DNA of 64,000 nt, from positions 62,001-126,000 of the IMG/VR virus record IMGVR_UViG_3300032293_002041. One strand, written 5' to 3'. Numbering within the stretch: the first letter of the stretch is position 1; each line of letters begins with the position of its first letter. Below the pieces are notes generated by a model. It ran no database searches and was not told the DNA's origin. It saw nothing but the letters and a program-made list of their open reading frames with translations. The position numbers and the translations under genes are program-made. Positions 1-64,000 of the stretch are shown here, piece by piece.

Positions 1-387
1 ACCATACACGGAAGAGGGGTGTTCGCAAATCAAGACATTCAAGAGGGAGAGATTGTCGAAAGATGCCCAACTATAGCACTAGGTTTCAGATCCAGGTATC
101 ATAGTGATCCACAAATATATAGATATTTATATGGTCAACCAATGTGCCCATGTAATGAATGCAAAACACACGGATTCATTTTTCATATGGTTCTTGGCTA
201 TGGTATGATATATAATCACCAAGATAATGCAAATACTACTTGGAAATTTGATTATGCTAACTCTATTGCTGATGTAATAGCTAATCGAGACATAAAGAAG
301 GGCGACGAAATTTTTGTAGACTATGGAACAAAATATTTTCATGATATGGAAAAAATAGAATTAGATACTTATGCAAAAAATAATTGA
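1..387 (+). CDS. SET-domain protein (putative lysine methyltransferase), 5'-truncated
   Basis: Frame 1 is open from base 1 and reads TIHGRGVFANQDIQEGE (SET N-terminal GxG motif), then YNHQDNAN and IANRDIKKGDEIFVDYG (SET C-terminal motifs). Carries a CPCNECKTH insert. Confidence 0.85.
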   Translation, partial: TIHGRGVFANQDIQEGEIVERCPTIALGFRSRYHSDPQIYRYLYGQPMCPCNECKTHGFIFHMVLGYGMIYNHQDNANTTWKFDYANSIADVIANRDIKKGDEIFVDYGTKYFHDMEKIELDTYAKNN

Positions 388-1507
388 TGACACTAAATTA
401 GATTTTGATGATGTTTTGATAGTACCTCAAAGATCTACATTAACAAGCAGATCAGAGATAAATCTAGAAAGATCTTTTAGCTTTTATCATAGTCCAAGAA
501 TTTGGTCTGGCATTCCTATTATGTGTGCGAATATGAGCTTTGCCTCATTTGATATGGCCAATACTTTAAGTCAGTATAAGATGATAACATGTCTCCATAA
601 ATATCATACAGTGCAGCAATTATCTTCGTATTTTCTAGCCAATCCAAACTCTTTAAATTATGTTTGGATTTCTATTGGATATAAAAAATCTGATATAAAT
701 CACTTGCTAGAATTTTATCAAAAAACTGGTATGCAGCCCAATATTTGTATTGATGTACCTAATGGTCACATGGACGTATTTGTCAGATACTGTAAAAAAA
801 TTAGGGATCATTTTCCAGAATCAATTATAATGGCAGGAAATGTTACCAATCCATCGTCTACTCAAGAACTCCTTATATATGGGGGCGTAGACATTGTAAA
901 ATGTGGAGTTGGAGGAGGCAGTGCTTGTATGACAAGATTTATTACTGGATGTGGATATCCCCAGTTATCTTGTTGTTTAGATAACTCTTATGCGGCTCAT
1001 GGTCTACAAAACGGAGACAAGAAATTAGGATTAATTTGCTCAGATGGAGGTCACAAGCACAGTGGAGATGTATGTAAAGCTATGTGTGCTGGGGCAGACT
1101 TTATTATGCTGGGAGGATTTTTTTCTGGAACTGATGCCTGCGAAGGAGAATGGAAGCTAGAATATAAATGCGCAAAAGCTGGAATAGCATCTGAATTTTG
1201 GCAACCATTTGATCCAGGATATGAAACCGAAACCAGAAAAGTTAATTTCACATATTATGGAATGAGTTCCCATCATGCTCAAGACCAATACGAAGACGGT
1301 AAAAAAGATTATAGAGCATCCGAAGGCACAAAGATTACAGTTAAATATAAAGGACTAACTAAGGAAATAATTCAAGAATTGCTTGGAGGCATACGCTCTT
1401 GTTGCTGTTATATTGGATCTAATTCGATTAAAAATATGTCAAAATGCAGTCAATTCTGCAAAACAAATCAGATACATTCAAATAAAAACCCAGTCTTCGG
1501 AATATAA
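371..1507 (+). CDS. guaC: GMP reductase
   Basis: KLDFDDVLIVPQRSTLTSRS, ICIDVPNG, AGNV, GVGGGSACMTR (catalytic Cys), SDGG, YYGMSS, YRASEG; no CBS domains. Confidence 0.9.
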   Translation: MQKIIDDTKLDFDDVLIVPQRSTLTSRSEINLERSFSFYHSPRIWSGIPIMCANMSFASFDMANTLSQYKMITCLHKYHTVQQLSSYFLANPNSLNYVWISIGYKKSDINHLLEFYQKTGMQPNICIDVPNGHMDVFVRYCKKIRDHFPESIIMAGNVTNPSSTQELLIYGGVDIVKCGVGGGSACMTRFITGCGYPQLSCCLDNSYAAHGLQNGDKKLGLICSDGGHKHSGDVCKAMCAGADFIMLGGFFSGTDACEGEWKLEYKCAKAGIASEFWQPFDPGYETETRKVNFTYYGMSSHHAQDQYEDGKKDYRASEGTKITVKYKGLTKEIIQELLGGIRSCCCYIGSNSIKNMSKCSQFCKTNQIHSNKNPVFGI

Positions 1508-1510
1508 TTA

Positions 1511-2569
1511 ATGAACATACATTTACAGGCTCCTATTGGAGCAACAGGATATGGTAATGCAGCTCTGAATATACTAAAAGAAATAAATCGGGATCACGAT
1601 GTCTGCTTAACATCAATAGGAAATCCTCAGATTGAAAATAAGTCTGATGAAGATACTGTCCGCAGATGCATCAATAAACAAGTTAGCGTCCCGTACGATG
1701 CTGTATCAGTAAAAATATGGCATCAGTTCGATCTATTGAATAGATTAGGGCGAGGTAAATACTATGCATACCCCTTTTTTGAAATAGATACCTTCAATGC
1801 CTTAGAAAAACACCATCTTAATTTTCCAGATGAAATAATAGCTAGTAGTCAGTGGGCAAAACAAATATTGATTGATAATGGAATAGACAGACCAATAGGT
1901 ATTGTTCCTCTTGGAGTTAATCCTGATATTTTTTATCCCATTGAAGTAAAGAATAAACCCAAAAATTTTATTTTTATTACAATCGGCAAATGGGAAATTA
2001 GAAAAGCACATGATATTGTAATAGAGTGTTTTAATAATGCTTTCAATAGAGAAGATAATGTTGAGCTTTGGATGATAACCCATAACCCATTCCTCAATAG
2101 TCACCAAGAAGGTGAATGGCTTAGTATGGTTCAAAAATCTAAGCTTAAAGATAAAATTAAAGTTTTTCCCAGACTATCCTCTCAATATGAGCTTGCTCAA
2201 GCTATTGCTTATGCTGATTGTGGACTTTATGTTTCTAGGGCAGAAGGATGGAATCTTGAGCTATTGGAAACCATGTCAATGAATAAACCGGTTATCGCAA
2301 CAGATTATTCAGCACACACCGAATTTTGTAATAATGATAACGCTAGTCTAGTATCTATAGATGAAACTGAAAAAGCAATAGATAATAAATGGTTTCATGG
2401 TAATGGTAATTGGGCTAAAATTGGACCCAAACAAAAAGAACAAATTATTAACTATATGAGAGATATCTATAGAAATAATATTAATACCAATCTTAATGGT
2501 GTTGAGACAGGCAAGAAATTTACTTGGAAAAATTCGGCTAAGGAACTACTCAGGTGTATACATGACTAA
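1511..2569 (+). CDS. Glycosyltransferase, GT-B/GT4-like
   Basis: TGYG at N-terminus, VPLGVNPDIF, IGKWEIRK, SRAEGWNLELLE (EX7E), PVIAT. Confidence 0.85.
   Translation: MNIHLQAPIGATGYGNAALNILKEINRDHDVCLTSIGNPQIENKSDEDTVRRCINKQVSVPYDAVSVKIWHQFDLLNRLGRGKYYAYPFFEIDTFNALEKHHLNFPDEIIASSQWAKQILIDNGIDRPIGIVPLGVNPDIFYPIEVKNKPKNFIFITIGKWEIRKAHDIVIECFNNAFNREDNVELWMITHNPFLNSHQEGEWLSMVQKSKLKDKIKVFPRLSSQYELAQAIAYADCGLYVSRAEGWNLELLETMSMNKPVIATDYSAHTEFCNNDNASLVSIDETEKAIDNKWFHGNGNWAKIGPKQKEQIINYMRDIYRNNINTNLNGVETGKKFTWKNSAKELLRCIHD
2553..2560 (+). promoter_or_regulatory. GGTGTATW motif (putative phage promoter)
   Basis: GGTGTATA 20 nt upstream of ATG 2581, followed by SD AAGGAG. The same motif recurs at other gene boundaries. 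Confidence 0.5.
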
Positions 2570-2580
2570 AGGAGATTTTT

Positions 2581-3144
2581 ATGCCAATACCACAACCACA
2601 CAAAGATGAAGATAGACAAAAATTCGTAGCTCGTTGCATGGGCGACGAGGTTATGAAAAAGGAATATCCCGAAGCAAAACAAAGAGTTGCAATATGTCTT
2701 GGTCAAAGCCAAACTAAAAAATCAAAAAATAGTCTATTAGATAATGTTTTGGCTGTTTTAGGTTTTACATATGATTTTGATTGCGAGGATTGTGGAAATT
2801 CTGAAGAATTGACAATATCAAACTTATCTATTCCTAAAGAAGAAGACTATATAGATGCTGGAGAAGTAAGTGAAGATTACGATATTTCACATATAGTAGC
2901 ATCAGAATATCAAGGAAAAAAAGTAACACTTAATAAATACTTCAGAACTCCAGATGGTCCGAAAAAATTTAGCGTTTATGTTAAGAACGAAAAGGGCAAT
3001 GTTGTTAAAGTAAATTTTGGCGACCCAAATATGGAAATCAAGAAAGATATTCCTGCAAGAAGAAAAAGTTTTAGGGCAAGAATGAGGTGTGATAATCCAG
3101 GACCAAAATGGAAAGCTCGTTATTGGGCATGTAAGAGCTGGTAG
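2581..3144 (+). CDS. Conserved phage hypothetical protein with basic C-terminal domain
   Basis: Good RBS. The C-terminal KKFSVYVK...VNFGDPNM...RRKSFRARMRC...ARYWAC domain resembles one common in large phages. Confidence 0.7.
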   Translation: MPIPQPHKDEDRQKFVARCMGDEVMKKEYPEAKQRVAICLGQSQTKKSKNSLLDNVLAVLGFTYDFDCEDCGNSEELTISNLSIPKEEDYIDAGEVSEDYDISHIVASEYQGKKVTLNKYFRTPDGPKKFSVYVKNEKGNVVKVNFGDPNMEIKKDIPARRKSFRARMRCDNPGPKWKARYWACKSW

Positions 3145-3180
3145 AACAACTTTATATTAACTACAAATGGATTAATAATT

Positions 3181-3711
3181 ATGATTAAATCGATTAATGA
3201 ACTATTAAAAGATCAAGAAACATCAAAAGCTCAACAAGTTGAAGGATATACATCTGACGCAGTAATTGAGTTACTCAAGAAATCACTAAATATTCACTGG
3301 CAACAGACCACCTCGCTTTCTGCACAAGCTGTTCATCTAGACAGATGGGGCTATAAAAAATTAGCGTCTATTCTTAAAGAAGACGCTAAAGAAGAACACG
3401 AACATGCTATGATTAATTTAGCAAGATTAGAATTTTTTGATGAAGACTATCAACCACTAGTGGTTCAACCTCCAGTCTGGAATAGGCACGATATACTTGC
3501 TATGATTAGATATAATCTATCTTCAGTTCAAGAAGCGTCCGCTGCTGAAAGAGCAACCATAGTTGCGGCTAGATCAACCGGTGATGAGATGACTGCAAAT
3601 ATCATGATACCTTTACTACAAGGTAGCGAAGATGGAATTGCTTTATATGAGGGATATCTTAAGCTTATTGAGCAAATGGGATTGGATAACTTTCTTAGTA
3701 TACAAGTATGA
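3181..3711 (+). CDS. Bacterioferritin-like protein with degenerate ferroxidase centre
   Basis: HLDRWGYKKL, EEHEHA..RLEF and C-terminal IEQMGLDNFLSIQ follow the Bfr pattern; several iron ligands are substituted. Confidence 0.75.
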   Translation: MIKSINELLKDQETSKAQQVEGYTSDAVIELLKKSLNIHWQQTTSLSAQAVHLDRWGYKKLASILKEDAKEEHEHAMINLARLEFFDEDYQPLVVQPPVWNRHDILAMIRYNLSSVQEASAAERATIVAARSTGDEMTANIMIPLLQGSEDGIALYEGYLKLIEQMGLDNFLSIQV

Positions 3712-4352
3712 TAAATCTTAACTCATTAATTAGATATAAAGAAATTGAATCATTAGGATATGGTACTACATATATAGAAGAACCTGTTCCTGATATAGTA
3801 GATTTTGATTGGAAAAAAATTTTAGAAGCACCACCGTCTAATATGAGCAAAGAGACTTTTTTGGAGCTACAATTAATATCACGAGCAACTTTGCAGAGAA
3901 CTTCTGAAGACACTAAACTAGTAGAGATTATAGATCAAGATACTGATAGTGTTTTTATTGAATTGCTTAATCAATATGGTCTGGAATATCCCCAACCCAA
4001 AATATTAGAATTCTATAGTATAATTAAACCTATTGTACTAAACGTAAAATACCTATGGAATAGACCAAGACCGGCACAATTGGCCAAATATTATGACTTA
4101 AATATTGACGTTATTGTTACAGACACTCATCATACAGCTGCTTATCCATCTGGACATACGGTGTATAGTAGTTTGATTTCTAATATTATTCAATATTATT
4201 ACCCGACAGTAGACAAAAAAAAATTAGACTCATTGGTCAAAGACACAGAAAAAGCGAGAATACTACAAGGCGTACATTATCCCTCAGATAACCTAGCTTC
4301 AATAAAATTAACTAAATTCCTATTTAACAAACTAAAAGAGAAAATATTATGA
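3708..4352 (+). CDS. PAP2-superfamily acid phosphatase / haloperoxidase-like
   Basis: KYLWNRPRP (KX6RP), YPSGH, ARILQGVHYPSD (RX5HX3D). Confidence 0.85.
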   Translation: MINLNSLIRYKEIESLGYGTTYIEEPVPDIVDFDWKKILEAPPSNMSKETFLELQLISRATLQRTSEDTKLVEIIDQDTDSVFIELLNQYGLEYPQPKILEFYSIIKPIVLNVKYLWNRPRPAQLAKYYDLNIDVIVTDTHHTAAYPSGHTVYSSLISNIIQYYYPTVDKKKLDSLVKDTEKARILQGVHYPSDNLASIKLTKFLFNKLKEKIL

Positions 4353-4840
4353 ACAGATTTTATCAGATTCTAGACTCAATACAATCTTTTGTATCAATTT
4401 CTAACGACAGCACATGTGCGTCTAACGATAACTTGGAAGAGTACAAACAAGATTTTTATGAGATGAATATAGGATCATTGAAAGCTATAGCCTCTCATGC
4501 TCAAGCAATATTAGATTCTGTCAACGACCCAAAAATTAAAGAAAACTTGACAGAAAGCTGGCTACAGGGTAAAATCGCTATCACAGAGGATTACATGCGC
4601 ACAATCCACGATTTTGTAAAGTATGTACCGTCGGATGACGATGATAGTTTAGCCAAAGACAAGACTGGATTATGGGACAATATCAGAAAGAAAAAAGAAA
4701 AAGAAGGCAAAAAATATCGTCCAGCAAAAAGGGGCGACGAAGATAGACCGGATCCCAAAATGTGGAAAAAATTAACACAAGGCAATAAGGTGTGTAGTCA
4801 TTGTGGACTAGCTACCGGATGCTGTATGTGTGGTGGATAA
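4349..4840 (+). CDS. Hypothetical protein
   Basis: ATGA-coupled ORF with a basic GLWDNIRKKK segment and a Cys-rich tail (CSHCG..GCCMC). Confidence 0.65.
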   Translation: MNRFYQILDSIQSFVSISNDSTCASNDNLEEYKQDFYEMNIGSLKAIASHAQAILDSVNDPKIKENLTESWLQGKIAITEDYMRTIHDFVKYVPSDDDDSLAKDKTGLWDNIRKKKEKEGKKYRPAKRGDEDRPDPKMWKKLTQGNKVCSHCGLATGCCMCGG

Positions 4841-4895
4841 TAGTCAGTTGATTTTAGGACATTAATTTACTTAGGACTTTTACAAAGGACAACCC

Positions 4896-5480
4896 ATGGA
4901 AAAAGAATATGATAGTCTGTCTACATATATAATTTTAGCTAAAAAGATTATATCAAAATTTGCACCAGGATTTTATTCTTCATTAAGACAAGAACTATTA
5001 TCTAATGAAGATGCAATAGCAGATATAGCATCCGCAATCATGATAGGAGACTGGAGATGGGACAAGGATAGAACCGGATTTGAGGGAAAGTCTAAGACTA
5101 AATATTCTTACAGAAATCAATGTGGCATATGGGCCATTAAGACATATCTATCTAATAAGTACAGGAAACAGAATAATCATTACTCTCTAGATAATATTAA
5201 TAAAGATCTTGATATTAGCTTTACAGATAATATTGAAGATAAACCAGAGTATGACCCATCATTAATAGCTGAACAAAATGAATATCATGAAGCACTAAAA
5301 GACAATATTGAAAATATCTTATCATGCGGACTCATATCAGAAAAGCAAAAAGAGCAGATAAAGCAATATTACTTTGAAGATAAGACTCTTTCTGAAATTG
5401 GTGCTAATTTTGGAGTTACTAGAGAAGCTATCAGACAAAATATTCAGAAGGGATTGTCAAAGATTAGAGAATATGTTTAA
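4896..5480 (+). CDS. Phage RNA polymerase sigma70-family factor
   Basis: C-terminal region 4 HTH: ISEKQKEQIKQYYFEDKTLSEIGANFGVTREAIRQ; region-2-like N-terminal half. Confidence 0.8.
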   Translation: MEKEYDSLSTYIILAKKIISKFAPGFYSSLRQELLSNEDAIADIASAIMIGDWRWDKDRTGFEGKSKTKYSYRNQCGIWAIKTYLSNKYRKQNNHYSLDNINKDLDISFTDNIEDKPEYDPSLIAEQNEYHEALKDNIENILSCGLISEKQKEQIKQYYFEDKTLSEIGANFGVTREAIRQNIQKGLSKIREYV

Positions 5481-5820
5481 TACAACAATATATTTATATG
5501 TAGTATCTTTCGATCTTGATAAAGATGAACAATGTTTTATTTCGATATCAGAAAACAGATTTATACCATTATCAATTAATTTAAATACTGATGATCTATC
5601 AATAGAGGAATATCTAGAAACTTTATTTGAACAAAATATTTCTTTGGCTTTTGGGTGGGTGAAAACTAAACTATTAGATGTTGTTAAGCAAAAGGAAAAT
5701 ATTAATATACATTACTCTTGTGTTGTCCCGCCTGACACCCCTCTCAAGAACTGTTATTATACTAGTGCAAATCTAGCTATTGTTAACCGTTTTGCAAGAA
5801 AAGCATTATTATATGTTTAA
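5473..5820 (+). CDS. Hypothetical protein
   Basis: ATG at 5473 overlaps the end of the sigma gene; in frame with ORF 5374..5820. Confidence 0.6.
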   Translation: MFNTTIYLYVVSFDLDKDEQCFISISENRFIPLSINLNTDDLSIEEYLETLFEQNISLAFGWVKTKLLDVVKQKENINIHYSCVVPPDTPLKNCYYTSANLAIVNRFARKALLYV

Positions 5821-6277
5821 ATTTTTATGGCAATTTTTCAATACCACTAAATTAGTAGGAAAAACAGAAGAGTTTGTTAAACCGACTGAAGAAGAAAAGG
5901 AAGAGCCAAAAGAAGACAAGCATTCTACTAAAATAGAAAAAGATTATTTGTGTAGTCTTAGTCTACAATTAAATTATGATGGTACAGTAAACATCATTTG
6001 TTATTGGCCTAGTTTTGAGAAACTAGAACCATCTATGATTGATTCAATTGCTAATCAATATGCTACTATGATATTTATGACAAACAATGGCCTATTAAAA
6101 AAGGATATAGTTGAAACTCTTTCTGATGTTTTGGGTTCGGAAGATCCATTTGACGCATATTTTGTTCATCAGGTATTAGCTAAGTGGTTAGAAATAACTG
6201 AAAAAACAGAGCAAACCCTAAATAGCAAACCATTCATCAAGCCGTCTAGTGTATTTAAAAACTATATGACTAAATAG
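5813..6277 (+). CDS. Hypothetical protein
   Basis: ATG at 5813 coupled to the upstream stop. Confidence 0.6.
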   Translation: MFKFLWQFFNTTKLVGKTEEFVKPTEEEKEEPKEDKHSTKIEKDYLCSLSLQLNYDGTVNIICYWPSFEKLEPSMIDSIANQYATMIFMTNNGLLKKDIVETLSDVLGSEDPFDAYFVHQVLAKWLEITEKTEQTLNSKPFIKPSSVFKNYMTK

Positions 6278-6301
6278 TTTACAACTAATAATAGGATCAA
6301 A

Positions 6302-6736
6302 ATGAGAAATGTCTATGGAGAAGATAATCTAATAGTTTGGCAAAAATGGTTTGATCCTTTTGGAGCAGACGATGAGGTTTCTATAGACCCTAGTATTAAT
6401 GAATCTAACAACATAGACGAAGAAGATGAGATTCCTGGCGTTGAAGATCAAATATCTCATCATCAAAAAATGAGAGCGATAGCTACCCCTATGGGTTTAA
6501 TCCCATATACAGAAAACACTGCTTCCAGTAAAATTTTTAATTTTTGGGTAGGTCATTCTAACTTCAATATTAATGAACATGTAATTGATATTATAGAAAA
6601 TACGGACGGCGTTGAAACCCTTGATGTATTTACTAGATATAGATTTAGAATAGCCATAGGGAAGGTTTTTGATGATGCAAAAGTAATGAAAGAGATTAAC
6701 GATCAAGTCTATAGGTACTTACATGGTAGCCAATAA
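6302..6736 (+). CDS. Hypothetical protein
   Basis: SD AGGA precedes ATG; 144 aa, co-oriented with neighbours. Confidence 0.65.
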   Translation: MRNVYGEDNLIVWQKWFDPFGADDEVSIDPSINESNNIDEEDEIPGVEDQISHHQKMRAIATPMGLIPYTENTASSKIFNFWVGHSNFNINEHVIDIIENTDGVETLDVFTRYRFRIAIGKVFDDAKVMKEINDQVYRYLHGSQ

Positions 6737-7394
6737 CGACACAGAACTTAATGACATTCATAATTTTAATATTAATCCAAAAACAAGAGAAGTATTTCTG
6801 CACTCATATTTAGATGGAGAAGAAGAAGGTGGTGTAGATTATAGATCAGCTGTAGTATTTGAAAAAAATATTAGATACCTAAATACTCTCTCAGATGAAT
6901 CTATACTAGTTCATATGCACCTTCCTGGAGGGGACTGGCAGGACTGCTTGGGTATTTATGATACCATAAGATTTTCTAAGGCAAAAATTATTATCTTAGC
7001 CTATGCTAAAGTAGAATCCTCAAGTAGCGTTATACTGCAAGCTGCGCCGCTAAGAGTTTTAATGCCAAATACCAATCTCATGATTCATTATGGATCATTT
7101 AGTATTGATGCAGAACATAGCAAAGCCGCTGCTGCTGGCATAAATTGGAATGAACAAGAGTGTGATAAAATGATTGATATTTTTACTGACCGATGTATGC
7201 AGAGCGAGATGGCTAAATTAAAAAATTGGAAAAGAATGATGGCTAAAAAACATATCACTTCACAACTGGCTAATAAGTGTGACTGGATACTAAAAGCACA
7301 AGAAGCAGTAGAATATGGATTCGCTGACGGTGTATTAGGAGATAAGAAATACTCAACTATAGATTCTCTTAAATCCTATAAGTTTAAAAAATGA
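6723..7394 (+). CDS. clpP: ClpP-like serine protease
   Basis: HLPGGD, VESSSSVILQA (nucleophile Ser region), MPNTNLMIH (catalytic His), DWILKAQEAVEYGFADGV. Confidence 0.8.
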   Translation: MVANNDTELNDIHNFNINPKTREVFLHSYLDGEEEGGVDYRSAVVFEKNIRYLNTLSDESILVHMHLPGGDWQDCLGIYDTIRFSKAKIIILAYAKVESSSSVILQAAPLRVLMPNTNLMIHYGSFSIDAEHSKAAAAGINWNEQECDKMIDIFTDRCMQSEMAKLKNWKRMMAKKHITSQLANKCDWILKAQEAVEYGFADGVLGDKKYSTIDSLKSYKFKK

Positions 7395-8044
7395 TCATAG
7401 AATTTTCAACATATGATATCTCGCTATCTGATCAAGAGATAAAAACAAGTTTAGAAAAAGCTATAGTTTTTAAACCTAAAACTATCTGCTTGCTCCCTCC
7501 ACACATAAAGATGACCAAAAATCTTGTTCCAGACGATATTTTAGTATCAACTGTTATAGACTACCCTCTTGGAGTTTTGGATACCAAAAACCGAAATCAA
7601 GCCATAGAGTCATCCATCAAGTCTGGCGCACAAATTATTAATGTTGTTGCTCAACCTTATTATTTTTGCAATAGAAAATATGACAAATTTAAAGATGATA
7701 TTAAAAGTAATCTAGAAATTTGCAATAAATATTCCGTGGAGTTAAGATATATTTTAGAGTATAGAGTTTTTACATATGAATTACTCTATAAAGTATCTCA
7801 AATTTTATTAGATCTTGGAGTATATACCATATATCCATCTACAGGATATCAATTAGACGATATTAGTGACAATATTTTAGCATCAGCACTGATAAATAAA
7901 AAAGTTCCCATCAATATCATTTGTAATGGAAATATTTGGAATATTAGCCAAATTACTAACATAAATAAGGGCAATTTGTATGGATTGAAGGTTAATTCTA
8001 TTAATGCTTTAAAATTATTATCTAAAAATAATCAGTCTTCTTAA
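7391..8044 (+). CDS. Deoxyribose-phosphate aldolase (DeoC)-like protein, probably catalytically inactive
   Basis: TVIDYPLG, GAQIINVV, YILE, YPSTG match the DeoC scaffold, but the catalytic Asp and Lys positions are substituted. Confidence 0.7.
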   Translation: MIIEFSTYDISLSDQEIKTSLEKAIVFKPKTICLLPPHIKMTKNLVPDDILVSTVIDYPLGVLDTKNRNQAIESSIKSGAQIINVVAQPYYFCNRKYDKFKDDIKSNLEICNKYSVELRYILEYRVFTYELLYKVSQILLDLGVYTIYPSTGYQLDDISDNILASALINKKVPINIICNGNIWNISQITNINKGNLYGLKVNSINALKLLSKNNQSS

Positions 8045-8091
8045 GTTTTAGGGTATACTAATAATAGTTTTCTAACACAATGGAGATTACC

Positions 8092-8634
8092 ATGGCAACA
8101 GCAAAAGTTAACGGTTCATCATATACTATTCCTCCAAATAGAAATGCTAGTGGCTCCCAAAATAATCGTGGTTCTGCTGCTAGAACAGGTTCTTCAAGCA
8201 CATTATCAACCGTATCTGTCTCAAGATACAATACAACAGTATTTGCTTCAACTGTTATTAATAACGGTTGGGCAGATAAGGCTGTTGATGCTGGCACATT
8301 TGCCTACAGCGATAGTAATGGCGTGGGAATGAGATATACCACAACACTAGCTGGCGTTAGCAACAATGCTTTACGAAGTGGCGCTGACGTTCCATCACTA
8401 GTTGAAGGTATTCATCGCCTAAGAGTTCTTAGAACACGCAGATTTACCACAGCAATTAGGGCCAACAAGTATAATAGATTTACTGGTCAATTCGAAGGCG
8501 GTTATCCAGTAGTAGCTAGTGACTCATTAGCAACTGACGTAGCTGCCACCCCAACCAGAGCAGTCCCAGGTAAAATTGTTTACAAGCTCGGCCAGCCTGT
8601 ACCATCTACTCAGAATTATTCATCTGAGTCTTGA
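8092..8634 (+). CDS. Putative virion structural protein (Ser/Thr/Ala-rich)
   Basis: GGAG SD before ATG 8092; composition typical of structural proteins; followed by a terminator. Confidence 0.55.
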   Translation: MATAKVNGSSYTIPPNRNASGSQNNRGSAARTGSSSTLSTVSVSRYNTTVFASTVINNGWADKAVDAGTFAYSDSNGVGMRYTTTLAGVSNNALRSGADVPSLVEGIHRLRVLRTRRFTTAIRANKYNRFTGQFEGGYPVVASDSLATDVAATPTRAVPGKIVYKLGQPVPSTQNYSSES

Positions 8635-8657
8635 TTATTACTATAAGTTTGTTGCAC

Positions 8658-8695
8658 AAAGGCCACTGATACCTATGGTGTCTGTGGCTTTTGTT
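8658..8695 (+). terminator. Intrinsic terminator
   Basis: AAAGGCCAC-TGATACC-TAT-GGTGTCT-GTGGCTTTT hairpin followed by a T-rich tract. Confidence 0.65.
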
Positions 8696-8713
8696 CTTTA
8701 ATGGAGAATAATT

Positions 8714-9028
8714 ATGCATGAAAGTCATGTCTGGCAAATATTAGCAACCACCTGTTTTGGTATTATCGTAACCCTAGTAACATTTTGGGCCACAATAGTA
8801 CGCAATATGGTAACTAAGTCAGAGATCGAAAATCTAATACAAACCCATTCTCCATATATGCAAGATAGGCAATTTATTATGGAGAGATTGGCCTCTAATA
8901 AAGAAACCCAAACAGCTTTTTCTAATGCTCTTCAAAGAAATACGGAAGTTATGACTGAGCTTAAAATCCAGATTGCAACACTTGGTAAAACATTAGAGGC
9001 TTTGGAAGATAGAATCGAAAGACCCTAA
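8714..9028 (+). CDS. Single-TM coiled-coil protein (holin/XhlA-like)
   Basis: N-terminal hydrophobic helix, C-terminal heptads (IATLGKTLEALEDRIE), GGAG SD. Confidence 0.45.
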   Translation: MHESHVWQILATTCFGIIVTLVTFWATIVRNMVTKSEIENLIQTHSPYMQDRQFIMERLASNKETQTAFSNALQRNTEVMTELKIQIATLGKTLEALEDRIERP

Positions 9029-9029
9029 A

Positions 9030-9042
9030 TGTGTATTTATAA
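9030..9042 (+). promoter_or_regulatory. GGTGTATW-like motif
   Basis: TGTGTATTTATAA directly after stop 9028, upstream of ATG 9081. Confidence 0.4.
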
Positions 9043-9080
9043 CTAGTTAAATTTATCATCAATTCAAATTGGAGATTAAA

Positions 9081-9302
9081 ATGTCAAGACCATTCACTGA
9101 TATAACAGTAGCTATTTCAGGTAATCCTATCAAAAACGGAACATTGGTTGATACTACTAGCAAAACTGGATATTATTCTCATTATGATCGTTATGTGCTC
9201 AATACTCCGGCTTCAGGCACTATAGCTAATAAGTATGGCTATAGATTTTATAATGGTATTTTTGTAGAATTAGTCGGCAACCAAACAGTAATAGGTGGAT
9301 AA
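9081..9302 (+). CDS. Small hypothetical (possibly structural) protein
   Basis: GGAG SD before ATG 9081. Confidence 0.55.
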   Translation: MSRPFTDITVAISGNPIKNGTLVDTTSKTGYYSHYDRYVLNTPASGTIANKYGYRFYNGIFVELVGNQTVIGG

Positions 9303-9562
9303 TGAGTATTCAAAGAATAAATGATTTTCCATTAGCCAGTGGATTAACTAGCGACGATATATTTCTAATCATGGACGACCCATCAGGATCTGCTTTAACA
9401 AAAAAAGTATCGGTATCTGTGCTTCATTCTGGATTAGTTCAAAGTAATACTGGTTTAGTTAATAATTCTGTCCGTATCACAAACATGATTAGTATCTCTC
9501 AAAGTAACTACGACAGTCTCGCCACAAAAGATGCTAATACCTTATATATAGTTAATGGTTAA
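9302..9562 (+). CDS. Tail-fibre-associated small protein
   Basis: RINDFPLASGLTSDDIFLI and ISQSNYDSLATKDANTLYIV are motifs typical of phage fibre/adaptor segments. Confidence 0.55.
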   Translation: MSIQRINDFPLASGLTSDDIFLIMDDPSGSALTKKVSVSVLHSGLVQSNTGLVNNSVRITNMISISQSNYDSLATKDANTLYIVNG

Positions 9563-9574
9563 GGACAAATTTGT

Positions 9575-10447
9575 ATGCCCACAGTAAATAGTGATATATT
9601 TTTAAGTAACTCTAATATAACTTCTATTAAATTAGGAAATACTAGTGTTTCTAAAATATTCCTTGGCGAGAATCTAGTATTTGGAAGTACCTTAGAAAGC
9701 TGTACTGACTCAGTCGCTAGCGTTAAAATGACAGGGTGGGCTTCTGGTGATAGGACTCTTGCTCCTATTGGATATGCTCCTTATGGTCGTGAGACCTATA
9801 CCTATGGAGATGAAACTGTCCGATATGAAACGGGGGTATGGCTTTATATTGGCGCAGAAGGAGAAATTACGAGAGCATATAGTTATGCAAACTATCCTTG
9901 GTTAGTAAACTGGCCAGCTCCTTATTCTGGTGAGAAGTTTTGTAGTTTTGGTAGTTCTGGGTTTCAGTGGATGAATATCAGCTCTGTTACTTCAACCACC
10001 GCTTCTGGAATTGGTCAAAACAATATCACGATCTCAATAACACAAACTGGCGGAGGTATGGATGCCCACGATGGCATGGTTGGTGGCACAACCTTTCCCG
10101 AAGCTTACGGAGTACCACTTAGTGGAACTCAAATTAAGAATACTCAAGCAGGTATCTTTACTGCGACTTTCAGTCAACCTGTTAACGATGCGTTAGTTGC
10201 ATTTGCTAGTGTTGGTCAGCAAGGTACCCCAGTTCCTGTACAAGTATCAGCACCATTTACTCCAATATGGGAAACTCTTACAACATATCAAAATTCAGTA
10301 AGTGGCACTCAATATTCTCAGTTTACTGGAGAAGAGGGATATAATATAATTAGAATAGATGGAACTGTAACTACTGTAACTTTCAATTATACTGTTAGTG
10401 AAAATTATTGTACAGTTTGTTTCGGATTTGTTGATCAAAATGCATAA
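9575..10447 (+). CDS. Putative tail fibre / receptor-binding protein
   Basis: N-terminal ITSIKLGNTSVSKIFLGENLVF (fibre-like); beta-rich Ser/Thr/Gly composition. Confidence 0.5.
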   Translation: MPTVNSDIFLSNSNITSIKLGNTSVSKIFLGENLVFGSTLESCTDSVASVKMTGWASGDRTLAPIGYAPYGRETYTYGDETVRYETGVWLYIGAEGEITRAYSYANYPWLVNWPAPYSGEKFCSFGSSGFQWMNISSVTSTTASGIGQNNITISITQTGGGMDAHDGMVGGTTFPEAYGVPLSGTQIKNTQAGIFTATFSQPVNDALVAFASVGQQGTPVPVQVSAPFTPIWETLTTYQNSVSGTQYSQFTGEEGYNIIRIDGTVTTVTFNYTVSENYCTVCFGFVDQNA

Positions 10448-10455
10448 TGCTAATT

Positions 10456-10469
10456 GGTGTATTATATAT
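10456..10469 (+). promoter_or_regulatory. GGTGTATW motif
   Basis: Intergenic GGTGTATTATATAT upstream of ATG 10504. Confidence 0.55.
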
Positions 10470-10503
10470 CAAACATATAATCTATTTTTAATTGGAGCTA
10501 AAA

Positions 10504-10836
10504 ATGGTCAAACCCGGCTATAGAACAAGTGAATTTTGGTTCACAGTAGTTAGCTTTATATTTAGCGGTTTATATCTAGTGGGAATTATTGGAGAAAATT
10601 CTCAAAAAGAAGATCTTATCCAAGAAACTACCAGAGGACTAGAAGCTACAATTCTTGTTATCGGACAATTAACGGTATTATTTAAATATATCAATGGAAG
10701 AACAGATCTGAAAAAGACTTGGTGGAATACAGCAACTCCAGAAGAAAGAAAAGAAGCAAATAAAAAGAACGATAAACCAGTAACAGTAAGAAAAAAGAGA
10801 AAAACAAATGGAAAACCAAAACCTACCAGTAAATGA
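10504..10836 (+). CDS. Holin-like two-TM protein
   Basis: KPGYRTSEFW followed by two hydrophobic helices and a highly basic C-terminal tail. Confidence 0.5.
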   Translation: MVKPGYRTSEFWFTVVSFIFSGLYLVGIIGENSQKEDLIQETTRGLEATILVIGQLTVLFKYINGRTDLKKTWWNTATPEERKEANKKNDKPVTVRKKRKTNGKPKPTSK

Positions 10837-11233
10837 TCTTGGGAATTTAATAGTCAAAGCCAAAGAAATACTTAAAAATGCAAAAGCAGTAGCAATGCCA
10901 CAAGCATGGAACATCTTGCAATTAGCTACAGCTGAAGTTATTCAAACTGTAGAAAATAATAATCCCTCTCTTAAAGGGGTTGACAAAAAAACACTAGCTA
11001 TGGGTATGATCTCTAAGTTTTATGATCAAGTATTTACAATAATAAATTTTCCATTTGTGCCACAAGTTTTCCAGCCTATTATACAGAAGTATGTGAAACA
11101 GATTCTCATGCTTTTGGTTAGTGCCACTATTGATGCTTTAGTTACCACTTTTAGAAATAGTGGAATTTTTGTTGATCCTAGTTACAAAGTTGATCCTACC
11201 CTAGATAATAATCCAAAAGTTTCAGACAAATAA
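10808..11233 (+). CDS. Hypothetical amphipathic-helical protein
   Basis: Overlapping ORF in the same operon, 141 aa. Confidence 0.6.
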   Translation: MENQNLPVNDLGNLIVKAKEILKNAKAVAMPQAWNILQLATAEVIQTVENNNPSLKGVDKKTLAMGMISKFYDQVFTIINFPFVPQVFQPIIQKYVKQILMLLVSATIDALVTTFRNSGIFVDPSYKVDPTLDNNPKVSDK

Positions 11234-11243
11234 GGAAAATAAA

Positions 11244-11660
11244 ATGAATTTTACAGAGAGCTTCCAAGAATTTAGCAGTCGTTTGAGCACAACGGATTTG
11301 GCTCTTTATGCTGGTGCTGGTATCATACTATGGGTATTGTTTAAGGATAAACTTAGCCCTGTTCAGAGTTTATTGATGTCTCTTATGAATAAAGCGAAAG
11401 GTTTGACTAGAGAAAGCACTGGTACGCTTCCAATGGTTGATGTTCCAGCTGTTGTTCCAGCTGTTGATCTAGTTGTTTTACCAAAAGCTGTTAGCGTTAG
11501 CGATAAAGATGATATATTCTTTAAGCTGGTTGTGTCGTGGAAACAAACTCGTGACCTAGCAGAAAAGAGCGGTTGTGTTGAAGCTATTAAGGTTGCTGAT
11601 CAGATGTTTCCATTTCTAAGTCCCAATGTATGTGCTAAAAAAGAGGATAAAGTGATATGA
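11244..11660 (+). CDS. Hypothetical membrane protein
   Basis: AAGGA SD; TM segment LALYAGAGIILWVLF. Confidence 0.6.
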   Translation: MNFTESFQEFSSRLSTTDLALYAGAGIILWVLFKDKLSPVQSLLMSLMNKAKGLTRESTGTLPMVDVPAVVPAVDLVVLPKAVSVSDKDDIFFKLVVSWKQTRDLAEKSGCVEAIKVADQMFPFLSPNVCAKKEDKVI

Positions 11661-12148
11661 AAAATAATATCTTATTAGTAGTAGCTGGATTATTAGTTTT
11701 GATTGGATTAATAGGATTTGATTTTGGTAAACTTAATGTTGTACCAAATAGACCTAACTCTATTGATGTATTAGAACTACCAGAACCAACAGACGAAGCT
11801 ATTAAAAAAGAAGCTGACGATGTTGTTGCAGTACTAAAAGAGTCTGAAGCAAAAAGTGACGCTAAGAGATTACGAGACCTGTATCTTGATTTAGCAAAAC
11901 TAGTTGAGCTTGATGGTGAAGATGAAGTAATTAAAAGTACAGAAGAAATTCGTCAAGCAAATAGTTTGGCCGGTGTTATGCTCAGACTAGATATTAAGGG
12001 TAAATATCCTAATTTAGCTAAAGAAGCTAAAGAAGTGGTAGTAGCTGCTATTGGAGACGATCAAATTCCTTTATCAAAAGAGCTAAGAACTAAGGCTGTA
12101 GAAGGTCTTAATGCTTTAGCCTGGGCTTTTAACATAGGATCAAAATAA
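11657..12148 (+). CDS. Hypothetical exported/membrane-anchored helical protein
   Basis: N-terminal signal/TM (MKNNILLVVAGLLVLIGLIG). Confidence 0.6.
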   Translation: MKNNILLVVAGLLVLIGLIGFDFGKLNVVPNRPNSIDVLELPEPTDEAIKKEADDVVAVLKESEAKSDAKRLRDLYLDLAKLVELDGEDEVIKSTEEIRQANSLAGVMLRLDIKGKYPNLAKEAKEVVVAAIGDDQIPLSKELRTKAVEGLNALAWAFNIGSK

Positions 12149-13071
12149 TGAGTAGATTTTCTCCTAAAGAATTATACGATAATTATCGCAAAGGATTTAG
12201 TGGATGCATCTGGGAAGAGCATGTATTCAATCATCTGATGGAAACTTCTAAGTATCCACTATTTGGTGCTGCTAGTAAAAGAATTAGTGGCAGTGGTAAA
12301 GGAAAACTGTCAACACCATATAAGAGTGTGTTAAAGTTTGATAAGCATCCTTATAATGAAAGACAAACTACCGGGGATTGTGTTAGTCATGGAACACGAA
12401 ATGCTTGTGATGTAACCCGAGCCGTAGAAATAGATGTGCACAATGAGAGAGAAGATTGGATAGCAAAAGGTGCTACAGAAGCTATCTATGGATACAGAGG
12501 ATTCAGCGGACAAGGTATGAGTTGTGCCAGAGCAGCTGAATTTGTTAGTAAGGTTGGCGGTCTTGTGGTTAGAAAGAATTATGGGTTTGTGGACTTTAGT
12601 AAATACAATGGTAATCTAGGTGCTGGCTGGGGAGGTCGAGGACTTCCAGACAAAGTATTAGATCTAGCTAATGACCACCAAATTAAGACTGCTTCATTAA
12701 TACGAACAGTAGAAGAAGCTCGTGATGCTCTTGCTAATGGTTATGGATTAGCAGTATGTTCTAATTATGGATTTAGCAATACTAGAGATAAAAAGGGATT
12801 TGCTAGAACATCTGGTAATTGGGCTCATTGCATGGCTTGGATAGCTTGCGACGATACTGGTGGTGAGCCAGCATTCTTAGTACAAAATAGCTGGGGTAAA
12901 TGGAATGACGGAGGACATCCAGAATGGGGTCCAATCCCAGATGGTTCTTTTCTTATTCATGCTGATGTAGCTGCTGGAATGTTATCTGCTAATGGTTCGT
13001 ATGCCTTTAGTGGCTTCGATGGCTTTCCATTACAAAAACTACCAAGCTATGGATTTGAAGACTATCTATAA
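12148..13071 (+). CDS. Papain-like cysteine peptidase (C1 family)
   Basis: QTTGDCVSH (oxyanion Gln plus catalytic Cys), WAHCM (His), VQNSWG (Asn). Confidence 0.85.
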   Translation: MSRFSPKELYDNYRKGFSGCIWEEHVFNHLMETSKYPLFGAASKRISGSGKGKLSTPYKSVLKFDKHPYNERQTTGDCVSHGTRNACDVTRAVEIDVHNEREDWIAKGATEAIYGYRGFSGQGMSCARAAEFVSKVGGLVVRKNYGFVDFSKYNGNLGAGWGGRGLPDKVLDLANDHQIKTASLIRTVEEARDALANGYGLAVCSNYGFSNTRDKKGFARTSGNWAHCMAWIACDDTGGEPAFLVQNSWGKWNDGGHPEWGPIPDGSFLIHADVAAGMLSANGSYAFSGFDGFPLQKLPSYGFEDYL

Positions 13072-13107
13072 GATAATTTAATCAAAGATAATCAGGCATG
13101 AGGAATT

Positions 13108-13122
13108 GGTGTATTAATATAA
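13108..13122 (+). promoter_or_regulatory. GGTGTATW motif
   Basis: Intergenic GGTGTATTAATATAA upstream of ATG 13151. Confidence 0.55.
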
Positions 13123-13150
13123 TACCTATCCTTTTACAGAGATTATTTCT

Positions 13151-13348
13151 ATGAGATTAATAGATAGAATAGCTCTAAATAGAGCAATCCAAATGGCTTT
13201 AAATTTTATCTTAGCTATTGTTAAGATGTTCGATAAAAGCACTCCAGAAGATAAGCCAGATGGTCCCGTTAAACCAAAACCATCGCCTAAACGCAGACCT
13301 TTAAAAGATCTGATAGATAATGTTGTCCCATGGAGAGAACAAAAATGA
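13151..13348 (+). CDS. Small hypothetical protein
   Basis: Amphipathic N-terminal helix and Pro/Lys-rich tail. Confidence 0.55.
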   Translation: MRLIDRIALNRAIQMALNFILAIVKMFDKSTPEDKPDGPVKPKPSPKRRPLKDLIDNVVPWREQK

Positions 13349-13689
13349 ATAAATTATTTGTTGGTTTATTCTGTATGGGTTTGTTATTCACTCAGTCATC
13401 CTACTATGGCTCTACAACAGCCCCTGTAACCCTTGCTGGAGGAATTATTAAAGCTAAACACACTCAGGAAGCTACACAAAAATATAAAAGAAAAGATTGC
13501 CCAGTTTGTAAAGGCAAAGGCTGGTATATGAGTGGTGATGGTATATTAAAAATTGATTGCACATACTGTGAACCAGATAAAAGCTCGATATCTGTTGGAC
13601 CAATAACTTCTATCAATCCAAAACCTACAACAGAAAGCCCAAACTGCACAAGCGGTCAATGTAAACCATCTATTATAATTAGGAGATAA
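13345..13689 (+). CDS. Exported CxxC zinc-finger protein
   Basis: Signal-peptide-like N-terminus from ATG 13345; CPVCKGKG...CTYC and CTSGQC. Confidence 0.55.
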   Translation: MNKLFVGLFCMGLLFTQSSYYGSTTAPVTLAGGIIKAKHTQEATQKYKRKDCPVCKGKGWYMSGDGILKIDCTYCEPDKSSISVGPITSINPKPTTESPNCTSGQCKPSIIIRR

Positions 13690-13691
13690 TC

Positions 13692-14090
13692 ATGGCAGAC
13701 AACGAAAAGTTAAAAGCTATTGCTATTAAAGTCCTAGAAAAATCTAATGTTCCCAAAGAAGATAATTATGGTTTTGCAATAGTGACTGTGTTGATGATTA
13801 TTAGTATAATATTAACTTGTATAAGAATATTGCAAGAATGTAATAAGAATAAATTATCGACTTCCTCAACAGAGTCTGATAAGTATAATCTATATGGAGA
13901 GCAATTAAAAACATTCAGCACAAAGCGTGGATGGTTTACCAAAATGAGAATTAAGAAAATCTTAAGAAGAGAGATGACCAGAGAAGACTACGAAAAATAT
14001 TCTTTTGCTATATTATCAGCTTTGCTAGATACAGGAGAAGTTCTCACGGATGAGGAGGTTATTACTTTAGTGGAGGCAGCCAATGTTTAA
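13692..14090 (+). CDS. Hypothetical membrane protein
   Basis: AGGAG SD; TM FAIVTVLMIISIILTCI. Confidence 0.6.
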   Translation: MADNEKLKAIAIKVLEKSNVPKEDNYGFAIVTVLMIISIILTCIRILQECNKNKLSTSSTESDKYNLYGEQLKTFSTKRGWFTKMRIKKILRREMTREDYEKYSFAILSALLDTGEVLTDEEVITLVEAANV

Positions 14091-14334
14091 TATTTTAGTA
14101 TGGTGTGTTTATGGCATATTTGTTGGCAGTATTGCTAAGAGTTTAGTTCCAGGCGAAGAAAATTTTGGATTCATCAAGACAGTTGCTTTAGGTGTAGCTG
14201 GTTCTTATATGGGTGGAGCATTACTTTATATGATTGGTCAGTATAGCACAGTAAGTCCAGCTGGTATATTTTCTGGGGTTGTTGGAGCTGTTATATCCTT
14301 GGTGTTGTACAATAAACTAGCGACATCAAAATGA
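14083..14334 (+). CDS. GlsB/YeaQ/YmgE (transglycosylase-associated) membrane protein
   Basis: W..GIFVGSIAK.LVPG, LGVAGSYMGG, GVVGAVISL; three TM helices. Confidence 0.8.
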   Translation: MFNILVWCVYGIFVGSIAKSLVPGEENFGFIKTVALGVAGSYMGGALLYMIGQYSTVSPAGIFSGVVGAVISLVLYNKLATSK

Positions 14335-14335
14335 C

Positions 14336-15883
14336 ATGCTTACCCCAAGACAACTCTATTTATCCTATTCGTTAAATCCATGTATTTTAGGCTCCGAATC
14401 TGGAGGAGTTGGATTAGGAACTCCGTATAGTCTACCAAGATTAATCAAATTTTTAAAACATCTAAAATATCCATGTATAGAATCTACTCCAAATATTGAA
14501 AATATAAGAGATACTGGAAAACAAAGGATCGGCATACCATATAAATTTTTATGTCGTGTGGATGCTGAGGCTTTTTGTGAAATTCAGCCAACGATTAGTA
14601 GTGGTTCTTCTCATGCTGTTAGAAATTCTGTTGATATAACACGAGCATGTGATCTTGAAGTATCAAATAATTATTCTTTATGGCAAAGCAGAACAGCCAC
14701 AGAATATATCCAGCATTTTGGAGGCAACTCATTAGTTGACTGCTTGATGACTTTAGGACCGGATTTAGTTTCCGATGAAACTGCTCAATCCAGAGCTACT
14801 GGTTGCGGTATAATGACTTGCTTACCAAATACACAATATGGAGCTGCTGGGGCATTACATTCTTGTACTAAATTAATGGGTGAGTTAACTGCTAAGTGTC
14901 GTAGTTGTAAAACCTGTAATAGTGATCCACCAGATCCACTTGATCCATGTTGTAATCCTGGTAATTGCACAGAGTATACTAATAAGTGTTGTGGAGGAAT
15001 AATAACAGATAGAGATGATTTTTCATTCTGGGTACCATCTGACGATAATTATTTTAGTGGTAATCAATTAGATGGATTTGTTGGTAAAATTCTTAAACAT
15101 ATTGGTATTCTAAAGAGAAAAAGCTATGGAGGATATGGTAATTTTATAGATAATAGTGGGCCTAATTTCTATGGATGTAGAGACGATGTTTTTTTAAAGT
15201 ATTTTCAAAGCATTAATGGATATAATTATACTGATGATACTATCATACCGCAAACAACCCCTCCAGCCACTAGAATAGATAGATGCAGATCCATCTGCAT
15301 GATTAACTATACTGATATGAATAGAAATATTGGCATGATCAAAGATTTAATTTATAATGGTTATGGTATCGTATTAATGACTAATGTTGGTTTCCCAGAT
15401 TTTCGTGATTCTACTGGATTAAGTTATCCAGATAAAATTTGGTATCACTCATATTCTATCATAGGATACGATGATACTAAACTACAATATCCTGAATGCG
15501 TTTATTTACTATCTAATAGTTGGGGTGAATGGAACAGCGGAGGAGAGCCATTCTGGGGACCAATACCCAAAGGAAGTTTTTTGGTTACTGAAAGCCATTT
15601 ACGATCCATGATATCTTTTAATCAATCGCCCAGCTACAAAGGCTGCAAAGCAAGATATTGTCCTCCACCATGTACGAATCCCAGTGAATATGCTGCTTGT
15701 AGCGAAGACTCTAGCTGCGTACCATTTGAATGTACAGACAGACAAAGAGCATTCGGATTAGTTTTTGCATTATCTACTACAGAAGGTTTTACAAAGAGAA
15801 CTCTTAACTATAAACAATTTTTACCAATAAATAAACTAAGATCATTAAATCAACCATCAGAACTATTTTTTAAGAGCTATTAA
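14336..15883 (+). CDS. Papain-like paralog lacking the catalytic Cys, with Cys-rich insertions
   Basis: Colinear with 12148..13071 (SHAVRNSVDITRA, ATE, NGYG, WYHSY, LSNSWGEWN.GG..WGPIP.GSFL); no Cys at the nucleophile position. Confidence 0.7.
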   Translation: MLTPRQLYLSYSLNPCILGSESGGVGLGTPYSLPRLIKFLKHLKYPCIESTPNIENIRDTGKQRIGIPYKFLCRVDAEAFCEIQPTISSGSSHAVRNSVDITRACDLEVSNNYSLWQSRTATEYIQHFGGNSLVDCLMTLGPDLVSDETAQSRATGCGIMTCLPNTQYGAAGALHSCTKLMGELTAKCRSCKTCNSDPPDPLDPCCNPGNCTEYTNKCCGGIITDRDDFSFWVPSDDNYFSGNQLDGFVGKILKHIGILKRKSYGGYGNFIDNSGPNFYGCRDDVFLKYFQSINGYNYTDDTIIPQTTPPATRIDRCRSICMINYTDMNRNIGMIKDLIYNGYGIVLMTNVGFPDFRDSTGLSYPDKIWYHSYSIIGYDDTKLQYPECVYLLSNSWGEWNSGGEPFWGPIPKGSFLVTESHLRSMISFNQSPSYKGCKARYCPPPCTNPSEYAACSEDSSCVPFECTDRQRAFGLVFALSTTEGFTKRTLNYKQFLPINKLRSLNQPSELFFKSY

Positions 15884-15885
15884 TT

Positions 15886-18798
15886 ATGGCTATATCTAAA
15901 TGGTGTGACATAAATTCATGGTTTAAAAATGATAATTTTTCAATACCTGCAAATAAAATTCCTATCAATGAGATTGATGATATAATTATAGAAGACAATG
16001 ATTATTTATTTAATGTTCTAGATAACTCATGTTATAGCCGTATTCCTTCTTTAGTTTGTAATAATTTATATGTCATCCCTGGTTTTCTTGATAATGTAGG
16101 AAATGATATAGATGTTATATTTTCTTGTCAAAAACTAATAGCCTCAAATGTTGTAATAAATTCTGGTATTATTTGTATAGATTGGGATAACAATATTTGC
16201 GAGTGGACTGTCAAATCATTCAGTGGATTCAATAAGTTTGTTAAATTATATTGTACATCAGAAGAAAACTTCTGGCTATCAAATAGTATATCTAGAGAAA
16301 TATATCTAAATTGTCCTCAATACATTTCTTTAAATGAGTGTACCTTCAACAAAGGACGTATACAAACAGAAAATGGTAAAATAAGTGGTACATCATTAAA
16401 TAATATAAATTTAATAGGCATTTATGATATAGTAAGTAGCGAGCTGATTAGTTGTACTGGCAATGGAGAATTTAAATTTTTAAATAATTCTAAAAATTCA
16501 TCAACTATATACGGAGATACATTATTTTTAGAAAGTAAGAATGATTCTAAAAGTATCATATATGGACCTAGTATTTTTTCTGGAATAAATAGCAGTATAA
16601 ATAGTGGTATTATTGTAGGTGATTGTACTTTTTTTAATTCACAAAATTTTGGTACAATATCGGGAAATGCAATTTTTACTAGTGGATCTATAAATAGCGG
16701 CGTTGTTACAAATGATGCTATTTTTTATTCTGGTACTATTAATTATGGAAATATTTTTGGAGATGCGATTTTTGAATATAGTAATAATTATGGTATGGTA
16801 TCTGGAAACGCTGTTTTAAATACAGGAAATAATTATGGTAAACTACTAGGTGGTTCTACATATATGTCATCTGGCTTGAATACCAAAGATGGTTTTATTA
16901 GCGGACTTCAAATTCAACTAATTAATTCTTCAAACGAAGGACAAATTAAATGTCCACTTGCTTCTACAGGAGCAGAGAGTTCTACTTGTTCTTTAATTGA
17001 ATCAGATAATCAAAATATTTTAGTTGCAAATACTATCAATACAAAGCGTATAATTACAACAGGCTACCCCAAACCATTCAATGGTCTATCGGGCACAATT
17101 ACTTGTGAGTCTATATCCATTGGAAGCGGATATTTTAATGGAGGAGATATAAGTTCTTTAGACTATACTTTTATGTCAACTTCTTCCAATGACGGTACGA
17201 TTGGTCCCGGAGTAGTTGTACCAATTTCAGAAACCACAAATAAACCAGATATTAGTAGGAGTTATCAGTCTGGAACTGTAGTATTTAATTCTGGTTGTCA
17301 TAACAATGGAATCATACTATCTCCATGTATATCAACTTTTAATAACGCTATTAATTTAGGAAATATTTCTGGCGGATGCATTTTTAATAAATTAAGCTAT
17401 AATTTATCAAGTATAAATGCTAATAATTATGATATTATTTATTTTAACGATATAAGCATTAATAAAGGTACTATATTATCTAGTTCTAGTCAAACAATTT
17501 TTAATGATAATTCATTAAATGATGGAACTATATACTCTTTTGTCTATTTTAATAATAGATCAAAAAATTCAGAGACAGGAAATATAAGATATGCTTCTTT
17601 TAAAGACTTATCACAAAACTCTGGCAGAATTGAAAATGGTTATTTTTTTAATGATGCAATTAATAATGGATTCATAACTAACAGTGGTGATTTCTTTGAC
17701 TCATCACAAAACCTATATCCAGCAAAGATTAGCGGTGTGGTTAATTTTTATAATGCTAGCATTAATTCTGGAGATATTAACTTAGCAAATGCTAAATTCT
17801 ACGATAACTCTAAAAACTATGACTATATATATGGTAACAGATCTAAATTATTTTTCGACAACTCACAGAATTTTGGATCTGTAAATAACGCTAAATTTTA
17901 TGACACGTCAGTAAATGTAAGGTTTCTGTTAGGAATTACTGAATTTTATAACAATAGTTCTAATAAGGGCTCATCTAGCTTTGATGATGATACATATTTC
18001 TATGATGACAGCACTAATAATGGACTAATAGATAAAGCTTTTTTCTTTGACCGAAGTACTAATCAGCATAATATAATAACATATAGTGGTCTTGATGGAT
18101 TAATTATATTTAATAATAGTTCACAAAATTTACAACCAATACAAAATAGAACAATTATTTTTAATGATACCAGCTCGAATCAAAGTACACTAAAAATTAT
18201 TCTAACACCTCAATATTCTCCTAGCGGTAATACTATTAACTTTAATACTCAGGCTGAGAATAGAAGCGAAATTATAGAATATAATTCAATTATTTTTTCT
18301 AGTGGAGCAGAGAATTACGGGGATATATCCGTTACTGGCACTGGCTGTATGCTAGTTTTTCAAGACGGTTCTATTAATTTAGGTTATATTAATATAAATA
18401 ATGATGTTCAATTTCAAAATGCAATAAATTCTGGTAGCATAAGAAATCAAGCACATTTTGAAGATAGCACAAATTTTGGAAAAGTTCCATATGCTACATT
18501 TAATAATAGTATTAATTCTGGTATAATTAACTATGGTATATTTATGCAAAATTCTACAAATTTAACTAATATAGCGAGTGGTGTATTTAATAATTCTAAT
18601 AATTCTGGCTATATTTTTCAAAACGGTATATTTAGCACTTATTCATCTAATCGAGGAAATGTAGGAAATAATGCAGATTTTACAGATTATTCAGCAAATT
18701 ATGGTATTATAAATGGAAATGGATCTTTTTTCACTTACTCATGCAATTATGGAACAGTACTAGGAGAGCTTCTGACAGATTCGTCGTGTACAGGTTAA
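15886..18798 (+). CDS. Asn/Ser/Gly-rich beta-solenoid repeat protein (putative virion fibre/adhesin)
   Basis: Many approximately 16-18 aa repeats of S.N.G.(I/V)..(A)..F, e.g. SQNFGTISGNAIF, SINSGVVTNDAIF, SNNYGMVSGNAVL. Confidence 0.65.
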   Translation: MAISKWCDINSWFKNDNFSIPANKIPINEIDDIIIEDNDYLFNVLDNSCYSRIPSLVCNNLYVIPGFLDNVGNDIDVIFSCQKLIASNVVINSGIICIDWDNNICEWTVKSFSGFNKFVKLYCTSEENFWLSNSISREIYLNCPQYISLNECTFNKGRIQTENGKISGTSLNNINLIGIYDIVSSELISCTGNGEFKFLNNSKNSSTIYGDTLFLESKNDSKSIIYGPSIFSGINSSINSGIIVGDCTFFNSQNFGTISGNAIFTSGSINSGVVTNDAIFYSGTINYGNIFGDAIFEYSNNYGMVSGNAVLNTGNNYGKLLGGSTYMSSGLNTKDGFISGLQIQLINSSNEGQIKCPLASTGAESSTCSLIESDNQNILVANTINTKRIITTGYPKPFNGLSGTITCESISIGSGYFNGGDISSLDYTFMSTSSNDGTIGPGVVVPISETTNKPDISRSYQSGTVVFNSGCHNNGIILSPCISTFNNAINLGNISGGCIFNKLSYNLSSINANNYDIIYFNDISINKGTILSSSSQTIFNDNSLNDGTIYSFVYFNNRSKNSETGNIRYASFKDLSQNSGRIENGYFFNDAINNGFITNSGDFFDSSQNLYPAKISGVVNFYNASINSGDINLANAKFYDNSKNYDYIYGNRSKLFFDNSQNFGSVNNAKFYDTSVNVRFLLGITEFYNNSSNKGSSSFDDDTYFYDDSTNNGLIDKAFFFDRSTNQHNIITYSGLDGLIIFNNSSQNLQPIQNRTIIFNDTSSNQSTLKIILTPQYSPSGNTINFNTQAENRSEIIEYNSIIFSSGAENYGDISVTGTGCMLVFQDGSINLGYININNDVQFQNAINSGSIRNQAHFEDSTNFGKVPYATFNNSINSGIINYGIFMQNSTNLTNIASGVFNNSNNSGYIFQNGIFSTYSSNRGNVGNNADFTDYSANYGIINGNGSFFTYSCNYGTVLGELLTDSSCTG

Positions 18799-18835
18799 CA
18801 GCTTGCTATGTTTCCCGTGATTGTTATTACATACC

Positions 18836-19297
18836 ATGAGACCAAATTGGCAGGAATACTTTACAGGATTAGCACACGCCATATCGGCGCGTAGCCACGA
18901 TATACAAACGCAACACGGATGTGTTATTACTGATTCTACAAATAGAATTTTGGGGGTTGGATATAATGGATTTCCAAAAGGGCTAGATGATACTCGACTA
19001 CCAAACACTAGACCAGATAAATATCCCTGGATGATTCATGCAGAACGTAATGCTCTCTCAAATTGCACAATAAGACCAGAGAATGGTATAGCATATGTTA
19101 CTGGTCAATCCTGTAATGATTGTATAATGGCCTTATGGCAGGAAGGCATTACAAAAGTATTTATGAGAAAAAATCATGGCACACATCTATTTGATGAAGA
19201 GCAACAAAAAAGATTTAACTTGTTTATACAAATGAGTGGCATTAATATAGAATATATCGATCCCGACCTATCCTGGATTAGGAATATCAAGGTATGA
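18836..19297 (+). CDS. dCMP deaminase (ComEB-like)
   Basis: RPNWQEYF, GVGYNG, IHAERNA, SCNDC zinc motif. Confidence 0.9.
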   Translation: MRPNWQEYFTGLAHAISARSHDIQTQHGCVITDSTNRILGVGYNGFPKGLDDTRLPNTRPDKYPWMIHAERNALSNCTIRPENGIAYVTGQSCNDCIMALWQEGITKVFMRKNHGTHLFDEEQQKRFNLFIQMSGINIEYIDPDLSWIRNIKV

Positions 19298-19929
19298 TTT
19301 CTTATTGTGTTACCGTATATAATGAAAGCCAAGAACTACCAAGACTAACAGACATCCTATCGACTGCTAAAAAAGAATCCGATGAGTTAGTTATAGTTCA
19401 GACATACAGAGATGAATCTGAGAAAAATACAGACTGGTATAAACTTATTGAAAAAACTAGCCAATTGTATGCTGATAAATATAGTGTTTTTCATTTTCAA
19501 AACGATTTTTCAACACTTAAAAACTATATGACTAATCAAGCATCTAATCCTTATATTTTTAATTTTGATGCTGACGAAGAAATGCAGATAAGTATTATTG
19601 AAGAATTAAGAAAACATATCCTAGAAAATGATATAGACTTGTATTATTTACCAAGAATCAATATTGTCGATGGATTAACAGAAGAAGATATAAAAAACTG
19701 GTCTTGGAAAATAAATGAAAAAGGATGGATAAATTGGCCAGACTACCAGCCAAGGATTTACAAAAATAATAACTTAATACGCTGGATTGGATTGGTGCAT
19801 GAGCACCTAGAGGGATTTAAATCTAGTGCCGCTATTTCAGACGATGGTAGAGTAGCTATTTTGCATAGAAAACACATAAATAAACAAAGAAGTCAAAATT
19901 CATTCTATAAAAATATGGATAAAAAATAA
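19294..19929 (+). CDS. Glycosyltransferase GT2-like
   Basis: TVYNE, FDADE (DxD), WPDYQPRIY, W.G.VHE. Confidence 0.85.
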   Translation: MISYCVTVYNESQELPRLTDILSTAKKESDELVIVQTYRDESEKNTDWYKLIEKTSQLYADKYSVFHFQNDFSTLKNYMTNQASNPYIFNFDADEEMQISIIEELRKHILENDIDLYYLPRINIVDGLTEEDIKNWSWKINEKGWINWPDYQPRIYKNNNLIRWIGLVHEHLEGFKSSAAISDDGRVAILHRKHINKQRSQNSFYKNMDKK

Positions 19930-20798
19930 TGTTCATGAATATTAAGGTTTACGGAGCTAAACAATATTGGTGTCAAGCCCCTCGTATAATGCAGGGGTTT
20001 GCTGGCTTAGGTCACAATGTCGGCCCCGCAGATAAGTATGATTTTGTATATGCTAATAACTTTCCTTATTCATCGAGAGATCCAGACTATCAAGACTGTG
20101 CATTAGATAATGACGTATTCAAAATATTTAATGTGTTAGATATTCCTACGCACATTAGTAGTTTCCCAATAGATCAGCTCAAGGATGAGTTATCCCATGC
20201 GTCGATAGTTACCTGCATTAGCGAGCCAGTCAAAAAACAACTACATGAAATTATAGGTATTGATGCCTATGTTATTGATAATCCAATTAAAGATATTTTT
20301 TATGACTCCTCTATAACCAAAGATATCAATTGTTTGTATGTTGGAAGAGCCACAGACCCAGTTAAAAGAACACACTTACTTGAACCACTATTTGAAGAAA
20401 TTATTTCTGTTGGCCCATTTGGTGGTATTGGTCATAATCTTGGAATGGTAAATGACGTTAACTTAAATCAACTCTATAATAGAGCTAAAATTGTACCATT
20501 ACCTTCTAGTTTTGAAGGACTAGGATTAACAGCCCTAGAAGCAATGGTATGTGGAGCTGTGCCTATTGTTTGTTCAGACAATCCCAATTCCGAATTATGT
20601 CCAGAGTTTTGTATTTGTGATCCTACCAAAGAATCAATATCAAATAAATATCAAGAAATATTGAATAATTTTGAAGAATACAATAAATATATAATGCTTT
20701 ATTGCAGTAATCAAATTCAACACAGATTTTCTAAGTTTCAAATTGCTAAAAATATTTTAAATCTACATAAGTTTTATACAGAAAAAACTAAATTATGA
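19929..20798 (+). CDS. Glycosyltransferase GT4-like
   Basis: YVGR, LYNRAKIVPLPSSFEGLGLTALEAMVCG (EX7E). Confidence 0.85.
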   Translation: MFMNIKVYGAKQYWCQAPRIMQGFAGLGHNVGPADKYDFVYANNFPYSSRDPDYQDCALDNDVFKIFNVLDIPTHISSFPIDQLKDELSHASIVTCISEPVKKQLHEIIGIDAYVIDNPIKDIFYDSSITKDINCLYVGRATDPVKRTHLLEPLFEEIISVGPFGGIGHNLGMVNDVNLNQLYNRAKIVPLPSSFEGLGLTALEAMVCGAVPIVCSDNPNSELCPEFCICDPTKESISNKYQEILNNFEEYNKYIMLYCSNQIQHRFSKFQIAKNILNLHKFYTEKTKL

Positions 20799-21388
20799 TA
20801 ACTTACTCAGATGCGTATCAAGATGTTTTTGTTTTAAAACTTTTCAATACTATTGGATACTATTTAGATATAGGATCCTCTGATGGTGTTACGAAGAATA
20901 ATACACTATTGCTAGAACAAAACGGGTGGTCGGGATTACTGTTTGATTATAATGAAAGCCACATACAGACAGCACAACAGACAAGAAATAGTAAAGCATT
21001 TCTGTGTGATTTATCTCAACCAGAAATTCTGTCCAATATTCTAGATAAAGAAAACTGTCCAGAAACTATCGATTATATATCATTAGATATTGACGATGCA
21101 AGCCTTATCTCTCTCAAGCACTTTCCATTGCATAGATATAGGTTTAAATTTTTAACTTTTGAGCACGACATCTATGCTCAGAGACCAGAATGCATAGCTC
21201 GTAAAAATATAACACCTGTTCTTCTTGATAAATTTGGATATGTTAAGATCGCAGATAATGTGACATGCAATGACCTACCCTACGAAGACTGGTATATAGA
21301 TCCACAATATTTTGATATCAACAGATTTACTGACATTATTAATCAAACTAACTTATCTTATCAAGAAATCTACAAGAGACTCAAATAA
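20795..21388 (+). CDS. FkbM-like methyltransferase
   Basis: QDVFV, GYYLDIGSSDG, NNTLLLE..GWSGL, IDYISLDID, TFEHD. Confidence 0.75.
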   Translation: MITYSDAYQDVFVLKLFNTIGYYLDIGSSDGVTKNNTLLLEQNGWSGLLFDYNESHIQTAQQTRNSKAFLCDLSQPEILSNILDKENCPETIDYISLDIDDASLISLKHFPLHRYRFKFLTFEHDIYAQRPECIARKNITPVLLDKFGYVKIADNVTCNDLPYEDWYIDPQYFDINRFTDIINQTNLSYQEIYKRLK

Positions 21389-21457
21389 TGAAGATAAAAA
21401 CCTTAACAACAATCAACACATATACAGTATTACTAAAAATATTCTAAACTTATACTC

Positions 21458-22108
21458 ATGAATAATAACTATTATAATTTTTTCGATAGACAACCAATAG
21501 AGATATATGAAAATAGTCATCAACTTAGGCTAGATTATTTTGTTGAGGATTTTAAATTAAAACAACTTAATAACTTAAGAATTGGTGATTTTGGATGTGG
21601 ATATGGAATGTTGTACAATAGACTACCTAAGGATCAAAATAATACCTTCTATGGATGGGACGGATACGACAACAAAACAGCATCAGAAGTTTGCGAATAT
21701 TTTGTTACTAATCTTGATTCAAAATTTGCAGAAATATTTCTAGAAAAAAATGCACCAATTGATATTGCCTTTTGTCTAGAAACTATAGAACACGTAACTA
21801 ACCCATACAATTTATTGTTTGAGATCAAACAAATCTTAAAGCCTGGAGGAATTTTATATGTTACTATACCACATAGTAGCATCACTCACAATACTATTTA
21901 TCCAGGATTAATTTATCCTCCAGAAAATTTTGATACCTTTTTACGACAAATGGCTTTTGAAATTATGGACAGAAGAATACACCAAGCAGCTTTCGTACAG
22001 GTAGTATATACGTTGCGTAATTTAGGATGGGATTATTCAAAAATGTTATGGCCAAAACCAGAAGAAAAATTTAAAAATATTCCTCCTCATATATTTGTTA
22101 ATATTTAG
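21458..22108 (+). CDS. Class I SAM-dependent methyltransferase
   Basis: DFGCGYG, ETIEHV, ILKPGGILYVTIP. Confidence 0.85.
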   Translation: MNNNYYNFFDRQPIEIYENSHQLRLDYFVEDFKLKQLNNLRIGDFGCGYGMLYNRLPKDQNNTFYGWDGYDNKTASEVCEYFVTNLDSKFAEIFLEKNAPIDIAFCLETIEHVTNPYNLLFEIKQILKPGGILYVTIPHSSITHNTIYPGLIYPPENFDTFLRQMAFEIMDRRIHQAAFVQVVYTLRNLGWDYSKMLWPKPEEKFKNIPPHIFVNI

Positions 22109-22161
22109 ACAAAGAATAATCAAATGTCGTTTACACACCAAAAGAAGGAGTTGTTCTATCT

Positions 22162-22698
22162 ATGACCACTATCAATAAATACGTAAGCCACCTGATAAAA
22201 ACAGAAGCTGGCAGAGACCATATATTTAAACATTGTTTGGATATGTTTAATCATAATCCAGTTAATATCCTAGAGATAGGAGCAGCTAGAGACCTATCTG
22301 ATCAAGCCAGATTTGGAGACGGATGGAGTAGTATTTTTTGGGCTAGATATATAGAACAATATGGAGGCAGACTTGATATAGTAGATATAGATAATCAAGC
22401 ACTAGAAAATTGCAAAAAATTAGTTCATGGAATTAATGCGAAAATAAACTTTTTAAATGATGACGCATATAATCATATCTCTGATAGTACATATGATTTG
22501 ATATATTTAGATGGATCAGATGATCCACAAGAGATGCTTAGGCAATTTAATAAAATAGATAGAACACAAACAGTAATTTTATGTGATGATTTTAATAGTA
22601 AGGGCTCAGCATTAAGATTAGCATATCCTGTTTTTGATTTATTTTATCTTACCGGAAGTAGATTTGAGATGGCGGTATATAATAAAGTATCAAATTGA
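22162..22698 (+). CDS. Class I SAM-dependent methyltransferase (Methyltransf_24-like)
   Basis: ILEIG, VDID, YDLIYLDG, ILCDD. Confidence 0.75.
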   Translation: MTTINKYVSHLIKTEAGRDHIFKHCLDMFNHNPVNILEIGAARDLSDQARFGDGWSSIFWARYIEQYGGRLDIVDIDNQALENCKKLVHGINAKINFLNDDAYNHISDSTYDLIYLDGSDDPQEMLRQFNKIDRTQTVILCDDFNSKGSALRLAYPVFDLFYLTGSRFEMAVYNKVSN

Positions 22699-22708
22699 AG
22701 AGCTTTTA

Positions 22709-23569
22709 ATGCAAAAAACTTTTGTAGGATTTAATCATGGGCAGTATGGTGATTTGTTCATAGGCTTAACAGCGGCCTCGGTCTTAAAACAAAAATATCC
22801 AGAGTCTAGACTCATATACTCAATTAATAAAAAGTTTTTAGATTGTAAAGAAGCATTTTTACATAGCGATAACATAGATGATATAATCATATGGAATAAA
22901 TATGACAATTGGCCAGGAGAGCAAGATGTATCAATGATACAAAATCTCATAGATATCTATGGGGAAAATTTACATGTATTTGATCCAAATGCTAAACATA
23001 AAGAAATAAACTGGTATTTATATAGACACCAGACAACAGAAAATTGTTTAATGCACAATCTTCCAGAACCATCGGAAGAACAAATGGATTTCTCATTAAA
23101 TACGCCTGGACAAATATGTAGACAAAATTATATAACAATAGCTCCTTTTACTAGTTTTGGAAGCCCGAAAAACTTAACGTATAAAATATTAGAAGAAGTT
23201 CAAAAATTTGCTTTGCAATTCAATCTTCCTATTGTCCAGCTTGGTGGACCAAATGATTCTACAATAGAAGGAGCTACAAAATTTAATGGTACATATTTTG
23301 AATCAGTTAAAGTAATGTTATCTAGTAGATTTTTAATATCGGCTGATACTGGAATGATATGGGCTGCGTCAGCATATAACCATCCAGTTATTGGGTTTTA
23401 TGGTTATTCCTTCTATTCAGGTGCTACAACTGCTATTAATTGGCAACCTAAAAATCATAATCAGATATCTATAGAATCGTACACTATAAACGACATAGAT
23501 TTATCAGACTTATATAATATTCTAGAATATGTCAATAAAACATCAATCAGAAGTAATATTATTGTTTAA
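22709..23569 (+). CDS. GT9 / ADP-heptose:LPS heptosyltransferase-like
   Basis: YGDL at N-terminus, LKQKYP, IVQLGG, ISADTGMIWAASAYNHPVIGFYG (D(S/T)G..H.A.A...P motif with H replaced by W). Confidence 0.7.
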   Translation: MQKTFVGFNHGQYGDLFIGLTAASVLKQKYPESRLIYSINKKFLDCKEAFLHSDNIDDIIIWNKYDNWPGEQDVSMIQNLIDIYGENLHVFDPNAKHKEINWYLYRHQTTENCLMHNLPEPSEEQMDFSLNTPGQICRQNYITIAPFTSFGSPKNLTYKILEEVQKFALQFNLPIVQLGGPNDSTIEGATKFNGTYFESVKVMLSSRFLISADTGMIWAASAYNHPVIGFYGYSFYSGATTAINWQPKNHNQISIESYTINDIDLSDLYNILEYVNKTSIRSNIIV

Positions 23570-23944
23570 TAATATTGTTGTAGAAATATTAGGTATCCTT
23601 GAAAAATAAATTAATGATTCTACATATTCTGACCCTATTACTTTTTTATTTGCATAGTCATCTCCAACTACCATAACTGATATGCTGTGATTTTTAATAG
23701 CTTTTATCAGAGATATTTCAGAATCAAAAACCACAACATCATCTACCCACTTAATGCTCAAAAGCATTTCTTTTCTATATATATCAGAATTAATAGGTCT
23801 ATTTAGACCCTTCATTTCATTAACCCTAGTGTCGCTATCGATACCGACTATCAATCTATCTCCTAAAGATTTAGCATATTTTAAAAGTCTAATATGCCCT
23901 ACATGTAAAATATCAAAACATCCATTGACCCATATATTTTTCAT
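23543..23944 (-). CDS. Heptose-1-phosphate adenylyltransferase (HldC/RfaE domain II-like)
   Basis: NGCFDILHVGH, LIVGIDSD, KG.NRPIN, GDDY, STT. Confidence 0.85.
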   Translation of the reverse strand: MKNIWVNGCFDILHVGHIRLLKYAKSLGDRLIVGIDSDTRVNEMKGLNRPINSDIYRKEMLLSIKWVDDVVVFDSEISLIKAIKNHSISVMVVGDDYANKKVIGSEYVESLIYFSRIPNISTTILLNNNITSD

Positions 23945-24699
23945 GGTGTGGTTACCCCAAATTTTTCTACCACCATAGAAGAACACAAATTAGCATAATT
24001 GATACTTTCATCAATATCTTTGTTTTCCAAGAACTTAACCACCAGACCAGCCATAAAAGTATCCCCTGCTCCACAAACATCTCTTACTTCTATTTTTTTT
24101 GTTGGATAGTTTTTAACGACACTACCCTCATAGAGAGTAGCTCCATTCTCTCCTTTGGTTACAATTACCCGACAATATTTACTAATATCTTCGATGTCAA
24201 CAATATTCTGCTTTAATTCTGTGCTATTAATCTTCAAAAAACTTACATATCTAATAAAATCTTTAATCTTTTTTTTTGTATCTATAAACACATAGCAGGA
24301 TTTTTTAATTTTTTTACATATGTCAATAATACTTGTTTCAGATAAAAATCCTTTACAATAGTCAGAGAATACTATAACATCATATGAGTCAAAATCATAT
24401 TGTTTAATATCGATAGGCTCACATGAATCATTGATATCTTCTCTAAATACTATAGTATTATATCTATAGTCTATAAATCTTCTTTTAATAATAGTAGTAT
24501 TATTTGTTATTAGAGTAACATCCAAATCCGAATTCATTGCTAATATATTGTTATATACATTATGTGCCATACCCATATTAGATGTTTTTTCCTCGCTGGT
24601 TTTGAAACACAGGGCGGCAGCTTCCGGGCAAACCCTGTCGCATACCCCATAAACATATTCATCTATACAAGACTCTCCTACTACAGCAATTTTATTCAT
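23941..24699 (-). CDS. Heptose-7-phosphate kinase (HldA/RfaE domain I-like, PfkB family)
   Basis: VVGESCIDEYVYG..R.CPEA, SDYCKG, VTKGENG, DVCGAGDTF. Confidence 0.85.
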   Translation of the reverse strand: MNKIAVVGESCIDEYVYGVCDRVCPEAAALCFKTSEEKTSNMGMAHNVYNNILAMNSDLDVTLITNNTTIIKRRFIDYRYNTIVFREDINDSCEPIDIKQYDFDSYDVIVFSDYCKGFLSETSIIDICKKIKKSCYVFIDTKKKIKDFIRYVSFLKINSTELKQNIVDIEDISKYCRVIVTKGENGATLYEGSVVKNYPTKKIEVRDVCGAGDTFMAGLVVKFLENKDIDESINYANLCSSMVVEKFGVTTP

Positions 24700-24988
24700 T
24701 AAAAAAACTTTCTGAATTTATTGATTTATCATCTATATACAGATCATAATGAGGTTTATTAAATAATATATTATGTCTTCTGCATCCCCAAAAGTCCAAC
24801 TGATTTTTGGTTAATTCAGACCAATCTTTACCACTCTTAGAACCTCTTGCTGTCCAGTAAACTATTTTATGTCCTTGGTCATATAGGTTGTTTATTGCTC
24901 TGATTCTGTCATACAATGGACTACTATTGTCGTAATCGCTGTTTTCTGTCAAACAGATTGTATTATCAATATCTATATAGTATATCAT
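24692..24988 (-). CDS. Small HAD-family phosphatase
   Basis: DIDNT (motif I), WTARG, KP.YD.YIDDK. Confidence 0.8.
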   Translation of the reverse strand: MIYYIDIDNTICLTENSDYDNSSPLYDRIRAINNLYDQGHKIVYWTARGSKSGKDWSELTKNQLDFWGCRRHNILFNKPHYDLYIDDKSINSESFFNE

Positions 24989-25359
24989 ATAGCTTCTATT
25001 ATTCTATAAGAATCAGAATCCTCATGAAATGTTGATATTTCTATAAAATCACAAGGATAATGTGATTGAGCAGTAAATCTGTGCGCTGTCATGGGATTAA
25101 TAGTAAAGGATTGACCCTTTTCTAAAATGATGCTTTTTACTAAGTGTTCTTCGGGATTTGCTTTCCATTCTTCTTTATCTAGTGAAGTAGAGTATTGTAG
25201 CTTTAATGTGCCACTAATAATATAAAAAGTTTCTTTTTTATTCTTGTGATAATGTACTGAACACCAGCGATTTGGAACCACATGCAAATGCTTTCCGCAA
25301 TATAAATTATTATTCTCTATCCAAATTTCATATCCCCATTTTTTTTGTACAAAATTCAT
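24985..25359 (-). CDS. Cupin sugar-isomerase-like protein
   Basis: KKWGYE, CSVHYHKNKKETFYI, AHRF, IEIST.H.DSDSYR. Confidence 0.75.
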   Translation of the reverse strand: MNFVQKKWGYEIWIENNNLYCGKHLHVVPNRWCSVHYHKNKKETFYIISGTLKLQYSTSLDKEEWKANPEEHLVKSIILEKGQSFTINPMTAHRFTAQSHYPCDFIEISTFHEDSDSYRIIEAI

Positions 25360-25444
25360 AAATATTCCTATTCTTGTTTTACTTGGCTGTTTCTCTATAA
25401 TAAAAAAAGTCAATGAACCATCTACTTAAAAATCTAATAATAAA

Positions 25445-26593
25445 ATGAATATTTCAACAATAGTGGGTCTTAAAAATAATCTAGAATACACTAAATATTT
25501 TTATACTAAATTTCGTCAACACTATCCGTCAAATGAGCTATGTTTTGTTTCCTATGGTAGTAACGACGGAACAAATGAATGGCTTGAAGATATATCAAAA
25601 ACAGATCTATATGTAAAATCCTATAGCAGCAACACCTCCCTCAGTCTGTCTGCCACATACAATAAAGGCGTAACATTAGCCACCAAAAAATATATAGTAT
25701 TTTGTCATAATGATATTGTAATAGCTAAAAATTTTTTAGAAAACATATATAAACATTTAGATAAAAACGAGGTAATTTGCTACACAGTAGTCGAGCCTCC
25801 TGTTTTTGAAAACGAACACCCAGGAAAAATTGTTAAAGACTTTGGCACTAACATAGAAAATTTCCAAGAAAAATTATTCGAATTATTCTGCGATAACGAG
25901 CAACAATTAAAAGCAAATGAAACAATCAATGGGTCTTCTTTTTTTATTGCTTTATGCAAAGACATGTTTCTAGGTATGGGGGGATTAGATACACTCTTCA
26001 ATCCGATGTTTTGCGAAGACGAGGATATGATACGAAGACTAGAGCTTATGGGAAAAACCATTAAGACATCTCTAGATGCTTTATGCTATCATTTTGTTAG
26101 CAAAACATCAAGATTCTCAACAGACTATGAAAATAATTCTAAAGAAATAGAATATCAGTCTAATAGAAACTTTATTAGAAAATGGGGATCAACAGTAAGA
26201 TGTCCATATTATACTAAATCTTTAGTAGTTAAAAATTGCGATCTTTCATTATTGGAACTTTTAGAACCATGGTGTAATAATATATATATAGAAAAAGATA
26301 AAATTAATATCTATACAGAATATCTTTCTACGGAACAAGCGTATACAAAAATTGATCTTTCTAAAAAATTGCACACCTTTCAAAATAACAACCTATTATC
26401 CGAAGACAGTATCATAATATCACTTGATGGATCAAAAATGAATGAACGATCTTTTTCAGCTATGCATCAAATACCTAATATTGTTAAAAACAATAATAAA
26501 ACTGGTATATTTAAATTAGATATCTATACTATCCAAGTTCAAAATTTACTAGAGCACCAAAATCATCTGATAAGCTGTAATAATGATATTTAA
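25445..26593 (+). CDS. Glycosyltransferase GT2-like
   Basis: GSNDGT, YNKG, FCHND, GGLDTLF.PMFCEDED, HFVSKT. Confidence 0.8.
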   Translation: MNISTIVGLKNNLEYTKYFYTKFRQHYPSNELCFVSYGSNDGTNEWLEDISKTDLYVKSYSSNTSLSLSATYNKGVTLATKKYIVFCHNDIVIAKNFLENIYKHLDKNEVICYTVVEPPVFENEHPGKIVKDFGTNIENFQEKLFELFCDNEQQLKANETINGSSFFIALCKDMFLGMGGLDTLFNPMFCEDEDMIRRLELMGKTIKTSLDALCYHFVSKTSRFSTDYENNSKEIEYQSNRNFIRKWGSTVRCPYYTKSLVVKNCDLSLLELLEPWCNNIYIEKDKINIYTEYLSTEQAYTKIDLSKKLHTFQNNNLLSEDSIIISLDGSKMNERSFSAMHQIPNIVKNNNKTGIFKLDIYTIQVQNLLEHQNHLISCNNDI

Positions 26594-27401
26594 ACATTTA
26601 TGGAAAAAAGAAAAAATAATTCCAAACCAAAAAGATCTATTAGAAAAAATAGACCTAGAAAATAAAAACTTATTAAAATTAAATCTTATTTTTCATTTTT
26701 ATTGCATAGATCATGAAAAAGTTCATTATGCTATAGCAAAATTAAAAAATGTTTTACATATTTTTAACGGATACAAAATTATTACAGTATCCTCTCCAGA
26801 TAATAAATTTCACAATAATCATATTTTTCAAAAAATAGTTGATTCATTCAAATCTTCTGATATTTATATCATACCAGTACCAAACTCTAACATACTGAAA
26901 GAATCAGAACATTTTTTTTATAGATCAGGGCCACTAATGTCTAGTCTTTTAAAAAATGATCAACATAAAAATTTCATATTTTTTGGCCATACAAAGGGAT
27001 GCAGTCATTCAGAAAAAAATTATGCAATTACCTGTTGGGTTAATACCTTGTGGAAATACAATATAGATCTATTTTATAATTTAATTAAACCACAGATAGA
27101 ATCTAATAATTACCAGTTTATCGGATGCTTAAGGACTACTAAAGATTGTTATTTTGATAGTAAGTTTCATTATTCTGGTACTTTTTTTTGGTTTGATGCG
27201 GCTATTTTACAAAACGAAAATTGGCATCAGCCTCATGATCATTTACTAAGTCTAGAAATGTGGCCAGGATTAATTTCTGATATGTCTAAATCATTATGTC
27301 TTTTTGATAGCGGAGATGGAAATAAGTATCAAAATGATCTATGGCAGAATCTGGCATTTCGCAGACAGATAGATGCTCCGCACACTGTGCCAAAACAATA
27401 A
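26583..27401 (+). CDS. Hypothetical glycan-related protein
   Basis: FGHTKG, HYSGTFFW and LEMW motifs resemble glycosyltransferase-associated proteins of glycan loci. Confidence 0.45.
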   Translation: MIFKHLWKKEKIIPNQKDLLEKIDLENKNLLKLNLIFHFYCIDHEKVHYAIAKLKNVLHIFNGYKIITVSSPDNKFHNNHIFQKIVDSFKSSDIYIIPVPNSNILKESEHFFYRSGPLMSSLLKNDQHKNFIFFGHTKGCSHSEKNYAITCWVNTLWKYNIDLFYNLIKPQIESNNYQFIGCLRTTKDCYFDSKFHYSGTFFWFDAAILQNENWHQPHDHLLSLEMWPGLISDMSKSLCLFDSGDGNKYQNDLWQNLAFRRQIDAPHTVPKQ

Positions 27402-27409
27402 GTTTTTCC

Positions 27410-27438
27410 TTTACAATACTCATCGACTATCTTAGAAT
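27410..27438 (+). promoter_or_regulatory. sigma70-type promoter upstream of nrdJ
   Basis: TTTACA (27410-15), 17 nt spacer, TAGAAT (27433-38). Confidence 0.5.
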
Positions 27439-27453
27439 ACTACATGATCACAC

Positions 27454-27461
27454 GGTGTATA
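27454..27461 (+). promoter_or_regulatory. GGTGTATW motif
   Basis: Intergenic GGTGTATA upstream of ATG 27500. Confidence 0.5.
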
Positions 27462-27499
27462 TCAGAACAACAGCTTATTCATAATCTCTAGGAGACAAA

Positions 27500-29692
27500 A
27501 TGTCAGCACTACAAGAGCTTCAAAATTACACTTTCGTCAGTAAATATGCTAGATGGTTAAGTGATCAAAATAGGCGAGAGACTTGGAAAGAAGCTGTTGA
27601 TAGGGTCAGAGAAATGATGCACATCAGGTATGACTCTTTTGGAATTAGCGAAGAGATTGATTGGGCTTACGACATGATGTATAAGAAAAAGGTTCTTGGC
27701 AGTCAAAGAGCTTTGCAGTTCGGCGGAGATCCTATCCTAAAAAGACACGCTAAAATATATAACTGTACTAGTTCATATTGTGATAGGTTAAGATTTTTTC
27801 AAGAATGTTTTTGGCTGTTGCTGTGCGGAAGCGGTACAGGATTCAGTGTTCAAAAGCATCATGTATCTAAGCTACCATCACTAGAGCATGAGGTGCAAGA
27901 TGGACAAGCTACTAAGTATGTTATCGAAGATAGTATCGAAGGCTGGGCAAATGCTTTGGGCGTTCTGTTAAGCTCTTATTTTAGCAAACCAGTAGATGAA
28001 TTTAAGCAGTATAAGAATAGTCATATAGTATTCGATTACTCAAGTATTAGACCAAAGGGAGCAGCACTAGCTTCTGGAGTAGGCAAAGCTCCGGGCTATG
28101 AACCTCTTGCAAATGGCTTAGAAAAAATTAGAACACTATTAGATAGATGTATTAAGGACGGCCAAAAGAAACTTAGGCCCATAGATGCATATGACATTGT
28201 GATGCATAGTAGCGATGCTGTATTGTCTGGAGGTGTACGCCGAAGTGCTTCATTAGCTCTATTTAGTCATGATGATGAGGATATGGCTAAGGCTAAGACA
28301 GGAAATTGGTACATAGATAATCCTCAAAGAGCAAGAAGTAATAATTCTGCCTTACTGCTAAAAGATTCAACATCTTTTGAAGAATTTTCCACACTGATGC
28401 AATCTGTCAAGGAGTTTGGCGAACCGGGATTTATCTGGAGTGAATCAACAGAGATGATTTTTAATCCATGCGTTGAAATTGGTATGTGGCCAATAGATGA
28501 ACAAACAAATAAATCAGGATGGCAGGGATGTAATCTATCTACAATCAATTGCTCATCAGTAGCCGACGAAGAAGATTTTTATGAATCATGTAAAGCTGCA
28601 GCTATTATAGGAACACTCCAAGCTGGTTTTACCACGCTAGACTATTTAGGAGACATTAGTCAAAGAATCTTTGAAAGAGAAGCTCTTCTTGGAGTATCCT
28701 TAACAGGAACCATGGAAAAACATGAGTTAGTATTATCAGAAAAAGTCCTTACTAAAGGAGCAAAGATCGCTGTAGAAACAAACAAGAAGATAGCATCTAA
28801 GATCAATATTAACCAAGCTGCAAGAGTAACTTGTTTAAAGCCAGAGGGGACTTCTTCTAGTATGCTAGGAACTAGTTCTGGAATCCATCCTCATCATGCA
28901 AAGAGATACATTCGCCATGTACAAGCTAATGTTCTTGAAGCGCCCTATCTATACTTTAAGAAATTAAATCCTCAAGCTTGTGAAAAATCAGTTTGGTCAG
29001 CGAATAATACTGACGAGGTAGTTAAATTTCCAATAGAGGTTCCAGATGGAGCCAAACTTAAGAATCAATTACCCGCTGTAGAGATGCTCAAGGTTGTAAA
29101 AGATACACAAAAGAACTGGGTGCAGTCTGGCAAGAATAGATCATTATGTACACAAGAATATTTAAGTCATAATGTTAGCAATACTGTCACAGTTAAACCA
29201 GAAGAGTGGGATTCTGTAACCAAGTATATTTATGATAATCGAAAATATTTTGCAGGGATATCTCTAATACCACAGAGTGGAGACAAAGATTATCCTCAGG
29301 CTCCGTTTACAACTGTTTATACTAGTAGAGAAATTGTTAAGGAATATGGAGATGCTGCACTATGGTGTTCTGGATTAATTGAACTAGGATTAAATGCATT
29401 TAATAATAATCTATGGGCAGCTTGCGATTATGTTTCGATGAATCAAGCAAAAGAAGGCGACGACGAACATAAGTTAAAGTTCATGAACAAGATGAAAAAT
29501 TTTGCTGTAAAATATTTTGAAGATGACATAAAGAGATTAACATATTGTATGAAAGATGTTTACAACTGGAAGATCTACTGCGATCTATTTGAGAGCTTTA
29601 AGAAGGTAGACTATACCCAGCTCTCCGAAACAGAAGACAACACTGCTGGTATTGAAGAGATTAGTTGTGCTGGTGGAGCATGTCTTCTATAA
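27500..29692 (+). CDS. nrdJ: Class II (adenosylcobalamin-dependent) ribonucleotide reductase, monomeric RTPR type
   Basis: KYARW...RRETW, YNC, GGVRRSA, NPCVEI (radical Cys), GCNL, KPEGT, C-terminal CAGGAC; no NrdB nearby. Confidence 0.85.
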   Translation: MSALQELQNYTFVSKYARWLSDQNRRETWKEAVDRVREMMHIRYDSFGISEEIDWAYDMMYKKKVLGSQRALQFGGDPILKRHAKIYNCTSSYCDRLRFFQECFWLLLCGSGTGFSVQKHHVSKLPSLEHEVQDGQATKYVIEDSIEGWANALGVLLSSYFSKPVDEFKQYKNSHIVFDYSSIRPKGAALASGVGKAPGYEPLANGLEKIRTLLDRCIKDGQKKLRPIDAYDIVMHSSDAVLSGGVRRSASLALFSHDDEDMAKAKTGNWYIDNPQRARSNNSALLLKDSTSFEEFSTLMQSVKEFGEPGFIWSESTEMIFNPCVEIGMWPIDEQTNKSGWQGCNLSTINCSSVADEEDFYESCKAAAIIGTLQAGFTTLDYLGDISQRIFEREALLGVSLTGTMEKHELVLSEKVLTKGAKIAVETNKKIASKININQAARVTCLKPEGTSSSMLGTSSGIHPHHAKRYIRHVQANVLEAPYLYFKKLNPQACEKSVWSANNTDEVVKFPIEVPDGAKLKNQLPAVEMLKVVKDTQKNWVQSGKNRSLCTQEYLSHNVSNTVTVKPEEWDSVTKYIYDNRKYFAGISLIPQSGDKDYPQAPFTTVYTSREIVKEYGDAALWCSGLIELGLNAFNNNLWAACDYVSMNQAKEGDDEHKLKFMNKMKNFAVKYFEDDIKRLTYCMKDVYNWKIYCDLFESFKKVDYTQLSETEDNTAGIEEISCAGGACLL

Positions 29693-30118
29693 ATGAATAC
29701 CATCAAATATAAAAAATTAGACCCAAAAGCTATTGTGCCATTAAGGGCTAATCCAACTGATGCTGGTGCAGACCTATTCTCTATAGAAGATATTGAATTA
29801 TTACCAATGTCCAGAGTTTTGATTAAAACTGGACTAAGTATAGAAATTCCAGAAGGATATTATGGGCGAATTGCTCCTAGGTCTGGCCTTGCGTTTAAAA
29901 ATGGTATAGATGTACTAGCTGGCGTTATAGATTCATCCTACAGAGGCGAGCTGTGTACCCTATTGTTGAATACCGGATCCAACTCATTCAGTATCAAAAG
30001 TGGAGACAGAATAGCTCAATTAATAATAGAAGCTCACTACAATATGAATTTTGAAGAAACATATGAATTACAGCAATCTAACAGGGGAATAGGAGGATTT
30101 GGCTCAAGCGGTGTATAA
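29693..30118 (+). CDS. dut: dUTPase (trimeric)
   Basis: AGADL, IAPRSG, GVIDSSYRGE, GDRIAQL, RGIGGFGSSG. Confidence 0.95.
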   Translation: MNTIKYKKLDPKAIVPLRANPTDAGADLFSIEDIELLPMSRVLIKTGLSIEIPEGYYGRIAPRSGLAFKNGIDVLAGVIDSSYRGELCTLLLNTGSNSFSIKSGDRIAQLIIEAHYNMNFEETYELQQSNRGIGGFGSSGV

Positions 30119-30120
30119 TA
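30110..30120 (+). promoter_or_regulatory. GGTGTATW motif overlapping the dut stop codon
   Basis: GGTGTATAATA upstream of phoH; also encodes G-V-stop, so it may be coincidental. Confidence 0.35.
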
Positions 30121-30165
30121 ATCGTAATGGCGTTGACGTTCTTACTTATTAAGAAGGGCCAAACT

Positions 30166-30900
30166 TTGAGAAAAACTAATAAAAGGTCTAAAAAGACCAA
30201 AGTAGTCGATGCAACAAATAGTCTTCAGCCAGTTCCAGAAATCTATAGAAATAGATTGAAACCCAGAACAGATAATCAAAAAGAATATCTGAGAACTATA
30301 CTAGAAAGCAATATAACCTTTTGCCAAGGTGTTGCTGGTAGTGGTAAGACACACTGTGCCGTAGGTTTGGCTATAGAACATTTACTTGATGAGAAAGTAA
30401 AAAAAATTATTATTACAAGACCTGTGGTGGAAGCAGGTGAAAAAATAGGATTTTTACCAGGAGATGCTGACTCAAAATTACATCCTTACTTGTTACCCAT
30501 ACTTGATGAAATAAATCATTTTATCTCACTGTCTCATTATAATTCGCTGAAACTAAATAATAAAATCGAAATTGTTCCACTAGGATTAATGAGAGGTAGA
30601 AATTTTAATAATTGTTTTATTATAGCAGATGAGTGCCAAAATGCTTCTTATGAGCAACTCAAAATGTTAATTACTAGACTTGGCAAGGATAGCAAGATGG
30701 TACTCACTGGCGATATCAGTCAGTCAGATTTACAAAGACATTTACAGGGTGGTTTTTATGAGATGATAAAACAATTAGAGGGGATAGAAGGTATTGGGAT
30801 TTCAAGACTTCAATTTTCCGATATCGTTAGACACCCAATTATTGCTAAAATTCTTAGTAGGCTCGATACTTACGAAAATCAAAATGAGACCAGAAAATAG
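30166..30900 (+). CDS. phoH: PhoH-like ATPase
   Basis: GVAGSGKT, TRPVVEAGE.IGFLPG, MRGRNF, DECQN, TGD.SQSD, DIVRH. Start is TTG 30166 or ATG 30127. Confidence 0.92.
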   Translation: MRKTNKRSKKTKVVDATNSLQPVPEIYRNRLKPRTDNQKEYLRTILESNITFCQGVAGSGKTHCAVGLAIEHLLDEKVKKIIITRPVVEAGEKIGFLPGDADSKLHPYLLPILDEINHFISLSHYNSLKLNNKIEIVPLGLMRGRNFNNCFIIADECQNASYEQLKMLITRLGKDSKMVLTGDISQSDLQRHLQGGFYEMIKQLEGIEGIGISRLQFSDIVRHPIIAKILSRLDTYENQNETRK

Positions 30901-31465
30901 TAGATGCCTTGTTCTTAATGCTGACTGTACTCCATTAGGTATTATTGATTGGAAAAAGGCTCTTACTTGGTATATTAAATATGAGAATGACGATACCCAA
31001 GGAATAGAAATAATTGATTTCTATAAAGATGATTATATTTGTGGTGTCAATAATAAAAAATTCCCAATACCAGCAATAGTTAAAACAGCTAAGTATTTTA
31101 GAGTTAATAATCAAAAAGTAAATTTCTCTAGAAAAAATCTATTCATACGAGATAATTATACTTGTCAATATTGTGGAGAAAAAAAAGATCTTAGCAAATT
31201 AACATACGATCATGTTATTCCTAAGTCGAGCTTCCGTGGTCAATCGGAATCTCCAACTACATGGACTAATATTGTAACGGCCTGTGTTGAGTGTAATAGA
31301 AAAAAAAGAAATAGGACTCCCAAACAAGCCAACATGCCTCTGCAAAACTTGCCAATAGCACCGAATAAGAGTCCAAAGTACTTGCCTATCACCCACATGC
31401 TTCTTAGGATAAGGTCGGACATACCATCGGAGTGGTCGGTTTATTTGCCGGAATCATACTTATAA
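30884..31465 (+). CDS. HNH endonuclease (McrA-like)
   Basis: CLVLNAD, RDNYTCQYCG, TYDHVIP, WTNIVTACVECNRKK.NRTP.QA.M. Confidence 0.9.
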   Translation: MRPENSRCLVLNADCTPLGIIDWKKALTWYIKYENDDTQGIEIIDFYKDDYICGVNNKKFPIPAIVKTAKYFRVNNQKVNFSRKNLFIRDNYTCQYCGEKKDLSKLTYDHVIPKSSFRGQSESPTTWTNIVTACVECNRKKRNRTPKQANMPLQNLPIAPNKSPKYLPITHMLLRIRSDIPSEWSVYLPESYL

Positions 31466-31821
31466 TGCCATCATATTCATATTTTTGTGATAAGTGCAAA
31501 ATTAAATTTGAAATATTTTGTAGTATCAAAGACTATAAAGAGGATATAGAATGTTCCGACTGCCACAGCGCAAAACATACTCGTAGAGCATATATAGAAG
31601 ATATAAGTTCTTTGTATACTTCTGTAAAGAAGAGTGATAACGAGCTTTCTACTATTGGTGATATTGCCAATAGAAACAGAGACAAAATGAGCAATGATCA
31701 AAGAATTGAACTAAGCAATAAGCACAACGACTATAAAGAGATCCAATCGAACAAAGAACTCCCAACCGGGATGTCTAGGCTTAAAAAATCAAAAACTAAA
31801 ATCAAATGGACAAAACCATGA
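31465..31821 (+). CDS. FmdB-family zinc-ribbon protein
   Basis: MPSYSYFCDKC...FE...ECSDC. Confidence 0.7.
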   Translation: MPSYSYFCDKCKIKFEIFCSIKDYKEDIECSDCHSAKHTRRAYIEDISSLYTSVKKSDNELSTIGDIANRNRDKMSNDQRIELSNKHNDYKEIQSNKELPTGMSRLKKSKTKIKWTKP

Positions 31822-32213
31822 GTGAATTCATATACAATCCTAAGAGTCTTTTTAAAAACGCTGAAAAAGATGAAACTGTGGATACTGAATTTTTTACTAC
31901 TACTGATAAGGCAGACTTTACTGATGAAAATGGGTTTTCTAGATCCAAGATCGATAGCGAATCAGTATTAGCAAAAAAGAACATTCGTAAGAATGGATCT
32001 ATTAAATATATTATAAGACTTGGTAACAATGGAAAATTTTTGAATCCTTTTTCCATATATGACAAAGAACATGATAATATATTCATAAACAAAGTTTGTA
32101 GATCCAATAGTAAGTTCAAAGAAGTTAATGCGAAAGTATTTGGATTTTACATGGAATTTCTTAATACAAAAAATATAGCATGGCTAAACAACGCAGAAAG
32201 AGAGAATGAATAA
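31818..32213 (+). CDS. Hypothetical protein
   Basis: Coupled ORF in the operon. Confidence 0.6.
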   Translation: MSEFIYNPKSLFKNAEKDETVDTEFFTTTDKADFTDENGFSRSKIDSESVLAKKNIRKNGSIKYIIRLGNNGKFLNPFSIYDKEHDNIFINKVCRSNSKFKEVNAKVFGFYMEFLNTKNIAWLNNAERENE

Positions 32214-32557
32214 TGGCTAAAATGAATAAGACATTGACATACGCAGTCTTGTGGCTAAATAATCAAGGGCTAGATAATTCTAAAATAGCAGATGAATTAT
32301 CTCTAACAGAAAAACAAGTAAAAGCTGTCGTGGATAAGTCTCACATTGCTGAACCTCAATCTAATAGTATACCCACAACTTCATCACCAGTTGGGAAAAT
32401 CAAACCAAAGGACTTAATGATCACAGAAAGTGCATCACGCACTAGAAGCGTATCTATTATGACACAACAAGCATCTGCCTTAAATGATGAACTTAAAAAG
32501 AGAGCTGTCCCAAAACCAGATAACCAAAATGGAATTTTTAGACCCTTTAAGAAATAA
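32213..32557 (+). CDS. Hypothetical protein with N-terminal HTH
   Basis: QGLDNSKIADELSLTEKQV resembles an HTH. Confidence 0.55.
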   Translation: MAKMNKTLTYAVLWLNNQGLDNSKIADELSLTEKQVKAVVDKSHIAEPQSNSIPTTSSPVGKIKPKDLMITESASRTRSVSIMTQQASALNDELKKRAVPKPDNQNGIFRPFKK

Positions 32558-32559
32558 TC

Positions 32560-32970
32560 ATGAACGAACCCAATATTGAAGCTATAATAAATAGCTTATC
32601 TGAAGAAGAACAAAAAATCCTTGAAAAGATACAAGATAAAATTACTGAGTCAATAAATACAATGAAAGACTCTAAGTTTGATAACTTAGACGATACAGAT
32701 CTAGCCTCCTCATTTTCTGATAAAAATCCAGATCTAATTCATCCAAAGCATATAACAAATTCACCACACGAGATACTAATTACAGTTACAGCAGAAGTTT
32801 CAGAAATCGATGATAAAGGATATCTTGGAGCAACAAAGGATCTCATGAATCAACACTATCATATCCCTGTAAAAACAGGCGAAGACTATTCTCTCTTTTT
32901 ACAAAAATTCTTGGAACAATTTCAACAAACATTAGAGTCTACGTGTAGAGATAGCGTTATTACTAAATAA
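32560..32970 (+). CDS. Hypothetical protein
   Basis: ORF in the operon. Confidence 0.6.
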   Translation: MNEPNIEAIINSLSEEEQKILEKIQDKITESINTMKDSKFDNLDDTDLASSFSDKNPDLIHPKHITNSPHEILITVTAEVSEIDDKGYLGATKDLMNQHYHIPVKTGEDYSLFLQKFLEQFQQTLESTCRDSVITK

Positions 32971-32983
32971 CTATTGGATAAAA

Positions 32984-33400
32984 ATGTCTGATCAATATTT
33001 ATCAAATTATTCTAACGGTAAAACTGTATCCGCAGCACAATTTATAACAGAAATTATTTGCGAAAGGAAAGCCCAGTCTACCAAGCAAGATTTACATTAT
33101 AGATTTTGGCTAGAAAAAAAATGGTCTGCTTTCTATAGGAACCAAATAGGATCAGCACATAAGTTGCTTAAAAAATACTCTTCTAAAGCTATCATAAGAG
33201 CATTGAATACTGATCAAGGAAGAAAAATCTATTCTTTGCGAGCACCACATCTTCCAGCTATTATAGAGAGTCAAGAACAAATTATCCAACAAGAAAATAC
33301 AGATCTTACTCTTCATATAGAGAGAAAAGAAAACATTTCTTTTGGTATTAAAAATCAATCAAAGAATATTATTTCTAAACTGAAGGACTTAGATCAATGA
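32984..33400 (+). CDS. Hypothetical protein
   Basis: ORF coupled to recA by an ATGA overlap. Confidence 0.6.
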   Translation: MSDQYLSNYSNGKTVSAAQFITEIICERKAQSTKQDLHYRFWLEKKWSAFYRNQIGSAHKLLKKYSSKAIIRALNTDQGRKIYSLRAPHLPAIIESQEQIIQQENTDLTLHIERKENISFGIKNQSKNIISKLKDLDQ

Positions 33401-35445
33401 GTTTAAAAGAAGATGTTATTAAGGATTTTGGTAATGAAATTATGCTAACAGCCAGCGCTGTTGTAGATAAAAAATTAATTACCATTCCAGTGAGTCCATC
33501 ATTAGACATTATATTGAATGGTGGTGTACCAGAAGGAAGCTTTATGATTTTAACTGGTCAACCAAAATGCGGCAAAGAGATGCCATTAAATAGCTTAATA
33601 TATACTCCCGATGGACCAAGAACAATGGGAGAAATGAAGGTTGGAACAGTAGTCTGTACTCCGGATGGTAATACTGCAAAAGTTATTGGAGTATATCCAC
33701 AGGGAAAGAAGGATATTTATAAGGTCACATTTAATGATGGTTCTTCAGCAGAGTGTGGATTAGAACACAACTGGACTGTTGCCAAAAATAATCGCAAAAG
33801 TGACTATGTAACGATAACCCTAGAAGAGATTATGAGCGAGGGGCTGAGATATAATGATCGTTGGAAGTGGAAGATTCCGTTAACAAAACCAGTTTACTTT
33901 AAACAGCAGAAGAAACTTATTCTTGATCCATATATTTTGGGTTGCTTGATTGGTGATGGTGGACTAACACAAAAGACCCCTAGATTCACAACTTCTGATA
34001 CCTTTATAGCAAGCAAGTTTAGAACTTTCTGTAAAAAAAGAGGACTATCTTTTAGGCATATTGATAAGTACGATTATTCTATTAGTGGTAATGTAGAGTC
34101 AAGTGTTATGGTAAAGAATACTCTAACCAGAGATCTGAAGAAACTAGGATTAATGGGTTGCGGGTCTCATGCCAAATTTATACCAACCGCATATAAGTAT
34201 GCTTCTGTGGCCAATAGACTATCTTTGGTTCGTGGACTAATGGATACCGATGGATATAATAGCAAAGGTAAAAGGGCAGAATATTCAACGGTATCACCAA
34301 GATTAGCTTCTGATGTTAGAGAACTTTTAGAGGGGTTGGGTTACTCTGTTGTGTCAACATTAAGAAATACTAACTGTAATAATAAGAGTTTTCTTTCATA
34401 TAGACTCTGTATTCATGGTAATGACATTAATCAACTATTCAGTTTACCTAGGAAAAAGACCAAGCACAAAAGAATCAAACCTGACTTGTGTAGGACTATT
34501 ATTGATGTGCAAAAGGTTTCTCGCGAAGAAGCCCAGTGCATAGAGATAGACCATAAGGATGGACTTTATTTAACTGATCGTTTTATTGTTACTCATAATA
34601 CCACAACATCTCTAGATTTCGCAGCAACCGCACAAAGACCAGAATATGCTTATAAAGAACTCAAAGAAGGAAGAGAGGTCTATTATCTCAATATTGAGGG
34701 TAGACTTAAGAAACGAGACCTAGAAGGCATCCCAGGACTTAATCTAGATAGATTTCACATCATTGGCTCTCAACAAGGCAAGATATTACATGCGGAAGAA
34801 TATCTCCAGATCGGAGAAAGAATCATAAATGAAATACCGGGATGCGTTCTAATTATAGACTCCTACTCTGCATTATGCACGGAAACAGAAATCACATCAG
34901 ATATGAGTAAAATGCAAAGAGCAGACGGAGCTAAGTTATTAGCTAAATTTTGTAGGAAAGTGGCTAATGTTATTCCTGTAAATAGGAATATCGTGGTAGG
35001 CATTACTCATCTTATGGGGAACCCTGGCACTGGTCATGTTGAATGGAAAGAAAAGAGTGGTCAAGCTATTGCTTATCAAACTGATATCAAGCTCAGAGCA
35101 CAATTCCACAGAGCATGGAAAATTGGAACATCAGAAGATGGTCAGCAGATTGGCCAGGAAATACAGTGGCAAGTTATTTGCTCTGCGTTGGGCGCTCCCG
35201 GCGGCACAATTACCAGCTACATTAGATATGGTCAGGGTATTGACAAGCAGATGGAACTATTAATGCTGGCAGCAGATATTGGATTGATACAAAAGGGTGG
35301 AGCTTGGTATACATTAACTTCAGTAGAAGATAAGCCTAAATTCCAAGGAACTGAAAAAGTCAGACAATATCTGGTTGACCATCCAGACGTTTATGAGAGC
35401 TTATTAGCACAAGTTAAAGAGACTATGGGCATTAAATGCAAATAA
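33397..35445 (+). CDS. recA: RecA/UvsX-like recombinase containing an intein
   Basis: SLDIILNGGVPEG, Walker A GQPKCGK|TTT interrupted by the intein, IIDS, IQKGGAWY. Confidence 0.88.
   Translation: MSLKEDVIKDFGNEIMLTASAVVDKKLITIPVSPSLDIILNGGVPEGSFMILTGQPKCGKEMPLNSLIYTPDGPRTMGEMKVGTVVCTPDGNTAKVIGVYPQGKKDIYKVTFNDGSSAECGLEHNWTVAKNNRKSDYVTITLEEIMSEGLRYNDRWKWKIPLTKPVYFKQQKKLILDPYILGCLIGDGGLTQKTPRFTTSDTFIASKFRTFCKKRGLSFRHIDKYDYSISGNVESSVMVKNTLTRDLKKLGLMGCGSHAKFIPTAYKYASVANRLSLVRGLMDTDGYNSKGKRAEYSTVSPRLASDVRELLEGLGYSVVSTLRNTNCNNKSFLSYRLCIHGNDINQLFSLPRKKTKHKRIKPDLCRTIIDVQKVSREEAQCIEIDHKDGLYLTDRFIVTHNTTTSLDFAATAQRPEYAYKELKEGREVYYLNIEGRLKKRDLEGIPGLNLDRFHIIGSQQGKILHAEEYLQIGERIINEIPGCVLIIDSYSALCTETEITSDMSKMQRADGAKLLAKFCRKVANVIPVNRNIVVGITHLMGNPGTGHVEWKEKSGQAIAYQTDIKLRAQFHRAWKIGTSEDGQQIGQEIQWQVICSALGAPGGTITSYIRYGQGIDKQMELLMLAADIGLIQKGGAWYTLTSVEDKPKFQGTEKVRQYLVDHPDVYESLLAQVKETMGIKCK
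33577..34599 (+). mobile_element. Class-3 intein with LAGLIDADG homing endonuclease (341 aa)
   Basis: Starts EMPLNSLIYTPDG and ends FIVTHN before +1 Thr. Block B EHNW, block F QCIEID, block G VTHN (W-C-T triplet). LGCLIGDG and RGLMDTDG motifs. Confidence 0.88.
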
Positions 35446-35855
35446 AAGATCTTGACGGCAATCTTTGCAATTGGCAACTCATTGGAGGCATTGCTCATGG
35501 TGCCGCTAAAAATAAATCTTCTTTGCATTTGACTGCTAGAGAATTAATACATAAATGCTTCCCAACTATGCAGATACTTGAGGAAGTAGCGATTCCTTTG
35601 AGAAGATCGGAAACTCTATATTTGGATTTTTATATACCTCTTTTAAAACGAACCGTCGAGGTGCATGGTGAACAACATTATAAGTTTACTCCATTTTATC
35701 ATAGCACATTATTAGGATTTGTAAAACACAAAAAAAGAGATCAGGAAAAACAAGAGTGGTGCGAAATAAATGGTATTTCATATATTGAATTACCTTTCAA
35801 CGAAAACGAAGAATCATGGTTAAATAGGATTAAAAATGAACAACAAAACAGCTAA
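35436..35855 (+). CDS. Vsr/DUF559-like PD-(D/E)XK endonuclease
   Basis: LYLDFYIP..VEVHGEQH, RDQEKQEWCE.NGI. Confidence 0.7.
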   Translation: MQIKDLDGNLCNWQLIGGIAHGAAKNKSSLHLTARELIHKCFPTMQILEEVAIPLRRSETLYLDFYIPLLKRTVEVHGEQHYKFTPFYHSTLLGFVKHKKRDQEKQEWCEINGISYIELPFNENEESWLNRIKNEQQNS

Positions 35856-36327
35856 AGAAGAACTACAAGATTGGGATGTTTTACTGGACGAATATGAATC
35901 TGGAATTGGTCTACCAAAATATAGTAGTGGATTATTGCCAGAAACAGAATTAAATACTTATTTATCAATGAATAGAGACGAGCTAGAAAAGCTGACGCCA
36001 GAAGATTGTGGACAAATTTCATATAGGTTAGGCCAATTTGCTTTTCATATACAGAGAACAATTAATAGAGAAATTGCCAGGAATAATTGGGCCGATGACA
36101 CTATAAAGGTAGTTATCGCAGATGATATCAATAACTATAAGGGGTATGGCTATGTGGAAAAAGCTAATCAAGCTATCAAACATAACGACAAAGCCCAATC
36201 TCTCAATAAAATTAGGATATACTCTAAGCAAAGAACCGATAGGTTGTCATACCTAGCAAACTCTGTTAAAAACTTGTCTGATATTCTTCTTTCTATTCAA
36301 AAAATAAAGATGGTGAAACATGGATAA
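35836..36327 (+). CDS. Helical hypothetical protein (possible recombination mediator)
   Basis: All-helical, located between recA and dnaB; function inferred from context only. Confidence 0.5.
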   Translation: MNNKTAKEELQDWDVLLDEYESGIGLPKYSSGLLPETELNTYLSMNRDELEKLTPEDCGQISYRLGQFAFHIQRTINREIARNNWADDTIKVVIADDINNYKGYGYVEKANQAIKHNDKAQSLNKIRIYSKQRTDRLSYLANSVKNLSDILLSIQKIKMVKHG

Positions 36328-36733
36328 TCCAAACCTAGATCCACAGCAGATACAGCAAATGATACAGTTACTACAAGCTATGTTGCCAACAGCTGGTCCA
36401 TCCCCTACTACAAATGAAGGAACCAGCGACTCTGCTTCTTCTCCAAAAAGAAAGCCAAGGAAAAAGACCGCAAATACTGCAACTCATAATATCAAAGCTA
36501 AGCCAGAACGAGAGAATAAGTTTGATCAAATGGCTGAGTTACATATGCATAGAGAAGATATTGCTGTCGATAAGAAATTGGCTATCCAACCACCAGTACC
36601 ACGAGCAAGAAAATTCAGAATGCTTAAGGCAACTTGTAGGGTGTGCGGAAAAACAGAAGATATAAATCCTGTGTTAATAACAGACTCTCTAGATAGATAT
36701 AAGTGCAACAAATGTTCAGCAGGAGCAGGTTGA
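36320..36733 (+). CDS. Zinc-finger hypothetical protein
   Basis: C-terminal CRVCG...CNKC. Confidence 0.6.
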   Translation: MDNPNLDPQQIQQMIQLLQAMLPTAGPSPTTNEGTSDSASSPKRKPRKKTANTATHNIKAKPERENKFDQMAELHMHREDIAVDKKLAIQPPVPRARKFRMLKATCRVCGKTEDINPVLITDSLDRYKCNKCSAGAG

Positions 36734-36734
36734 T

Positions 36735-38189
36735 ATGATTTTGTGTGATTCAGCAGCAGAAAGAGCTGTTCTTTCCGGTATATGTAATTATGGAGAGGAT
36801 GCTTACTTGGATGTGGCAGATATTGTACAGGATTCTTCTTTTACAATTGACAGCAATTCTATTATTTTTAAGTGCTTAAAAGTTGTCTGCGAAAGAGAAC
36901 AAAAGCCCGATATTGACATAGCTACCATTTTTTCTGTAGCAGAAGAATTGGGATTTGGTCATATTTTAGCAAAAAAAGAAGAAGCCCAGCATTTAAGAGC
37001 AATTATTGATTTTCCTGTTGCTGTAGATAATGTAAGAAAATTTGCAGCTAAAATTAGAAAGCTTGAAATAGCTAGACTATTACGCAAGCAGCTTGAGTTA
37101 GCACAAGAGAAGATATTAGACGTTAATGGAACAGAACCGATAGGTTCGATTCTAGGTATAGCCGAAGAGACCATATTCAATTTTACGTCTCTTCTTAACG
37201 ACTCAGACAACAACCCCGTACCAATTGGCAACGATCTAGATGCATATATACATAATCTAGAACATAATAGGGTTGATCAGGTTGGTATACCCACAGGTTT
37301 TCCTGCTTATGATCATGCAATAGGTGGCGGTCTAAGAAAAGGAACCGTGAATGTTATCGGGGCTAGACCTAAAACTGGCAAAACATTACTATCAGATAAT
37401 ATAGGCAATAATATAGCTAAACTAGGGATTCCAGTTCTTAATATGGATACTGAGATGAATAAAGAAGACCATATCAATAGAATATTAGCTATGATGACAG
37501 AAATTGAAATCAATGCTATAGAGACTGGTAAGTTCGCAGAATCTCCAGATAAAAAGAATAAGCTAATAGCAGCAGCTACAGAACTGAAAAAGACCAAACT
37601 ATTTCATAAAAGTATTGCTGGTCAACCGTTTGAAGATCAGCTTGCAATCATGAGAAGGTGGGTACTAAAAGAAGTTGGTCTTAATGACGATGGCACAGCT
37701 AAGGAATGTGTTATTTTTTATGACTATCTTAAACTAATGGATAGTGCTGGCATGAGTCAGGATCTTAAAGAATATCAGGTATTAGGATTCATGATGACTT
37801 CTTTGCATAATTTTGCTACCAGATATAAGGTGCCTATCGTTGCATTCATACAGTTGAACAGAGATGGCATCACAAAAGAAAGTACAGATTCTGCCAGCGG
37901 ATCTGACCGTATTATATGGCTATGTAGCAACTTTAGTATTTTCAAACGAAAAACTCCAGAAGAGATAGCAGAAGATGGACCAGATAATGGTAATCGTAAA
38001 TTGGTCCCATTAATCAGTAGACACGGAGGAGGTTTGGATGACAATGATTATATTAATTGTCATATGAAGGGTTGGTGTGCGAAAATCACAGAAGGCAAGA
38101 CCAGACTTGAGGTACTTAACAATAAGGGTGGAACATCTGATGGCTTTATCGTCAACAATACAAATGAACAAGAAATCCCGTTCGAATAA
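36735..38189 (+). CDS. dnaB: Replicative DNA helicase
   Basis: AERAVLSG, GIPTGF, GARPKTGKT, DTEM, YDYLKLM, QLNR, SRHG. Confidence 0.92.
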   Translation: MILCDSAAERAVLSGICNYGEDAYLDVADIVQDSSFTIDSNSIIFKCLKVVCEREQKPDIDIATIFSVAEELGFGHILAKKEEAQHLRAIIDFPVAVDNVRKFAAKIRKLEIARLLRKQLELAQEKILDVNGTEPIGSILGIAEETIFNFTSLLNDSDNNPVPIGNDLDAYIHNLEHNRVDQVGIPTGFPAYDHAIGGGLRKGTVNVIGARPKTGKTLLSDNIGNNIAKLGIPVLNMDTEMNKEDHINRILAMMTEIEINAIETGKFAESPDKKNKLIAAATELKKTKLFHKSIAGQPFEDQLAIMRRWVLKEVGLNDDGTAKECVIFYDYLKLMDSAGMSQDLKEYQVLGFMMTSLHNFATRYKVPIVAFIQLNRDGITKESTDSASGSDRIIWLCSNFSIFKRKTPEEIAEDGPDNGNRKLVPLISRHGGGLDDNDYINCHMKGWCAKITEGKTRLEVLNNKGGTSDGFIVNNTNEQEIPFE

Positions 38190-39321
38190 TGATCAGACCA
38201 AACTTAAAATAGTTTGCGATGATATTTGTGACAACATATATCCTCTGCTTGATGCTTTTGGCTTGGAATATAGATCCAATAACAAAATGATTTCTATGTC
38301 TTGCCCAATTCATGGTGGAGACAATATGTCTGCCATTAATCTATATCCAGAAGGAGATAGATACAGAGGAAACTGGAAGTGCAGGACTCATGGGTGCGAA
38401 CAGATATTTAAGTCTTCTGTTATAGGGTTCGTTAGAGGAATACTCTCGCATCAAAAGCATGGATGGGAAGAAGATGGAGATAAAACATGTAGCTTCAATG
38501 ATGCCTTGGAGTTTTGTCTCAAATTTATCAATAAAGACCTAAAGAATATTAAAGTCTCGAAAACGGAAAGAGATAAAAAATCTTTTACCAGTACTGTTAG
38601 CTACTTATCCAGAGATGCTCAGGTATTGGATAAGACAGTTCAACTACCAACAAGAGACCAAGTAAGAAAAAATTTAAAAATGTCTCCAGACTATTATATT
38701 CAAAGGGGCTATTCTATAGAGATATTGGATAAGTACGATGTAGGCTTATGCGATAATGCCACTAAAGAAATGTATAATAGGATTGTGGTACCTATTTATA
38801 ATAATGATTATACTCATATGATTGCGTGTAGCGGAAGAAGCATATCTGATAAGTGTAGTCATTGTTCATCTTATCATAACGCAACTGAAAAATGCCCATC
38901 AGACGAAAAAAAGTGGCTTTATCCAAAATGGAAACACAGCGCTAATTTTAAAAGCCAAAATTCTTTGTACAATTTCTGGTTTGCGAAAGAGCACATTATG
39001 AAAAGCAATCAAGTAATTATTGTTGAGAGCCCCGGTAATGTTTGGAGACTAGAAGAAAACGGCATCCATAACAGTGTGGCTATATTCGGATCGTCTTTGA
39101 GCGATAGACAAAAAATTCTACTTGATTCGTCTGGAGCTATGACTATCGTAATCTTAACAGATAATGATGAAGCTGGCAGAAAAGCGGCTGAACAAATTAA
39201 GTCAAAGTGTCAAAATACCTATCGAGTTTTTATTCCATCAATCAGTAAGCCCGATGTGGGAGAGATGACATCAGAAGAAATTAATACTGAAATAAAACCA
39301 TATCTAGAAAGTATAGTATGA
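38164..39321 (+). CDS. dnaG: DNA primase (CHC2 zinc finger + TOPRIM)
   Basis: CPIHGGDN...WKCRTHGC, RIVVPI, SGR, IVESPGN, DNDEAG. Confidence 0.85.
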   Translation: MNKKSRSNNDQTKLKIVCDDICDNIYPLLDAFGLEYRSNNKMISMSCPIHGGDNMSAINLYPEGDRYRGNWKCRTHGCEQIFKSSVIGFVRGILSHQKHGWEEDGDKTCSFNDALEFCLKFINKDLKNIKVSKTERDKKSFTSTVSYLSRDAQVLDKTVQLPTRDQVRKNLKMSPDYYIQRGYSIEILDKYDVGLCDNATKEMYNRIVVPIYNNDYTHMIACSGRSISDKCSHCSSYHNATEKCPSDEKKWLYPKWKHSANFKSQNSLYNFWFAKEHIMKSNQVIIVESPGNVWRLEENGIHNSVAIFGSSLSDRQKILLDSSGAMTIVILTDNDEAGRKAAEQIKSKCQNTYRVFIPSISKPDVGEMTSEEINTEIKPYLESIV

Positions 39322-39908
39322 GTACAATTATTGCATTTGCTGGAAGAAAGCAGTCTGGAAAAACTACTTGTTCTGAAAATATTTGTGATTACTATAATAC
39401 TAAACATTCTGGTTTATCTAAGGTATATAACTTTGCTGATCCTTTAAAACAGGATATATGCATGAATATACTTGGATTGACTCATGATCAATGCTATGGG
39501 TCAGATATTGATAAGAATACTACAACTCATATAGAGTGGGATGAACAGAAGCTTACTGCAAGAGAAGTTATGCAAATAGTTGGTACTGATATTTTTCGAA
39601 AAATGTATAATGGTGTTTGGGTAAATGCCACAATCTCTAAAATTAATCGAGAACATATGGGTTTGGCTGTTATTGCTGACTGTAGATTTCCAAATGAAGT
39701 AGAAGCAGTTAAGAGTGCTGGAGGGATAGTTATTAAGTTAACTAGAAATCTATATAACTCAAATCATGCAAGCGAAATTGCTCTTGATCCAGAAAACTAT
39801 AGTCCAGATAATTTTGATCTAGTTGTACACAATGAGAAGATTGGTATTCAAGAACAAAACGATCTAATTGTATCATTTTTACAAAAAAGAGGGGTGTTCT
39901 CATTATAA
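39318..39908 (+). CDS. Deoxynucleoside monophosphate kinase (T4 gp1-like)
   Basis: AGRKQSGKTT, FADPLK, REVMQIVGTD, DCRFPNE, HASE. Confidence 0.85.
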   Translation: MSTIIAFAGRKQSGKTTCSENICDYYNTKHSGLSKVYNFADPLKQDICMNILGLTHDQCYGSDIDKNTTTHIEWDEQKLTAREVMQIVGTDIFRKMYNGVWVNATISKINREHMGLAVIADCRFPNEVEAVKSAGGIVIKLTRNLYNSNHASEIALDPENYSPDNFDLVVHNEKIGIQEQNDLIVSFLQKRGVFSL

Positions 39909-40945
39909 TAACATATCTAAGAAGTAGTTCTTATGGCACTCACTCAATGTGTCCACAGCAATATTTTTTTGAATATATTCTTGGCTTAAGATCTCCGTCT
40001 AATAAAAAAGCTGACAAGGGGACTGTGGTGCATAAAGTTCTAGAGATATTGGCATATGTCAAACTTAATCAACAAAATAAAATAAATATTTTTGAAGACG
40101 ATGTTGTTGGTTCTGTGAATATTAATAATTACAGCTTAAATACGATCATAGAAAAAGTATATAAATACTATACCTCAAGATTCACCCACCACGAATGGGA
40201 CATAAAGGATTATAAAGATTGTCACGGATGGGTTTACAAAGCCCTAGAATACAATGGTGGCATGTTTGACCCTAGGAATAGGGACATAGTGCAGCCAGAG
40301 CAGCATTTTGACATAGAGATTAAAAAACCATGGTCTTCTTATAAATACGATACTAAAGATGGATTACTAGAAGGTAATTTAGCTATCAAGGGCACAATAG
40401 ATCTTATCACCAGGATTAATGATAAAACCTTAGAAGTAATAGACTGGAAGACTGGAAGAAGACTAGATTGGGCGACAGGAGAAGAAAAAACCCAAGAAAA
40501 GCTACAAAATGATCCTCAACTAAGAATATATCATTATGCTATACAACATTTATATCCAGAAATTGAGCATGTTATGATCTCTATTGATTTTATTAATGAC
40601 GGTGGGGCATTTACTATTTGTTTTGACAAAAGCGATCTTTTCAAAACAGAAATCATGCTTAAGAATAAATTTGAAACTATTAAGAATACACAAAAACCTC
40701 AACTTAATAAAACCTGGAAATGTACTAAGCTATGTCATTTTGGGAAAACAACATTTGAGAATACTTCCATAGCTCCAATAATAGAATACAGAGATAATCA
40801 GATAACACCAAAAGATAAGTGTATGACTAAGTGCGAGCAAGTAAAGCATGATATAGACACCAAAGGCACAGAAGTCGTGATTGACGAATATCAAACTCCG
40901 GGTTATAGTATTGGACACTACAAGGCACCCGGAAGCACCGCATGA
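39902..40945 (+). CDS. PD-(D/E)XK (Cas4/RecB-like) exonuclease, probable non-canonical start
   Basis: YLRSSSY...CP, GTVVHKVLE, KGTIDL, IDWKTG, QLRIY, C-terminal Cys cluster. The conserved N-terminal motif lies upstream of the first ATG (39947). Confidence 0.8.
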   Translation: MIITYLRSSSYGTHSMCPQQYFFEYILGLRSPSNKKADKGTVVHKVLEILAYVKLNQQNKINIFEDDVVGSVNINNYSLNTIIEKVYKYYTSRFTHHEWDIKDYKDCHGWVYKALEYNGGMFDPRNRDIVQPEQHFDIEIKKPWSSYKYDTKDGLLEGNLAIKGTIDLITRINDKTLEVIDWKTGRRLDWATGEEKTQEKLQNDPQLRIYHYAIQHLYPEIEHVMISIDFINDGGAFTICFDKSDLFKTEIMLKNKFETIKNTQKPQLNKTWKCTKLCHFGKTTFENTSIAPIIEYRDNQITPKDKCMTKCEQVKHDIDTKGTEVVIDEYQTPGYSIGHYKAPGSTA

Positions 40946-42816
40946 AAAATTATACTCCGCTCCATTGTCATTCGATGTATAGCTTATTGGATGGATTGTC
41001 TCAGCCAAAAACAATGGCCGAAAGATGTCAAGAAATTGGAGCATCTTCTTGCGCTCTAACAGATCATGGTAACATAGCCGGAACTGTTAAGTTTTATACT
41101 GAAATGAAAAAGCATGGTATCAAACCCATATTGGGTTGCGAGCTATATATTTGCAACGATAATCCATCAATACAAAGCAAAGAGAATAAAGATCTTAGTC
41201 ATTTTGTAATATTGGCAAAAAACTTTGAAGGATGGAAAAGCTTAATCAGAATAACTTCAGAGTCTAATAGGCCAGACTTCTATTATCACAAGCCGAGACT
41301 CAGCCTATCAACCCTAGCGCAGTTCTGCAACAACAATATTATTGGTTTTTGCGGACATGCTGGTTCAACTATAGCTGACAAGATTATGCTAGGAGAAAGT
41401 CTAAATCCAGATTGGAAAGAAATTGGCATTCAACAAATCGGCCTATATAGAGAGATATTTGGTAGAGACAATTTTTTTCTTGAAGCCCAATTAATGGATT
41501 CAGAAAACTCACCAATTCAGAAGATATTGACCGATGCGATGAGAGAGCTTGCAAAGCATACCTCTACCAAGATTATAGCCACACCAGACGCTCATTATTG
41601 CCGCAAGGAGGACGCAATTGATCAAAGAGTACTGCTGTGCAATAATTTAAAAACAACCTTCCCAGAGATCAGCAGGAAGATCACGAATGATGAGGAAGTT
41701 CCTCTTGGCTGCTTTTTTACATCTGACAACTTTCACATATTATCTCAGGAAGAAATACGATTATTTCACACAGAGGAAGAAATCGAGAACACCAATTTTG
41801 TGGCTAATTTATGTGAAGAATATAATATTTTGGATAAGCCACAATTACCACCATTTCCATGTCCAAACAATCTGGACGATGCTGAGTATCTGAGAGAATT
41901 ATGTAGAAACGGATGGAGAGAGAAAATTGCCAATGATATCCCAAAAGAAGACCATGGTAAGTATGTTGATAGGATTAAATATGAGCTTGATGTTTTACAG
42001 GGAGCTGGGCTATCAAGCTACTTTTTGATTGTGCAAGATATTGTGAATTATGTTAGGTCTAATAATTGGCTCCCAGGACCAGGAAGAGGAAGTGCTGCTG
42101 GTTGCTTAGTCTCTTATTTAATCGGTATTACTAGTATAGACCCGATTAAGTATAATCTTCTTTTCGATAGATTTTACAATGCTGGTCGTAATAGTAAAGA
42201 CCATATCTCAATGCCAGACATTGATGTGGACGTACCAATTAATAAAAGAGAAAATGTTATCGAATATATTAAACAGTGCTACGGAAAAGACAAGGTGTCT
42301 CAAATGATAACATTCAATACGATTAAAGGTAGAGGAGCTATCAAGGATGTCTTAAGAGTATATGGTAATATATCTTTTGATGAGATGAATAAAATTACTA
42401 AAAGTATTCCAGATGAGTCCAAAATTGCCGACGATCTTCAAGAAATGAAAGAAGAAACCGGAGAAGCATCAATTATTAGATGGGCTTTAGAAAATCAGCC
42501 AGATAAGCTTAGGGAGTGGTGTTTTATCGATGAAAAGAACGAATTACAAGGACCACTTGCAAAAAGATTTGAGCAGGCTATAAGATTGGAAGGCACCAAG
42601 TCTAATCAGTCCAAACATGCCGCTGGTATAGCCATTAGTGCCAATCCATTAAATATATCATGCCCAATGGTTTATGATTCAAAAAACGAACAGATGATAG
42701 CTGGCATGGAAATGCAAGATTTAGAATCGTTAGGTATAATTAAGTTTGATATTTTAGGTGTAGCGATGTTAGATAAAATTATGACTATTCGAGACATTTT
42801 AAGAACAGGAGAATAA
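40942..42816 (+). CDS. dnaE: DNA polymerase III alpha, N-terminal part (PHP + palm/thumb)
   Basis: LHCHSMYSLLDG, LTDHG, GPGRGSAAGCLV, MPDIDVD, KHAAG, KFDILG; the ORF stops shortly after. Confidence 0.92.
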   Translation: MKNYTPLHCHSMYSLLDGLSQPKTMAERCQEIGASSCALTDHGNIAGTVKFYTEMKKHGIKPILGCELYICNDNPSIQSKENKDLSHFVILAKNFEGWKSLIRITSESNRPDFYYHKPRLSLSTLAQFCNNNIIGFCGHAGSTIADKIMLGESLNPDWKEIGIQQIGLYREIFGRDNFFLEAQLMDSENSPIQKILTDAMRELAKHTSTKIIATPDAHYCRKEDAIDQRVLLCNNLKTTFPEISRKITNDEEVPLGCFFTSDNFHILSQEEIRLFHTEEEIENTNFVANLCEEYNILDKPQLPPFPCPNNLDDAEYLRELCRNGWREKIANDIPKEDHGKYVDRIKYELDVLQGAGLSSYFLIVQDIVNYVRSNNWLPGPGRGSAAGCLVSYLIGITSIDPIKYNLLFDRFYNAGRNSKDHISMPDIDVDVPINKRENVIEYIKQCYGKDKVSQMITFNTIKGRGAIKDVLRVYGNISFDEMNKITKSIPDESKIADDLQEMKEETGEASIIRWALENQPDKLREWCFIDEKNELQGPLAKRFEQAIRLEGTKSNQSKHAAGIAISANPLNISCPMVYDSKNEQMIAGMEMQDLESLGIIKFDILGVAMLDKIMTIRDILRTGE

Positions 42817-42818
42817 AT

Positions 42819-43016
42819 ATGGCAATTAAAAAATTTATGGAAGTTACTGTTGGTCAGACATTTAAGCTAAAAAACGAACAGGGTGCTGTAAATGATTATG
42901 TAAAACTTACAGAAGAAAGAATAAGTTGTTGTAAGGTTATAAATGCAGCATTACTAGCAGATCAAAATCAGCGGATTCAAGTTTTACCCTTAATAGAAGT
43001 AGAAGTAAACGACTAA
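42819..43016 (+). CDS. Small hypothetical protein
   Basis: AGGAG SD; 65 aa; lies between the dnaE halves. Confidence 0.6.
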   Translation: MAIKKFMEVTVGQTFKLKNEQGAVNDYVKLTEERISCCKVINAALLADQNQRIQVLPLIEVEVND

Positions 43017-43020
43017 ACTA

Positions 43021-43719
43021 ATGATTAACTATAATAAAATTTGCGTTTTCGATTTTGAGACAGATGGTTCTGATCCTCGTGTTTGTAGTCCAGTGCAAAT
43101 AGCATCTGTCATTATTGATCCAATTAAGCTTGAATTAGTTCCAAATTCTGAATTTAATATTTTCTTTAAACCAGATGTATTAGCTAAAGATGAAAATTAT
43201 GAATATACAACAGATATTCTGGACTTTCATGCCAAAGTCAAGGGATGTTCCAAGGACGATATTCTAAAAGAATGGAAAGCTTATCCTTCACAAGAACAAT
43301 CTTGGAAAATGTTTACAAATTATTTAGAAATGTATCATAGTAGGTCTTCTAAAAAGAGTCAATTTAGTGCTCCTATAGCTGCCGGTTATAATATTAATCG
43401 CTTTGACCTACCGATAGTAGATAGACTCAGTAATAAATATGGCAACGTCAACAAGGAATCAAAGAGTGATATCTTTTATCCTAGGGATGTGGTCGATATC
43501 ATGAATCTGATTTTCTATTGGTTTGAAAATAATGGTGACTTAAAAAGTTATAGTCTAGATTCATTAAGAGACTACTTTGGAATCTCTAAAGCAGGAGCAC
43601 ACGACGCATTGAAGGATGTGAAGGACTGTGCCGATATTTTAATTAGATTTCTTAGATTACATCGTAATTTAAGCAATAAGATCAAATTCAAGGACTCTTT
43701 CTCTACTAGCAATGTCTAA
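43021..43719 (+). CDS. DEDDh 3'-5' exonuclease (DnaQ/epsilon-like)
   Basis: FDFETDG, GYNINRFD, AHDALKD. Confidence 0.85.
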   Translation: MINYNKICVFDFETDGSDPRVCSPVQIASVIIDPIKLELVPNSEFNIFFKPDVLAKDENYEYTTDILDFHAKVKGCSKDDILKEWKAYPSQEQSWKMFTNYLEMYHSRSSKKSQFSAPIAAGYNINRFDLPIVDRLSNKYGNVNKESKSDIFYPRDVVDIMNLIFYWFENNGDLKSYSLDSLRDYFGISKAGAHDALKDVKDCADILIRFLRLHRNLSNKIKFKDSFSTSNV

Positions 43720-45340
43720 AAAATTTCAATATTCTTGCGGTTGTTCTTTTGATGTTCTTCCAGACTCTACGGATGAGCATATACATATCAACTTTGATCC
43801 AACGATAGAGCACATTCATTTGGATTGTTCTAAAACTTGGCAGTTGATTTCCGATGGAAATACCAAAGGGTGTTTTCAGCTGGAGTCTAGGTTAGGTAAA
43901 TCAATGGCTAAAAAGTTAAAGCCAGAAAATATAGAGCAGTTATCTGCGTTAATAGCCATTTTGAGGCCTGGGTGCTTGGAGGCAATGAGAGAAGGGAAAA
44001 GCGTTAGCAATCATTATATTGATAAAAAAAATGGTAAGGAGTCTGTAGACTACTATCATCCTGTACTAGAGGAGTCCTTAAAGAATACTTATGGAGAGAT
44101 GATTTATCAAGAGCAAGCTATGGAAATAGCTAGAACTGTTGCCGGTTTCGATCTTCAAGAAGCGGACATGTTAAGAAAAGCTATCGGCAAGAAGAAGCCT
44201 GAAGAAATGGCAAAAATTAAAGTTAAATTCATTAAAGGATGCGAAAAGGTAGGCACGGTATCAGTTGATCAGGCAGAAGAAATATTCGGATGGATCGAAA
44301 AATCTCAAAGATACTCATTCAATAAGTCCCACTCTGTATCATATGCAATAAATGCATACTTATCGGCATTTGCAAAAGCACATTTTCCCAAGATATTTTT
44401 CGCCTCATACCTAAGATTTGCGAAAGATAAGATTGATCCAAAAGCAGAGATTAAAGAGTTAGTACAAAACGCTAGCGAAATGGATGTTTCAGTATCAATA
44501 CCAGATATCAGAAATCTTAATAAACTATTTGTACTAAAGAATGAAAAAATCTATTTTGGTTTAACTGATATTAAAGGCTTTGGACAATCAGTATTTGATA
44601 AACTAATCAATATCAAAAATACTAAGCACTTGGATTTCGAAACGATGAATTGGATAGAAATGTTATTGCAAGTATTAATGAACATAAACTCCATATCTGC
44701 AAAAGCATTGATACAGAGTGGGTCTTTGTCTTATTTAAATAAAAGTAGGGCATGTATGTTATTTGAATTTAATCTAGCTTCTGAACTAACTAAGAAAGAG
44801 GCTGAATTCATACTCATTAATATACAGAAATATAAGTCTTTAGGTGATGGCTTATATGATCTATACCATAATGGTAAATCAAACAAGAATAGAAAATCAA
44901 TAATATTAGGATTAATCAATAACTATAATAAGCCACCCCACTCTTTGGAAGATAATCCAGAATGGATTTCCGACACAGAGGATGAGATACTGGGATGCAG
45001 CATCACCTGTTCTAAAGTAGATATGTATGATATTACTATGACGAACACAACATGTAAAGATTTCAAAACATCATTAATGAGCGATAACCTTATCTTGTGC
45101 GGTGAGATCGATAATCTTAGTGTTACTAAGACTAAGACAGGCAAAAATCCTGGACTAGAAATGTCTTTTGTTACATTGAGCGATGGGACTGGAGTTCTGG
45201 ACTCTGTTATTTTCTTTCCAGAAGCATACAAGGCTTATAGAAATATTTTATTCCAAGGCAATGTTATCATAGTTAAGGGTAGCAGATCAAAGAACGGCGA
45301 TTCGTTTATCGTAGAAAAAACTTATATTCCAAAGACTTGA
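43712..45340 (+). CDS. dnaE: DNA polymerase III alpha, C-terminal part (fingers, HhH, OB)
   Basis: TKGCFQLES, LRPG, TYGEMIYQEQ, ADMLRKAIGKK, YSFNKSH, GLTDIKGFG, MSFVTLSDGTG. Confidence 0.92.
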   Translation: MSKKFQYSCGCSFDVLPDSTDEHIHINFDPTIEHIHLDCSKTWQLISDGNTKGCFQLESRLGKSMAKKLKPENIEQLSALIAILRPGCLEAMREGKSVSNHYIDKKNGKESVDYYHPVLEESLKNTYGEMIYQEQAMEIARTVAGFDLQEADMLRKAIGKKKPEEMAKIKVKFIKGCEKVGTVSVDQAEEIFGWIEKSQRYSFNKSHSVSYAINAYLSAFAKAHFPKIFFASYLRFAKDKIDPKAEIKELVQNASEMDVSVSIPDIRNLNKLFVLKNEKIYFGLTDIKGFGQSVFDKLINIKNTKHLDFETMNWIEMLLQVLMNINSISAKALIQSGSLSYLNKSRACMLFEFNLASELTKKEAEFILINIQKYKSLGDGLYDLYHNGKSNKNRKSIILGLINNYNKPPHSLEDNPEWISDTEDEILGCSITCSKVDMYDITMTNTTCKDFKTSLMSDNLILCGEIDNLSVTKTKTGKNPGLEMSFVTLSDGTGVLDSVIFFPEAYKAYRNILFQGNVIIVKGSRSKNGDSFIVEKTYIPKT

Positions 45341-45364
45341 CGCTCGTCGCGTCATTGCTATAAT
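45337..45364 (+). promoter_or_regulatory. Strong sigma70-type promoter upstream of ssb
   Basis: TTGACG, 16 nt spacer, TATAAT with extended -10 TG; contains the inverted repeat TGACGC-N5-GCGTCA. Confidence 0.7.
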
Positions 45365-45401
45365 AGTTCAGTACATTGGTCTTTTTTTCAAGGAGAAGTT
45401 A

Positions 45402-45773
45402 ATGAATATTAACATTTTACGCGGTAATTTAGCTAGGGATCCGGAAGTTCGTGTTGTCAATACAGCAGGTAAGCAAACATCAGTAGTTAATTTTACTGTT
45501 GCTGTATCTCGTGAATATACCAAGGCCAACGGAGAAAAGGATAAGGTAACAACCTTTGTTCCTTGTGAGGCTTGGGATAGTGGAGCTGAAATTATTGGTC
45601 AGTCTTTTAAAAAGGGTGATCTAGTTTTGGTAGAGGGTTCGCTAAGGAATGATTCTTGGGAGAAGGATGGAGTAAAACATAACTCTCTAAAGGTTCGTGT
45701 GAATAATTTTTCTAAGATTACTAAGCTTTCAAAAAAGAGCAAGGAATCAACTGAGGAAGTCGTTAGCTTTTAA
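45402..45773 (+). CDS. ssb: Single-stranded DNA-binding protein
   Basis: GNLARDPE, NFTVAV, CEAW, KGDLVLVEGSL; short acidic tail ending in F; AAGGAG SD. Confidence 0.92.
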   Translation: MNINILRGNLARDPEVRVVNTAGKQTSVVNFTVAVSREYTKANGEKDKVTTFVPCEAWDSGAEIIGQSFKKGDLVLVEGSLRNDSWEKDGVKHNSLKVRVNNFSKITKLSKKSKESTEEVVSF

Positions 45774-45804
45774 TCTTATTATCAACCACTAGTCATTTCC
45801 GGGA

Positions 45805-45830
45805 GATGGGGGTGAAATATCCCCCGTTTT
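45805..45830 (+). terminator. Intrinsic terminator after ssb
   Basis: GATGGGGG-TGAAATAT-CCCCCGTTTT hairpin plus T tract. Confidence 0.65.
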
Positions 45831-45834
45831 CATT

Positions 45835-47502
45835 ATGTCATCAAAAAAATTAAAAATTCTCATGTGTTCTGAAGCTAGTTTTTTAAGCTCGGGCTTTGGC
45901 ACCTATGCTAAAGAAATACTTAAAAGACTTCACGCTACTGGAAAATATGAAATAGCTGAATTTGCTTCTTATGGAAAAGTCAACGATCCAAAAGACGTTG
46001 GTATAACATGGAAATATTATGCTAATGCTGTGGACGATAAAGATCCTAGACATAGAGAATATAATAGTTCAGCAGAGAATCAATTTGGTAGATGGAGATT
46101 TGAGCGGGTTCTTTTAGATTTTCAGCCAGACATAGTGTTTGACGTTAGAGACTATTGGATGAATTCTTATCAACAATTTTCTCCATTAAGGCCTTTCTAT
46201 CATTGGATCTTGATGCCGACAGTAGATTCCGCACCACAACAAGAGGAATGGATTGATACGTTTCTTCATGCTGATGCTATATTTACATATTCTGATTTTG
46301 GTAGAGATACAGTATTACAACAAAGTAATAATAAGATCAAATATATAAATACTACTTCTCCAGGTGTAGATTTACAAACATTTAATTTGATTGGAGATAA
46401 AAAATCAATTAAACAAGCTTTTGGACTAAAAGATGATTCATTTATTATTGGATCTATCATGAGAAATCAAAAACGTAAGCTTATGCCTGAGTTGTTTGTT
46501 TCTCTAAAAAAGCTTTTAGAAAAGTTTGAGCAAGAGGATGATCCAAGAGGGAAGAATACCTACTTGTATCTTCACACGAGTTATCCCGATGCCGGTTGGG
46601 ATATGCCGCAATTACTCAAAGAATATAAAGTTGGTAACAGGGTTCTGTTTACCTACAGCTGCAAGAATTGTTCGTACTTTGCTCCATGCCTATACCAGCA
46701 TCCTGTTAGTTTTTGCCCAAGATGTGGCCAAAAAGCTTTCTCTATGCCGAACGTTAGCTCTGGTGTAACTTCGCAAGTTTTATCGACTATTATTAATTCT
46801 TTTGATATATATGTTCAGTATGCTATTTGTGAAGGTTTTGGTATGCCTCAAGTAGAAGCCGGAGCATGTGGTGTCCCTGTTGCATCAGTTGATTATAGTG
46901 CAATGAACGATGTGGTCAGAAAGTTAAATGGCTATCCAATTAAGATTGGTCAATATTTTAAAGAACTAGAGACCAAGGCTATTAGGGTATATCCCGATAA
47001 CGAACATTTAGTTCAAATATTATATGATTTTAGCAAATTGCCAGAGTTTTTATTGGAACAAAAACGATTTGAGACAAGAAAACTAACTGAACAATATTAT
47101 AACTGGGATCATATAGCTAATAAATGGGAAGAGTATTTTGATTCTGTAAAGTTAACAGGTCTGCAAGGCAAATGGCAAGAAAATCTATTAACACTAAATA
47201 CCATAAAAGAATTACCACAAGGTAATAGTCCATATGATATTTTAACAAATGTAGTGTCTAAGCATTTACCAAATCATCAAATAGCTTCGTCTATAATTCT
47301 ATTGAATATGATTAAAGATTTGGATTATGGTTTTACTATTAATGGGATGCATACAGAACCATATAATATATCTAAAGCTATTGATGTTCTTAATAATATC
47401 ATATCTAATAATAATCTAGCCCAAAATGCAAAGAATGATTTCAAACAACTAAGAAATGAAGATTTCATAGAATATGCTAATATGAAAGAAAAACTACAAT
47501 GA
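45835..47502 (+). CDS. Glycosyltransferase GT4-like with inserted zinc ribbon
   Basis: SGFG, PGVD, RNQKRK, CKNC...CPRCG, EGFGMPQVEAGACG. Confidence 0.85.
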   Translation: MSSKKLKILMCSEASFLSSGFGTYAKEILKRLHATGKYEIAEFASYGKVNDPKDVGITWKYYANAVDDKDPRHREYNSSAENQFGRWRFERVLLDFQPDIVFDVRDYWMNSYQQFSPLRPFYHWILMPTVDSAPQQEEWIDTFLHADAIFTYSDFGRDTVLQQSNNKIKYINTTSPGVDLQTFNLIGDKKSIKQAFGLKDDSFIIGSIMRNQKRKLMPELFVSLKKLLEKFEQEDDPRGKNTYLYLHTSYPDAGWDMPQLLKEYKVGNRVLFTYSCKNCSYFAPCLYQHPVSFCPRCGQKAFSMPNVSSGVTSQVLSTIINSFDIYVQYAICEGFGMPQVEAGACGVPVASVDYSAMNDVVRKLNGYPIKIGQYFKELETKAIRVYPDNEHLVQILYDFSKLPEFLLEQKRFETRKLTEQYYNWDHIANKWEEYFDSVKLTGLQGKWQENLLTLNTIKELPQGNSPYDILTNVVSKHLPNHQIASSIILLNMIKDLDYGFTINGMHTEPYNISKAIDVLNNIISNNNLAQNAKNDFKQLRNEDFIEYANMKEKLQ

Positions 47503-48623
47503 GCGTACTTTTTATAGGACCATATAGACAGCAAGATGGATGGGGAATGGCGGCGCAGAGCTATATCAAGGCTGTTGCCACACAAGTAAGAGAATTAACA
47601 AGTAGACCAATCTTTTTGGCTGGCAATGGATCAAATCAATTAGATAATGATATTCTTGGATATGAAAATTCATTTTATCATAACTATGATATTGTGATAC
47701 AAAAAACTCTTCCGCACTGCTTGTTTTATGACGGTAGATTTAAGAAAAATATTGGATTATTCATGCTAGAGACCAATAATATTTCAAATTCAATATGTGT
47801 TCAAACCGTCAATCAAATGGATGAGGTATGGGTTCCAAGTGAGCAAGAAAAAAAATGTTTGATAAAGTCTGGAATAACAAAGCCAATAAAGGCAATTTCG
47901 CAACCACTAGATATTGAAACCTTAAATAAAAATTTAAGCTATAAAATCGACTTTAATCCCGTAGTGAATAGAACCTTCAAGTTCTATTTTATCGGAGAGT
48001 ATGTAGAACGTAAAAATATTAAAGATTTAATTACCGCATTTCATTTGGCCTTCGATATCAATCAGCCAGTATCACTAATCCTAAAAACTAGTATCCCAGG
48101 AATGTCGTCAGGCGAATCGTTAAAAATTATTGAAAAAGATCTGAATGAAGTTAAACAAAAATTAAACATCTCTCAACGATATAAAAAAGAAATTATCATC
48201 ACAGAAAAACTACCATATACAGATATTATTGGACTACACAATGCTTGTGATTGTTTAATATCTCCGTCTTATGGTGAGTCTTTTTGTAGACCAGTAGCTG
48301 AGGCCTTATGCTTAGGTAAAACTCCTATTGTCACAGATAATACGGGTATGATAGATTACATTAATAATAATAATGGTTTTATTGTTAATAGTCATAAAAC
48401 ACCAGTAGTTATAGACCAAAGAACACTATCTAAAGATTTTGATATCTATAATGCTAATGAATTCTGGTATAAAATTAATCTTTACGACTTAATAGAGAAA
48501 ATGAAAACGGTTTATCAGATGCATAAAGAAAACAGAAAAAAATTAGAAGAAAAAAGAGCTATTGGTCTCTCAAGTACAGAGCAATTTAGTTATACTACAA
48601 TAGGAAAGAAATTATGTATTTAA
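47499..48623 (+). CDS. Glycosyltransferase GT4-like (paralog of 1511..2569)
   Basis: GWGMAA, WVPS, IGEYVERK, PSYGESFCRPVAEA (EX7E). Confidence 0.82.
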   Translation: MSVLFIGPYRQQDGWGMAAQSYIKAVATQVRELTSRPIFLAGNGSNQLDNDILGYENSFYHNYDIVIQKTLPHCLFYDGRFKKNIGLFMLETNNISNSICVQTVNQMDEVWVPSEQEKKCLIKSGITKPIKAISQPLDIETLNKNLSYKIDFNPVVNRTFKFYFIGEYVERKNIKDLITAFHLAFDINQPVSLILKTSIPGMSSGESLKIIEKDLNEVKQKLNISQRYKKEIIITEKLPYTDIIGLHNACDCLISPSYGESFCRPVAEALCLGKTPIVTDNTGMIDYINNNNGFIVNSHKTPVVIDQRTLSKDFDIYNANEFWYKINLYDLIEKMKTVYQMHKENRKKLEEKRAIGLSSTEQFSYTTIGKKLCI

Positions 48624-49534
48624 GTTTTATAACTGGAAATATATTACAAAAATTCTGTAAAGATCATTACAATGTAGTTTATTATCCTCAGAATAATTTA
48701 TTTGATATTATGCTTATGAGCATACAACAGCACAACTATTACATTTTTGGTGAAAATAACAAAGATTATAATATGCCCAATGTAATAGACTTACCTCCCA
48801 GCTATATTAGATTATATAACTACAATCTTTGCTGCACCAACAATATTATTGGATTCACCTCAAACAATCTTAAGCAATTTCATCTCAATACATTAATTTT
48901 TACTCATTCATATAAGCCACCTTACATTAAAAAAGAAGACGCTTTATTAATGAGCCAAAGACTTGAAAGAGAAACCAAAATATTCTTTACCGAAAATGCA
49001 AAACAGTCATGGAATCTACAGGGTGGTTCGATAGTGATGAAATACGGAATCCCCGCTGATTTTAAGATTATCAAATCTCCATCTGATAGAAAAGATATCC
49101 TCATACTTAATACGGAAAACCTCCCCTATAATCAACAACTATATCAAGCAATTACATCAAAAGGATACTCTTGTGATATCGTTAATTCTATAACAAATAA
49201 CTCAAAAACTATTAATGATCAATTTAATGAATACAAAATATGTATTGATTTAGCCGAACATAACGTAGCAAATTTATTATGTGCGATATCTTCAGGATGT
49301 GTTGGAGTATCTATAAAAACGCCTATGTTGATGAATGAATACAATATTCCAGGACTAATTTTAGTAGATTCTATCAATGGTCTTTTAGAAAGTATTAATG
49401 ATCTACTAACAATTCCCGATACTGAAAAAGAAGGTTTTTCTGCTGAAGCTAATAGTGTTTTTAATTTCAACACATTTTCAAAAAATATAGATGGTTTAAT
49501 GCTCAAAGCTAATATGGAGGCTTTTATACTATGA
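48614..49534 (+). CDS. Divergent GT-B-like protein
   Basis: YGIP and LLCAISSGC resemble the GT4 C-terminal domain but lack EX7E. Confidence 0.45.
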   Translation: MYLSFITGNILQKFCKDHYNVVYYPQNNLFDIMLMSIQQHNYYIFGENNKDYNMPNVIDLPPSYIRLYNYNLCCTNNIIGFTSNNLKQFHLNTLIFTHSYKPPYIKKEDALLMSQRLERETKIFFTENAKQSWNLQGGSIVMKYGIPADFKIIKSPSDRKDILILNTENLPYNQQLYQAITSKGYSCDIVNSITNNSKTINDQFNEYKICIDLAEHNVANLLCAISSGCVGVSIKTPMLMNEYNIPGLILVDSINGLLESINDLLTIPDTEKEGFSAEANSVFNFNTFSKNIDGLMLKANMEAFIL

Positions 49535-49944
49535 TACAGCAAGTTAATATGGTTATAGATAAAGAAGATTTCGTAGTCGGATATAATAATATTGGTGTCG
49601 ATAAACTTACACAATTAACAAATGGTTATGTTAACTCAATAGTATGTAATTGTGTTGATAAGATTTCTGAAGATACCAGAAATAGTCTATTTATGGAAAT
49701 GCTAAAAAAACTTAATCATGGTGGTCAATTAACAGTCAGATTTTTAAATCCTATACTGGTGTGCAACAAGGTCAAAAATGGTTTTGTGGATGGTATGGGT
49801 TTTTCAAAAATGGTCGATGGACTACGCTCCTCATGGACTGAGCCAGATTTTCTAGCTTTAATTTCTCAACTTAACGGATATAGTCTTATCAAGATGTATA
49901 GTGAAAATATCCATACTATTGCAGTGATTGAAAAGAATAAATGA
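49531..49944 (+). CDS. Truncated/divergent methyltransferase-like protein
   Basis: KKLNHGGQLTV resembles class I MTase LKPGG; no glycine-rich motif I. Confidence 0.4.
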   Translation: MIQQVNMVIDKEDFVVGYNNIGVDKLTQLTNGYVNSIVCNCVDKISEDTRNSLFMEMLKKLNHGGQLTVRFLNPILVCNKVKNGFVDGMGFSKMVDGLRSSWTEPDFLALISQLNGYSLIKMYSENIHTIAVIEKNK

Positions 49945-50639
49945 GTAAGGTAGCTTGTTTTATTCTATCCTATGAAATTACTAAAGGCATGAAGTCATTT
50001 GGCCCAATAGGACTGTTAAAGGCGAATGCTTCTGCTAGGGAACTAATTTTATGTCAAATTGATAGCTTATACAAAATATTTGATAATCCAGATATATTTA
50101 TTGTTTCCGGTTTTGGATCAGAAAAACTAGATAAAAAACTACCAGAAAAAATTAGTACAATAGTGAATTCTGAATACGAAAATAAAAATCATGGATATGC
50201 ATTAAAACTCATATTGTCAAAAATAGATATAGGAAAATATTCTGGTTGTTTTATTGTGAATGGCGGTACTCTAATAAAAAATAGTGGATCAAAAAATACC
50301 AAACTACCATTTAACAATTCATGGATATTATCACAAAAAAATAAAAAACACCCATCAAGAACAAAATACATGGGCGCTGTTACAAATGAACGAGGCAATC
50401 TAGACTATATCTTCTATGATATAGGAGATCATGTCTGGTGTGGCTCGTTTTATTTATGTAAACAAGATATTACTAAATTAAAGTTATCAATTAATTCATT
50501 TTACGATAATATGTTTTTATTTGAGATAATTAATAGGTCTATTTCAAGCCATCAAATACAATTTAGTCAAGTTGTATTTCCGCCAGAATCCATTAGTATT
50601 ATTACAGGAATGAAAGATAAATACAAGATAAAAGAATAA
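49941..50639 (+). CDS. Divergent sugar-phosphate nucleotidyltransferase (LicC/GlmU-like)
   Basis: KGMKSFGPIGLL, IFIVSGF, IVNSEYENKN follow the NTP_transferase layout; GxGxR, PK and the Asp residues are lost. Confidence 0.5.
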   Translation: MSKVACFILSYEITKGMKSFGPIGLLKANASARELILCQIDSLYKIFDNPDIFIVSGFGSEKLDKKLPEKISTIVNSEYENKNHGYALKLILSKIDIGKYSGCFIVNGGTLIKNSGSKNTKLPFNNSWILSQKNKKHPSRTKYMGAVTNERGNLDYIFYDIGDHVWCGSFYLCKQDITKLKLSINSFYDNMFLFEIINRSISSHQIQFSQVVFPPESISIITGMKDKYKIKE

Positions 50640-50642
50640 ATT

Positions 50643-51425
50643 ATGCAAAAAATATTAATACACATTTGCGGCCACTCAGAGTATCAGTCTTTTGTTAAAA
50701 CTTTCTACGACAATGAAAGTGACGATATTCAATTAATGAGTACTAATGTCCATGGTAATCTATTGGAAATATATTATCAAACTAAGCCAGAGTTTGTAAT
50801 ACTTCCAGTGAATGAGTATACTCAAGAATTTCATGATTTCATAGTTGAGTATCATAAAAACACCAAAATAGTATTATATCTCAATAGTAACACTGATAAC
50901 AATGGTATTTTTAAATTTTGGAATGATCACAACGTAACACTAATAGGAAGATCTTCCTACTTCACAGAAGATAATGATGTTGGACTATGGATCAAATATG
51001 ATGCTCTCTATGATGATACCATATATAATAGGACAGATAGTAGTAGAAATGATAAAATTGCTGTAATTTTATCCTCTAACGATACCAAGAGCGCTCTACT
51101 CCTCGGCTCTCTATTGTATCCAATGTCTTTAGAAAAACTAGTATTGTTTAATTCAGCAACATATAAACATGCACAAAATGTTGGAGTATTGAATCCAGCT
51201 GATACTTGTGTTATATTTAATACATATAAAGCCTTAATAGATATTGATGATAATTTTAAACTAGAAGCACAAATATGTGGTATTGATAACCTATCAACAG
51301 AAGGCGATCTACTCGCTAACATAAAAGAAAATAATAGAAAAGATACTATAGAGAATGCGAATAAGCTTTCTTACACTAATTTTTTCAAAGAAATATTCTC
51401 ACCAAAAATCTTAAGGAAAATATAA
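50643..51425 (+). CDS. Hypothetical (possibly divergent GT-B) protein
   Basis: In the glycan operon; LEAQICG resembles GT4 lEA.acG. Confidence 0.4.
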   Translation: MQKILIHICGHSEYQSFVKTFYDNESDDIQLMSTNVHGNLLEIYYQTKPEFVILPVNEYTQEFHDFIVEYHKNTKIVLYLNSNTDNNGIFKFWNDHNVTLIGRSSYFTEDNDVGLWIKYDALYDDTIYNRTDSSRNDKIAVILSSNDTKSALLLGSLLYPMSLEKLVLFNSATYKHAQNVGVLNPADTCVIFNTYKALIDIDDNFKLEAQICGIDNLSTEGDLLANIKENNRKDTIENANKLSYTNFFKEIFSPKILRKI

Positions 51426-51892
51426 TGGATATAGGTTTTTATTTACTAGATGTAGATGCAAAAAATTCTTTACAGACTAAAATTTTAACCGCAGTTAATC
51501 AGCTGTGTGAAGACCGTCCCTATGACAACATAATAGTATTTAATAATCAATTTAATAGGTTAGATCATAGACACAAATATTATATGCTTCATATACAACA
51601 AGCTAAATATTTCGATGGTATCCTATTTGTTTTTGATACTAAAAGTGCTATGCTTACACAAACATTTCCTTCTCCTAAAAAACAGATTATGTTCATGTCA
51701 GAACCAGAATGGGCAATCAACCCTGCTTTACCATACGGATTTTGGTATAATATCTATATGAAGCCGCAAATTGAACTACTTACGGATAAAAAAGAAACCC
51801 ACGATATAATTGATATTTGTTGGAAAAAACCAATAGGGCTAATACCAGAAATTAATAGCAAGGAATTACAGAATGTCATCTCTAAACTATAA
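51425..51892 (+). CDS. Hypothetical protein
   Basis: Coupled ORF. Confidence 0.6.
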   Translation: MDIGFYLLDVDAKNSLQTKILTAVNQLCEDRPYDNIIVFNNQFNRLDHRHKYYMLHIQQAKYFDGILFVFDTKSAMLTQTFPSPKKQIMFMSEPEWAINPALPYGFWYNIYMKPQIELLTDKKETHDIIDICWKKPIGLIPEINSKELQNVISKL

Positions 51893-52661
51893 ATCTCTTA
51901 ATGACAATCAAAAACTAGATATTTTGAAGAAACTATATGTACAAGAAAAACTTAGTTTTCAAGATATCGCGTCCAAGTTTGATACTTATGCCAATCAAAT
52001 TCGCAGAGATGCCAAAAGACTGAACATTAAAATCAGAAATAAGAGTGATGCTCAAAAAAATGCTCTTAAAACTGGTAAGCATAAGCATCCAACAAAAGGA
52101 TCTCAAAGATCTACAGAAACTAAAGAAAAAATTGGTAAAGCAGTAATGACCTCTTGGGATGGATTAACCGAAAAAGAGCTTAAGCAGAGACAAGACAAGA
52201 GTAGAGCTTTATGGGAGAGCATGGATAATGATGTTAAGGAGAATATTCTAAAATCCGCTAATGCTGCTGCTAGATTAAGCAGTAAAACCGGATCAAAGTT
52301 GGAAAAATTTTTATTGAATAGACTGCTCAAAGATGGCTATTCTGTTGATTTTCATAAGGAGCAAGTCTTATCAAATACAAAGTTGCAGATTGATCTTTTT
52401 CTTCCTAGTATGAATGTGGCTATCGAAGTTGACGGACCATCTCACTTCTCTCCAATTTGGGGAGATGATGCTCTGGCAAAAAATAAAAAATATGACGAGA
52501 AAAAGAATGGCTTGCTTATTGGTAAAGGTGTTGCACTCATACGGATCAAGCAAAAAAAGGATTTTTCAAACGCTAGAGGCAATTTAATATATGATCAATT
52601 ATTGGATCTATTAAAAACACAAAGTTATAAAACAAATAGTATCATAGAAATAGAGGACTAA
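51873..52661 (+). CDS. Putative homing endonuclease (HTH + NUMOD3-like + Vsr/DUF559)
   Basis: LSFQDIASKF HTH; KGSQRSTETKEKIG (NUMOD3-like); SKLE...IDLFLP..AIEVDGPSH. Confidence 0.65.
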   Translation: MSSLNYKSLNDNQKLDILKKLYVQEKLSFQDIASKFDTYANQIRRDAKRLNIKIRNKSDAQKNALKTGKHKHPTKGSQRSTETKEKIGKAVMTSWDGLTEKELKQRQDKSRALWESMDNDVKENILKSANAAARLSSKTGSKLEKFLLNRLLKDGYSVDFHKEQVLSNTKLQIDLFLPSMNVAIEVDGPSHFSPIWGDDALAKNKKYDEKKNGLLIGKGVALIRIKQKKDFSNARGNLIYDQLLDLLKTQSYKTNSIIEIED

Positions 52662-53384
52662 ATGATGGTTAAGGAAAAAAAGACATCTGTTGAATCAAAA
52701 GAGGAAGTGGTTGAGGTTACCAAATTAAATCCTAATGATATTGGATGGACCGACCATGTTTTAAGTTTATTGTCTGATGATGAAAAAATAGCCGGTAATC
52801 CTACCACAGATGGCTTGAGACGCATTTTTGAAATTGCTCTAAATTGTGATCTAATTGAATCAACTAGCGACGTTACCCAAGTTCCTACTCCGGAGAACGA
52901 AAAGAGGGCTACAGTTGTCCATAGGCTGTCTTATTTTTTAAAGGATGAGACACTACAGCAAGAATCTAAATTCAGGACTGTCAGCGGCTCTGCGGACGTT
53001 TATTGGGGTAATTGCGACAAGACATATCGTAACCATCCTACCGCTGTTGCAGAAACACGAGCAGAGGGTAGGGCTTTAAGGCGAGCACTCAAGCTTAGAA
53101 AAGTTGTTGCCGCTGAAGAAATTGCTAAAGATATCGAGGATCATCCCGACGAAAACTCAGTATCTAAAATTAGTGTTAATCAAATAAACTTTATAGATGT
53201 AATTGCCCAAAGGCTGAATATTAATGTGATTCTATTAATAAGTCAGCTTGCAATAACTGAAAGTAACATATATAATATATCTCATGAGAACGCAGTGAGT
53301 ATAATAAAGCAACTCACCGCATATCAGCAAGATATGAATAAAATTCCTTCAGATTTATTAGGCTATCAAGCAAACTGGAAATAA
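52662..53384 (+). CDS. Putative single-strand annealing protein (Rad52/Sak-like)
   Basis: GSAD...AVAETRAEGRALRRAL...AEE resembles a phage SSAP helix motif. Confidence 0.4.
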   Translation: MMVKEKKTSVESKEEVVEVTKLNPNDIGWTDHVLSLLSDDEKIAGNPTTDGLRRIFEIALNCDLIESTSDVTQVPTPENEKRATVVHRLSYFLKDETLQQESKFRTVSGSADVYWGNCDKTYRNHPTAVAETRAEGRALRRALKLRKVVAAEEIAKDIEDHPDENSVSKISVNQINFIDVIAQRLNINVILLISQLAITESNIYNISHENAVSIIKQLTAYQQDMNKIPSDLLGYQANWK

Positions 53385-53386
53385 CT

Positions 53387-53719
53387 ATGAAAGCAACATA
53401 CAAGGCTAATGAAAGATTGTCATTTGAACTAGAGGGTGCTGGACAAAAGGAAATCTTTAAAGAGTTAGCTTTGATTCAGGAAATCTTTTCTGAAGAAAAA
53501 TGTGGCTTATGCGGCAAGTCTAATTTAAAATTTATAGTAAGAAATGTTGACGGCAATGACTATTATGAATTAAGATGTAATGATTGCGGTGCGGTGTTGG
53601 CTTTTGGCCAGCATAAAAAGGGCGGTACGCTCTTCCCACGACGTAAGGATGAAGAAAACAATTGGTTACCGAATAATGGTTGGCACAAATGGCAGAAAAA
53701 TCAGGCAGACAAAACCTAG
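53387..53719 (+). CDS. Zinc-finger hypothetical protein
   Basis: CGLCG...CNDCG. Confidence 0.6.
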   Translation: MKATYKANERLSFELEGAGQKEIFKELALIQEIFSEEKCGLCGKSNLKFIVRNVDGNDYYELRCNDCGAVLAFGQHKKGGTLFPRRKDEENNWLPNNGWHKWQKNQADKT

Positions 53720-54669
53720 TAACACAAGAGAAACTAGATAGTATAGTAAATACACTATATGAGTCTGGAGTACCACACAGTACGATATTTCATACTGTTG
53801 TATTATTGGTATTAGCATTAACTTATTCTGAAGACCTAACACACAAGCCGATTCAAATAAGTTTCTCCTTCAGTTCCATTTCGGCTGCTCCGGACATGGA
53901 GACAGATAGCATAAAGCTATTAGACGAACAACCAGGAAAAGAAGAAGTTAGTGATCTCAAAAATAAAGAGTCCGAAATTTTATCAGAAATTATTGAAAAG
54001 GAGATAACGGAAGAAAGCGTTGTTTCTATTGATGAATATGTTGATGTTATTAACCAGCCCAATAATACTGATAAATTATTACCAACAGATTTAGATCTTA
54101 ATCAAATCATTCCCGTAAAACATACAGAAAAGCATACAAATAGACAGAATGCTGACAGATCTCCCAGCGATATTATCGGAGAAATAGCAAGATCCTTGCC
54201 AAAACCAGGTCAATTCGCTCAATCAGACGGAAGTGTTGGCCTGTCAACACAAAGAGAAATAGGAAGAAGACTATCTAAGGCTGGAGCTAAGTCCGGAGAC
54301 GTTCAGATATCAATAGCCTGGAATACTAGAGACGACATAGATCTTCATGTTTATACAAGACTTAGTAATGGTGAAGTTTCTACAATTTCATGGTCCAATA
54401 GAGTTGGGGCCAACGGAGGAATGTTGGATGTTGACATGAATGCCAATTTTGCAAATCTTGTAGATGATCCTGTAGAAAATATTTTTTGGGCCAAAGGATT
54501 TGCTCCGAATGCAGAATATTATGTCGGAGTTCATCATTTCAGAAGTTGGTCAAGAAATGCTTCTGTTCCGGTGTCAGTGATTGTTAAGGTTGATCAAAAT
54601 ACTCAAACATTTAATGTTAATGTATCTAATGGGCAACCATTATTAGAAGTTACTAGATTTAGACGATAG
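53680..54669 (+). CDS. Membrane-anchored YfaP/DUF2135-like protein
   Basis: TM STIFHTVVLLVLAL, acidic linker, then GDVQISIAW..DDIDLHV...GGMLDVDMN...PVENIFW. Confidence 0.65.
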   Translation: MAQMAEKSGRQNLVTQEKLDSIVNTLYESGVPHSTIFHTVVLLVLALTYSEDLTHKPIQISFSFSSISAAPDMETDSIKLLDEQPGKEEVSDLKNKESEILSEIIEKEITEESVVSIDEYVDVINQPNNTDKLLPTDLDLNQIIPVKHTEKHTNRQNADRSPSDIIGEIARSLPKPGQFAQSDGSVGLSTQREIGRRLSKAGAKSGDVQISIAWNTRDDIDLHVYTRLSNGEVSTISWSNRVGANGGMLDVDMNANFANLVDDPVENIFWAKGFAPNAEYYVGVHHFRSWSRNASVPVSVIVKVDQNTQTFNVNVSNGQPLLEVTRFRR

Positions 54670-55135
54670 GTCCCCACTTATCAGCCGGACACTTTTGATC
54701 TTTGTGCGCCAATTTATTTTGATGATTTGCTTCTCTAATAACAGTACATCCGCACAATAAACAAGAACTATTTTGAAAATATTCACAAGAATTACATACG
54801 CTTAGTCTTTGTTCTATTTGTTCAGCAGAGCAGAGGTTATCTGGATTGTCATTATTTTGAGCTTTTAAGTATTGCTGTTTTGTATTGTCTGCAATTTTAT
54901 TTAGGATAACATCAGACATATTCTGATTCTCTGAAAGATGTTCTACTGAAGATTCTTGTCCTCTATGAACCTGTTGAATCTTATTAGTAATATCTTCCAT
55001 TTTTTTAAAGCATAAAATTTTGGTATCCGGTATTTCAAGACCAACGGTTAAGCCACAATAATTACATTTATACAGTGGCTTATCGTTAAAGAATGTATTT
55101 AATGGCTGAAGATCACAGTAGCTGGAGTTATGCAT
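54659..55135 (-). CDS. Cys-rich zinc-binding hypothetical protein
   Basis: ATG 55135; CNYCG, RLSVCNSC...CLLCGC...CPADKW. Confidence 0.65.
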   Translation of the reverse strand: MHNSSYCDLQPLNTFFNDKPLYKCNYCGLTVGLEIPDTKILCFKKMEDITNKIQQVHRGQESSVEHLSENQNMSDVILNKIADNTKQQYLKAQNNDNPDNLCSAEQIEQRLSVCNSCEYFQNSSCLLCGCTVIREANHQNKLAHKDQKCPADKWGPIV

Positions 55136-58100
55136 ATTCCACCTTATTAGCTTGGCAACATCCTTTATCATCATTACATTTTGACGCTCCGGTATTATAG
55201 CATGATGGAGCAATATCGCAATCAGTAGTTTTATAAGTAGAAGATAGTCTAATATTAGAATTAATACATGATGTCGCTCTTTCATTACATTTGATAGAAG
55301 TATCTACGCCTTTTAAAATATCTTGAATAGTTTTAGGTCTTCTATATTTATATGTATAATACGCTACTCTAACAGGTAATTCAACGCTGACTAATGCTGG
55401 ATCACCTAAAGTAGCCCTATAGTTAATTGCTGGGTATGTTATAATACCAAAACTTAGTTTACTACAAGTGCCTGGAACCACACCTTCAACTATATCATTT
55501 ATTTCATACTTATCTTTATTATTCTTACAAACAGCTATATTATTATAAGCTTGTTCCATGTTGGCTTCCCATTCTTTATTTAACTCGCCATTAGCTCCGG
55601 CTGAACCTTGCTCAAACTGTACTTCAGTTTCACACCCGGCAATAGCATGTTCTATATTTCCTCCTACAACAATTGCTGAAGCTTTGGAAATACAAGTATG
55701 CCATGGAAAAGAATCCGGTGCTGATTTTCCACATTGTCCTATTCCACATGTTGTTACAGTAAAACCATTACAGGCATTAGGATCTGGCAGCGTTCCACAA
55801 AATTGTTTAGCTACTGTTTGACATCCTCCGATTGGTGTCGGCCCATCTTGATTCGGATTTCCTTGTACTAAATACCCTAACACACATGTTCTAGTTTCTG
55901 TTATGATATCCCATGACGGATGCTGATTTATCATAGCTGCTTGATTAGGCTCAACCCCGCAGTCAGAACACTCGCTATTAATAGAATCAACTACACTAAA
56001 GCTATCATCTGGAACTGTTATCGTTATAGAAGGACAATCAGATCTTATTGAATTAGGAATACATTTTGATACTCCACCAGCTAAAGAAATTGTAAGATTA
56101 TTATTATCATAAGATATATTGCATAGTTGTGTAGAACATGAGGGTGAATATCTATTATATTGAATAGTTGTATTTTTATTATAAATATAGTAAGTTTCTG
56201 GATTAGAAATCTGACAAGACATCCAACCACACTGTTCTGTTATAGTTAGTTTATTTGAGGTTGTGGGACTCGCTCTCAAAGCAATATCGGATCGTGGAGG
56301 TATCGGATCTGTAATTATATTTGGATTAGACAAATAACCTACAAGTTTTCTCTTGTAGCCTTTTAATGTAATAGAATGTCTACAATATTCAAAGGTATAA
56401 TCAAAATCGGTATATTCATAATTTAATGATTTACAAGCACAGTCATTAATTTTGTCAGAACTTCTACAATACCCATATTCATAATTAGAACATTCACATG
56501 CGTCCGAAGTGCTGGTTGGAGATGGTGGCCAATCTCTATTTGCTAGATTATTAAATCGTTTTTTGTCTTCATCATCTAATAAAGTAAAACATGTCCCGCA
56601 AGTAGAAGATTCGTATCTGGGATTTAGTGGGAAAGTACCCACATCGGGTATTGTAGTAGATCTAATCATACTTTCTATGGGTCCACCATTTCTGAATGTT
56701 AAGTCATTATTGGGATTTGTAGACCCACCACGATTAACGCATCCCCTAAAGACTCCTCTAGCATAACCAGGAGAACTAACATCTATAGTAACTATTTTAG
56801 ACGATAATACTGTGCAGTTAGAAGCAATCGGATCAATTGGACCAACACCTCTGTTAGTACATTCTAGATAAGGGAAACTATTGGTATTAGCACAAGCATC
56901 ATGGTCCACAAAATAAATACTGGGTATATTTTGATCTCCTGGTGGAACGTTTGGATCAGTTGAACATATCGGTTTATAATATGGTGCTCCAAAGTTACAT
57001 TTTTTACCTTTAGGGTTATTTGAATCTGCCCAAAAAGGAAAACTAAAAGTTTCTATTTCGTTGGAACATCCAATAGTTTCGATCTCTGCTCTTATAATTT
57101 TATTAATTAAATTGAATGCTTTTTGTGGTCGCTCTTTGCATCTTCCTATTTCATTATATGTTTCCAGATTATTAGCTGGAGATAGTGGTTGTGTAGATAC
57201 TACTAAACTAGTATTTGTAATAGATTCTGAGTATATTATTGACTCTAAATCACTATGATTAGATATTGTCGCTATTGCCTTGATTTTGCCATCAGTCCTT
57301 ACGATTTTAATAGTAATTGATAAATTATTAATAGATATATCGACAACTTTACCTACTGCTAAAATACCATTAATGTTTATTGAGCCATTAATTTTTCTAT
57401 TTGAGGTATCAGCACTTATATCTAAGTCATATGGAATATTTTTGTATACATCTTTAGCTTCAATTTTAGGATAGGAATATCTTAAAAAATCTATAAGAGT
57501 TAATGGTTTTTCTGAATTATCAATTCTTTGTAGATTAATTTTCTGTTGTTCACCATATAAAAGCCTAAATAACATTTCATTAGCTAAAATATCAGTATTA
57601 TTGACAATACTAGTATGATCAGAAACTATGCTATTCGATAATAAAGATTGATATTCAGGATTTAATATGGAATATTTTTCTGTTGCTGGCCTTGGCCCAA
57701 CAGATGGATCACAATTTGACTCTGGATACAAAATATTGTTCGGCTGTAATTCAAATCTTTGAATATATTTAATGCCAGTATTACCAATAATATTATATAG
57801 TCCAGCATCATAAGATAACATGAAAGGAATATTATCCGGAATATTTTCGATATTTTTTTCTTTTTCTTTATTGATAGCATATTCTGCTTTTAATGTTGTC
57901 CAACCAACAGTATTAATGCCACACCTAAAACTACCACATCCGCTAACAGCATCTGTATCACAATATACTGGATATCTAGCAAAAATATCTCCAGTGAATG
58001 ATATAGTATTGAAGGAGTTAAAATCAAAAACATCTGTAAATGTAGTATTATTATAAGTTGGTACAGAAGCCCTAAATGTATTCCTGCACATTGATGTGTC

Positions 58101-61100
58101 TGGAGAAAGATTTCCTGATGAATTTAATGCTGATAATCTAAAAGGAGGATCATCTATTCTCAGAGTATTAGAATAAAAAGAACTATTGTTATTAATAGAT
58201 ATTGCTGATTTTAATTTATTATTTGTATTAAGATTAATCCAAAAATATCTAGTACTGTTTGTTGGTTTAAAAGACCCCCACGTATGATCTGATGCAAGAT
58301 TTTTATAAAGTCCACTAACTATTACTTTGCCTTGTAATAATTTATCTTGAGAAAATTTTTGCTGAATAATATCAGTTAATCTTGGTCTGAAGTCCTGAGT
58401 CTGCATTCCTGGGGCTGGAATAAAATTTAAATCTATCAAAGGTAAATAATTGTCCTGAGAGTGAAAATCTTTTTTAGTTAAATAGTTATCACTTCCAAGG
58501 TTATATTTTTGATGAATAGTATAATATACTAGACCAGTATAAGATACTGGAATGTTACTAGCGCTTTCTGGCTTAATAATATAGTTAAAAATGTTATAGT
58601 TATTATTATTAATAATTATCTTATTAAATAAATTATTATATTGCGATAATGGGTAATTATTATGAATAACGCTAGATGAATATATATAGTTACTTAATTC
58701 GCTATTAAGCTTATTATCAAAATCAATTAAATCTGCCCATTTAGTAGAAAAAAGAGGATTATGTAAAAAAGTATCTAGCTCTTTTTTAACTAGTGGATTA
58801 AAATTTCTATAAAGAATAAGAGAGTCCACTCCATTAGGGTTTGTATAGTCTTTATGTAATCTAGAAAAATCTAAATCAACATTATCATATTTTAATTTTC
58901 TATCTAATTTAAATCGAGTATATATTTTAATATATTGATCTGGATTGATAGAATTAAAAGATAGCATACGACCATACTTATCAGTATTATAGCAATAGAT
59001 AGACTTCTCTATAATTTTGGCAGTATGTTTTTGTTTATTGTTGTCTTTATTAATAACTGTTATTTCTTGATCACAAAAGAGTCTGGTTCCATAAATATAA
59101 TTAATTTTGTTTTTAAGAATATAATTAATATTCAGATCGCTAAAGTTTTGATATAGGTAATTATAATCTGTTAATTGATAAGAAGATAGAGAGATTTTGT
59201 TTCCTCCAAGATATCTCCATCTATCTCCATTACTTAATAAAACCACTGGTCTACTATCCACATCAATTAAAGCTTGTTCATCTTCGCTAAGAGATTCAAT
59301 AGAGTCGTGTATGGAAACAACAGGATTATCTTTTTCTGAAACATAAAAATATGATCTAGGACCTTCAACGTTTACAATATCCGGTTTGTTTGGGTCTATG
59401 TGAGCTGACACAAGACATAACGGATATGTGTCGATGTTGTAGTCTAGAACACTCATTCCTGTGGGCTTATGGTTATACAGGAAATCGAATTCTATGGGTT
59501 CTTTAGGAGCAGATGGTAACCACGGGCCTTGTAAATAGCTTTTTTCTTCTGAAGATAAATATTCAAACATAAAAGGCTCGCCAATATATCGATTTTCTTT
59601 ATTAAAAAACCCAAAAGTATTGGGGTTATCATACAAATACCATCCATCTTGTAATTGTAGATATAGTCTTAATTTTCTATGGTCCGATGAACCACCAACT
59701 TGAGTAAGTATTCTTTCAATATCGCTATTTAATTCTCCAATTAAAACTAATCCACTTGGATATAGTGCTTCTGGTCTGAATTTATCTTTTTCATAGTCTA
59801 TATAATAAGAGTGCGACTGCGAATCCTTATATATTGGAGTCAAATTATGGTATTTGTTTTCGAAAGAAAGTCCACTATTAGGATGAAAAAATCCTTTCCT
59901 TAAATTCCCTAATTGAGTATATGAAGGGATAGAAAAGTTTAGAATTTGTTTTCTCGGCACTCGGCTAAATTTAATAGGTACTGAACTAATCTCATCGCCC
60001 CGTGTGCTAAAAATATTGTTAGTTTCACAGATAGTCCCTGTTGGCGGATATAGATAAAATTCATCTCCCAATAATCCTTCTAGATAAGGATTGTTCAGGC
60101 CTATACTAACGCTAGAAGACGAACCCCCTCCTTTACCAATAAATACTTTTTTCTGTTGATCGTACATGGTAATATTATCATTTAAATTTACTTTAGTAGC
60201 AAATCTTTGAAACCCTAAATTAGGAGTAGCTATTAATTCTCCAGTCTCAGAATCTGTACTAAAATTATTAGTTTTAAATAAATTTACACCCTCAAGCACT
60301 TCAGCCCAAACATCTGCATGGGTAGTATTGTAAGAAGGCAAAGTTACTGTCCAATTAGTAGAAGCATAATTATTTAATGTAATAGTAACAGATTTCTCGC
60401 ATCCATAGGGATTCAATGGATCAATTTTAGCATTCACAGATGACAATAGAGAGTTAGCTGTTGGATGGTTTGGTATTATATTAGATGTAATAGACGACAA
60501 TCTATTTCTAAGAGTTTCTAATTCCTCAGAAAGGCCTCTTAATCGACTTTGTAATAATTCTAAATCATCTAAGTTAGTGATAGAAATAATTTGCTCATTA
60601 ATTACTAAAATTTCTGATTCTTTTCTAGATATATCTTCTAAAATTTTAGAACCACCAAATAGTTCTGCTAATTTATTTAAAGAATAGCCTCCATATGCTT
60701 TTAATCTTGGGCTATTTTGTGTAGAAAGTGCTGGAGTATATAATACTTTATCCTGATTAGTATATGTAATAGAGGTTGATGAGCTACATCGATATGGATA
60801 ATCAGTTACATTGCTTAAGTTAAAACATTTGCAACTATCTTTAATTGGAAAAGCTTTGCAGGAATAACTATCCTCCGCTGGGCCTCTAATCTTTTCAATA
60901 GAAATATTATATATTTTTATTCCAACGTCCCTAGTATTAAAGGTAAGAGACAATTGACCTCCATTAATACCACTAAATAAAGACGTAGTATTATTTACAA
61001 ATACTGTACTACCGCTAATTGCTCCAAGAGGACTACAAGTATAATAAATTCCACCCTGACTATGAAATGCTAATCTATCAATATGGGGATTGAAAGCAGC

Positions 61101-63278
61101 TGCTGGATAAGATCTTTTAAAGTATAGTGTTCCATCTACTATGCTTCTAGCCGGTCTATCTCCAGTAATATTGCCACCCTCGCTATTATTATAGAATCTC
61201 GCTAATTGCTCATCACACCAACTAAGATTTCCATTATAGTTTTTACAGATATTATCACTATCGACAATGGATAACTTATAAGTACTATCGCTACCACAAA
61301 CAGTGCAGCTTCCTGTGTTACTGGCAGAGCTAATTCTAGGATAGTTATCTTGATAAACAGAACATCCGCTATTATAAATTATTTCTTTAATTAAACTATT
61401 ATTTAGATAGGCCGACGCTGTTTTTGCCGACTTTGTTTTAGTCATAGTATTACCAGAACAACTTGCGTTATATCTAGTGTATGTATCAGTTACAGTACTA
61501 AAATTAATATTACCTAATGAAAATGCTTGATTATATACAAAAGATTTACGACTAATATTATCTAGACACTCTGTAGTTGGTAAGCAAGAAGAGTTGTCAC
61601 GAAATATTGTTTCGTCTTTATTTAAGACCACGTCGAATTCTAAATCAACCAAACACTGATTTTTAATATTATTTTTGAGCCTTATATTAGTAGTCTGATT
61701 TGGAGAACACCATAAATAAGCTCCATACTTATCTGCTAAAGTATTTACTAGATCTTCTTTGTTGCTAATAAAATTAAGTTTAGATACTGATCCTATTGGA
61801 CTCGTAGTCATATCTTTATTAAAACCAGAAATTTGAAGATATGAATTAATAGTATATTTATATGAACTATTTCTTTTATGTAAATCTAATGTTATATTAT
61901 CATATTGTGGAGCAGTACTTAATAAGGCGGCTAAATCAAATCTTTGCTTTATTGTCATATTTCCACTATCCATGACGTTAGCTTTTTCTATTTTATCATA
62001 TAGCTCTATAAATCTATCATAAATATTGCTGGAAATATAAGTAAAATGAGAACCACTTGGAATTACTCCGGTCACAGAATTATTCTTTAATACCTTGAGC
62101 CCTGATGGACATGGCTTTATACTCATACTACTATCATAAGCCACAGTTAAAGGTTCTGGACCATCATTAGTGGCAAAAAAAACATCTCCAGGAGATATAT
62201 ATAAATCAACATTTTTAATCGGCCTAGCATCTCCTGATGCTTGTATTACATTTCCCGATCCTGATAAGGCCACATTAAAATATCTATACCAGCACAATAC
62301 TCCAGAACTATAATTCCATTTCCAATGAGATCCTATCCTATCATTATGTATAAAGATATTATCATACGTATTTTTAGAAAACCCATAAGGAGGAGTAAAA
62401 TCAGATACTGATGGCAATAATTTATCTTTAGTTAATGTTACTCTAGTTTGATCAATATCTCCTATTAATCCTGAGAATATTGGATAGTATGGATGTATGC
62501 CAGTCGTTGTTGGGTTGATTTGGGTTAGAATAAAGTTTCCACAAGTTCTACTAGTATTAAGAGATTTATTATAAGATTTATTATGTTGATCTATATTAAT
62601 ATGCTGAGAAGTCATCTCGTCATATGGTATTTCTGATATTGTTTCTTTTAATACCCAATCAATGAATAGTGGTGGACAAGTTTCAAAACTCTGTAATCTA
62701 TCAGCAGGTAGTGTCACAAAACTTTCAAATCCTAGTCCTGGATTATTTGTGGCAGGAAATTGTTTTGTATATTTATGATCGTGGAAGGATGTTAAATAAT
62801 TTTGATTAATAACTGGTATTTTTGGTAAGTAATCATCTATTTTCATCCTGGTGTCGCAAGCTCCATTACAACAATCAGCAATAATATTAGCGGGCACTAA
62901 ACCATTATCTGACTGCAATTGCCTAGTATTCCCATCGCTGTCTCTTAGTTGCCATGATGTGGTGTATCCCGACGGAGACAACATTGAACAATATTCACAA
63001 TTAACTGTTGGATCTGATTCTATTTCAGAATAATCTTTGGTGGTATCTGGAACACAGTTAAGTGGATCAAAAGATTTTTGAACTTGACTATTCGCCCTTA
63101 TTAAAGGATCAACATAAACAGTATTTGATAAATTAGATCCAATAATAATTGGCATCCATTGACCACTAATAGCAGGATCAAAAGCTGGTATTAATCCACT
63201 TAATCTAGATAAATTAATATTTACTTGATTATAGTCTATATCAAATAAAAATGGTTTTTTATATATGCTACATCCCAT
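55128..63278 (-). CDS. Giant 2716-aa Cys-rich protein (putative virion/tail protein)
   Basis: Single 8.1-kb ORF; beta-rich with dense Cys at both ends and an internal coiled coil. Confidence 0.7.
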   Translation of the reverse strand: MGCSIYKKPFLFDIDYNQVNINLSRLSGLIPAFDPAISGQWMPIIIGSNLSNTVYVDPLIRANSQVQKSFDPLNCVPDTTKDYSEIESDPTVNCEYCSMLSPSGYTTSWQLRDSDGNTRQLQSDNGLVPANIIADCCNGACDTRMKIDDYLPKIPVINQNYLTSFHDHKYTKQFPATNNPGLGFESFVTLPADRLQSFETCPPLFIDWVLKETISEIPYDEMTSQHINIDQHNKSYNKSLNTSRTCGNFILTQINPTTTGIHPYYPIFSGLIGDIDQTRVTLTKDKLLPSVSDFTPPYGFSKNTYDNIFIHNDRIGSHWKWNYSSGVLCWYRYFNVALSGSGNVIQASGDARPIKNVDLYISPGDVFFATNDGPEPLTVAYDSSMSIKPCPSGLKVLKNNSVTGVIPSGSHFTYISSNIYDRFIELYDKIEKANVMDSGNMTIKQRFDLAALLSTAPQYDNITLDLHKRNSSYKYTINSYLQISGFNKDMTTSPIGSVSKLNFISNKEDLVNTLADKYGAYLWCSPNQTTNIRLKNNIKNQCLVDLEFDVVLNKDETIFRDNSSCLPTTECLDNISRKSFVYNQAFSLGNINFSTVTDTYTRYNASCSGNTMTKTKSAKTASAYLNNSLIKEIIYNSGCSVYQDNYPRISSASNTGSCTVCGSDSTYKLSIVDSDNICKNYNGNLSWCDEQLARFYNNSEGGNITGDRPARSIVDGTLYFKRSYPAAAFNPHIDRLAFHSQGGIYYTCSPLGAISGSTVFVNNTTSLFSGINGGQLSLTFNTRDVGIKIYNISIEKIRGPAEDSYSCKAFPIKDSCKCFNLSNVTDYPYRCSSSTSITYTNQDKVLYTPALSTQNSPRLKAYGGYSLNKLAELFGGSKILEDISRKESEILVINEQIISITNLDDLELLQSRLRGLSEELETLRNRLSSITSNIIPNHPTANSLLSSVNAKIDPLNPYGCEKSVTITLNNYASTNWTVTLPSYNTTHADVWAEVLEGVNLFKTNNFSTDSETGELIATPNLGFQRFATKVNLNDNITMYDQQKKVFIGKGGGSSSSVSIGLNNPYLEGLLGDEFYLYPPTGTICETNNIFSTRGDEISSVPIKFSRVPRKQILNFSIPSYTQLGNLRKGFFHPNSGLSFENKYHNLTPIYKDSQSHSYYIDYEKDKFRPEALYPSGLVLIGELNSDIERILTQVGGSSDHRKLRLYLQLQDGWYLYDNPNTFGFFNKENRYIGEPFMFEYLSSEEKSYLQGPWLPSAPKEPIEFDFLYNHKPTGMSVLDYNIDTYPLCLVSAHIDPNKPDIVNVEGPRSYFYVSEKDNPVVSIHDSIESLSEDEQALIDVDSRPVVLLSNGDRWRYLGGNKISLSSYQLTDYNYLYQNFSDLNINYILKNKINYIYGTRLFCDQEITVINKDNNKQKHTAKIIEKSIYCYNTDKYGRMLSFNSINPDQYIKIYTRFKLDRKLKYDNVDLDFSRLHKDYTNPNGVDSLILYRNFNPLVKKELDTFLHNPLFSTKWADLIDFDNKLNSELSNYIYSSSVIHNNYPLSQYNNLFNKIIINNNNYNIFNYIIKPESASNIPVSYTGLVYYTIHQKYNLGSDNYLTKKDFHSQDNYLPLIDLNFIPAPGMQTQDFRPRLTDIIQQKFSQDKLLQGKVIVSGLYKNLASDHTWGSFKPTNSTRYFWINLNTNNKLKSAISINNNSSFYSNTLRIDDPPFRLSALNSSGNLSPDTSMCRNTFRASVPTYNNTTFTDVFDFNSFNTISFTGDIFARYPVYCDTDAVSGCGSFRCGINTVGWTTLKAEYAINKEKEKNIENIPDNIPFMLSYDAGLYNIIGNTGIKYIQRFELQPNNILYPESNCDPSVGPRPATEKYSILNPEYQSLLSNSIVSDHTSIVNNTDILANEMLFRLLYGEQQKINLQRIDNSEKPLTLIDFLRYSYPKIEAKDVYKNIPYDLDISADTSNRKINGSININGILAVGKVVDISINNLSITIKIVRTDGKIKAIATISNHSDLESIIYSESITNTSLVVSTQPLSPANNLETYNEIGRCKERPQKAFNLINKIIRAEIETIGCSNEIETFSFPFWADSNNPKGKKCNFGAPYYKPICSTDPNVPPGDQNIPSIYFVDHDACANTNSFPYLECTNRGVGPIDPIASNCTVLSSKIVTIDVSSPGYARGVFRGCVNRGGSTNPNNDLTFRNGGPIESMIRSTTIPDVGTFPLNPRYESSTCGTCFTLLDDEDKKRFNNLANRDWPPSPTSTSDACECSNYEYGYCRSSDKINDCACKSLNYEYTDFDYTFEYCRHSITLKGYKRKLVGYLSNPNIITDPIPPRSDIALRASPTTSNKLTITEQCGWMSCQISNPETYYIYNKNTTIQYNRYSPSCSTQLCNISYDNNNLTISLAGGVSKCIPNSIRSDCPSITITVPDDSFSVVDSINSECSDCGVEPNQAAMINQHPSWDIITETRTCVLGYLVQGNPNQDGPTPIGGCQTVAKQFCGTLPDPNACNGFTVTTCGIGQCGKSAPDSFPWHTCISKASAIVVGGNIEHAIAGCETEVQFEQGSAGANGELNKEWEANMEQAYNNIAVCKNNKDKYEINDIVEGVVPGTCSKLSFGIITYPAINYRATLGDPALVSVELPVRVAYYTYKYRRPKTIQDILKGVDTSIKCNERATSCINSNIRLSSTYKTTDCDIAPSCYNTGASKCNDDKGCCQANKVEYA

Positions 63279-63280
63279 AA

Positions 63281-64000
63281 TTAAGACCTAACTGATTGTA
63301 ATATCCAATCTGTGCCCATAAAAATGAATAATCCAATGTCTCCATTTGCTACATTAAAACTTAACGGATTTTTATATGCGCTACTATATTTAGTATTTTT
63401 AGAATCATTAAGCTTATATATCTCTGCTGCTGTTGCATTTTGTATAATACCGGAAGTAACATATGGTCGATTATAAATTGGTTCATAAAATCCATTATCA
63501 CTATCGTATTTACAATATATTTGAGCTCCTCTTGGGGCTGGACTAATTCCTAATGAATCTTTAACATAAACTAATTTCCTTAATCCACTTGGTAATACAT
63601 CGTTTGAGGAGTCTTCAACCATTACTCCTCTGATGGGCGTGTCGGCTATTAAATCAGTTTCTATTTTAATCCAAACTGGTTTATAATTAGCTCCAACGGT
63701 CCATAATCTTGCTTTTTCGTCCCATCGCAAATCAATTGGTCCTACTGGCCATGTTCCTGGTAGTTGACCCCAACCCTTATAGAAAGTATTCTCTTTGTAG
63801 GGTTTTGTCCATGTTCCATCTACTTTTTGAGTTTGATTTCTATATATTAGTCCTGTGGTAGCAGATCCTTCTGTAACCCCCAATACAGTGTTTCCATTTT
63901 GTATTAGTGGTTCACCAGAAGCGTTTGGTACAGGATAGCCTTCTAGGTCATAACCCCAAGCATGAACCATAAGAGGACCACGCAAACCAAAAAATCTTAC
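63281..64000 (-). CDS. Putative structural/tail protein, 5'-truncated
   Basis: Frame runs to the window end; LRGPLMVHAWGYD..G.P and WPVGPIDLRWD. Confidence 0.6.
   Translation of the reverse strand, partial: VRFFGLRGPLMVHAWGYDLEGYPVPNASGEPLIQNGNTVLGVTEGSATTGLIYRNQTQKVDGTWTKPYKENTFYKGWGQLPGTWPVGPIDLRWDEKARLWTVGANYKPVWIKIETDLIADTPIRGVMVEDSSNDVLPSGLRKLVYVKDSLGISPAPRGAQIYCKYDSDNGFYEPIYNRPYVTSGIIQNATAAEIYKLNDSKNTKYSSAYKNPLSFNVANGDIGLFIFMGTDWILQSVRS

What the first reader, a model, noticed from the sequence alone, without database searches (positions are those of the whole stretch)
33577..34599. Class-3 intein starting with Glu, inserted in the RecA Walker A motif
Seen: removing 341 aa restores GQPKCGK-TTT. 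The intein begins with Glu rather than Cys/Ser, has the class-3 W(B)-C(F)-T(G) triplet, ends His-Asn before Thr+1, and has two LAGLIDADG motifs. Known: class-3 inteins start splicing with the block-F Cys and tolerate non-nucleophilic first residues, usually Ala. An acidic first residue in a phage RecA P-loop looks unusual to me. Splicing would gate recombinase activity.
Basis: partly seen in the sequence, partly recalled or inferred. Interest (0 to 1): 0.62.

Follow-up and report, generated by a model that had tools for sequence, protein, structure and literature searches.

The report
Class-3 intein in phage RecA P-loop
A 229-kb phage carries a self-splicing, mobile protein insert (a class-3 intein with its own homing endonuclease) in the ATP-binding loop of its RecA recombinase; the insert is real and precisely bounded, but its glutamate first residue is common in this intein family, so it is an ordinary new member of a known kind.

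Summary
Window 33577-34599 (+) is a 341-aa in-frame insert in a 682-aa RecA-like ORF (33397-35445). It sits between the Walker A Lys and Thr (GQPKCGK|TTT). Of 80 related viral loci, 74 have the uninterrupted GQPKCGKTTTSL and 6 carry an intein at the same codon, which fixes the boundaries at Glu1 and Asn341/Thr+1. The Cys of CGK is therefore extein.

The insert has the full class-3 signature: non-nucleophilic residue 1, His B:10, Trp B:12, Cys F:4, Thr-His-Asn and Thr+1. These positions are invariant or nearly so in 121 homologues. It also has a LAGLIDADG endonuclease domain with both catalytic Asp residues. The AlphaFold model (pLDDT 91.6) matches PI-SceI-type inteins.

Residue 1 varies widely in the family: Ala 48, Glu 25, Leu 13, Ser 10, Met 7, Asp 7, and at least 39 changes on the intein tree. 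Glu1 is the second commonest state, not an oddity. This lability next to an invariant block-F Cys is comparative support for class-3 chemistry.

The RecA/RadA P-loop is a published intein hotspot. Splicing was not tested. Purifying selection on intein and exteins argues that it splices.

Verdict: new member of a known kind, low-to-moderate interest.

The parts
33397..33576 (+). N-extein of the RecA-like recombinase (60 aa, ends GQPKCGK, the Walker A motif up to the invariant Lys)
   Evidence: [quoted passage not shown] In L002 this stretch aligns to E. coli RecA GPESSGK.
33577..34599 (+). Intein, 341 aa, Glu1 to Asn341: a HINT splicing domain split by a LAGLIDADG homing endonuclease domain
   Evidence: The 1023-nt insert is absent from 74 of 80 related loci. 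PHROG and Pfam hits. AF2 model with pLDDT 91.6 and pTM 0.90. Foldseek best matches are PI-SceI (E 1e-17), the TliVMA and PhoVMA inteins and PI-PfuI.
33577..33579 (+). Codon of intein residue 1, Glu (GAG), non-nucleophilic
   Evidence: Aligns to residue 1 (C1A) of the gp41-1 intein in 6riz. The column has 9 residue types in RecA hosts, entropy 2.70 bits against a median of 1.68, and at least 39 changes on the tree.
33766..33774 (+). Block B His64 (B:10), Asn65, Trp66 (B:12)
   Evidence: His in 121 of 121 and Trp in 120 of 121 homologues. Trp aligns to the grafted F65W of gp41-1_WCT.
33904..34476 (+). LAGLIDADG homing endonuclease domain (about residues 110-300), with catalytic Asp127 (33955-33957) and Asp225 (34249-34251)
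   Evidence: Pfam LAGLIDADG_3 and Hom_end. Aligns to the PI-SceI endonuclease domain, including GDG and DSDG. Asp127 is kept in 115 of 121 and Asp225 in 116 of 121 homologues.
34537..34539 (+). Block F position 4 Cys321 (TGC), the predicted initiating nucleophile
   Evidence: Cys in 121 of 121 homologues. Aligns to the grafted D107C of gp41-1_WCT. It lies 20 residues before the terminal Asn, against 21 in the Msm DnaB-1 class-3 intein (Cys118/Asn139, PMC5222942).
34591..34599 (+). Block G Thr339-His340-Asn341 (G:5-G:7)
   Evidence: All three are in 121 of 121 homologues. The MP-Be DnaB prototype has the same numbering, T339/H340/N341 (PMC2807308).
34600..35445 (+). C-extein of RecA (281 aa plus stop). 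It starts with Thr+1, which is both the Walker A Thr and the +1 nucleophile.
   Evidence: Pfam RecA (114-262 of 262) and RecA_C; TIGR02012 at E 4e-21. +1 is Thr in 104 and Ser in 17 of 121 homologues.

Best explanation
The insert is a mobile class-3 intein with an intact-looking LAGLIDADG homing endonuclease. It lies between Lys and Thr of the Walker A (P-loop) motif of the RecA-like recombinase of a 229-kb freshwater-type jumbo phage. The inferred mechanism follows the established class-3 pathway. The precursor is translated with its ATP site interrupted. Cys321 (block F:4), assisted by His64 and Trp66 (block B), attacks the Lys60-Glu61 peptide bond and takes the N-extein as a thioester (block-F branched intermediate). 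Thr+1 then takes it over (block-G branched intermediate). Asn341 cyclises with help from His340 and Thr339 and releases the intein. An O-N shift restores GQPKCGK-TTT and so an active RecA. The Glu1 side chain has no chemical role. At the DNA level the endonuclease would cut intein-free recA alleles of co-infecting relatives and copy the intein in (homing). What is shown here: the boundaries, the signature residues and their conservation, the fold, the patchy distribution and purifying selection. What is inferred: the chemistry of splicing, endonuclease activity and homing.
For: Boundaries: 74 of 80 related loci have contiguous GQPKCGK|TTTSL, and 6 of 80 have an intein at the same codon.

Class-3 signature: residue 1 is non-nucleophilic. 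His B:10, Cys F:4, Thr G:5, His G:6 and Asn G:7 are in 121 of 121 homologues, Trp B:12 in 120 of 121, and +1 is Thr or Ser in 121 of 121. The block assignment was checked against the solved gp41-1_WCT structure, where residue 1, Trp, Cys and THN align column for column. The nearest solved HINT domains include the class-3 Msm and Mch DnaB-1 inteins.

Residue 1 behaves as a non-catalytic position: 10 residue types, at least 39 changes on a 121-tip tree built from residues 4-341, and above-median entropy beside invariant catalytic columns.

Functionality: dN/dS of the intein is 0.08 against L041. The exteins give 0.01-0.02 against intein-free alleles and 0.04 (C-extein) to 0.15 (60-codon N-extein) against L041. 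The ORF is intact in a genome rated 100% complete, with direct terminal repeats.

Mobility: the closest recA alleles (97% aa) are empty. Between the window and L041 the intein is more alike than its host gene (nt identity 82.5% against 74.8%; dS 0.98 against about 3.2). Related inteins sit in the GK|T P-loops of PhoH, DnaB, Snf2 and terminase genes, including in cultured phages.

The class-3 definition and mechanism come from PMC2807308, PMC4031507 and PMC5222942.
Against: No biochemical evidence exists for this protein. Splicing, the block-F branched intermediate and endonuclease activity are all inferred from sequence.

Block B position 7 is Gly here (Gly 61, Cys 28, Ser 14, Thr 10, Asp 7 in the family), not the Thr of standard inteins. 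The class-3 prototype does not need B:7 (PMC2807308).

The closest solved relative by sequence is gp41-1, a class-1 intein, so family membership alone does not fix the mechanism. Two homologues begin with Cys and ten with Ser while keeping W/C/T, so the family may not be mechanistically uniform.

In the prototype, substitutions of residue 1 reduced splicing and caused cleavage (PMC2807308), so residue 1 may not be fully neutral.

Confidence: 0.85

Rival explanations
1. Glu1 has a special role. The acidic first residue, next to the P-loop Lys-1 and His B:10, would tune or condition splicing, for example through sensitivity to pH, metal or nucleotide, so that the phage gates its recombinase. On this reading Glu1 is an adaptation and not drift.
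For: Acidic residues make up 32 of 121 first residues and recur at least 18 times on the tree, which could reflect repeated selection. Substitutions of residue 1 changed the balance of splicing and cleavage in the MP-Be DnaB prototype (PMC2807308). Conditional splicing is documented for P-loop inteins in Pho RadA and Msm DnaB (PMC4513877, PMC6195587).
Against: Close relatives (80-93% identical inteins in the same recA site) carry Glu, Leu, Phe or Ala at residue 1, and residues 2-3 vary as well. This pattern fits relaxed constraint better than a specific role. No other column was tested for co-variation with the acidic state.
Confidence: 0.08
2. The intein is dead or poorly splicing, so this recA is effectively inactivated. 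The phage would rely on host RecA or another recombinase, and the insert would persist as a selfish remnant.
For: Splicing is untested. Class-3-like pseudo-inteins exist (Arsp-FB24 Arth_1007, PMC3196547). Most relatives (74 of 80) do without the intein.
Against: Every catalytic position is intact and invariant. The Arthrobacter pseudogene lacks Cys F:4, whereas this intein has it. dN/dS is 0.08 for the intein. The exteins give 0.04 (C-extein) and 0.15 (60-codon N-extein) against the intein-bearing L041, and 0.01-0.02 against empty alleles. A dead recA would not stay under such constraint.
Confidence: 0.05
3. The intein splices by another route: direct attack of Thr+1 on the N-terminal junction (class-2-like), or a shifted boundary that uses the upstream Cys of CGK as a class-1 nucleophile.
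For: A Cys lies three residues upstream of the junction. Class-2 inteins also lack a nucleophile at residue 1.
Against: Intein-free alleles keep the Cys within GQPKCGK-TTT, so it is extein, and it is replaced by Ser, Thr, Ala, Val and others in other hosts. According to PMC4031507, all known class-2 inteins are KlbA orthologues with Ala1, Ser G:6, Asp F:4 and Cys+1. This intein has His G:6, Cys F:4 and Thr+1.
Confidence: 0.02

Closest known systems
Mycobacteriophage Bethlehem DnaB intein (MP-Be DnaB), the class-3 prototype (PMC2807308)
   Same: It is phage-encoded, and PMC2807308 states that most class-3 inteins sit in ATPase P-loops. It has a non-nucleophilic residue 1, the W/C/T triplet and Thr+1. 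It is also 341 aa and ends T339-H340-N341, and it carries a LAGLIDADG endonuclease (PMC5050341).
   Different: The host gene is a DnaB-type helicase, not RecA. Residue 1 is Pro, not Glu. Sequence similarity to the window's intein was not measured directly, because no sequence of it was in hand.
P-loop class-3 inteins beginning AQPL in cultured phages (Klebsiella N1M2 and Methanosarcina MetMV terminases, Vibrio YC primase-helicase, Proteus phage 10 helicase, Clostridium phi8074-B1 and others)
   Same: 35-40% identity over the full 341 aa. Same insertion logic, GK|...THN|T. Same block A (xQPLxSxxxTPxG), block F (xxCIxxD) and THN.
   Different: Different host genes. Residue 1 is Ala (7 of 8) or Leu (1 of 8) in the eight sampled. 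None sits in a RecA.
RadA/RecA P-loop inteins, insertion point c (Pyrococcus horikoshii RadA c1, bacterial RecA c2) (PMC4513877)
   Same: Same superfamily of host protein and the same position at the end of the P-loop. The precursor's ATP site is interrupted until splicing.
   Different: The Pho RadA intein is treated in PMC4031507 within the class-1 mechanism, and PMC4513877 describes no variant class for it; its first residue was not checked here. That paper reports little similarity between inteins at this site, implying independent invasions. Whether the bacterial c2 inteins are class 3 was not determined here.
Mycobacterium smegmatis DnaB-1 (DnaBi1) and M. chimaera DnaB-1 class-3 mini-inteins (6bs8, 6rix; PMC6195587, PMC7664689)
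   Same: Class-3 signature and P-loop insertion. Their HINT domains are matched by sequence and by fold.
   Different: They are mini-inteins without an endonuclease and sit in bacterial DnaB. DnaBi1 has a demonstrated Cys48-Cys118 redox toggle; nothing equivalent is shown here.
gp41-1 intein (cyanophage-like, 6qaz; WCT-grafted variant 6riz)
   Same: It is the best sequence match among solved structures (profile E 5e-20). It shares the THN end and the conserved Cys one position before B:7.
   Different: It is a class-1 split mini-intein with Cys1, Phe B:12 and Asp F:4.
PI-SceI (VMA1 intein) and the TliVMA and PI-PfuI bifunctional inteins
   Same: Same overall two-domain architecture, HINT plus LAGLIDADG endonuclease. 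Best whole-model fold matches (Foldseek E 1e-17 to 3e-10).
   Different: Class-1 chemistry, different hosts, 13-18% identity.

Membership tests
Intein (HINT splicing domain) | An in-frame insert in a conserved host protein whose precise removal restores the host sequence | tested here: met
   74 natural intein-free alleles read GQPKCGK|TTTSL with a 0-nt gap. The window has a 1023-nt in-frame insert at that point. The empty allele L002 is a full-length RecA.
Intein (HINT splicing domain) | Blocks A, B, F and G with His B:10, penultimate His, terminal Asn and a +1 Cys/Ser/Thr; HINT fold | tested here: met
   H64, H340, N341 and T+1 are present and invariant. The AF2 model (pLDDT 91.6) matches solved inteins.
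Intein (HINT splicing domain) | Actual protein splicing | not testable with these tools
   Supported only indirectly, by purifying selection on the intein and both exteins.
Class 3 inteins (Tori et al. 2010, PMC2807308) | No Cys/Ser/Thr nucleophile at intein residue 1 | tested here: met
   Residue 1 is Glu. In the family it is non-nucleophilic in 107 of the 119 homologues with a residue in that column.
Class 3 inteins (Tori et al. 2010, PMC2807308) | Trp at block B:12, Cys at block F:4 and Thr at block G:5 (the WCT triplet) | tested here: met
   W66, C321 and T339 are present. They occur in 120, 121 and 121 of 121 homologues. Positions were verified by alignment to gp41-1_WCT (F65W, D107C).
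Class 3 inteins (Tori et al. 2010, PMC2807308) | Ser or Thr at +1 | tested here: met
   Thr+1 is present. The family has Thr 104 and Ser 17.
Class 3 inteins (Tori et al. 2010, PMC2807308) | [quoted passage not shown] | not testable with these tools
   Needs expression and mutagenesis with C321A, T+1A and N341A.
Class 3 inteins (Tori et al. 2010, PMC2807308) | Membership of the monophyletic class-3 clade | tested here: inconclusive
   Class-3 DnaB mini-inteins are among the nearest solved structures, but the class-1 gp41-1 scores higher. [quoted passage not shown]
LAGLIDADG (DOD) homing endonuclease, intein-borne | Two LAGLIDADG motifs, each with a catalytic acidic residue; alpha-beta-beta-alpha-beta-beta-alpha fold | tested here: met
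   LIGDGG (D127) and LMDTDG (D225). Pfam LAGLIDADG_3 at 6.6e-9. Aligns to the PI-SceI endonuclease domain and matches I-DmoI and PI-SceI folds.
LAGLIDADG (DOD) homing endonuclease, intein-borne | Site-specific cleavage of the intein-free allele | not testable with these tools
   Only patchy distribution and intein/extein discordance are shown.
RecA family recombinase (host protein) | RecA ATPase core with Walker A GxxxxGKT and the RecA C-terminal domain | tested here: met
   Pfam RecA and RecA_C are above the gathering score in the window's exteins and cover the full length (10-262 of 262) in the empty allele L002. L002 aligns to E. coli RecA with GQPKCGKTT opposite GPESSGKTT. It scores below the TIGR02012 equivalog cut-off (75.6 against 325 bits), so it is a divergent phage RecA-like protein.

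The most novel reading that the evidence does not exclude
The extreme turnover of intein residues 1-3, with acidic residues arising repeatedly, may not be drift. It could be adaptive tuning of splicing rate or of conditional splicing in phage recombinases. Candidate mechanisms are a Glu1/Lys-1 interaction at the scissile bond, or a redox or metal trap between the catalytic Cys321 and the conserved Cys60 or the extein Cys at -3. Different phage lineages would then set different delays or stress-dependence for RecA activation.
Probability: 0.08. Interest if true: 0.55.

Novelty: new member of a known kind. Interest (0 to 1): 0.24.

Why it matters
On its own this is a routine annotation. A phage recA that automated pipelines call 'RecA/RadA recombinase' or 'intein/homing endonuclease' is in fact an intein-interrupted gene whose product needs splicing.

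Two points go slightly beyond that. First, the family offers a large natural mutagenesis series at intein residue 1 (A, E, L, S, M, D, F, G, C, P) on otherwise closely similar class-3 inteins at one insertion site. That is useful for asking how residue 1 affects class-3 splicing, and for engineering inteins that tolerate any junction residue. Second, a phage clade in which about 1 in 13 sampled recA alleles is occupied, with near-identical empty alleles available, is a good system for studying intein homing dynamics among co-infecting jumbo phages.

Tried and rejected
1. I looked for a published list of class-3 first residues. The supplementary tables of PMC2807308 are not held. Tori & Perler 2011 (PMC3133030) is not held. 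Text searches for Glu1 or glutamate at position 1 of class-3 inteins found nothing relevant. I therefore cannot say whether Glu1 was ever tabulated in InBase. The statement that it is common rests on my own count.

2. I sampled eight cultured-phage relatives for Glu1 and found none (7 Ala, 1 Leu). Glu1 is so far documented here only in metagenomic sequences.

3. No close cultured relative of the host RecA exists in the phage collection; all hits were below 30% identity.

4. Composition: the intein's GC (0.35-0.38) is not distinct from its surroundings, so base composition gives no sign of recent arrival.

5. I wanted the distance from Cys321 to the scissile bond in the model, but the coordinates are not exposed.

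The natural intein-free allele L002:2821-3843 was used by reference instead.

7. The upstream Cys as nucleophile was rejected.

8. The reads tools, the representative-protein search and the complex predictor were not used.
Full report
**What is there**

The window holds one long ORF at 33397-35445 (+), 682 aa. Its first 60 residues end in GQPKCGK. Residues 61-401 (window 33577-34599, exactly 1023 nt) run from Glu-Met-Pro-Leu... to ...Ile-Val-Thr-His-Asn. The remaining 281 residues start Thr-Thr-Thr-Ser-Leu.

Pfam places RecA (positions 114-262 of the model) and RecA_C in the C-terminal part, both above the gathering score. It places LAGLIDADG_3 in the middle part. PHROGs matches the middle part to intein-bearing terminase, helicase-loader and primase families (E 2e-34 to 2e-16) and the C-terminal part to 'UvsX-like recombinase'. 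NCBIfam gives recA at E 4e-21 but far below the equivalog cut-off, so the host protein is a divergent, phage-type RecA.

The window is bases 62001-126000 of a 228,972-bp virus record with direct terminal repeats, rated 100% complete. This intein family occurs only once in it. Neighbouring genes form a replication module: class II ribonucleotide reductase, DnaB-type helicase, a Toprim-domain (primase-like) protein and Pol III alpha.

**The boundaries are fixed by natural empty alleles**

A scan of viral contigs with the C-extein returned 528 relatives, of which the best 80 were kept.
- In 74 of these 80, the N-extein and C-extein matches abut with no gap and read ...GQPKCGK|TTTSL.
- In the window's own contig (L001) and in L041, L043, L067 and L074, the gap is 1023-1038 nt and ends ...IVTHN|TTT. 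L068 is cut off upstream and holds only that C-terminal junction.
- The closest empty alleles (L002-L004) are 100% identical in the N-extein and 97% in the C-extein at protein level.

The intein is therefore exactly Glu1...Asn341 with Thr+1, and the Cys in CGK belongs to the host protein. I did not build a joined extein sequence. Instead I used the natural empty allele L002:2821-3843 by reference. It is a full-length RecA (Pfam RecA 10-262 of 262 plus RecA_C). It aligns to E. coli RecA with GQPKCGKTT opposite GPESSGKTT. The insertion point therefore corresponds to the bond between the Walker A Lys and Thr.

**Class-3 signature and its conservation**

A word-based search with the intein region found 1974 proteins. 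I aligned the window's protein with the 120 listed hits, 121 rows in all.

| Position | Residue in window | State among 121 rows |
|---|---|---|
| His B:10 | H64 | 121/121 |
| Trp B:12 | W66 | 120/121 |
| Cys F:4 | C321 | 121/121 |
| Thr G:5 | T339 | 121/121 |
| His G:6 | H340 | 121/121 |
| Asn G:7 | N341 | 121/121 |
| +1 | Thr | Thr 104, Ser 17 |

The block assignment does not rest on memory. A profile of 61 family members aligns to the solved gp41-1 'WCT' variant (6riz; C1A, F65W, D107C). Intein residue 1 lies on residue 1, the family Trp on W65, the family Cys on C107, and THN on THN. The class-3 Msm and Mch DnaB-1 inteins are also among the nearest solved sequences. The spacing also agrees with a characterised class-3 intein: H64/W66 and C321-to-N341 of 20 residues here, against H65/W67 and C118-to-N139 of 21 residues in Msm DnaB-1 (PMC5222942). 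The prototype MP-Be DnaB intein is likewise 341 aa with T339/H340/N341 (PMC2807308). These are the sequence features that define class 3 (PMC2807308, PMC3196547, PMC4031507).

**Is Glu1 unusual?**

No. In the same 121 rows, residue 1 is Ala 48, Glu 25, Leu 13, Ser 10, Met 7, Asp 7, Phe 3, Gly 3, Cys 2 and Pro 1. Among the 95 that sit in RecA-like hosts, it is Ala 29 and Glu 23.

Inteins 80-93% identical to this one, at the same site, begin EMP, LQR, FLK or ANK. On a FastTree of intein residues 4-341 (all 121 rows kept; the 2 rows with a gap at residue 1 were not counted), residue 1 needs at least 39 changes. The Glu state alone needs at least 16. Its column entropy in RecA hosts is 2.70 bits, against a median of 1.68, next to invariant catalytic columns.

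A class-1 intein would show the reverse pattern. This lability, together with the invariant block-F Cys, is the best comparative evidence available here that the family uses class-3 chemistry.

Eight cultured-phage relatives have Ala1 (7) or Leu1 (1), all at GK|...THN|T. These were the terminases of Klebsiella N1M2 and Methanosarcina MetMV, the helicase of Proteus phage 10, the primase-helicase of Vibrio YC, and genes of Clostridium phi8074-B1, Aeromonas AerS_266 and two further Vibrio phages. I found no published table of class-3 first residues to compare with.

**Is the site unusual?**

No. Tori et al. noted that most class-3 inteins lie in ATPase P-loops of helicase-like and terminase proteins (PMC2807308). 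Kelley et al. call Lys|Thr the 'classic' P-loop insertion (PMC5050341). [quoted passage not shown]

**Fold**

AlphaFold2 was run on the 61-sequence alignment, covering the intein plus 8 flanking residues on each side. It gave mean pLDDT 91.6 and pTM 0.90. Foldseek against the PDB ranks the following:
- PI-SceI first (E 1e-17, TM about 0.7), then the TliVMA and PhoVMA inteins and PI-PfuI.
- I-DmoI for the endonuclease half.
- MchDnaB-1, gp41-1 and Msm DnaB-1 for the HINT half.

Both LAGLIDADG motifs keep their catalytic Asp: D127 in 115 of 121 and D225 in 116 of 121.

**Is it alive, and does it move?**

Between the window and L041, which both carry the intein:

| Segment | dN/dS | nt identity | dS |
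|---|---|---|---|
| Intein | 0.08 | 82.5% | 0.98 |
| C-extein | 0.04 | 74.8% | about 3.2 (saturated) |

Against the empty alleles the exteins give dN/dS of 0.01-0.02. Such constraint on both the insert and the interrupted recA is hard to reconcile with a non-splicing precursor.

The intein is more similar between these two phages than the gene it sits in, and the nearest recA alleles are empty. Both fit horizontal homing, with the caveat that the extein dS is saturated. Base composition gives no sign of recent arrival.

**Mechanism**

Shown here: exact boundaries, signature residues, fold, conservation pattern and patchy distribution.

Inferred from the established class-3 pathway (PMC2807308, PMC4031507, PMC5222942):
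1. Cys321 attacks the Lys60-Glu61 bond.
2. The N-extein passes to Thr+1.
3. Asn341 cyclises and releases the intein.
4. An O-N shift restores the Walker A motif.

Until then the ATP site is interrupted, as argued for P-loop inteins in RadA and DnaB (PMC4513877, PMC6195587). Whether splicing is conditional is unknown. The family has a conserved second Cys (Cys60, 115 of 121) and many hosts have Cys at -3. That makes a redox trap like that of Msm DnaBi1 conceivable, but it is untested.

**Rivals**

- A special role for Glu1 is possible, since residue-1 substitutions altered the splicing/cleavage balance in the prototype. The free interchange among close relatives disfavours it.
- A dead intein is disfavoured by the selection data and the intact catalytic set.
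- A shifted boundary using the upstream Cys is excluded by the empty alleles.
- A class-2 route is disfavoured by His G:6, Cys F:4 and Thr+1.

**Verdict**

Its mechanistic label is well supported by sequence, fold and comparative data. The reason it was flagged, an odd acidic first residue in an odd place, does not hold. This is a new member of a known kind. It belongs to a large family of class-3 inteins hosted in recA that I did not find described in the searched literature. In the best 80 viral loci it occupies about 1 allele in 13.

Noticed in passing
window 40942-42816 (+) and 43712-45340 (+), with ORFs 42819-43016 and 43021-43719 between them: The Pol III alpha (DnaE) gene is split into two ORFs. 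The first has PHP plus the NTPase domain (624 aa); the second has the finger, HHH and OB domains (542 aa). Between them lie a 65-aa ORF of unknown function and a 232-aa ORF that matches PHROG 'DNA polymerase exonuclease subunit' (E 4e-23). No intein halves are evident at the break, since the Pfam domain ends 18 residues before the stop. This could be a natural two-subunit polymerase with an embedded proofreading gene.
   Followed up: partly
window 35436-35855 (+): A 139-aa ORF overlaps the recA stop. It matches PHROG 'homing endonuclease' and 'HNH endonuclease' families (E 1e-15) but has no Pfam hit. It is present at the same position in all 80 related loci, and its divergence tracks that of recA. 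It behaves as a conserved syntenic partner of recA, not as a sporadic mobile element.
   Followed up: partly
intein residues 1-3 (window 33577-33585) and homologues P0005-P0124: Residues 2 and 3 of the intein also turn over quickly (at least 21 and 29 changes on the tree). There are about 40 different opening tripeptides (AQP, EQP, LQR, ANK, EMP, FLK, DLA and others), whereas residues 8-14 (IYTPDGP) are conserved. The cause is unexplained; it could be relaxed constraint, tuning, or recombination at the homing junction.
   Followed up: partly
homologues P0048 and P0107: Two RecA-hosted family members begin with Cys1 (and ten with Ser1) while keeping Trp B:12, Cys F:4 and THN. These are the kind of 'WCT inteins with an N-terminal nucleophile' whose class was left open in PMC2807308.
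   Followed up: no
intein Cys60 (window 33754-33756), one position before block B:7: A second Cys is conserved in 115 of 121 family members and is also present in gp41-1. Its role is unknown. It is a candidate partner for the catalytic Cys321 in a redox or metal trap.
   Followed up: no
window 55128-63278 (-): A giant ORF of 2716 aa lies on the opposite strand to almost all other long ORFs in the window. It was not examined.
   Followed up: no
homologues (for example P0047, P0062-P0069, P0075, P0081-P0090): The same intein family (34-41% identity) sits in the GK|x P-loop of PhoH-like proteins of 900-1150 aa. Several of these appear to carry a second intein of the family further downstream: a second GVYPQGK-type block near residue 470-530 and additional intein-related Pfam domains in the listing.
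   Followed up: no

Follow-up and report, generated by a model that had tools for sequence, protein, structure and literature searches.

DnaE-type polymerases characteristically have all their domains in a single chain, and the locus studied here raises the question of how a DnaE-type polymerase can work when its gene comes in two pieces. The locus lies in a window (the whole 64,000-nt stretch of DNA that was analysed, IMGVR_UViG_3300032293_002041:62001-126000) in which an N-half and a C-half of DnaE are separated by two other genes. We considered whether the halves are (i) rejoined into one chain, (ii) decaying, (iii) an artefact, (iv) proteins with separate jobs, or (v) separately translated subunits of a non-covalent two-subunit DnaE-type (C-family) replicase. 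We favor the last reading, with a probability of roughly 0.8.

Layout of the locus and domains of the halves

ORF calling in 40942-45340 gave four tightly packed genes on the + strand. The features of the region are as follows.

36735-38189, + strand: DnaB-like helicase, upstream replication gene
38077-39321, + strand: ORF of a DnaG-like primase, upstream; true start uncertain
39318-39908, + strand: dNMP kinase, upstream replication gene
39947-40945, + strand: PD-(D/E)XK exonuclease, upstream replication gene
40942-42816, + strand: DnaE N-half, 624 aa; PHP, palm, thumb
42807-42812, + strand: Shine-Dalgarno-like AGGAGA, read directly from the sequence
42819-43016, + strand: SH3-like protein, 65 aa
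43021-43719, + strand: DEDDh 3'-5' exonuclease, 232 aa; RNase_T (Pfam)
43712-45340, + strand: DnaE C-half, 542 aa; fingers, HhH, OB
43712-43783, + strand: N-terminal leader of the C-half, ~24 residues, M..F.Y.CGC.F...
45337-45364: promoter-like site ahead of SSB, the best in the region
45402-45773, + strand: SSB, directly downstream of the C-half
45808-45824, + strand: terminator-like hairpin after SSB, the only one on the + strand of the region

The preliminary description had placed a 65-aa ORF and a DEDDh exonuclease between the halves, all tightly coupled, and the spacing agrees. The N-half stop codon (42814-42816) is followed after 2 nt by the 65-aa ORF, which is followed after 4 nt by the exonuclease gene; the exonuclease stop and the C-half start share an 8-nt overlap, ATGTCTAA. 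The AGGAGA at 42807-42812 lies within the final N-half codons, 7 nt ahead of the ATG of the 65-aa ORF, and is, judged by its sequence, a translational-coupling signal. No + strand terminator was found within 40942-45340, and the four genes would be translated from one message through coupling. They sit within a complete replication module (helicase, primase, SSB, RNR, dNMP kinase), and the upstream order of helicase, primase, dNMP kinase and PD-(D/E)XK exonuclease recurs in two distant relatives (L083 and L095).

The N-half had been described as a 624-aa protein with a PHP domain and all three catalytic aspartates, which Pfam matches and invariant residues bear out. PHP (PF02811) matches residues 7-183 (E = 1.7e-34) and DNA_pol3_alpha (PF07733) residues 315-606 (E = 2e-73). 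The catalytic aspartates of the palm, D426 and D428 (PDIDVD) and D603 (KFD), are invariant in relatives. The PHP ligand positions are present (H8, H10, D17, H42, E67, H87, C137/H139, D216, and H218), and most are invariant among relatives. The N-half aligns to E. coli alpha 6-564 and to Taq alpha as far as residue 634. It ends in a short tail (...LDKIMTIRDILRTGE) right after the last palm helix, at a point conserved in relatives; 21 residues follow KFD, rather than the 23 first counted.

The C-half begins M-S-K-K-F-Q-Y... and contains DNA_pol3_finger (PF17657) at residues 26-179, HHH_6 (PF14579) at 259-347, and OB (PF01336) at 463-528. Its residues 32-353 align to E. coli alpha 586-902, and 421-526 to 951-1055. 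In agreement with the first reading of a 542-aa protein that resumes at GCFQLES after a CGC-containing leader, GCFQLES occupies residues 53-59 and CGC residues 9-11. Residues C9, G10, C11, F13, and C39 are invariant across relatives, and the leader (~24 residues) is absent in relatives with a contiguous or fused DnaE. The protein ends with the OB fold, apparently without a tau-binding C-terminal domain: no alignment to E. coli alpha 1076-1160 was obtained, and inspection of the C-half by eye gave no convincing clamp-binding motif of the QL(S/D)LF type. Almost all of the top 120 C-half relatives are 537-548 aa long, the exceptions being one of 519 aa and one of 803 aa with an intein domain.

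Conservation of the break point

Both profiles that we used place the halves side by side without overlap. Along phrog_405 (1190 positions), the N-half covers 42-614 and the C-half 616-1071; along TIGR00594, they cover 1-572 and 581-1022. The break corresponds to the palm/fingers border (E. coli alpha ~565-585), with no residues lost. Conservation of this point in related phages had been proposed as a check, and it is extensive: the stop and restart points are identical in ~60 related IMG/VR loci from many metagenomes (44-100% identity), and 140 of the 150 nearest 50%-identity cluster representatives (37-69% identity) are split at the same point.

These data bear on whether the split is an assembly artefact, a chimera or a sequencing frameshift. 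The window does derive from a metagenome assembly, and one relative (L070) has a probable frameshift error within its N-half. However, the four-gene order and the stop and start positions repeat in dozens of independent contigs (metagenome projects; Logan, ENA, and NCBI assemblies), and halves that lie ~900 nt apart with two conserved genes between them are not the product of a single indel. We give this explanation almost no credence.

A second possibility is that dnaE is decaying or non-functional and that the phage replicates with a host polymerase. The complete 229-kb genome, which has direct terminal repeats, encodes one palm domain and one finger domain; no PolA, PolB, or any second DNA polymerase was found in it. 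Nor were genes for a beta clamp or clamp loader found in the genome; the phage thus probably relies to some extent on replication proteins of the host, which is the one point in favor of decay. Against it, all four genes are under purifying selection, with dN/dS of ~0.06 for the N-half and ~0.11 for the C-half (both estimated at saturated dS), ~0.09 for the exonuclease, and ~0.27 for the 65-aa protein. The catalytic aspartates, PHP ligands, and finger motifs are invariant in relatives to at least ~59% identity; both halves remain ORFs ending at the split down to ~40% identity; the break point stays constant while its flanks evolve; and the genes are embedded in the complete replication module. 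Decay is thus very improbable. There is strong support for a split that is natural, ancient, and intein-free, and a very large group of uncultured aquatic phages has it in common.

Possible rejoining at the junction

Split DnaE proteins can be made whole. In cyanobacteria, intein halves ligate the two products into one chain (Wu et al. 1998 and Caspi et al. 2003, as cited in PMC2677866), and the C-family alpha subunit there likewise comes from two genes. That cut, however, lies inside the fingers, at about C-half residue 201-203 (NCBIfam NF007079, NF005616), and the phage cut at the palm/fingers border is ~200 residues earlier. The cyanobacterial halves are at separate loci with intein parts, whereas the phage halves are in one operon and intein-free. 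Closer in setting are the "fractured genes" of environmental phage-like loci, three of them DnaE, in which a split intein accompanies a free-standing homing endonuclease (Dassa et al. 2009, PMC2677866). There too an essential replication gene from aquatic metagenomes is interrupted by another gene, and three relatives of this phage (L078, L079, and L080) have exactly this layout, with split inteins and homing endonucleases at two other DnaE sites. In contrast, the palm/fingers cut has no intein halves, and the gap in the window holds a DEDDh exonuclease and an SH3-like protein instead of a homing endonuclease.

We therefore weighed whether RNA splicing, protein trans-splicing or ribosomal bypass of 0.9 kb rejoins the halves into one alpha chain. 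The cyanobacterial precedent and the split inteins of phage relatives speak for it, as does a short element toward the 5' end of the N-half in some relatives that is a candidate for bypass. Against it, a Pfam search of either half gave no match to Hint/intein families, although the same search detected the intein pieces of relatives (Intein_splicing/Hint matches in L020, which has a full intein, L078, and L080) and an intein was also recognized in the phage's own RecA; the claim that neither junction has split-intein motifs is thereby upheld. What DnaE homology leaves unexplained at the junction, ~4 residues in the N-half and ~21-24 in the C-half, is too short to be an intein of any kind. Met is the first residue of the C-half, and a ...HN block followed by a Cys/Ser/Thr nucleophile was not found at its start. 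An Rfam scan of 40000-46000 for group I/II intron cores returned two chance-level matches only, and HNH, GIY-YIG, LAGLIDADG, and VSR domains had no match in the gap. The intervening DNA consists of two protein genes under purifying selection, and other lineages have unrelated genes there. No RNA run was listed as containing the window itself; more weakly, contigs from RNA libraries of relatives retain the N-half stop codon. Rejoining by any of these routes is very improbable.

The gap cargo differs among deeper lineages, in which unrelated genes of up to 4.5 kb occupy the gap; because of this variation, the halves must act as independent genes.

Proposed assembly of the halves, and the genes between them

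With the C-half as the only partner scored, the complex model of the two halves gave an ipSAE of 0.78 against 0.00 for the best control, a value to which the predictor's prior exposure to solved structures of single-chain Pol III alpha may have contributed. The calibration holds only roughly, because our own alignments were used; in it, 58 of 80 solved complexes and 2 of 110 mismatched pairs attained this mark. In the model, two stretches of the N-half (residues 377-415 and 608-624) make confident contacts with residues 16-33 and the fingers of the C-half. Residues at the interface are conserved, and the modelled docking is as in the native fold. The heterodimer proposed earlier is thus supported in silico, for chains that are pieces of a solved fold. 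From the model and the sequences, we infer physical assembly and polymerase activity of the halves.

In the two-subunit replicase that we favor, subunit 1 would comprise PHP, the palm with the three catalytic aspartates, and the thumb, and subunit 2 the fingers, HhH (the beta-binding region), and the OB fold, with the cut placed in the short palm/fingers linker. The large native palm-fingers interface would act as the glue, together with the C-terminal tail of the N-half packed against the ~24-residue leader of the C-half. This tail/leader contact would be analogous to the extension tails of other phage genes-in-pieces.

Alternatively, each half could do work of its own instead of forming one enzyme: the N-half might be a lone PHP nuclease or a minimal polymerase, say, and the C-half a factor that binds DNA or the clamp. 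Among deep relatives, some (L093) lack a C-half within 3.8 kb of the N-half, and group 2.2 jumbo phages encode a split "minimal" Pol III alpha module from distant genes (Iyer et al. 2021, PMC7824862). That module likewise divides the Pol III alpha catalytic module between two stand-alone proteins, with no intein reported. It differs, however, in being a stripped core without PHP, HhH, and OB that accompanies a family B replicase, and its cut separates the NTP-binding subdomain from the one that binds Mg and template; the phage studied here has a full-length DnaE with the cut at the border of the fingers, and no other polymerase in its genome. Established Pol III alpha structures (Lamers 2006, as cited in PMC7824862) indicate that a fingerless palm is unable to position an incoming dNTP. 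Both halves are kept in every sufficiently long relative examined, and the conserved interface with its confident native-like docking also argues against separate jobs, which we consider hardly probable.

The closest analogue in mechanism to a non-covalent replicase is the T4-type genes-in-pieces without inteins, such as topoisomerase 39/60 (interrupted by MobA) and Aeh1 nrdA (interrupted by MobE), whose pieces have gained extension tails at the C and N termini (Manning & Atkins preprint, 10.1101/2022.08.31.505936). In these, an essential enzyme is split by an insert, the pieces are thought to reassemble non-covalently, and the downstream piece has an N-terminal extension. The enzyme family is different, the DnaE gap lacks an endonuclease, and the DnaE split is no recent homing event but an old one found throughout a very large clade. 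A cultured phage, Rossellomorea phage phiT1 (PV767480.1), also has two CDS annotated "DNA polymerase III subunit alpha" (gp20/gp19/gp18; 573 + 469 aa). The break is at the corresponding palm/fingers position, and a 49-aa ORF lies in the gap. It is only ~34% identical, falls outside the clade of the present split genes in trees, and has neither an exonuclease between the halves nor the Cys leader; in the Bacillus phages nearest to it, the gene is contiguous. The phiT1 split is most likely an independent event. With the same break point in phiT1 and intein-less T4-type precedents, the initial framing of the case as unique needs softening: an intein-free split of a full-length DnaE is apparently an undescribed variant of the phage genes-in-pieces theme.

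The exonuclease matches PF00929 (RNase_T) and phrog_192, "DNA polymerase exonuclease subunit"; its motif residues, namely D11 and E13 of Exo I (DxE), D129 of Exo II (D), and H194 and D199 of Exo III (H-x4-D), do not vary among 35 sequences. The gene regularly accompanies dnaE in this lineage. Among unsplit relatives, it is immediately upstream of dnaE in one (L084) and 4 kb downstream in another (L083). Some deep lineages with a split gene do not have it in the gap. Given this varying cargo, the exonuclease is a frequent but not obligatory occupant. Judged by synteny, it is most likely the proofreading partner of the split polymerase, although, because the PHP domain keeps its metal ligands, it may not be the proofreader, or not the sole one; the PHP domain could proofread by itself.

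In the 65-aa protein, F15, C37, and C38 (an "SCC" motif) are invariant. Its AF2 model is an SH3-like five-stranded beta-barrel (pLDDT 94.6), for which a fold search returned generic Tudor/KOW/EF-P-like barrels only (Z <= 5.4). It matched no named family and has homologues in metagenomic viral contigs only. We rejected Pol III theta/HOT as its identity, since there was no family match and the model is all-beta; E. coli theta is a helical bundle. The E. coli Pol III core (alpha-epsilon-theta) likewise combines a polymerase, a DEDDh exonuclease, and a small third protein, a set of genes that lie side by side in the phage, but E. coli alpha is a single chain. It is possible, if doubtful, that the cut is a selected design and no mere scar, in which the C-half docks onto the N-half by its Cys leader and both form a four-subunit Pol III core with the exonuclease and the SH3-like protein. 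If so, this phage core would be without a cellular counterpart, assembly of the DNA-gripping module could be regulated or the module exchangeable, and the gap would be a protected landing pad for cargo genes.

Finally, in many relatives, though not in this window, the N-half is interrupted near its 5' end by an 8-11 nt insert that begins with a stop codon. The insert, a candidate element for translational bypass, is enclosed by a hairpin that shows conservation and covariation.

Gene block and position of the cut

C-family replicases are regarded as single-chain enzymes in which the fingers close on the palm. A preliminary description had proposed that the phage dnaE gene is naturally split in two without inteins, with an exonuclease gene in between. 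We recovered four open reading frames (ORFs) on the + strand, at exactly the positions where that description placed them:

40942-42816, + strand: DnaE N-half, 624-aa ORF
42819-43016, + strand: small ORF, 65 aa
43021-43719, + strand: exonuclease, 232-aa ORF
43712-45340, + strand: DnaE C-half, 542-aa ORF

As read from the sequence, the genes are packed as for coupled translation: an AGGAGA lies within the last codons of the N-half, the first two gaps are 2 nt and 4 nt, and the exonuclease and C-half overlap by 8 nt (ATGTCTAA). We found no terminator-like site on the + strand within the block.

Pfam assigns a PHP domain (residues 7-183) and the Pol III alpha palm (315-606) to the N-half; fingers (26-179), HhH (259-347), and OB (463-528) domains to the C-half; and RNase_T to the 232-aa ORF. 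The two halves fall on adjacent, non-overlapping parts of phrog_405 (positions 42-614 and 616-1071) and of TIGR00594 (1-572 and 581-1022). Against solved structures, the N-half aligns with residues 6-564 of E. coli alpha and up to residue 634 of Taq alpha, and the C-half begins at residues 586 and 646, respectively. These profile and structure alignments place the cut in the short linker between palm and fingers, with no part of the fold missing. The anatomy initially described thus stands for the ORFs and domains, except that the N-half ends 21 residues after the KFD motif, not 23.

The source is an IMG/VR virus record of 228,972 bp, of which the window spans bases 62001-126000; it carries direct terminal repeats and is estimated to be complete. 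The G+C content is ~33%. The block sits inside a replication module with genes for RNR, DnaB, primase, dNMP kinase, a PD-(D/E)XK nuclease, and SSB. The complete genome (G000) encodes a single palm domain and a single finger domain, and we detected no family A or B polymerase (PolA/PolB) in it. Nor did we detect a beta clamp or clamp loader gene, despite its own helicase, primase, SSB, and RNR. Because palm and finger domains are unique, family A and B polymerases are lacking, and the setting is a replication module, the split enzyme is the phage's replicase unless the host enzyme is used. A DNA-level similarity search of a phage collection returned nothing close, and the window contains no tRNA gene.

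Two other features were noted in the window. The helicase ORF (36735-38189, + strand) overlaps the longest primase ORF (38077-39321, + strand, GTG start) by 113 nt, and the true primase start is probably further downstream than the GTG at 38077. On the opposite strand, a very large ORF (55128-63278, - strand) encodes 2716 aa.

Conservation of the split and its evolutionary direction

We scanned IMG/VR with the N-half as query and obtained 79 related loci (44-100% identity) from many different metagenomes, about 60 of them long enough to reach a C-half. All ~60 have the order N-half, cargo, C-half on one strand. Nearly all share the window's two cargo genes, the small ORF and the exonuclease, with -14 to +5 nt between neighboring genes. 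The split point recurs as well: in every case the N-half ends no more than a few residues from ...LDKIMxIxxxLxxGE, and the C-half always restarts with M..F.Y.CGC.F, followed ~25 residues on by L.C..TW...GNTKG.FQLES. The relatives show no variation in the three catalytic Asp, the DEDDh residues, the finger motifs, or most of the PHP metal ligands. Relative to the window, dN/dS is 0.06 for the N-half, 0.27 for the small ORF, 0.09 for the exonuclease, and 0.11 for the C-half, with dS largely saturated.

The group is large. In an exhaustive search of 1.84 billion cluster representatives, 140 of the 150 best hits were N-half-only proteins ending at this cut (37-69% identity), and with the C-half as query a word-index search retrieved >3000 relatives, all but two of the top 120 being 537-548 aa long. 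We considered two other explanations: (i) misassembly, against which the same cut recurs across many metagenomes; and (ii) pseudogene decay, against which stand the low dN/dS and the invariant catalytic residues. The recurrent cut, purifying selection, and group size together exclude both for practical purposes. Thousands of metagenomic ORFs of ~620 and ~540 aa labeled 'DNA polymerase III alpha' are halves of one enzyme, neither fragments nor pseudogenes. A natural, ancient, and very widespread split between palm and fingers indicates that their covalent link is dispensable.

Loci with divergent content between the halves were as follows:

L041: 10740-14380, 3.6 kb of unrelated genes (DUF1559 prepilin-like, ThyX) between exonuclease and C-half
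L095 (39% identity): 57-aa helical ORF, 190-aa ORF, and VWA protein; exonuclease absent; C-half leader MKCNCK...
L092 (42% identity): UDG-like gene, 150-aa ORF, and exonuclease; C-half without the CxC leader
L093 (48% identity): C-half not present within 3.8 kb downstream

The cargo differs while the cut stays, which indicates that the halves are independent genes; the exonuclease is a frequent but not obligatory occupant of the gap. The DUF1559/N-terminal-methylation prepilin-like family found in the L041 cargo is typical of Planctomycetota and Verrucomicrobiota, a possible hint at the host of that phage.

Six of the 150 representatives carry both halves in a single ORF, joined by a short ordinary linker without the Cys leader. 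On one syntenic contig (L083), the unsplit gene is followed 4 kb downstream by the exonuclease homologue; at another locus (L084), the homologue directly precedes it. In maximum-likelihood trees the six fall inside the split clade, in two groups, which would mean re-fusion. An AU test did not reject a tree with all split forms as one clade (p = 0.26), so that either re-fusion or a single split with basal unsplit lineages may apply.

Inteins, introns, and comparison with known systems

We asked whether the halves could be rejoined after expression. The earlier statement that the junction lacks split-intein motifs holds: neither half matches a Hint or intein family in Pfam. The DnaE profiles leave uncovered just ~4 residues where the N-half ends and ~21-24 where the C-half begins, too few even for an atypical split intein. 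Nor did Rfam, scanned with permissive filters, show any intron near the halves. No RNA run containing the window was listed, nor was any for a search with the related locus L049. Four RNA libraries with relatives yielded only short, diverged contigs, colinear with the DNA and with the N-half stop codon kept, in which DNA carry-over is possible.

The negative results for inteins and introns carry weight because the same family provides positive controls. At one related locus (L020:10738-13089), the C-half contains, after ILRPG, a classical intein that includes an HNH endonuclease. In two others, L078 (8034-11094) and L080 (7637-10031), a split intein breaks the N-half at GPGRGS|AAG, and in L078 a free-standing homing-endonuclease-like ORF lies between the pieces. 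The C-half is fractured at FNK|SH, three residues from the cyanobacterial DnaE intein site, by a split intein and a LAGLIDADG ORF in L079 (10791-13767) and L080 (10879-13827), so that L080 has DnaE in four pieces. The arrangements in L078, L079, and L080 correspond to what Dassa et al. 2009 (PMC2677866) termed 'fractured genes'. In the window itself, the RecA/UvsX-like recombinase (33397-35445, + strand, 682 aa) contains an intein with a LAGLIDADG_3 endonuclease domain, and the PHROG matches of this ORF to intein-bearing terminases and primases reflect intein homology. The lineage is therefore rich in inteins, yet the cut between palm and fingers has none. DnaE offers a compact natural series of how mobile elements break essential genes and how such genes survive: the intein-less split, fractures by split inteins, a classical intein, inserted cargo, and perhaps re-fusion all occur in this one gene family.

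Known systems differ from this arrangement. In the cyanobacterial DnaE the cut lies ~200 residues later and a split intein rejoins the parts, and the fractured DnaE loci of Dassa et al. depend on inteins (PMC2677866), whereas the cut described here does not. Iyer et al. 2021 (PMC7824862) describe a split 'minimal Pol III', a stripped accessory module with another cut site and distant genes. T4 genes 39/60 and Aeh1 nrdA are also intein-less genes-in-pieces, but of other enzymes and made by homing endonucleases. Full-text literature searches brought up no account of a full-length DnaE that is divided at the fingers border without an intein; public annotation shows the arrangement uncommented, with the JGI label 'DNA polymerase-3 subunit alpha' on both halves.

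One cultured phage has an equivalent cut between palm and fingers. In Rossellomorea phage phiT1 (PV767480.1; L085:2489-5771), dnaE is divided into gp20 (573 aa) and gp18 (469 aa), with a 49-aa ORF, gp19, in between. Since dnaE is contiguous in its closest Bacillus-phage relatives, this split is apparently an independent event. phiT1 might offer a model in culture for a dnaE split without an intein. The dnaE genes annotated as multi-piece in Bacillus phages WH1, Jayan, and vB_BpsS-140 have other cut positions or a frameshift, and we set them aside as a different phenomenon.

Predicted complex and an insert in related N-halves

We modeled the multi-subunit replicase suggested in the preliminary description as four chains (N-half 300-624, small protein, exonuclease, and C-half 1-370), scoring the C-half as the only partner. 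In this model the halves dock with an ipSAE of 0.78 versus 0.00 for the best control. In the tool's calibration, 58 of 80 solved complexes and 2 of 110 mismatched pairs attained this mark; the calibration holds only roughly here, because we supplied our own alignments, and the score may partly reflect solved look-alike structures known to the model. The confident contacts link two parts of the N-half, residues 377-415 and the C-terminal tail (608-624), with the fingers and residues 16-33 of the C-half; in the model these are the native palm-fingers interface plus a tail-leader contact. From this we infer that the halves form a non-covalent heterodimer. The new C-half leader would then play the role of the extension tails on T4-type genes-in-pieces (Manning & Atkins preprint, 10.1101/2022.08.31.505936). 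The split DnaE is a ready-made system for studies of assembly and of the palm-fingers interface, and for split-polymerase design.

Judged by its residues, the exonuclease has a complete catalytic site and probably does the proofreading; as a counterpoint, the PHP domain also retains its metal ligands. The 65-aa protein is predicted to be an SH3-like barrel (pLDDT 94.6), and searches of Pfam, PHROGs, and a protein atlas, a profile search, and two fold searches gave no informative relatives, only 'hypothetical protein' and generic small-barrel matches. We also considered a cysteine or metal site shared by the C-half leader (CGC and C39) with the invariant SCC motif of the 65-aa protein or with N-half cysteines. 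It was not supported: the CxC leader is kept in L079 and L095, from lineages without the SCC protein; no N-half cysteine tracks the split versus fused state; and the complex model lists no confident contact of C-half residues 9-11.

An insert of 8, 9, 10, or 11 nt that begins with TAA or TAG breaks the N-half within its first PHP motif (PLHVHS|HYSLLDG) in 25 of the 79 related loci; the window lacks it (40957-41000). Examples of the insert and its hairpin are:

L049:4094-4140
L007:7982-8029
L028:7984-8029
L048:8000-8047
L050:3579-3627
L053:3858-3903

Deleting the insert restores the canonical PHP motif exactly, and the 12-15 codons upstream of it are conserved as protein. All three frame offsets occur, and for three of the six insert types no in-frame start codon lies nearby. 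Together with its flanks, the insert folds into a two-tier hairpin. The invariant outer stem pairs GUCCAUUC with GGAUGGAC, and synonymous changes in the Tyr-Ser-Leu codons are matched by covariation in the inner stem (UAGUGA/UCACUA versus UAACGA/UCGUUA; AGAGAAU/AUUCUCU). Folding energies are -14 to -21 kcal/mol (z-scores -3.8 to -6.4; none of 200 shuffles as stable), and uninterrupted alleles, including that of the window, have no such structure. The codon preceding the stop of the insert is always UCY, and its last three bases are NCU or UCA. These features are compatible with a short translational hop resembling the bypass of T4 gene 60, and we regard the insert as a candidate for programmed bypass over a short range, from a UCY-stop take-off site to an NCU/UCA landing site. 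It could alternatively be a scar that protects against a homing endonuclease. Separately, the N-half of one further locus (L070:3205-4933) is frameshifted at about residue 423 and contains neither an intein nor an inserted gene; the likely cause is an error of sequencing or assembly, or recent pseudogene formation.
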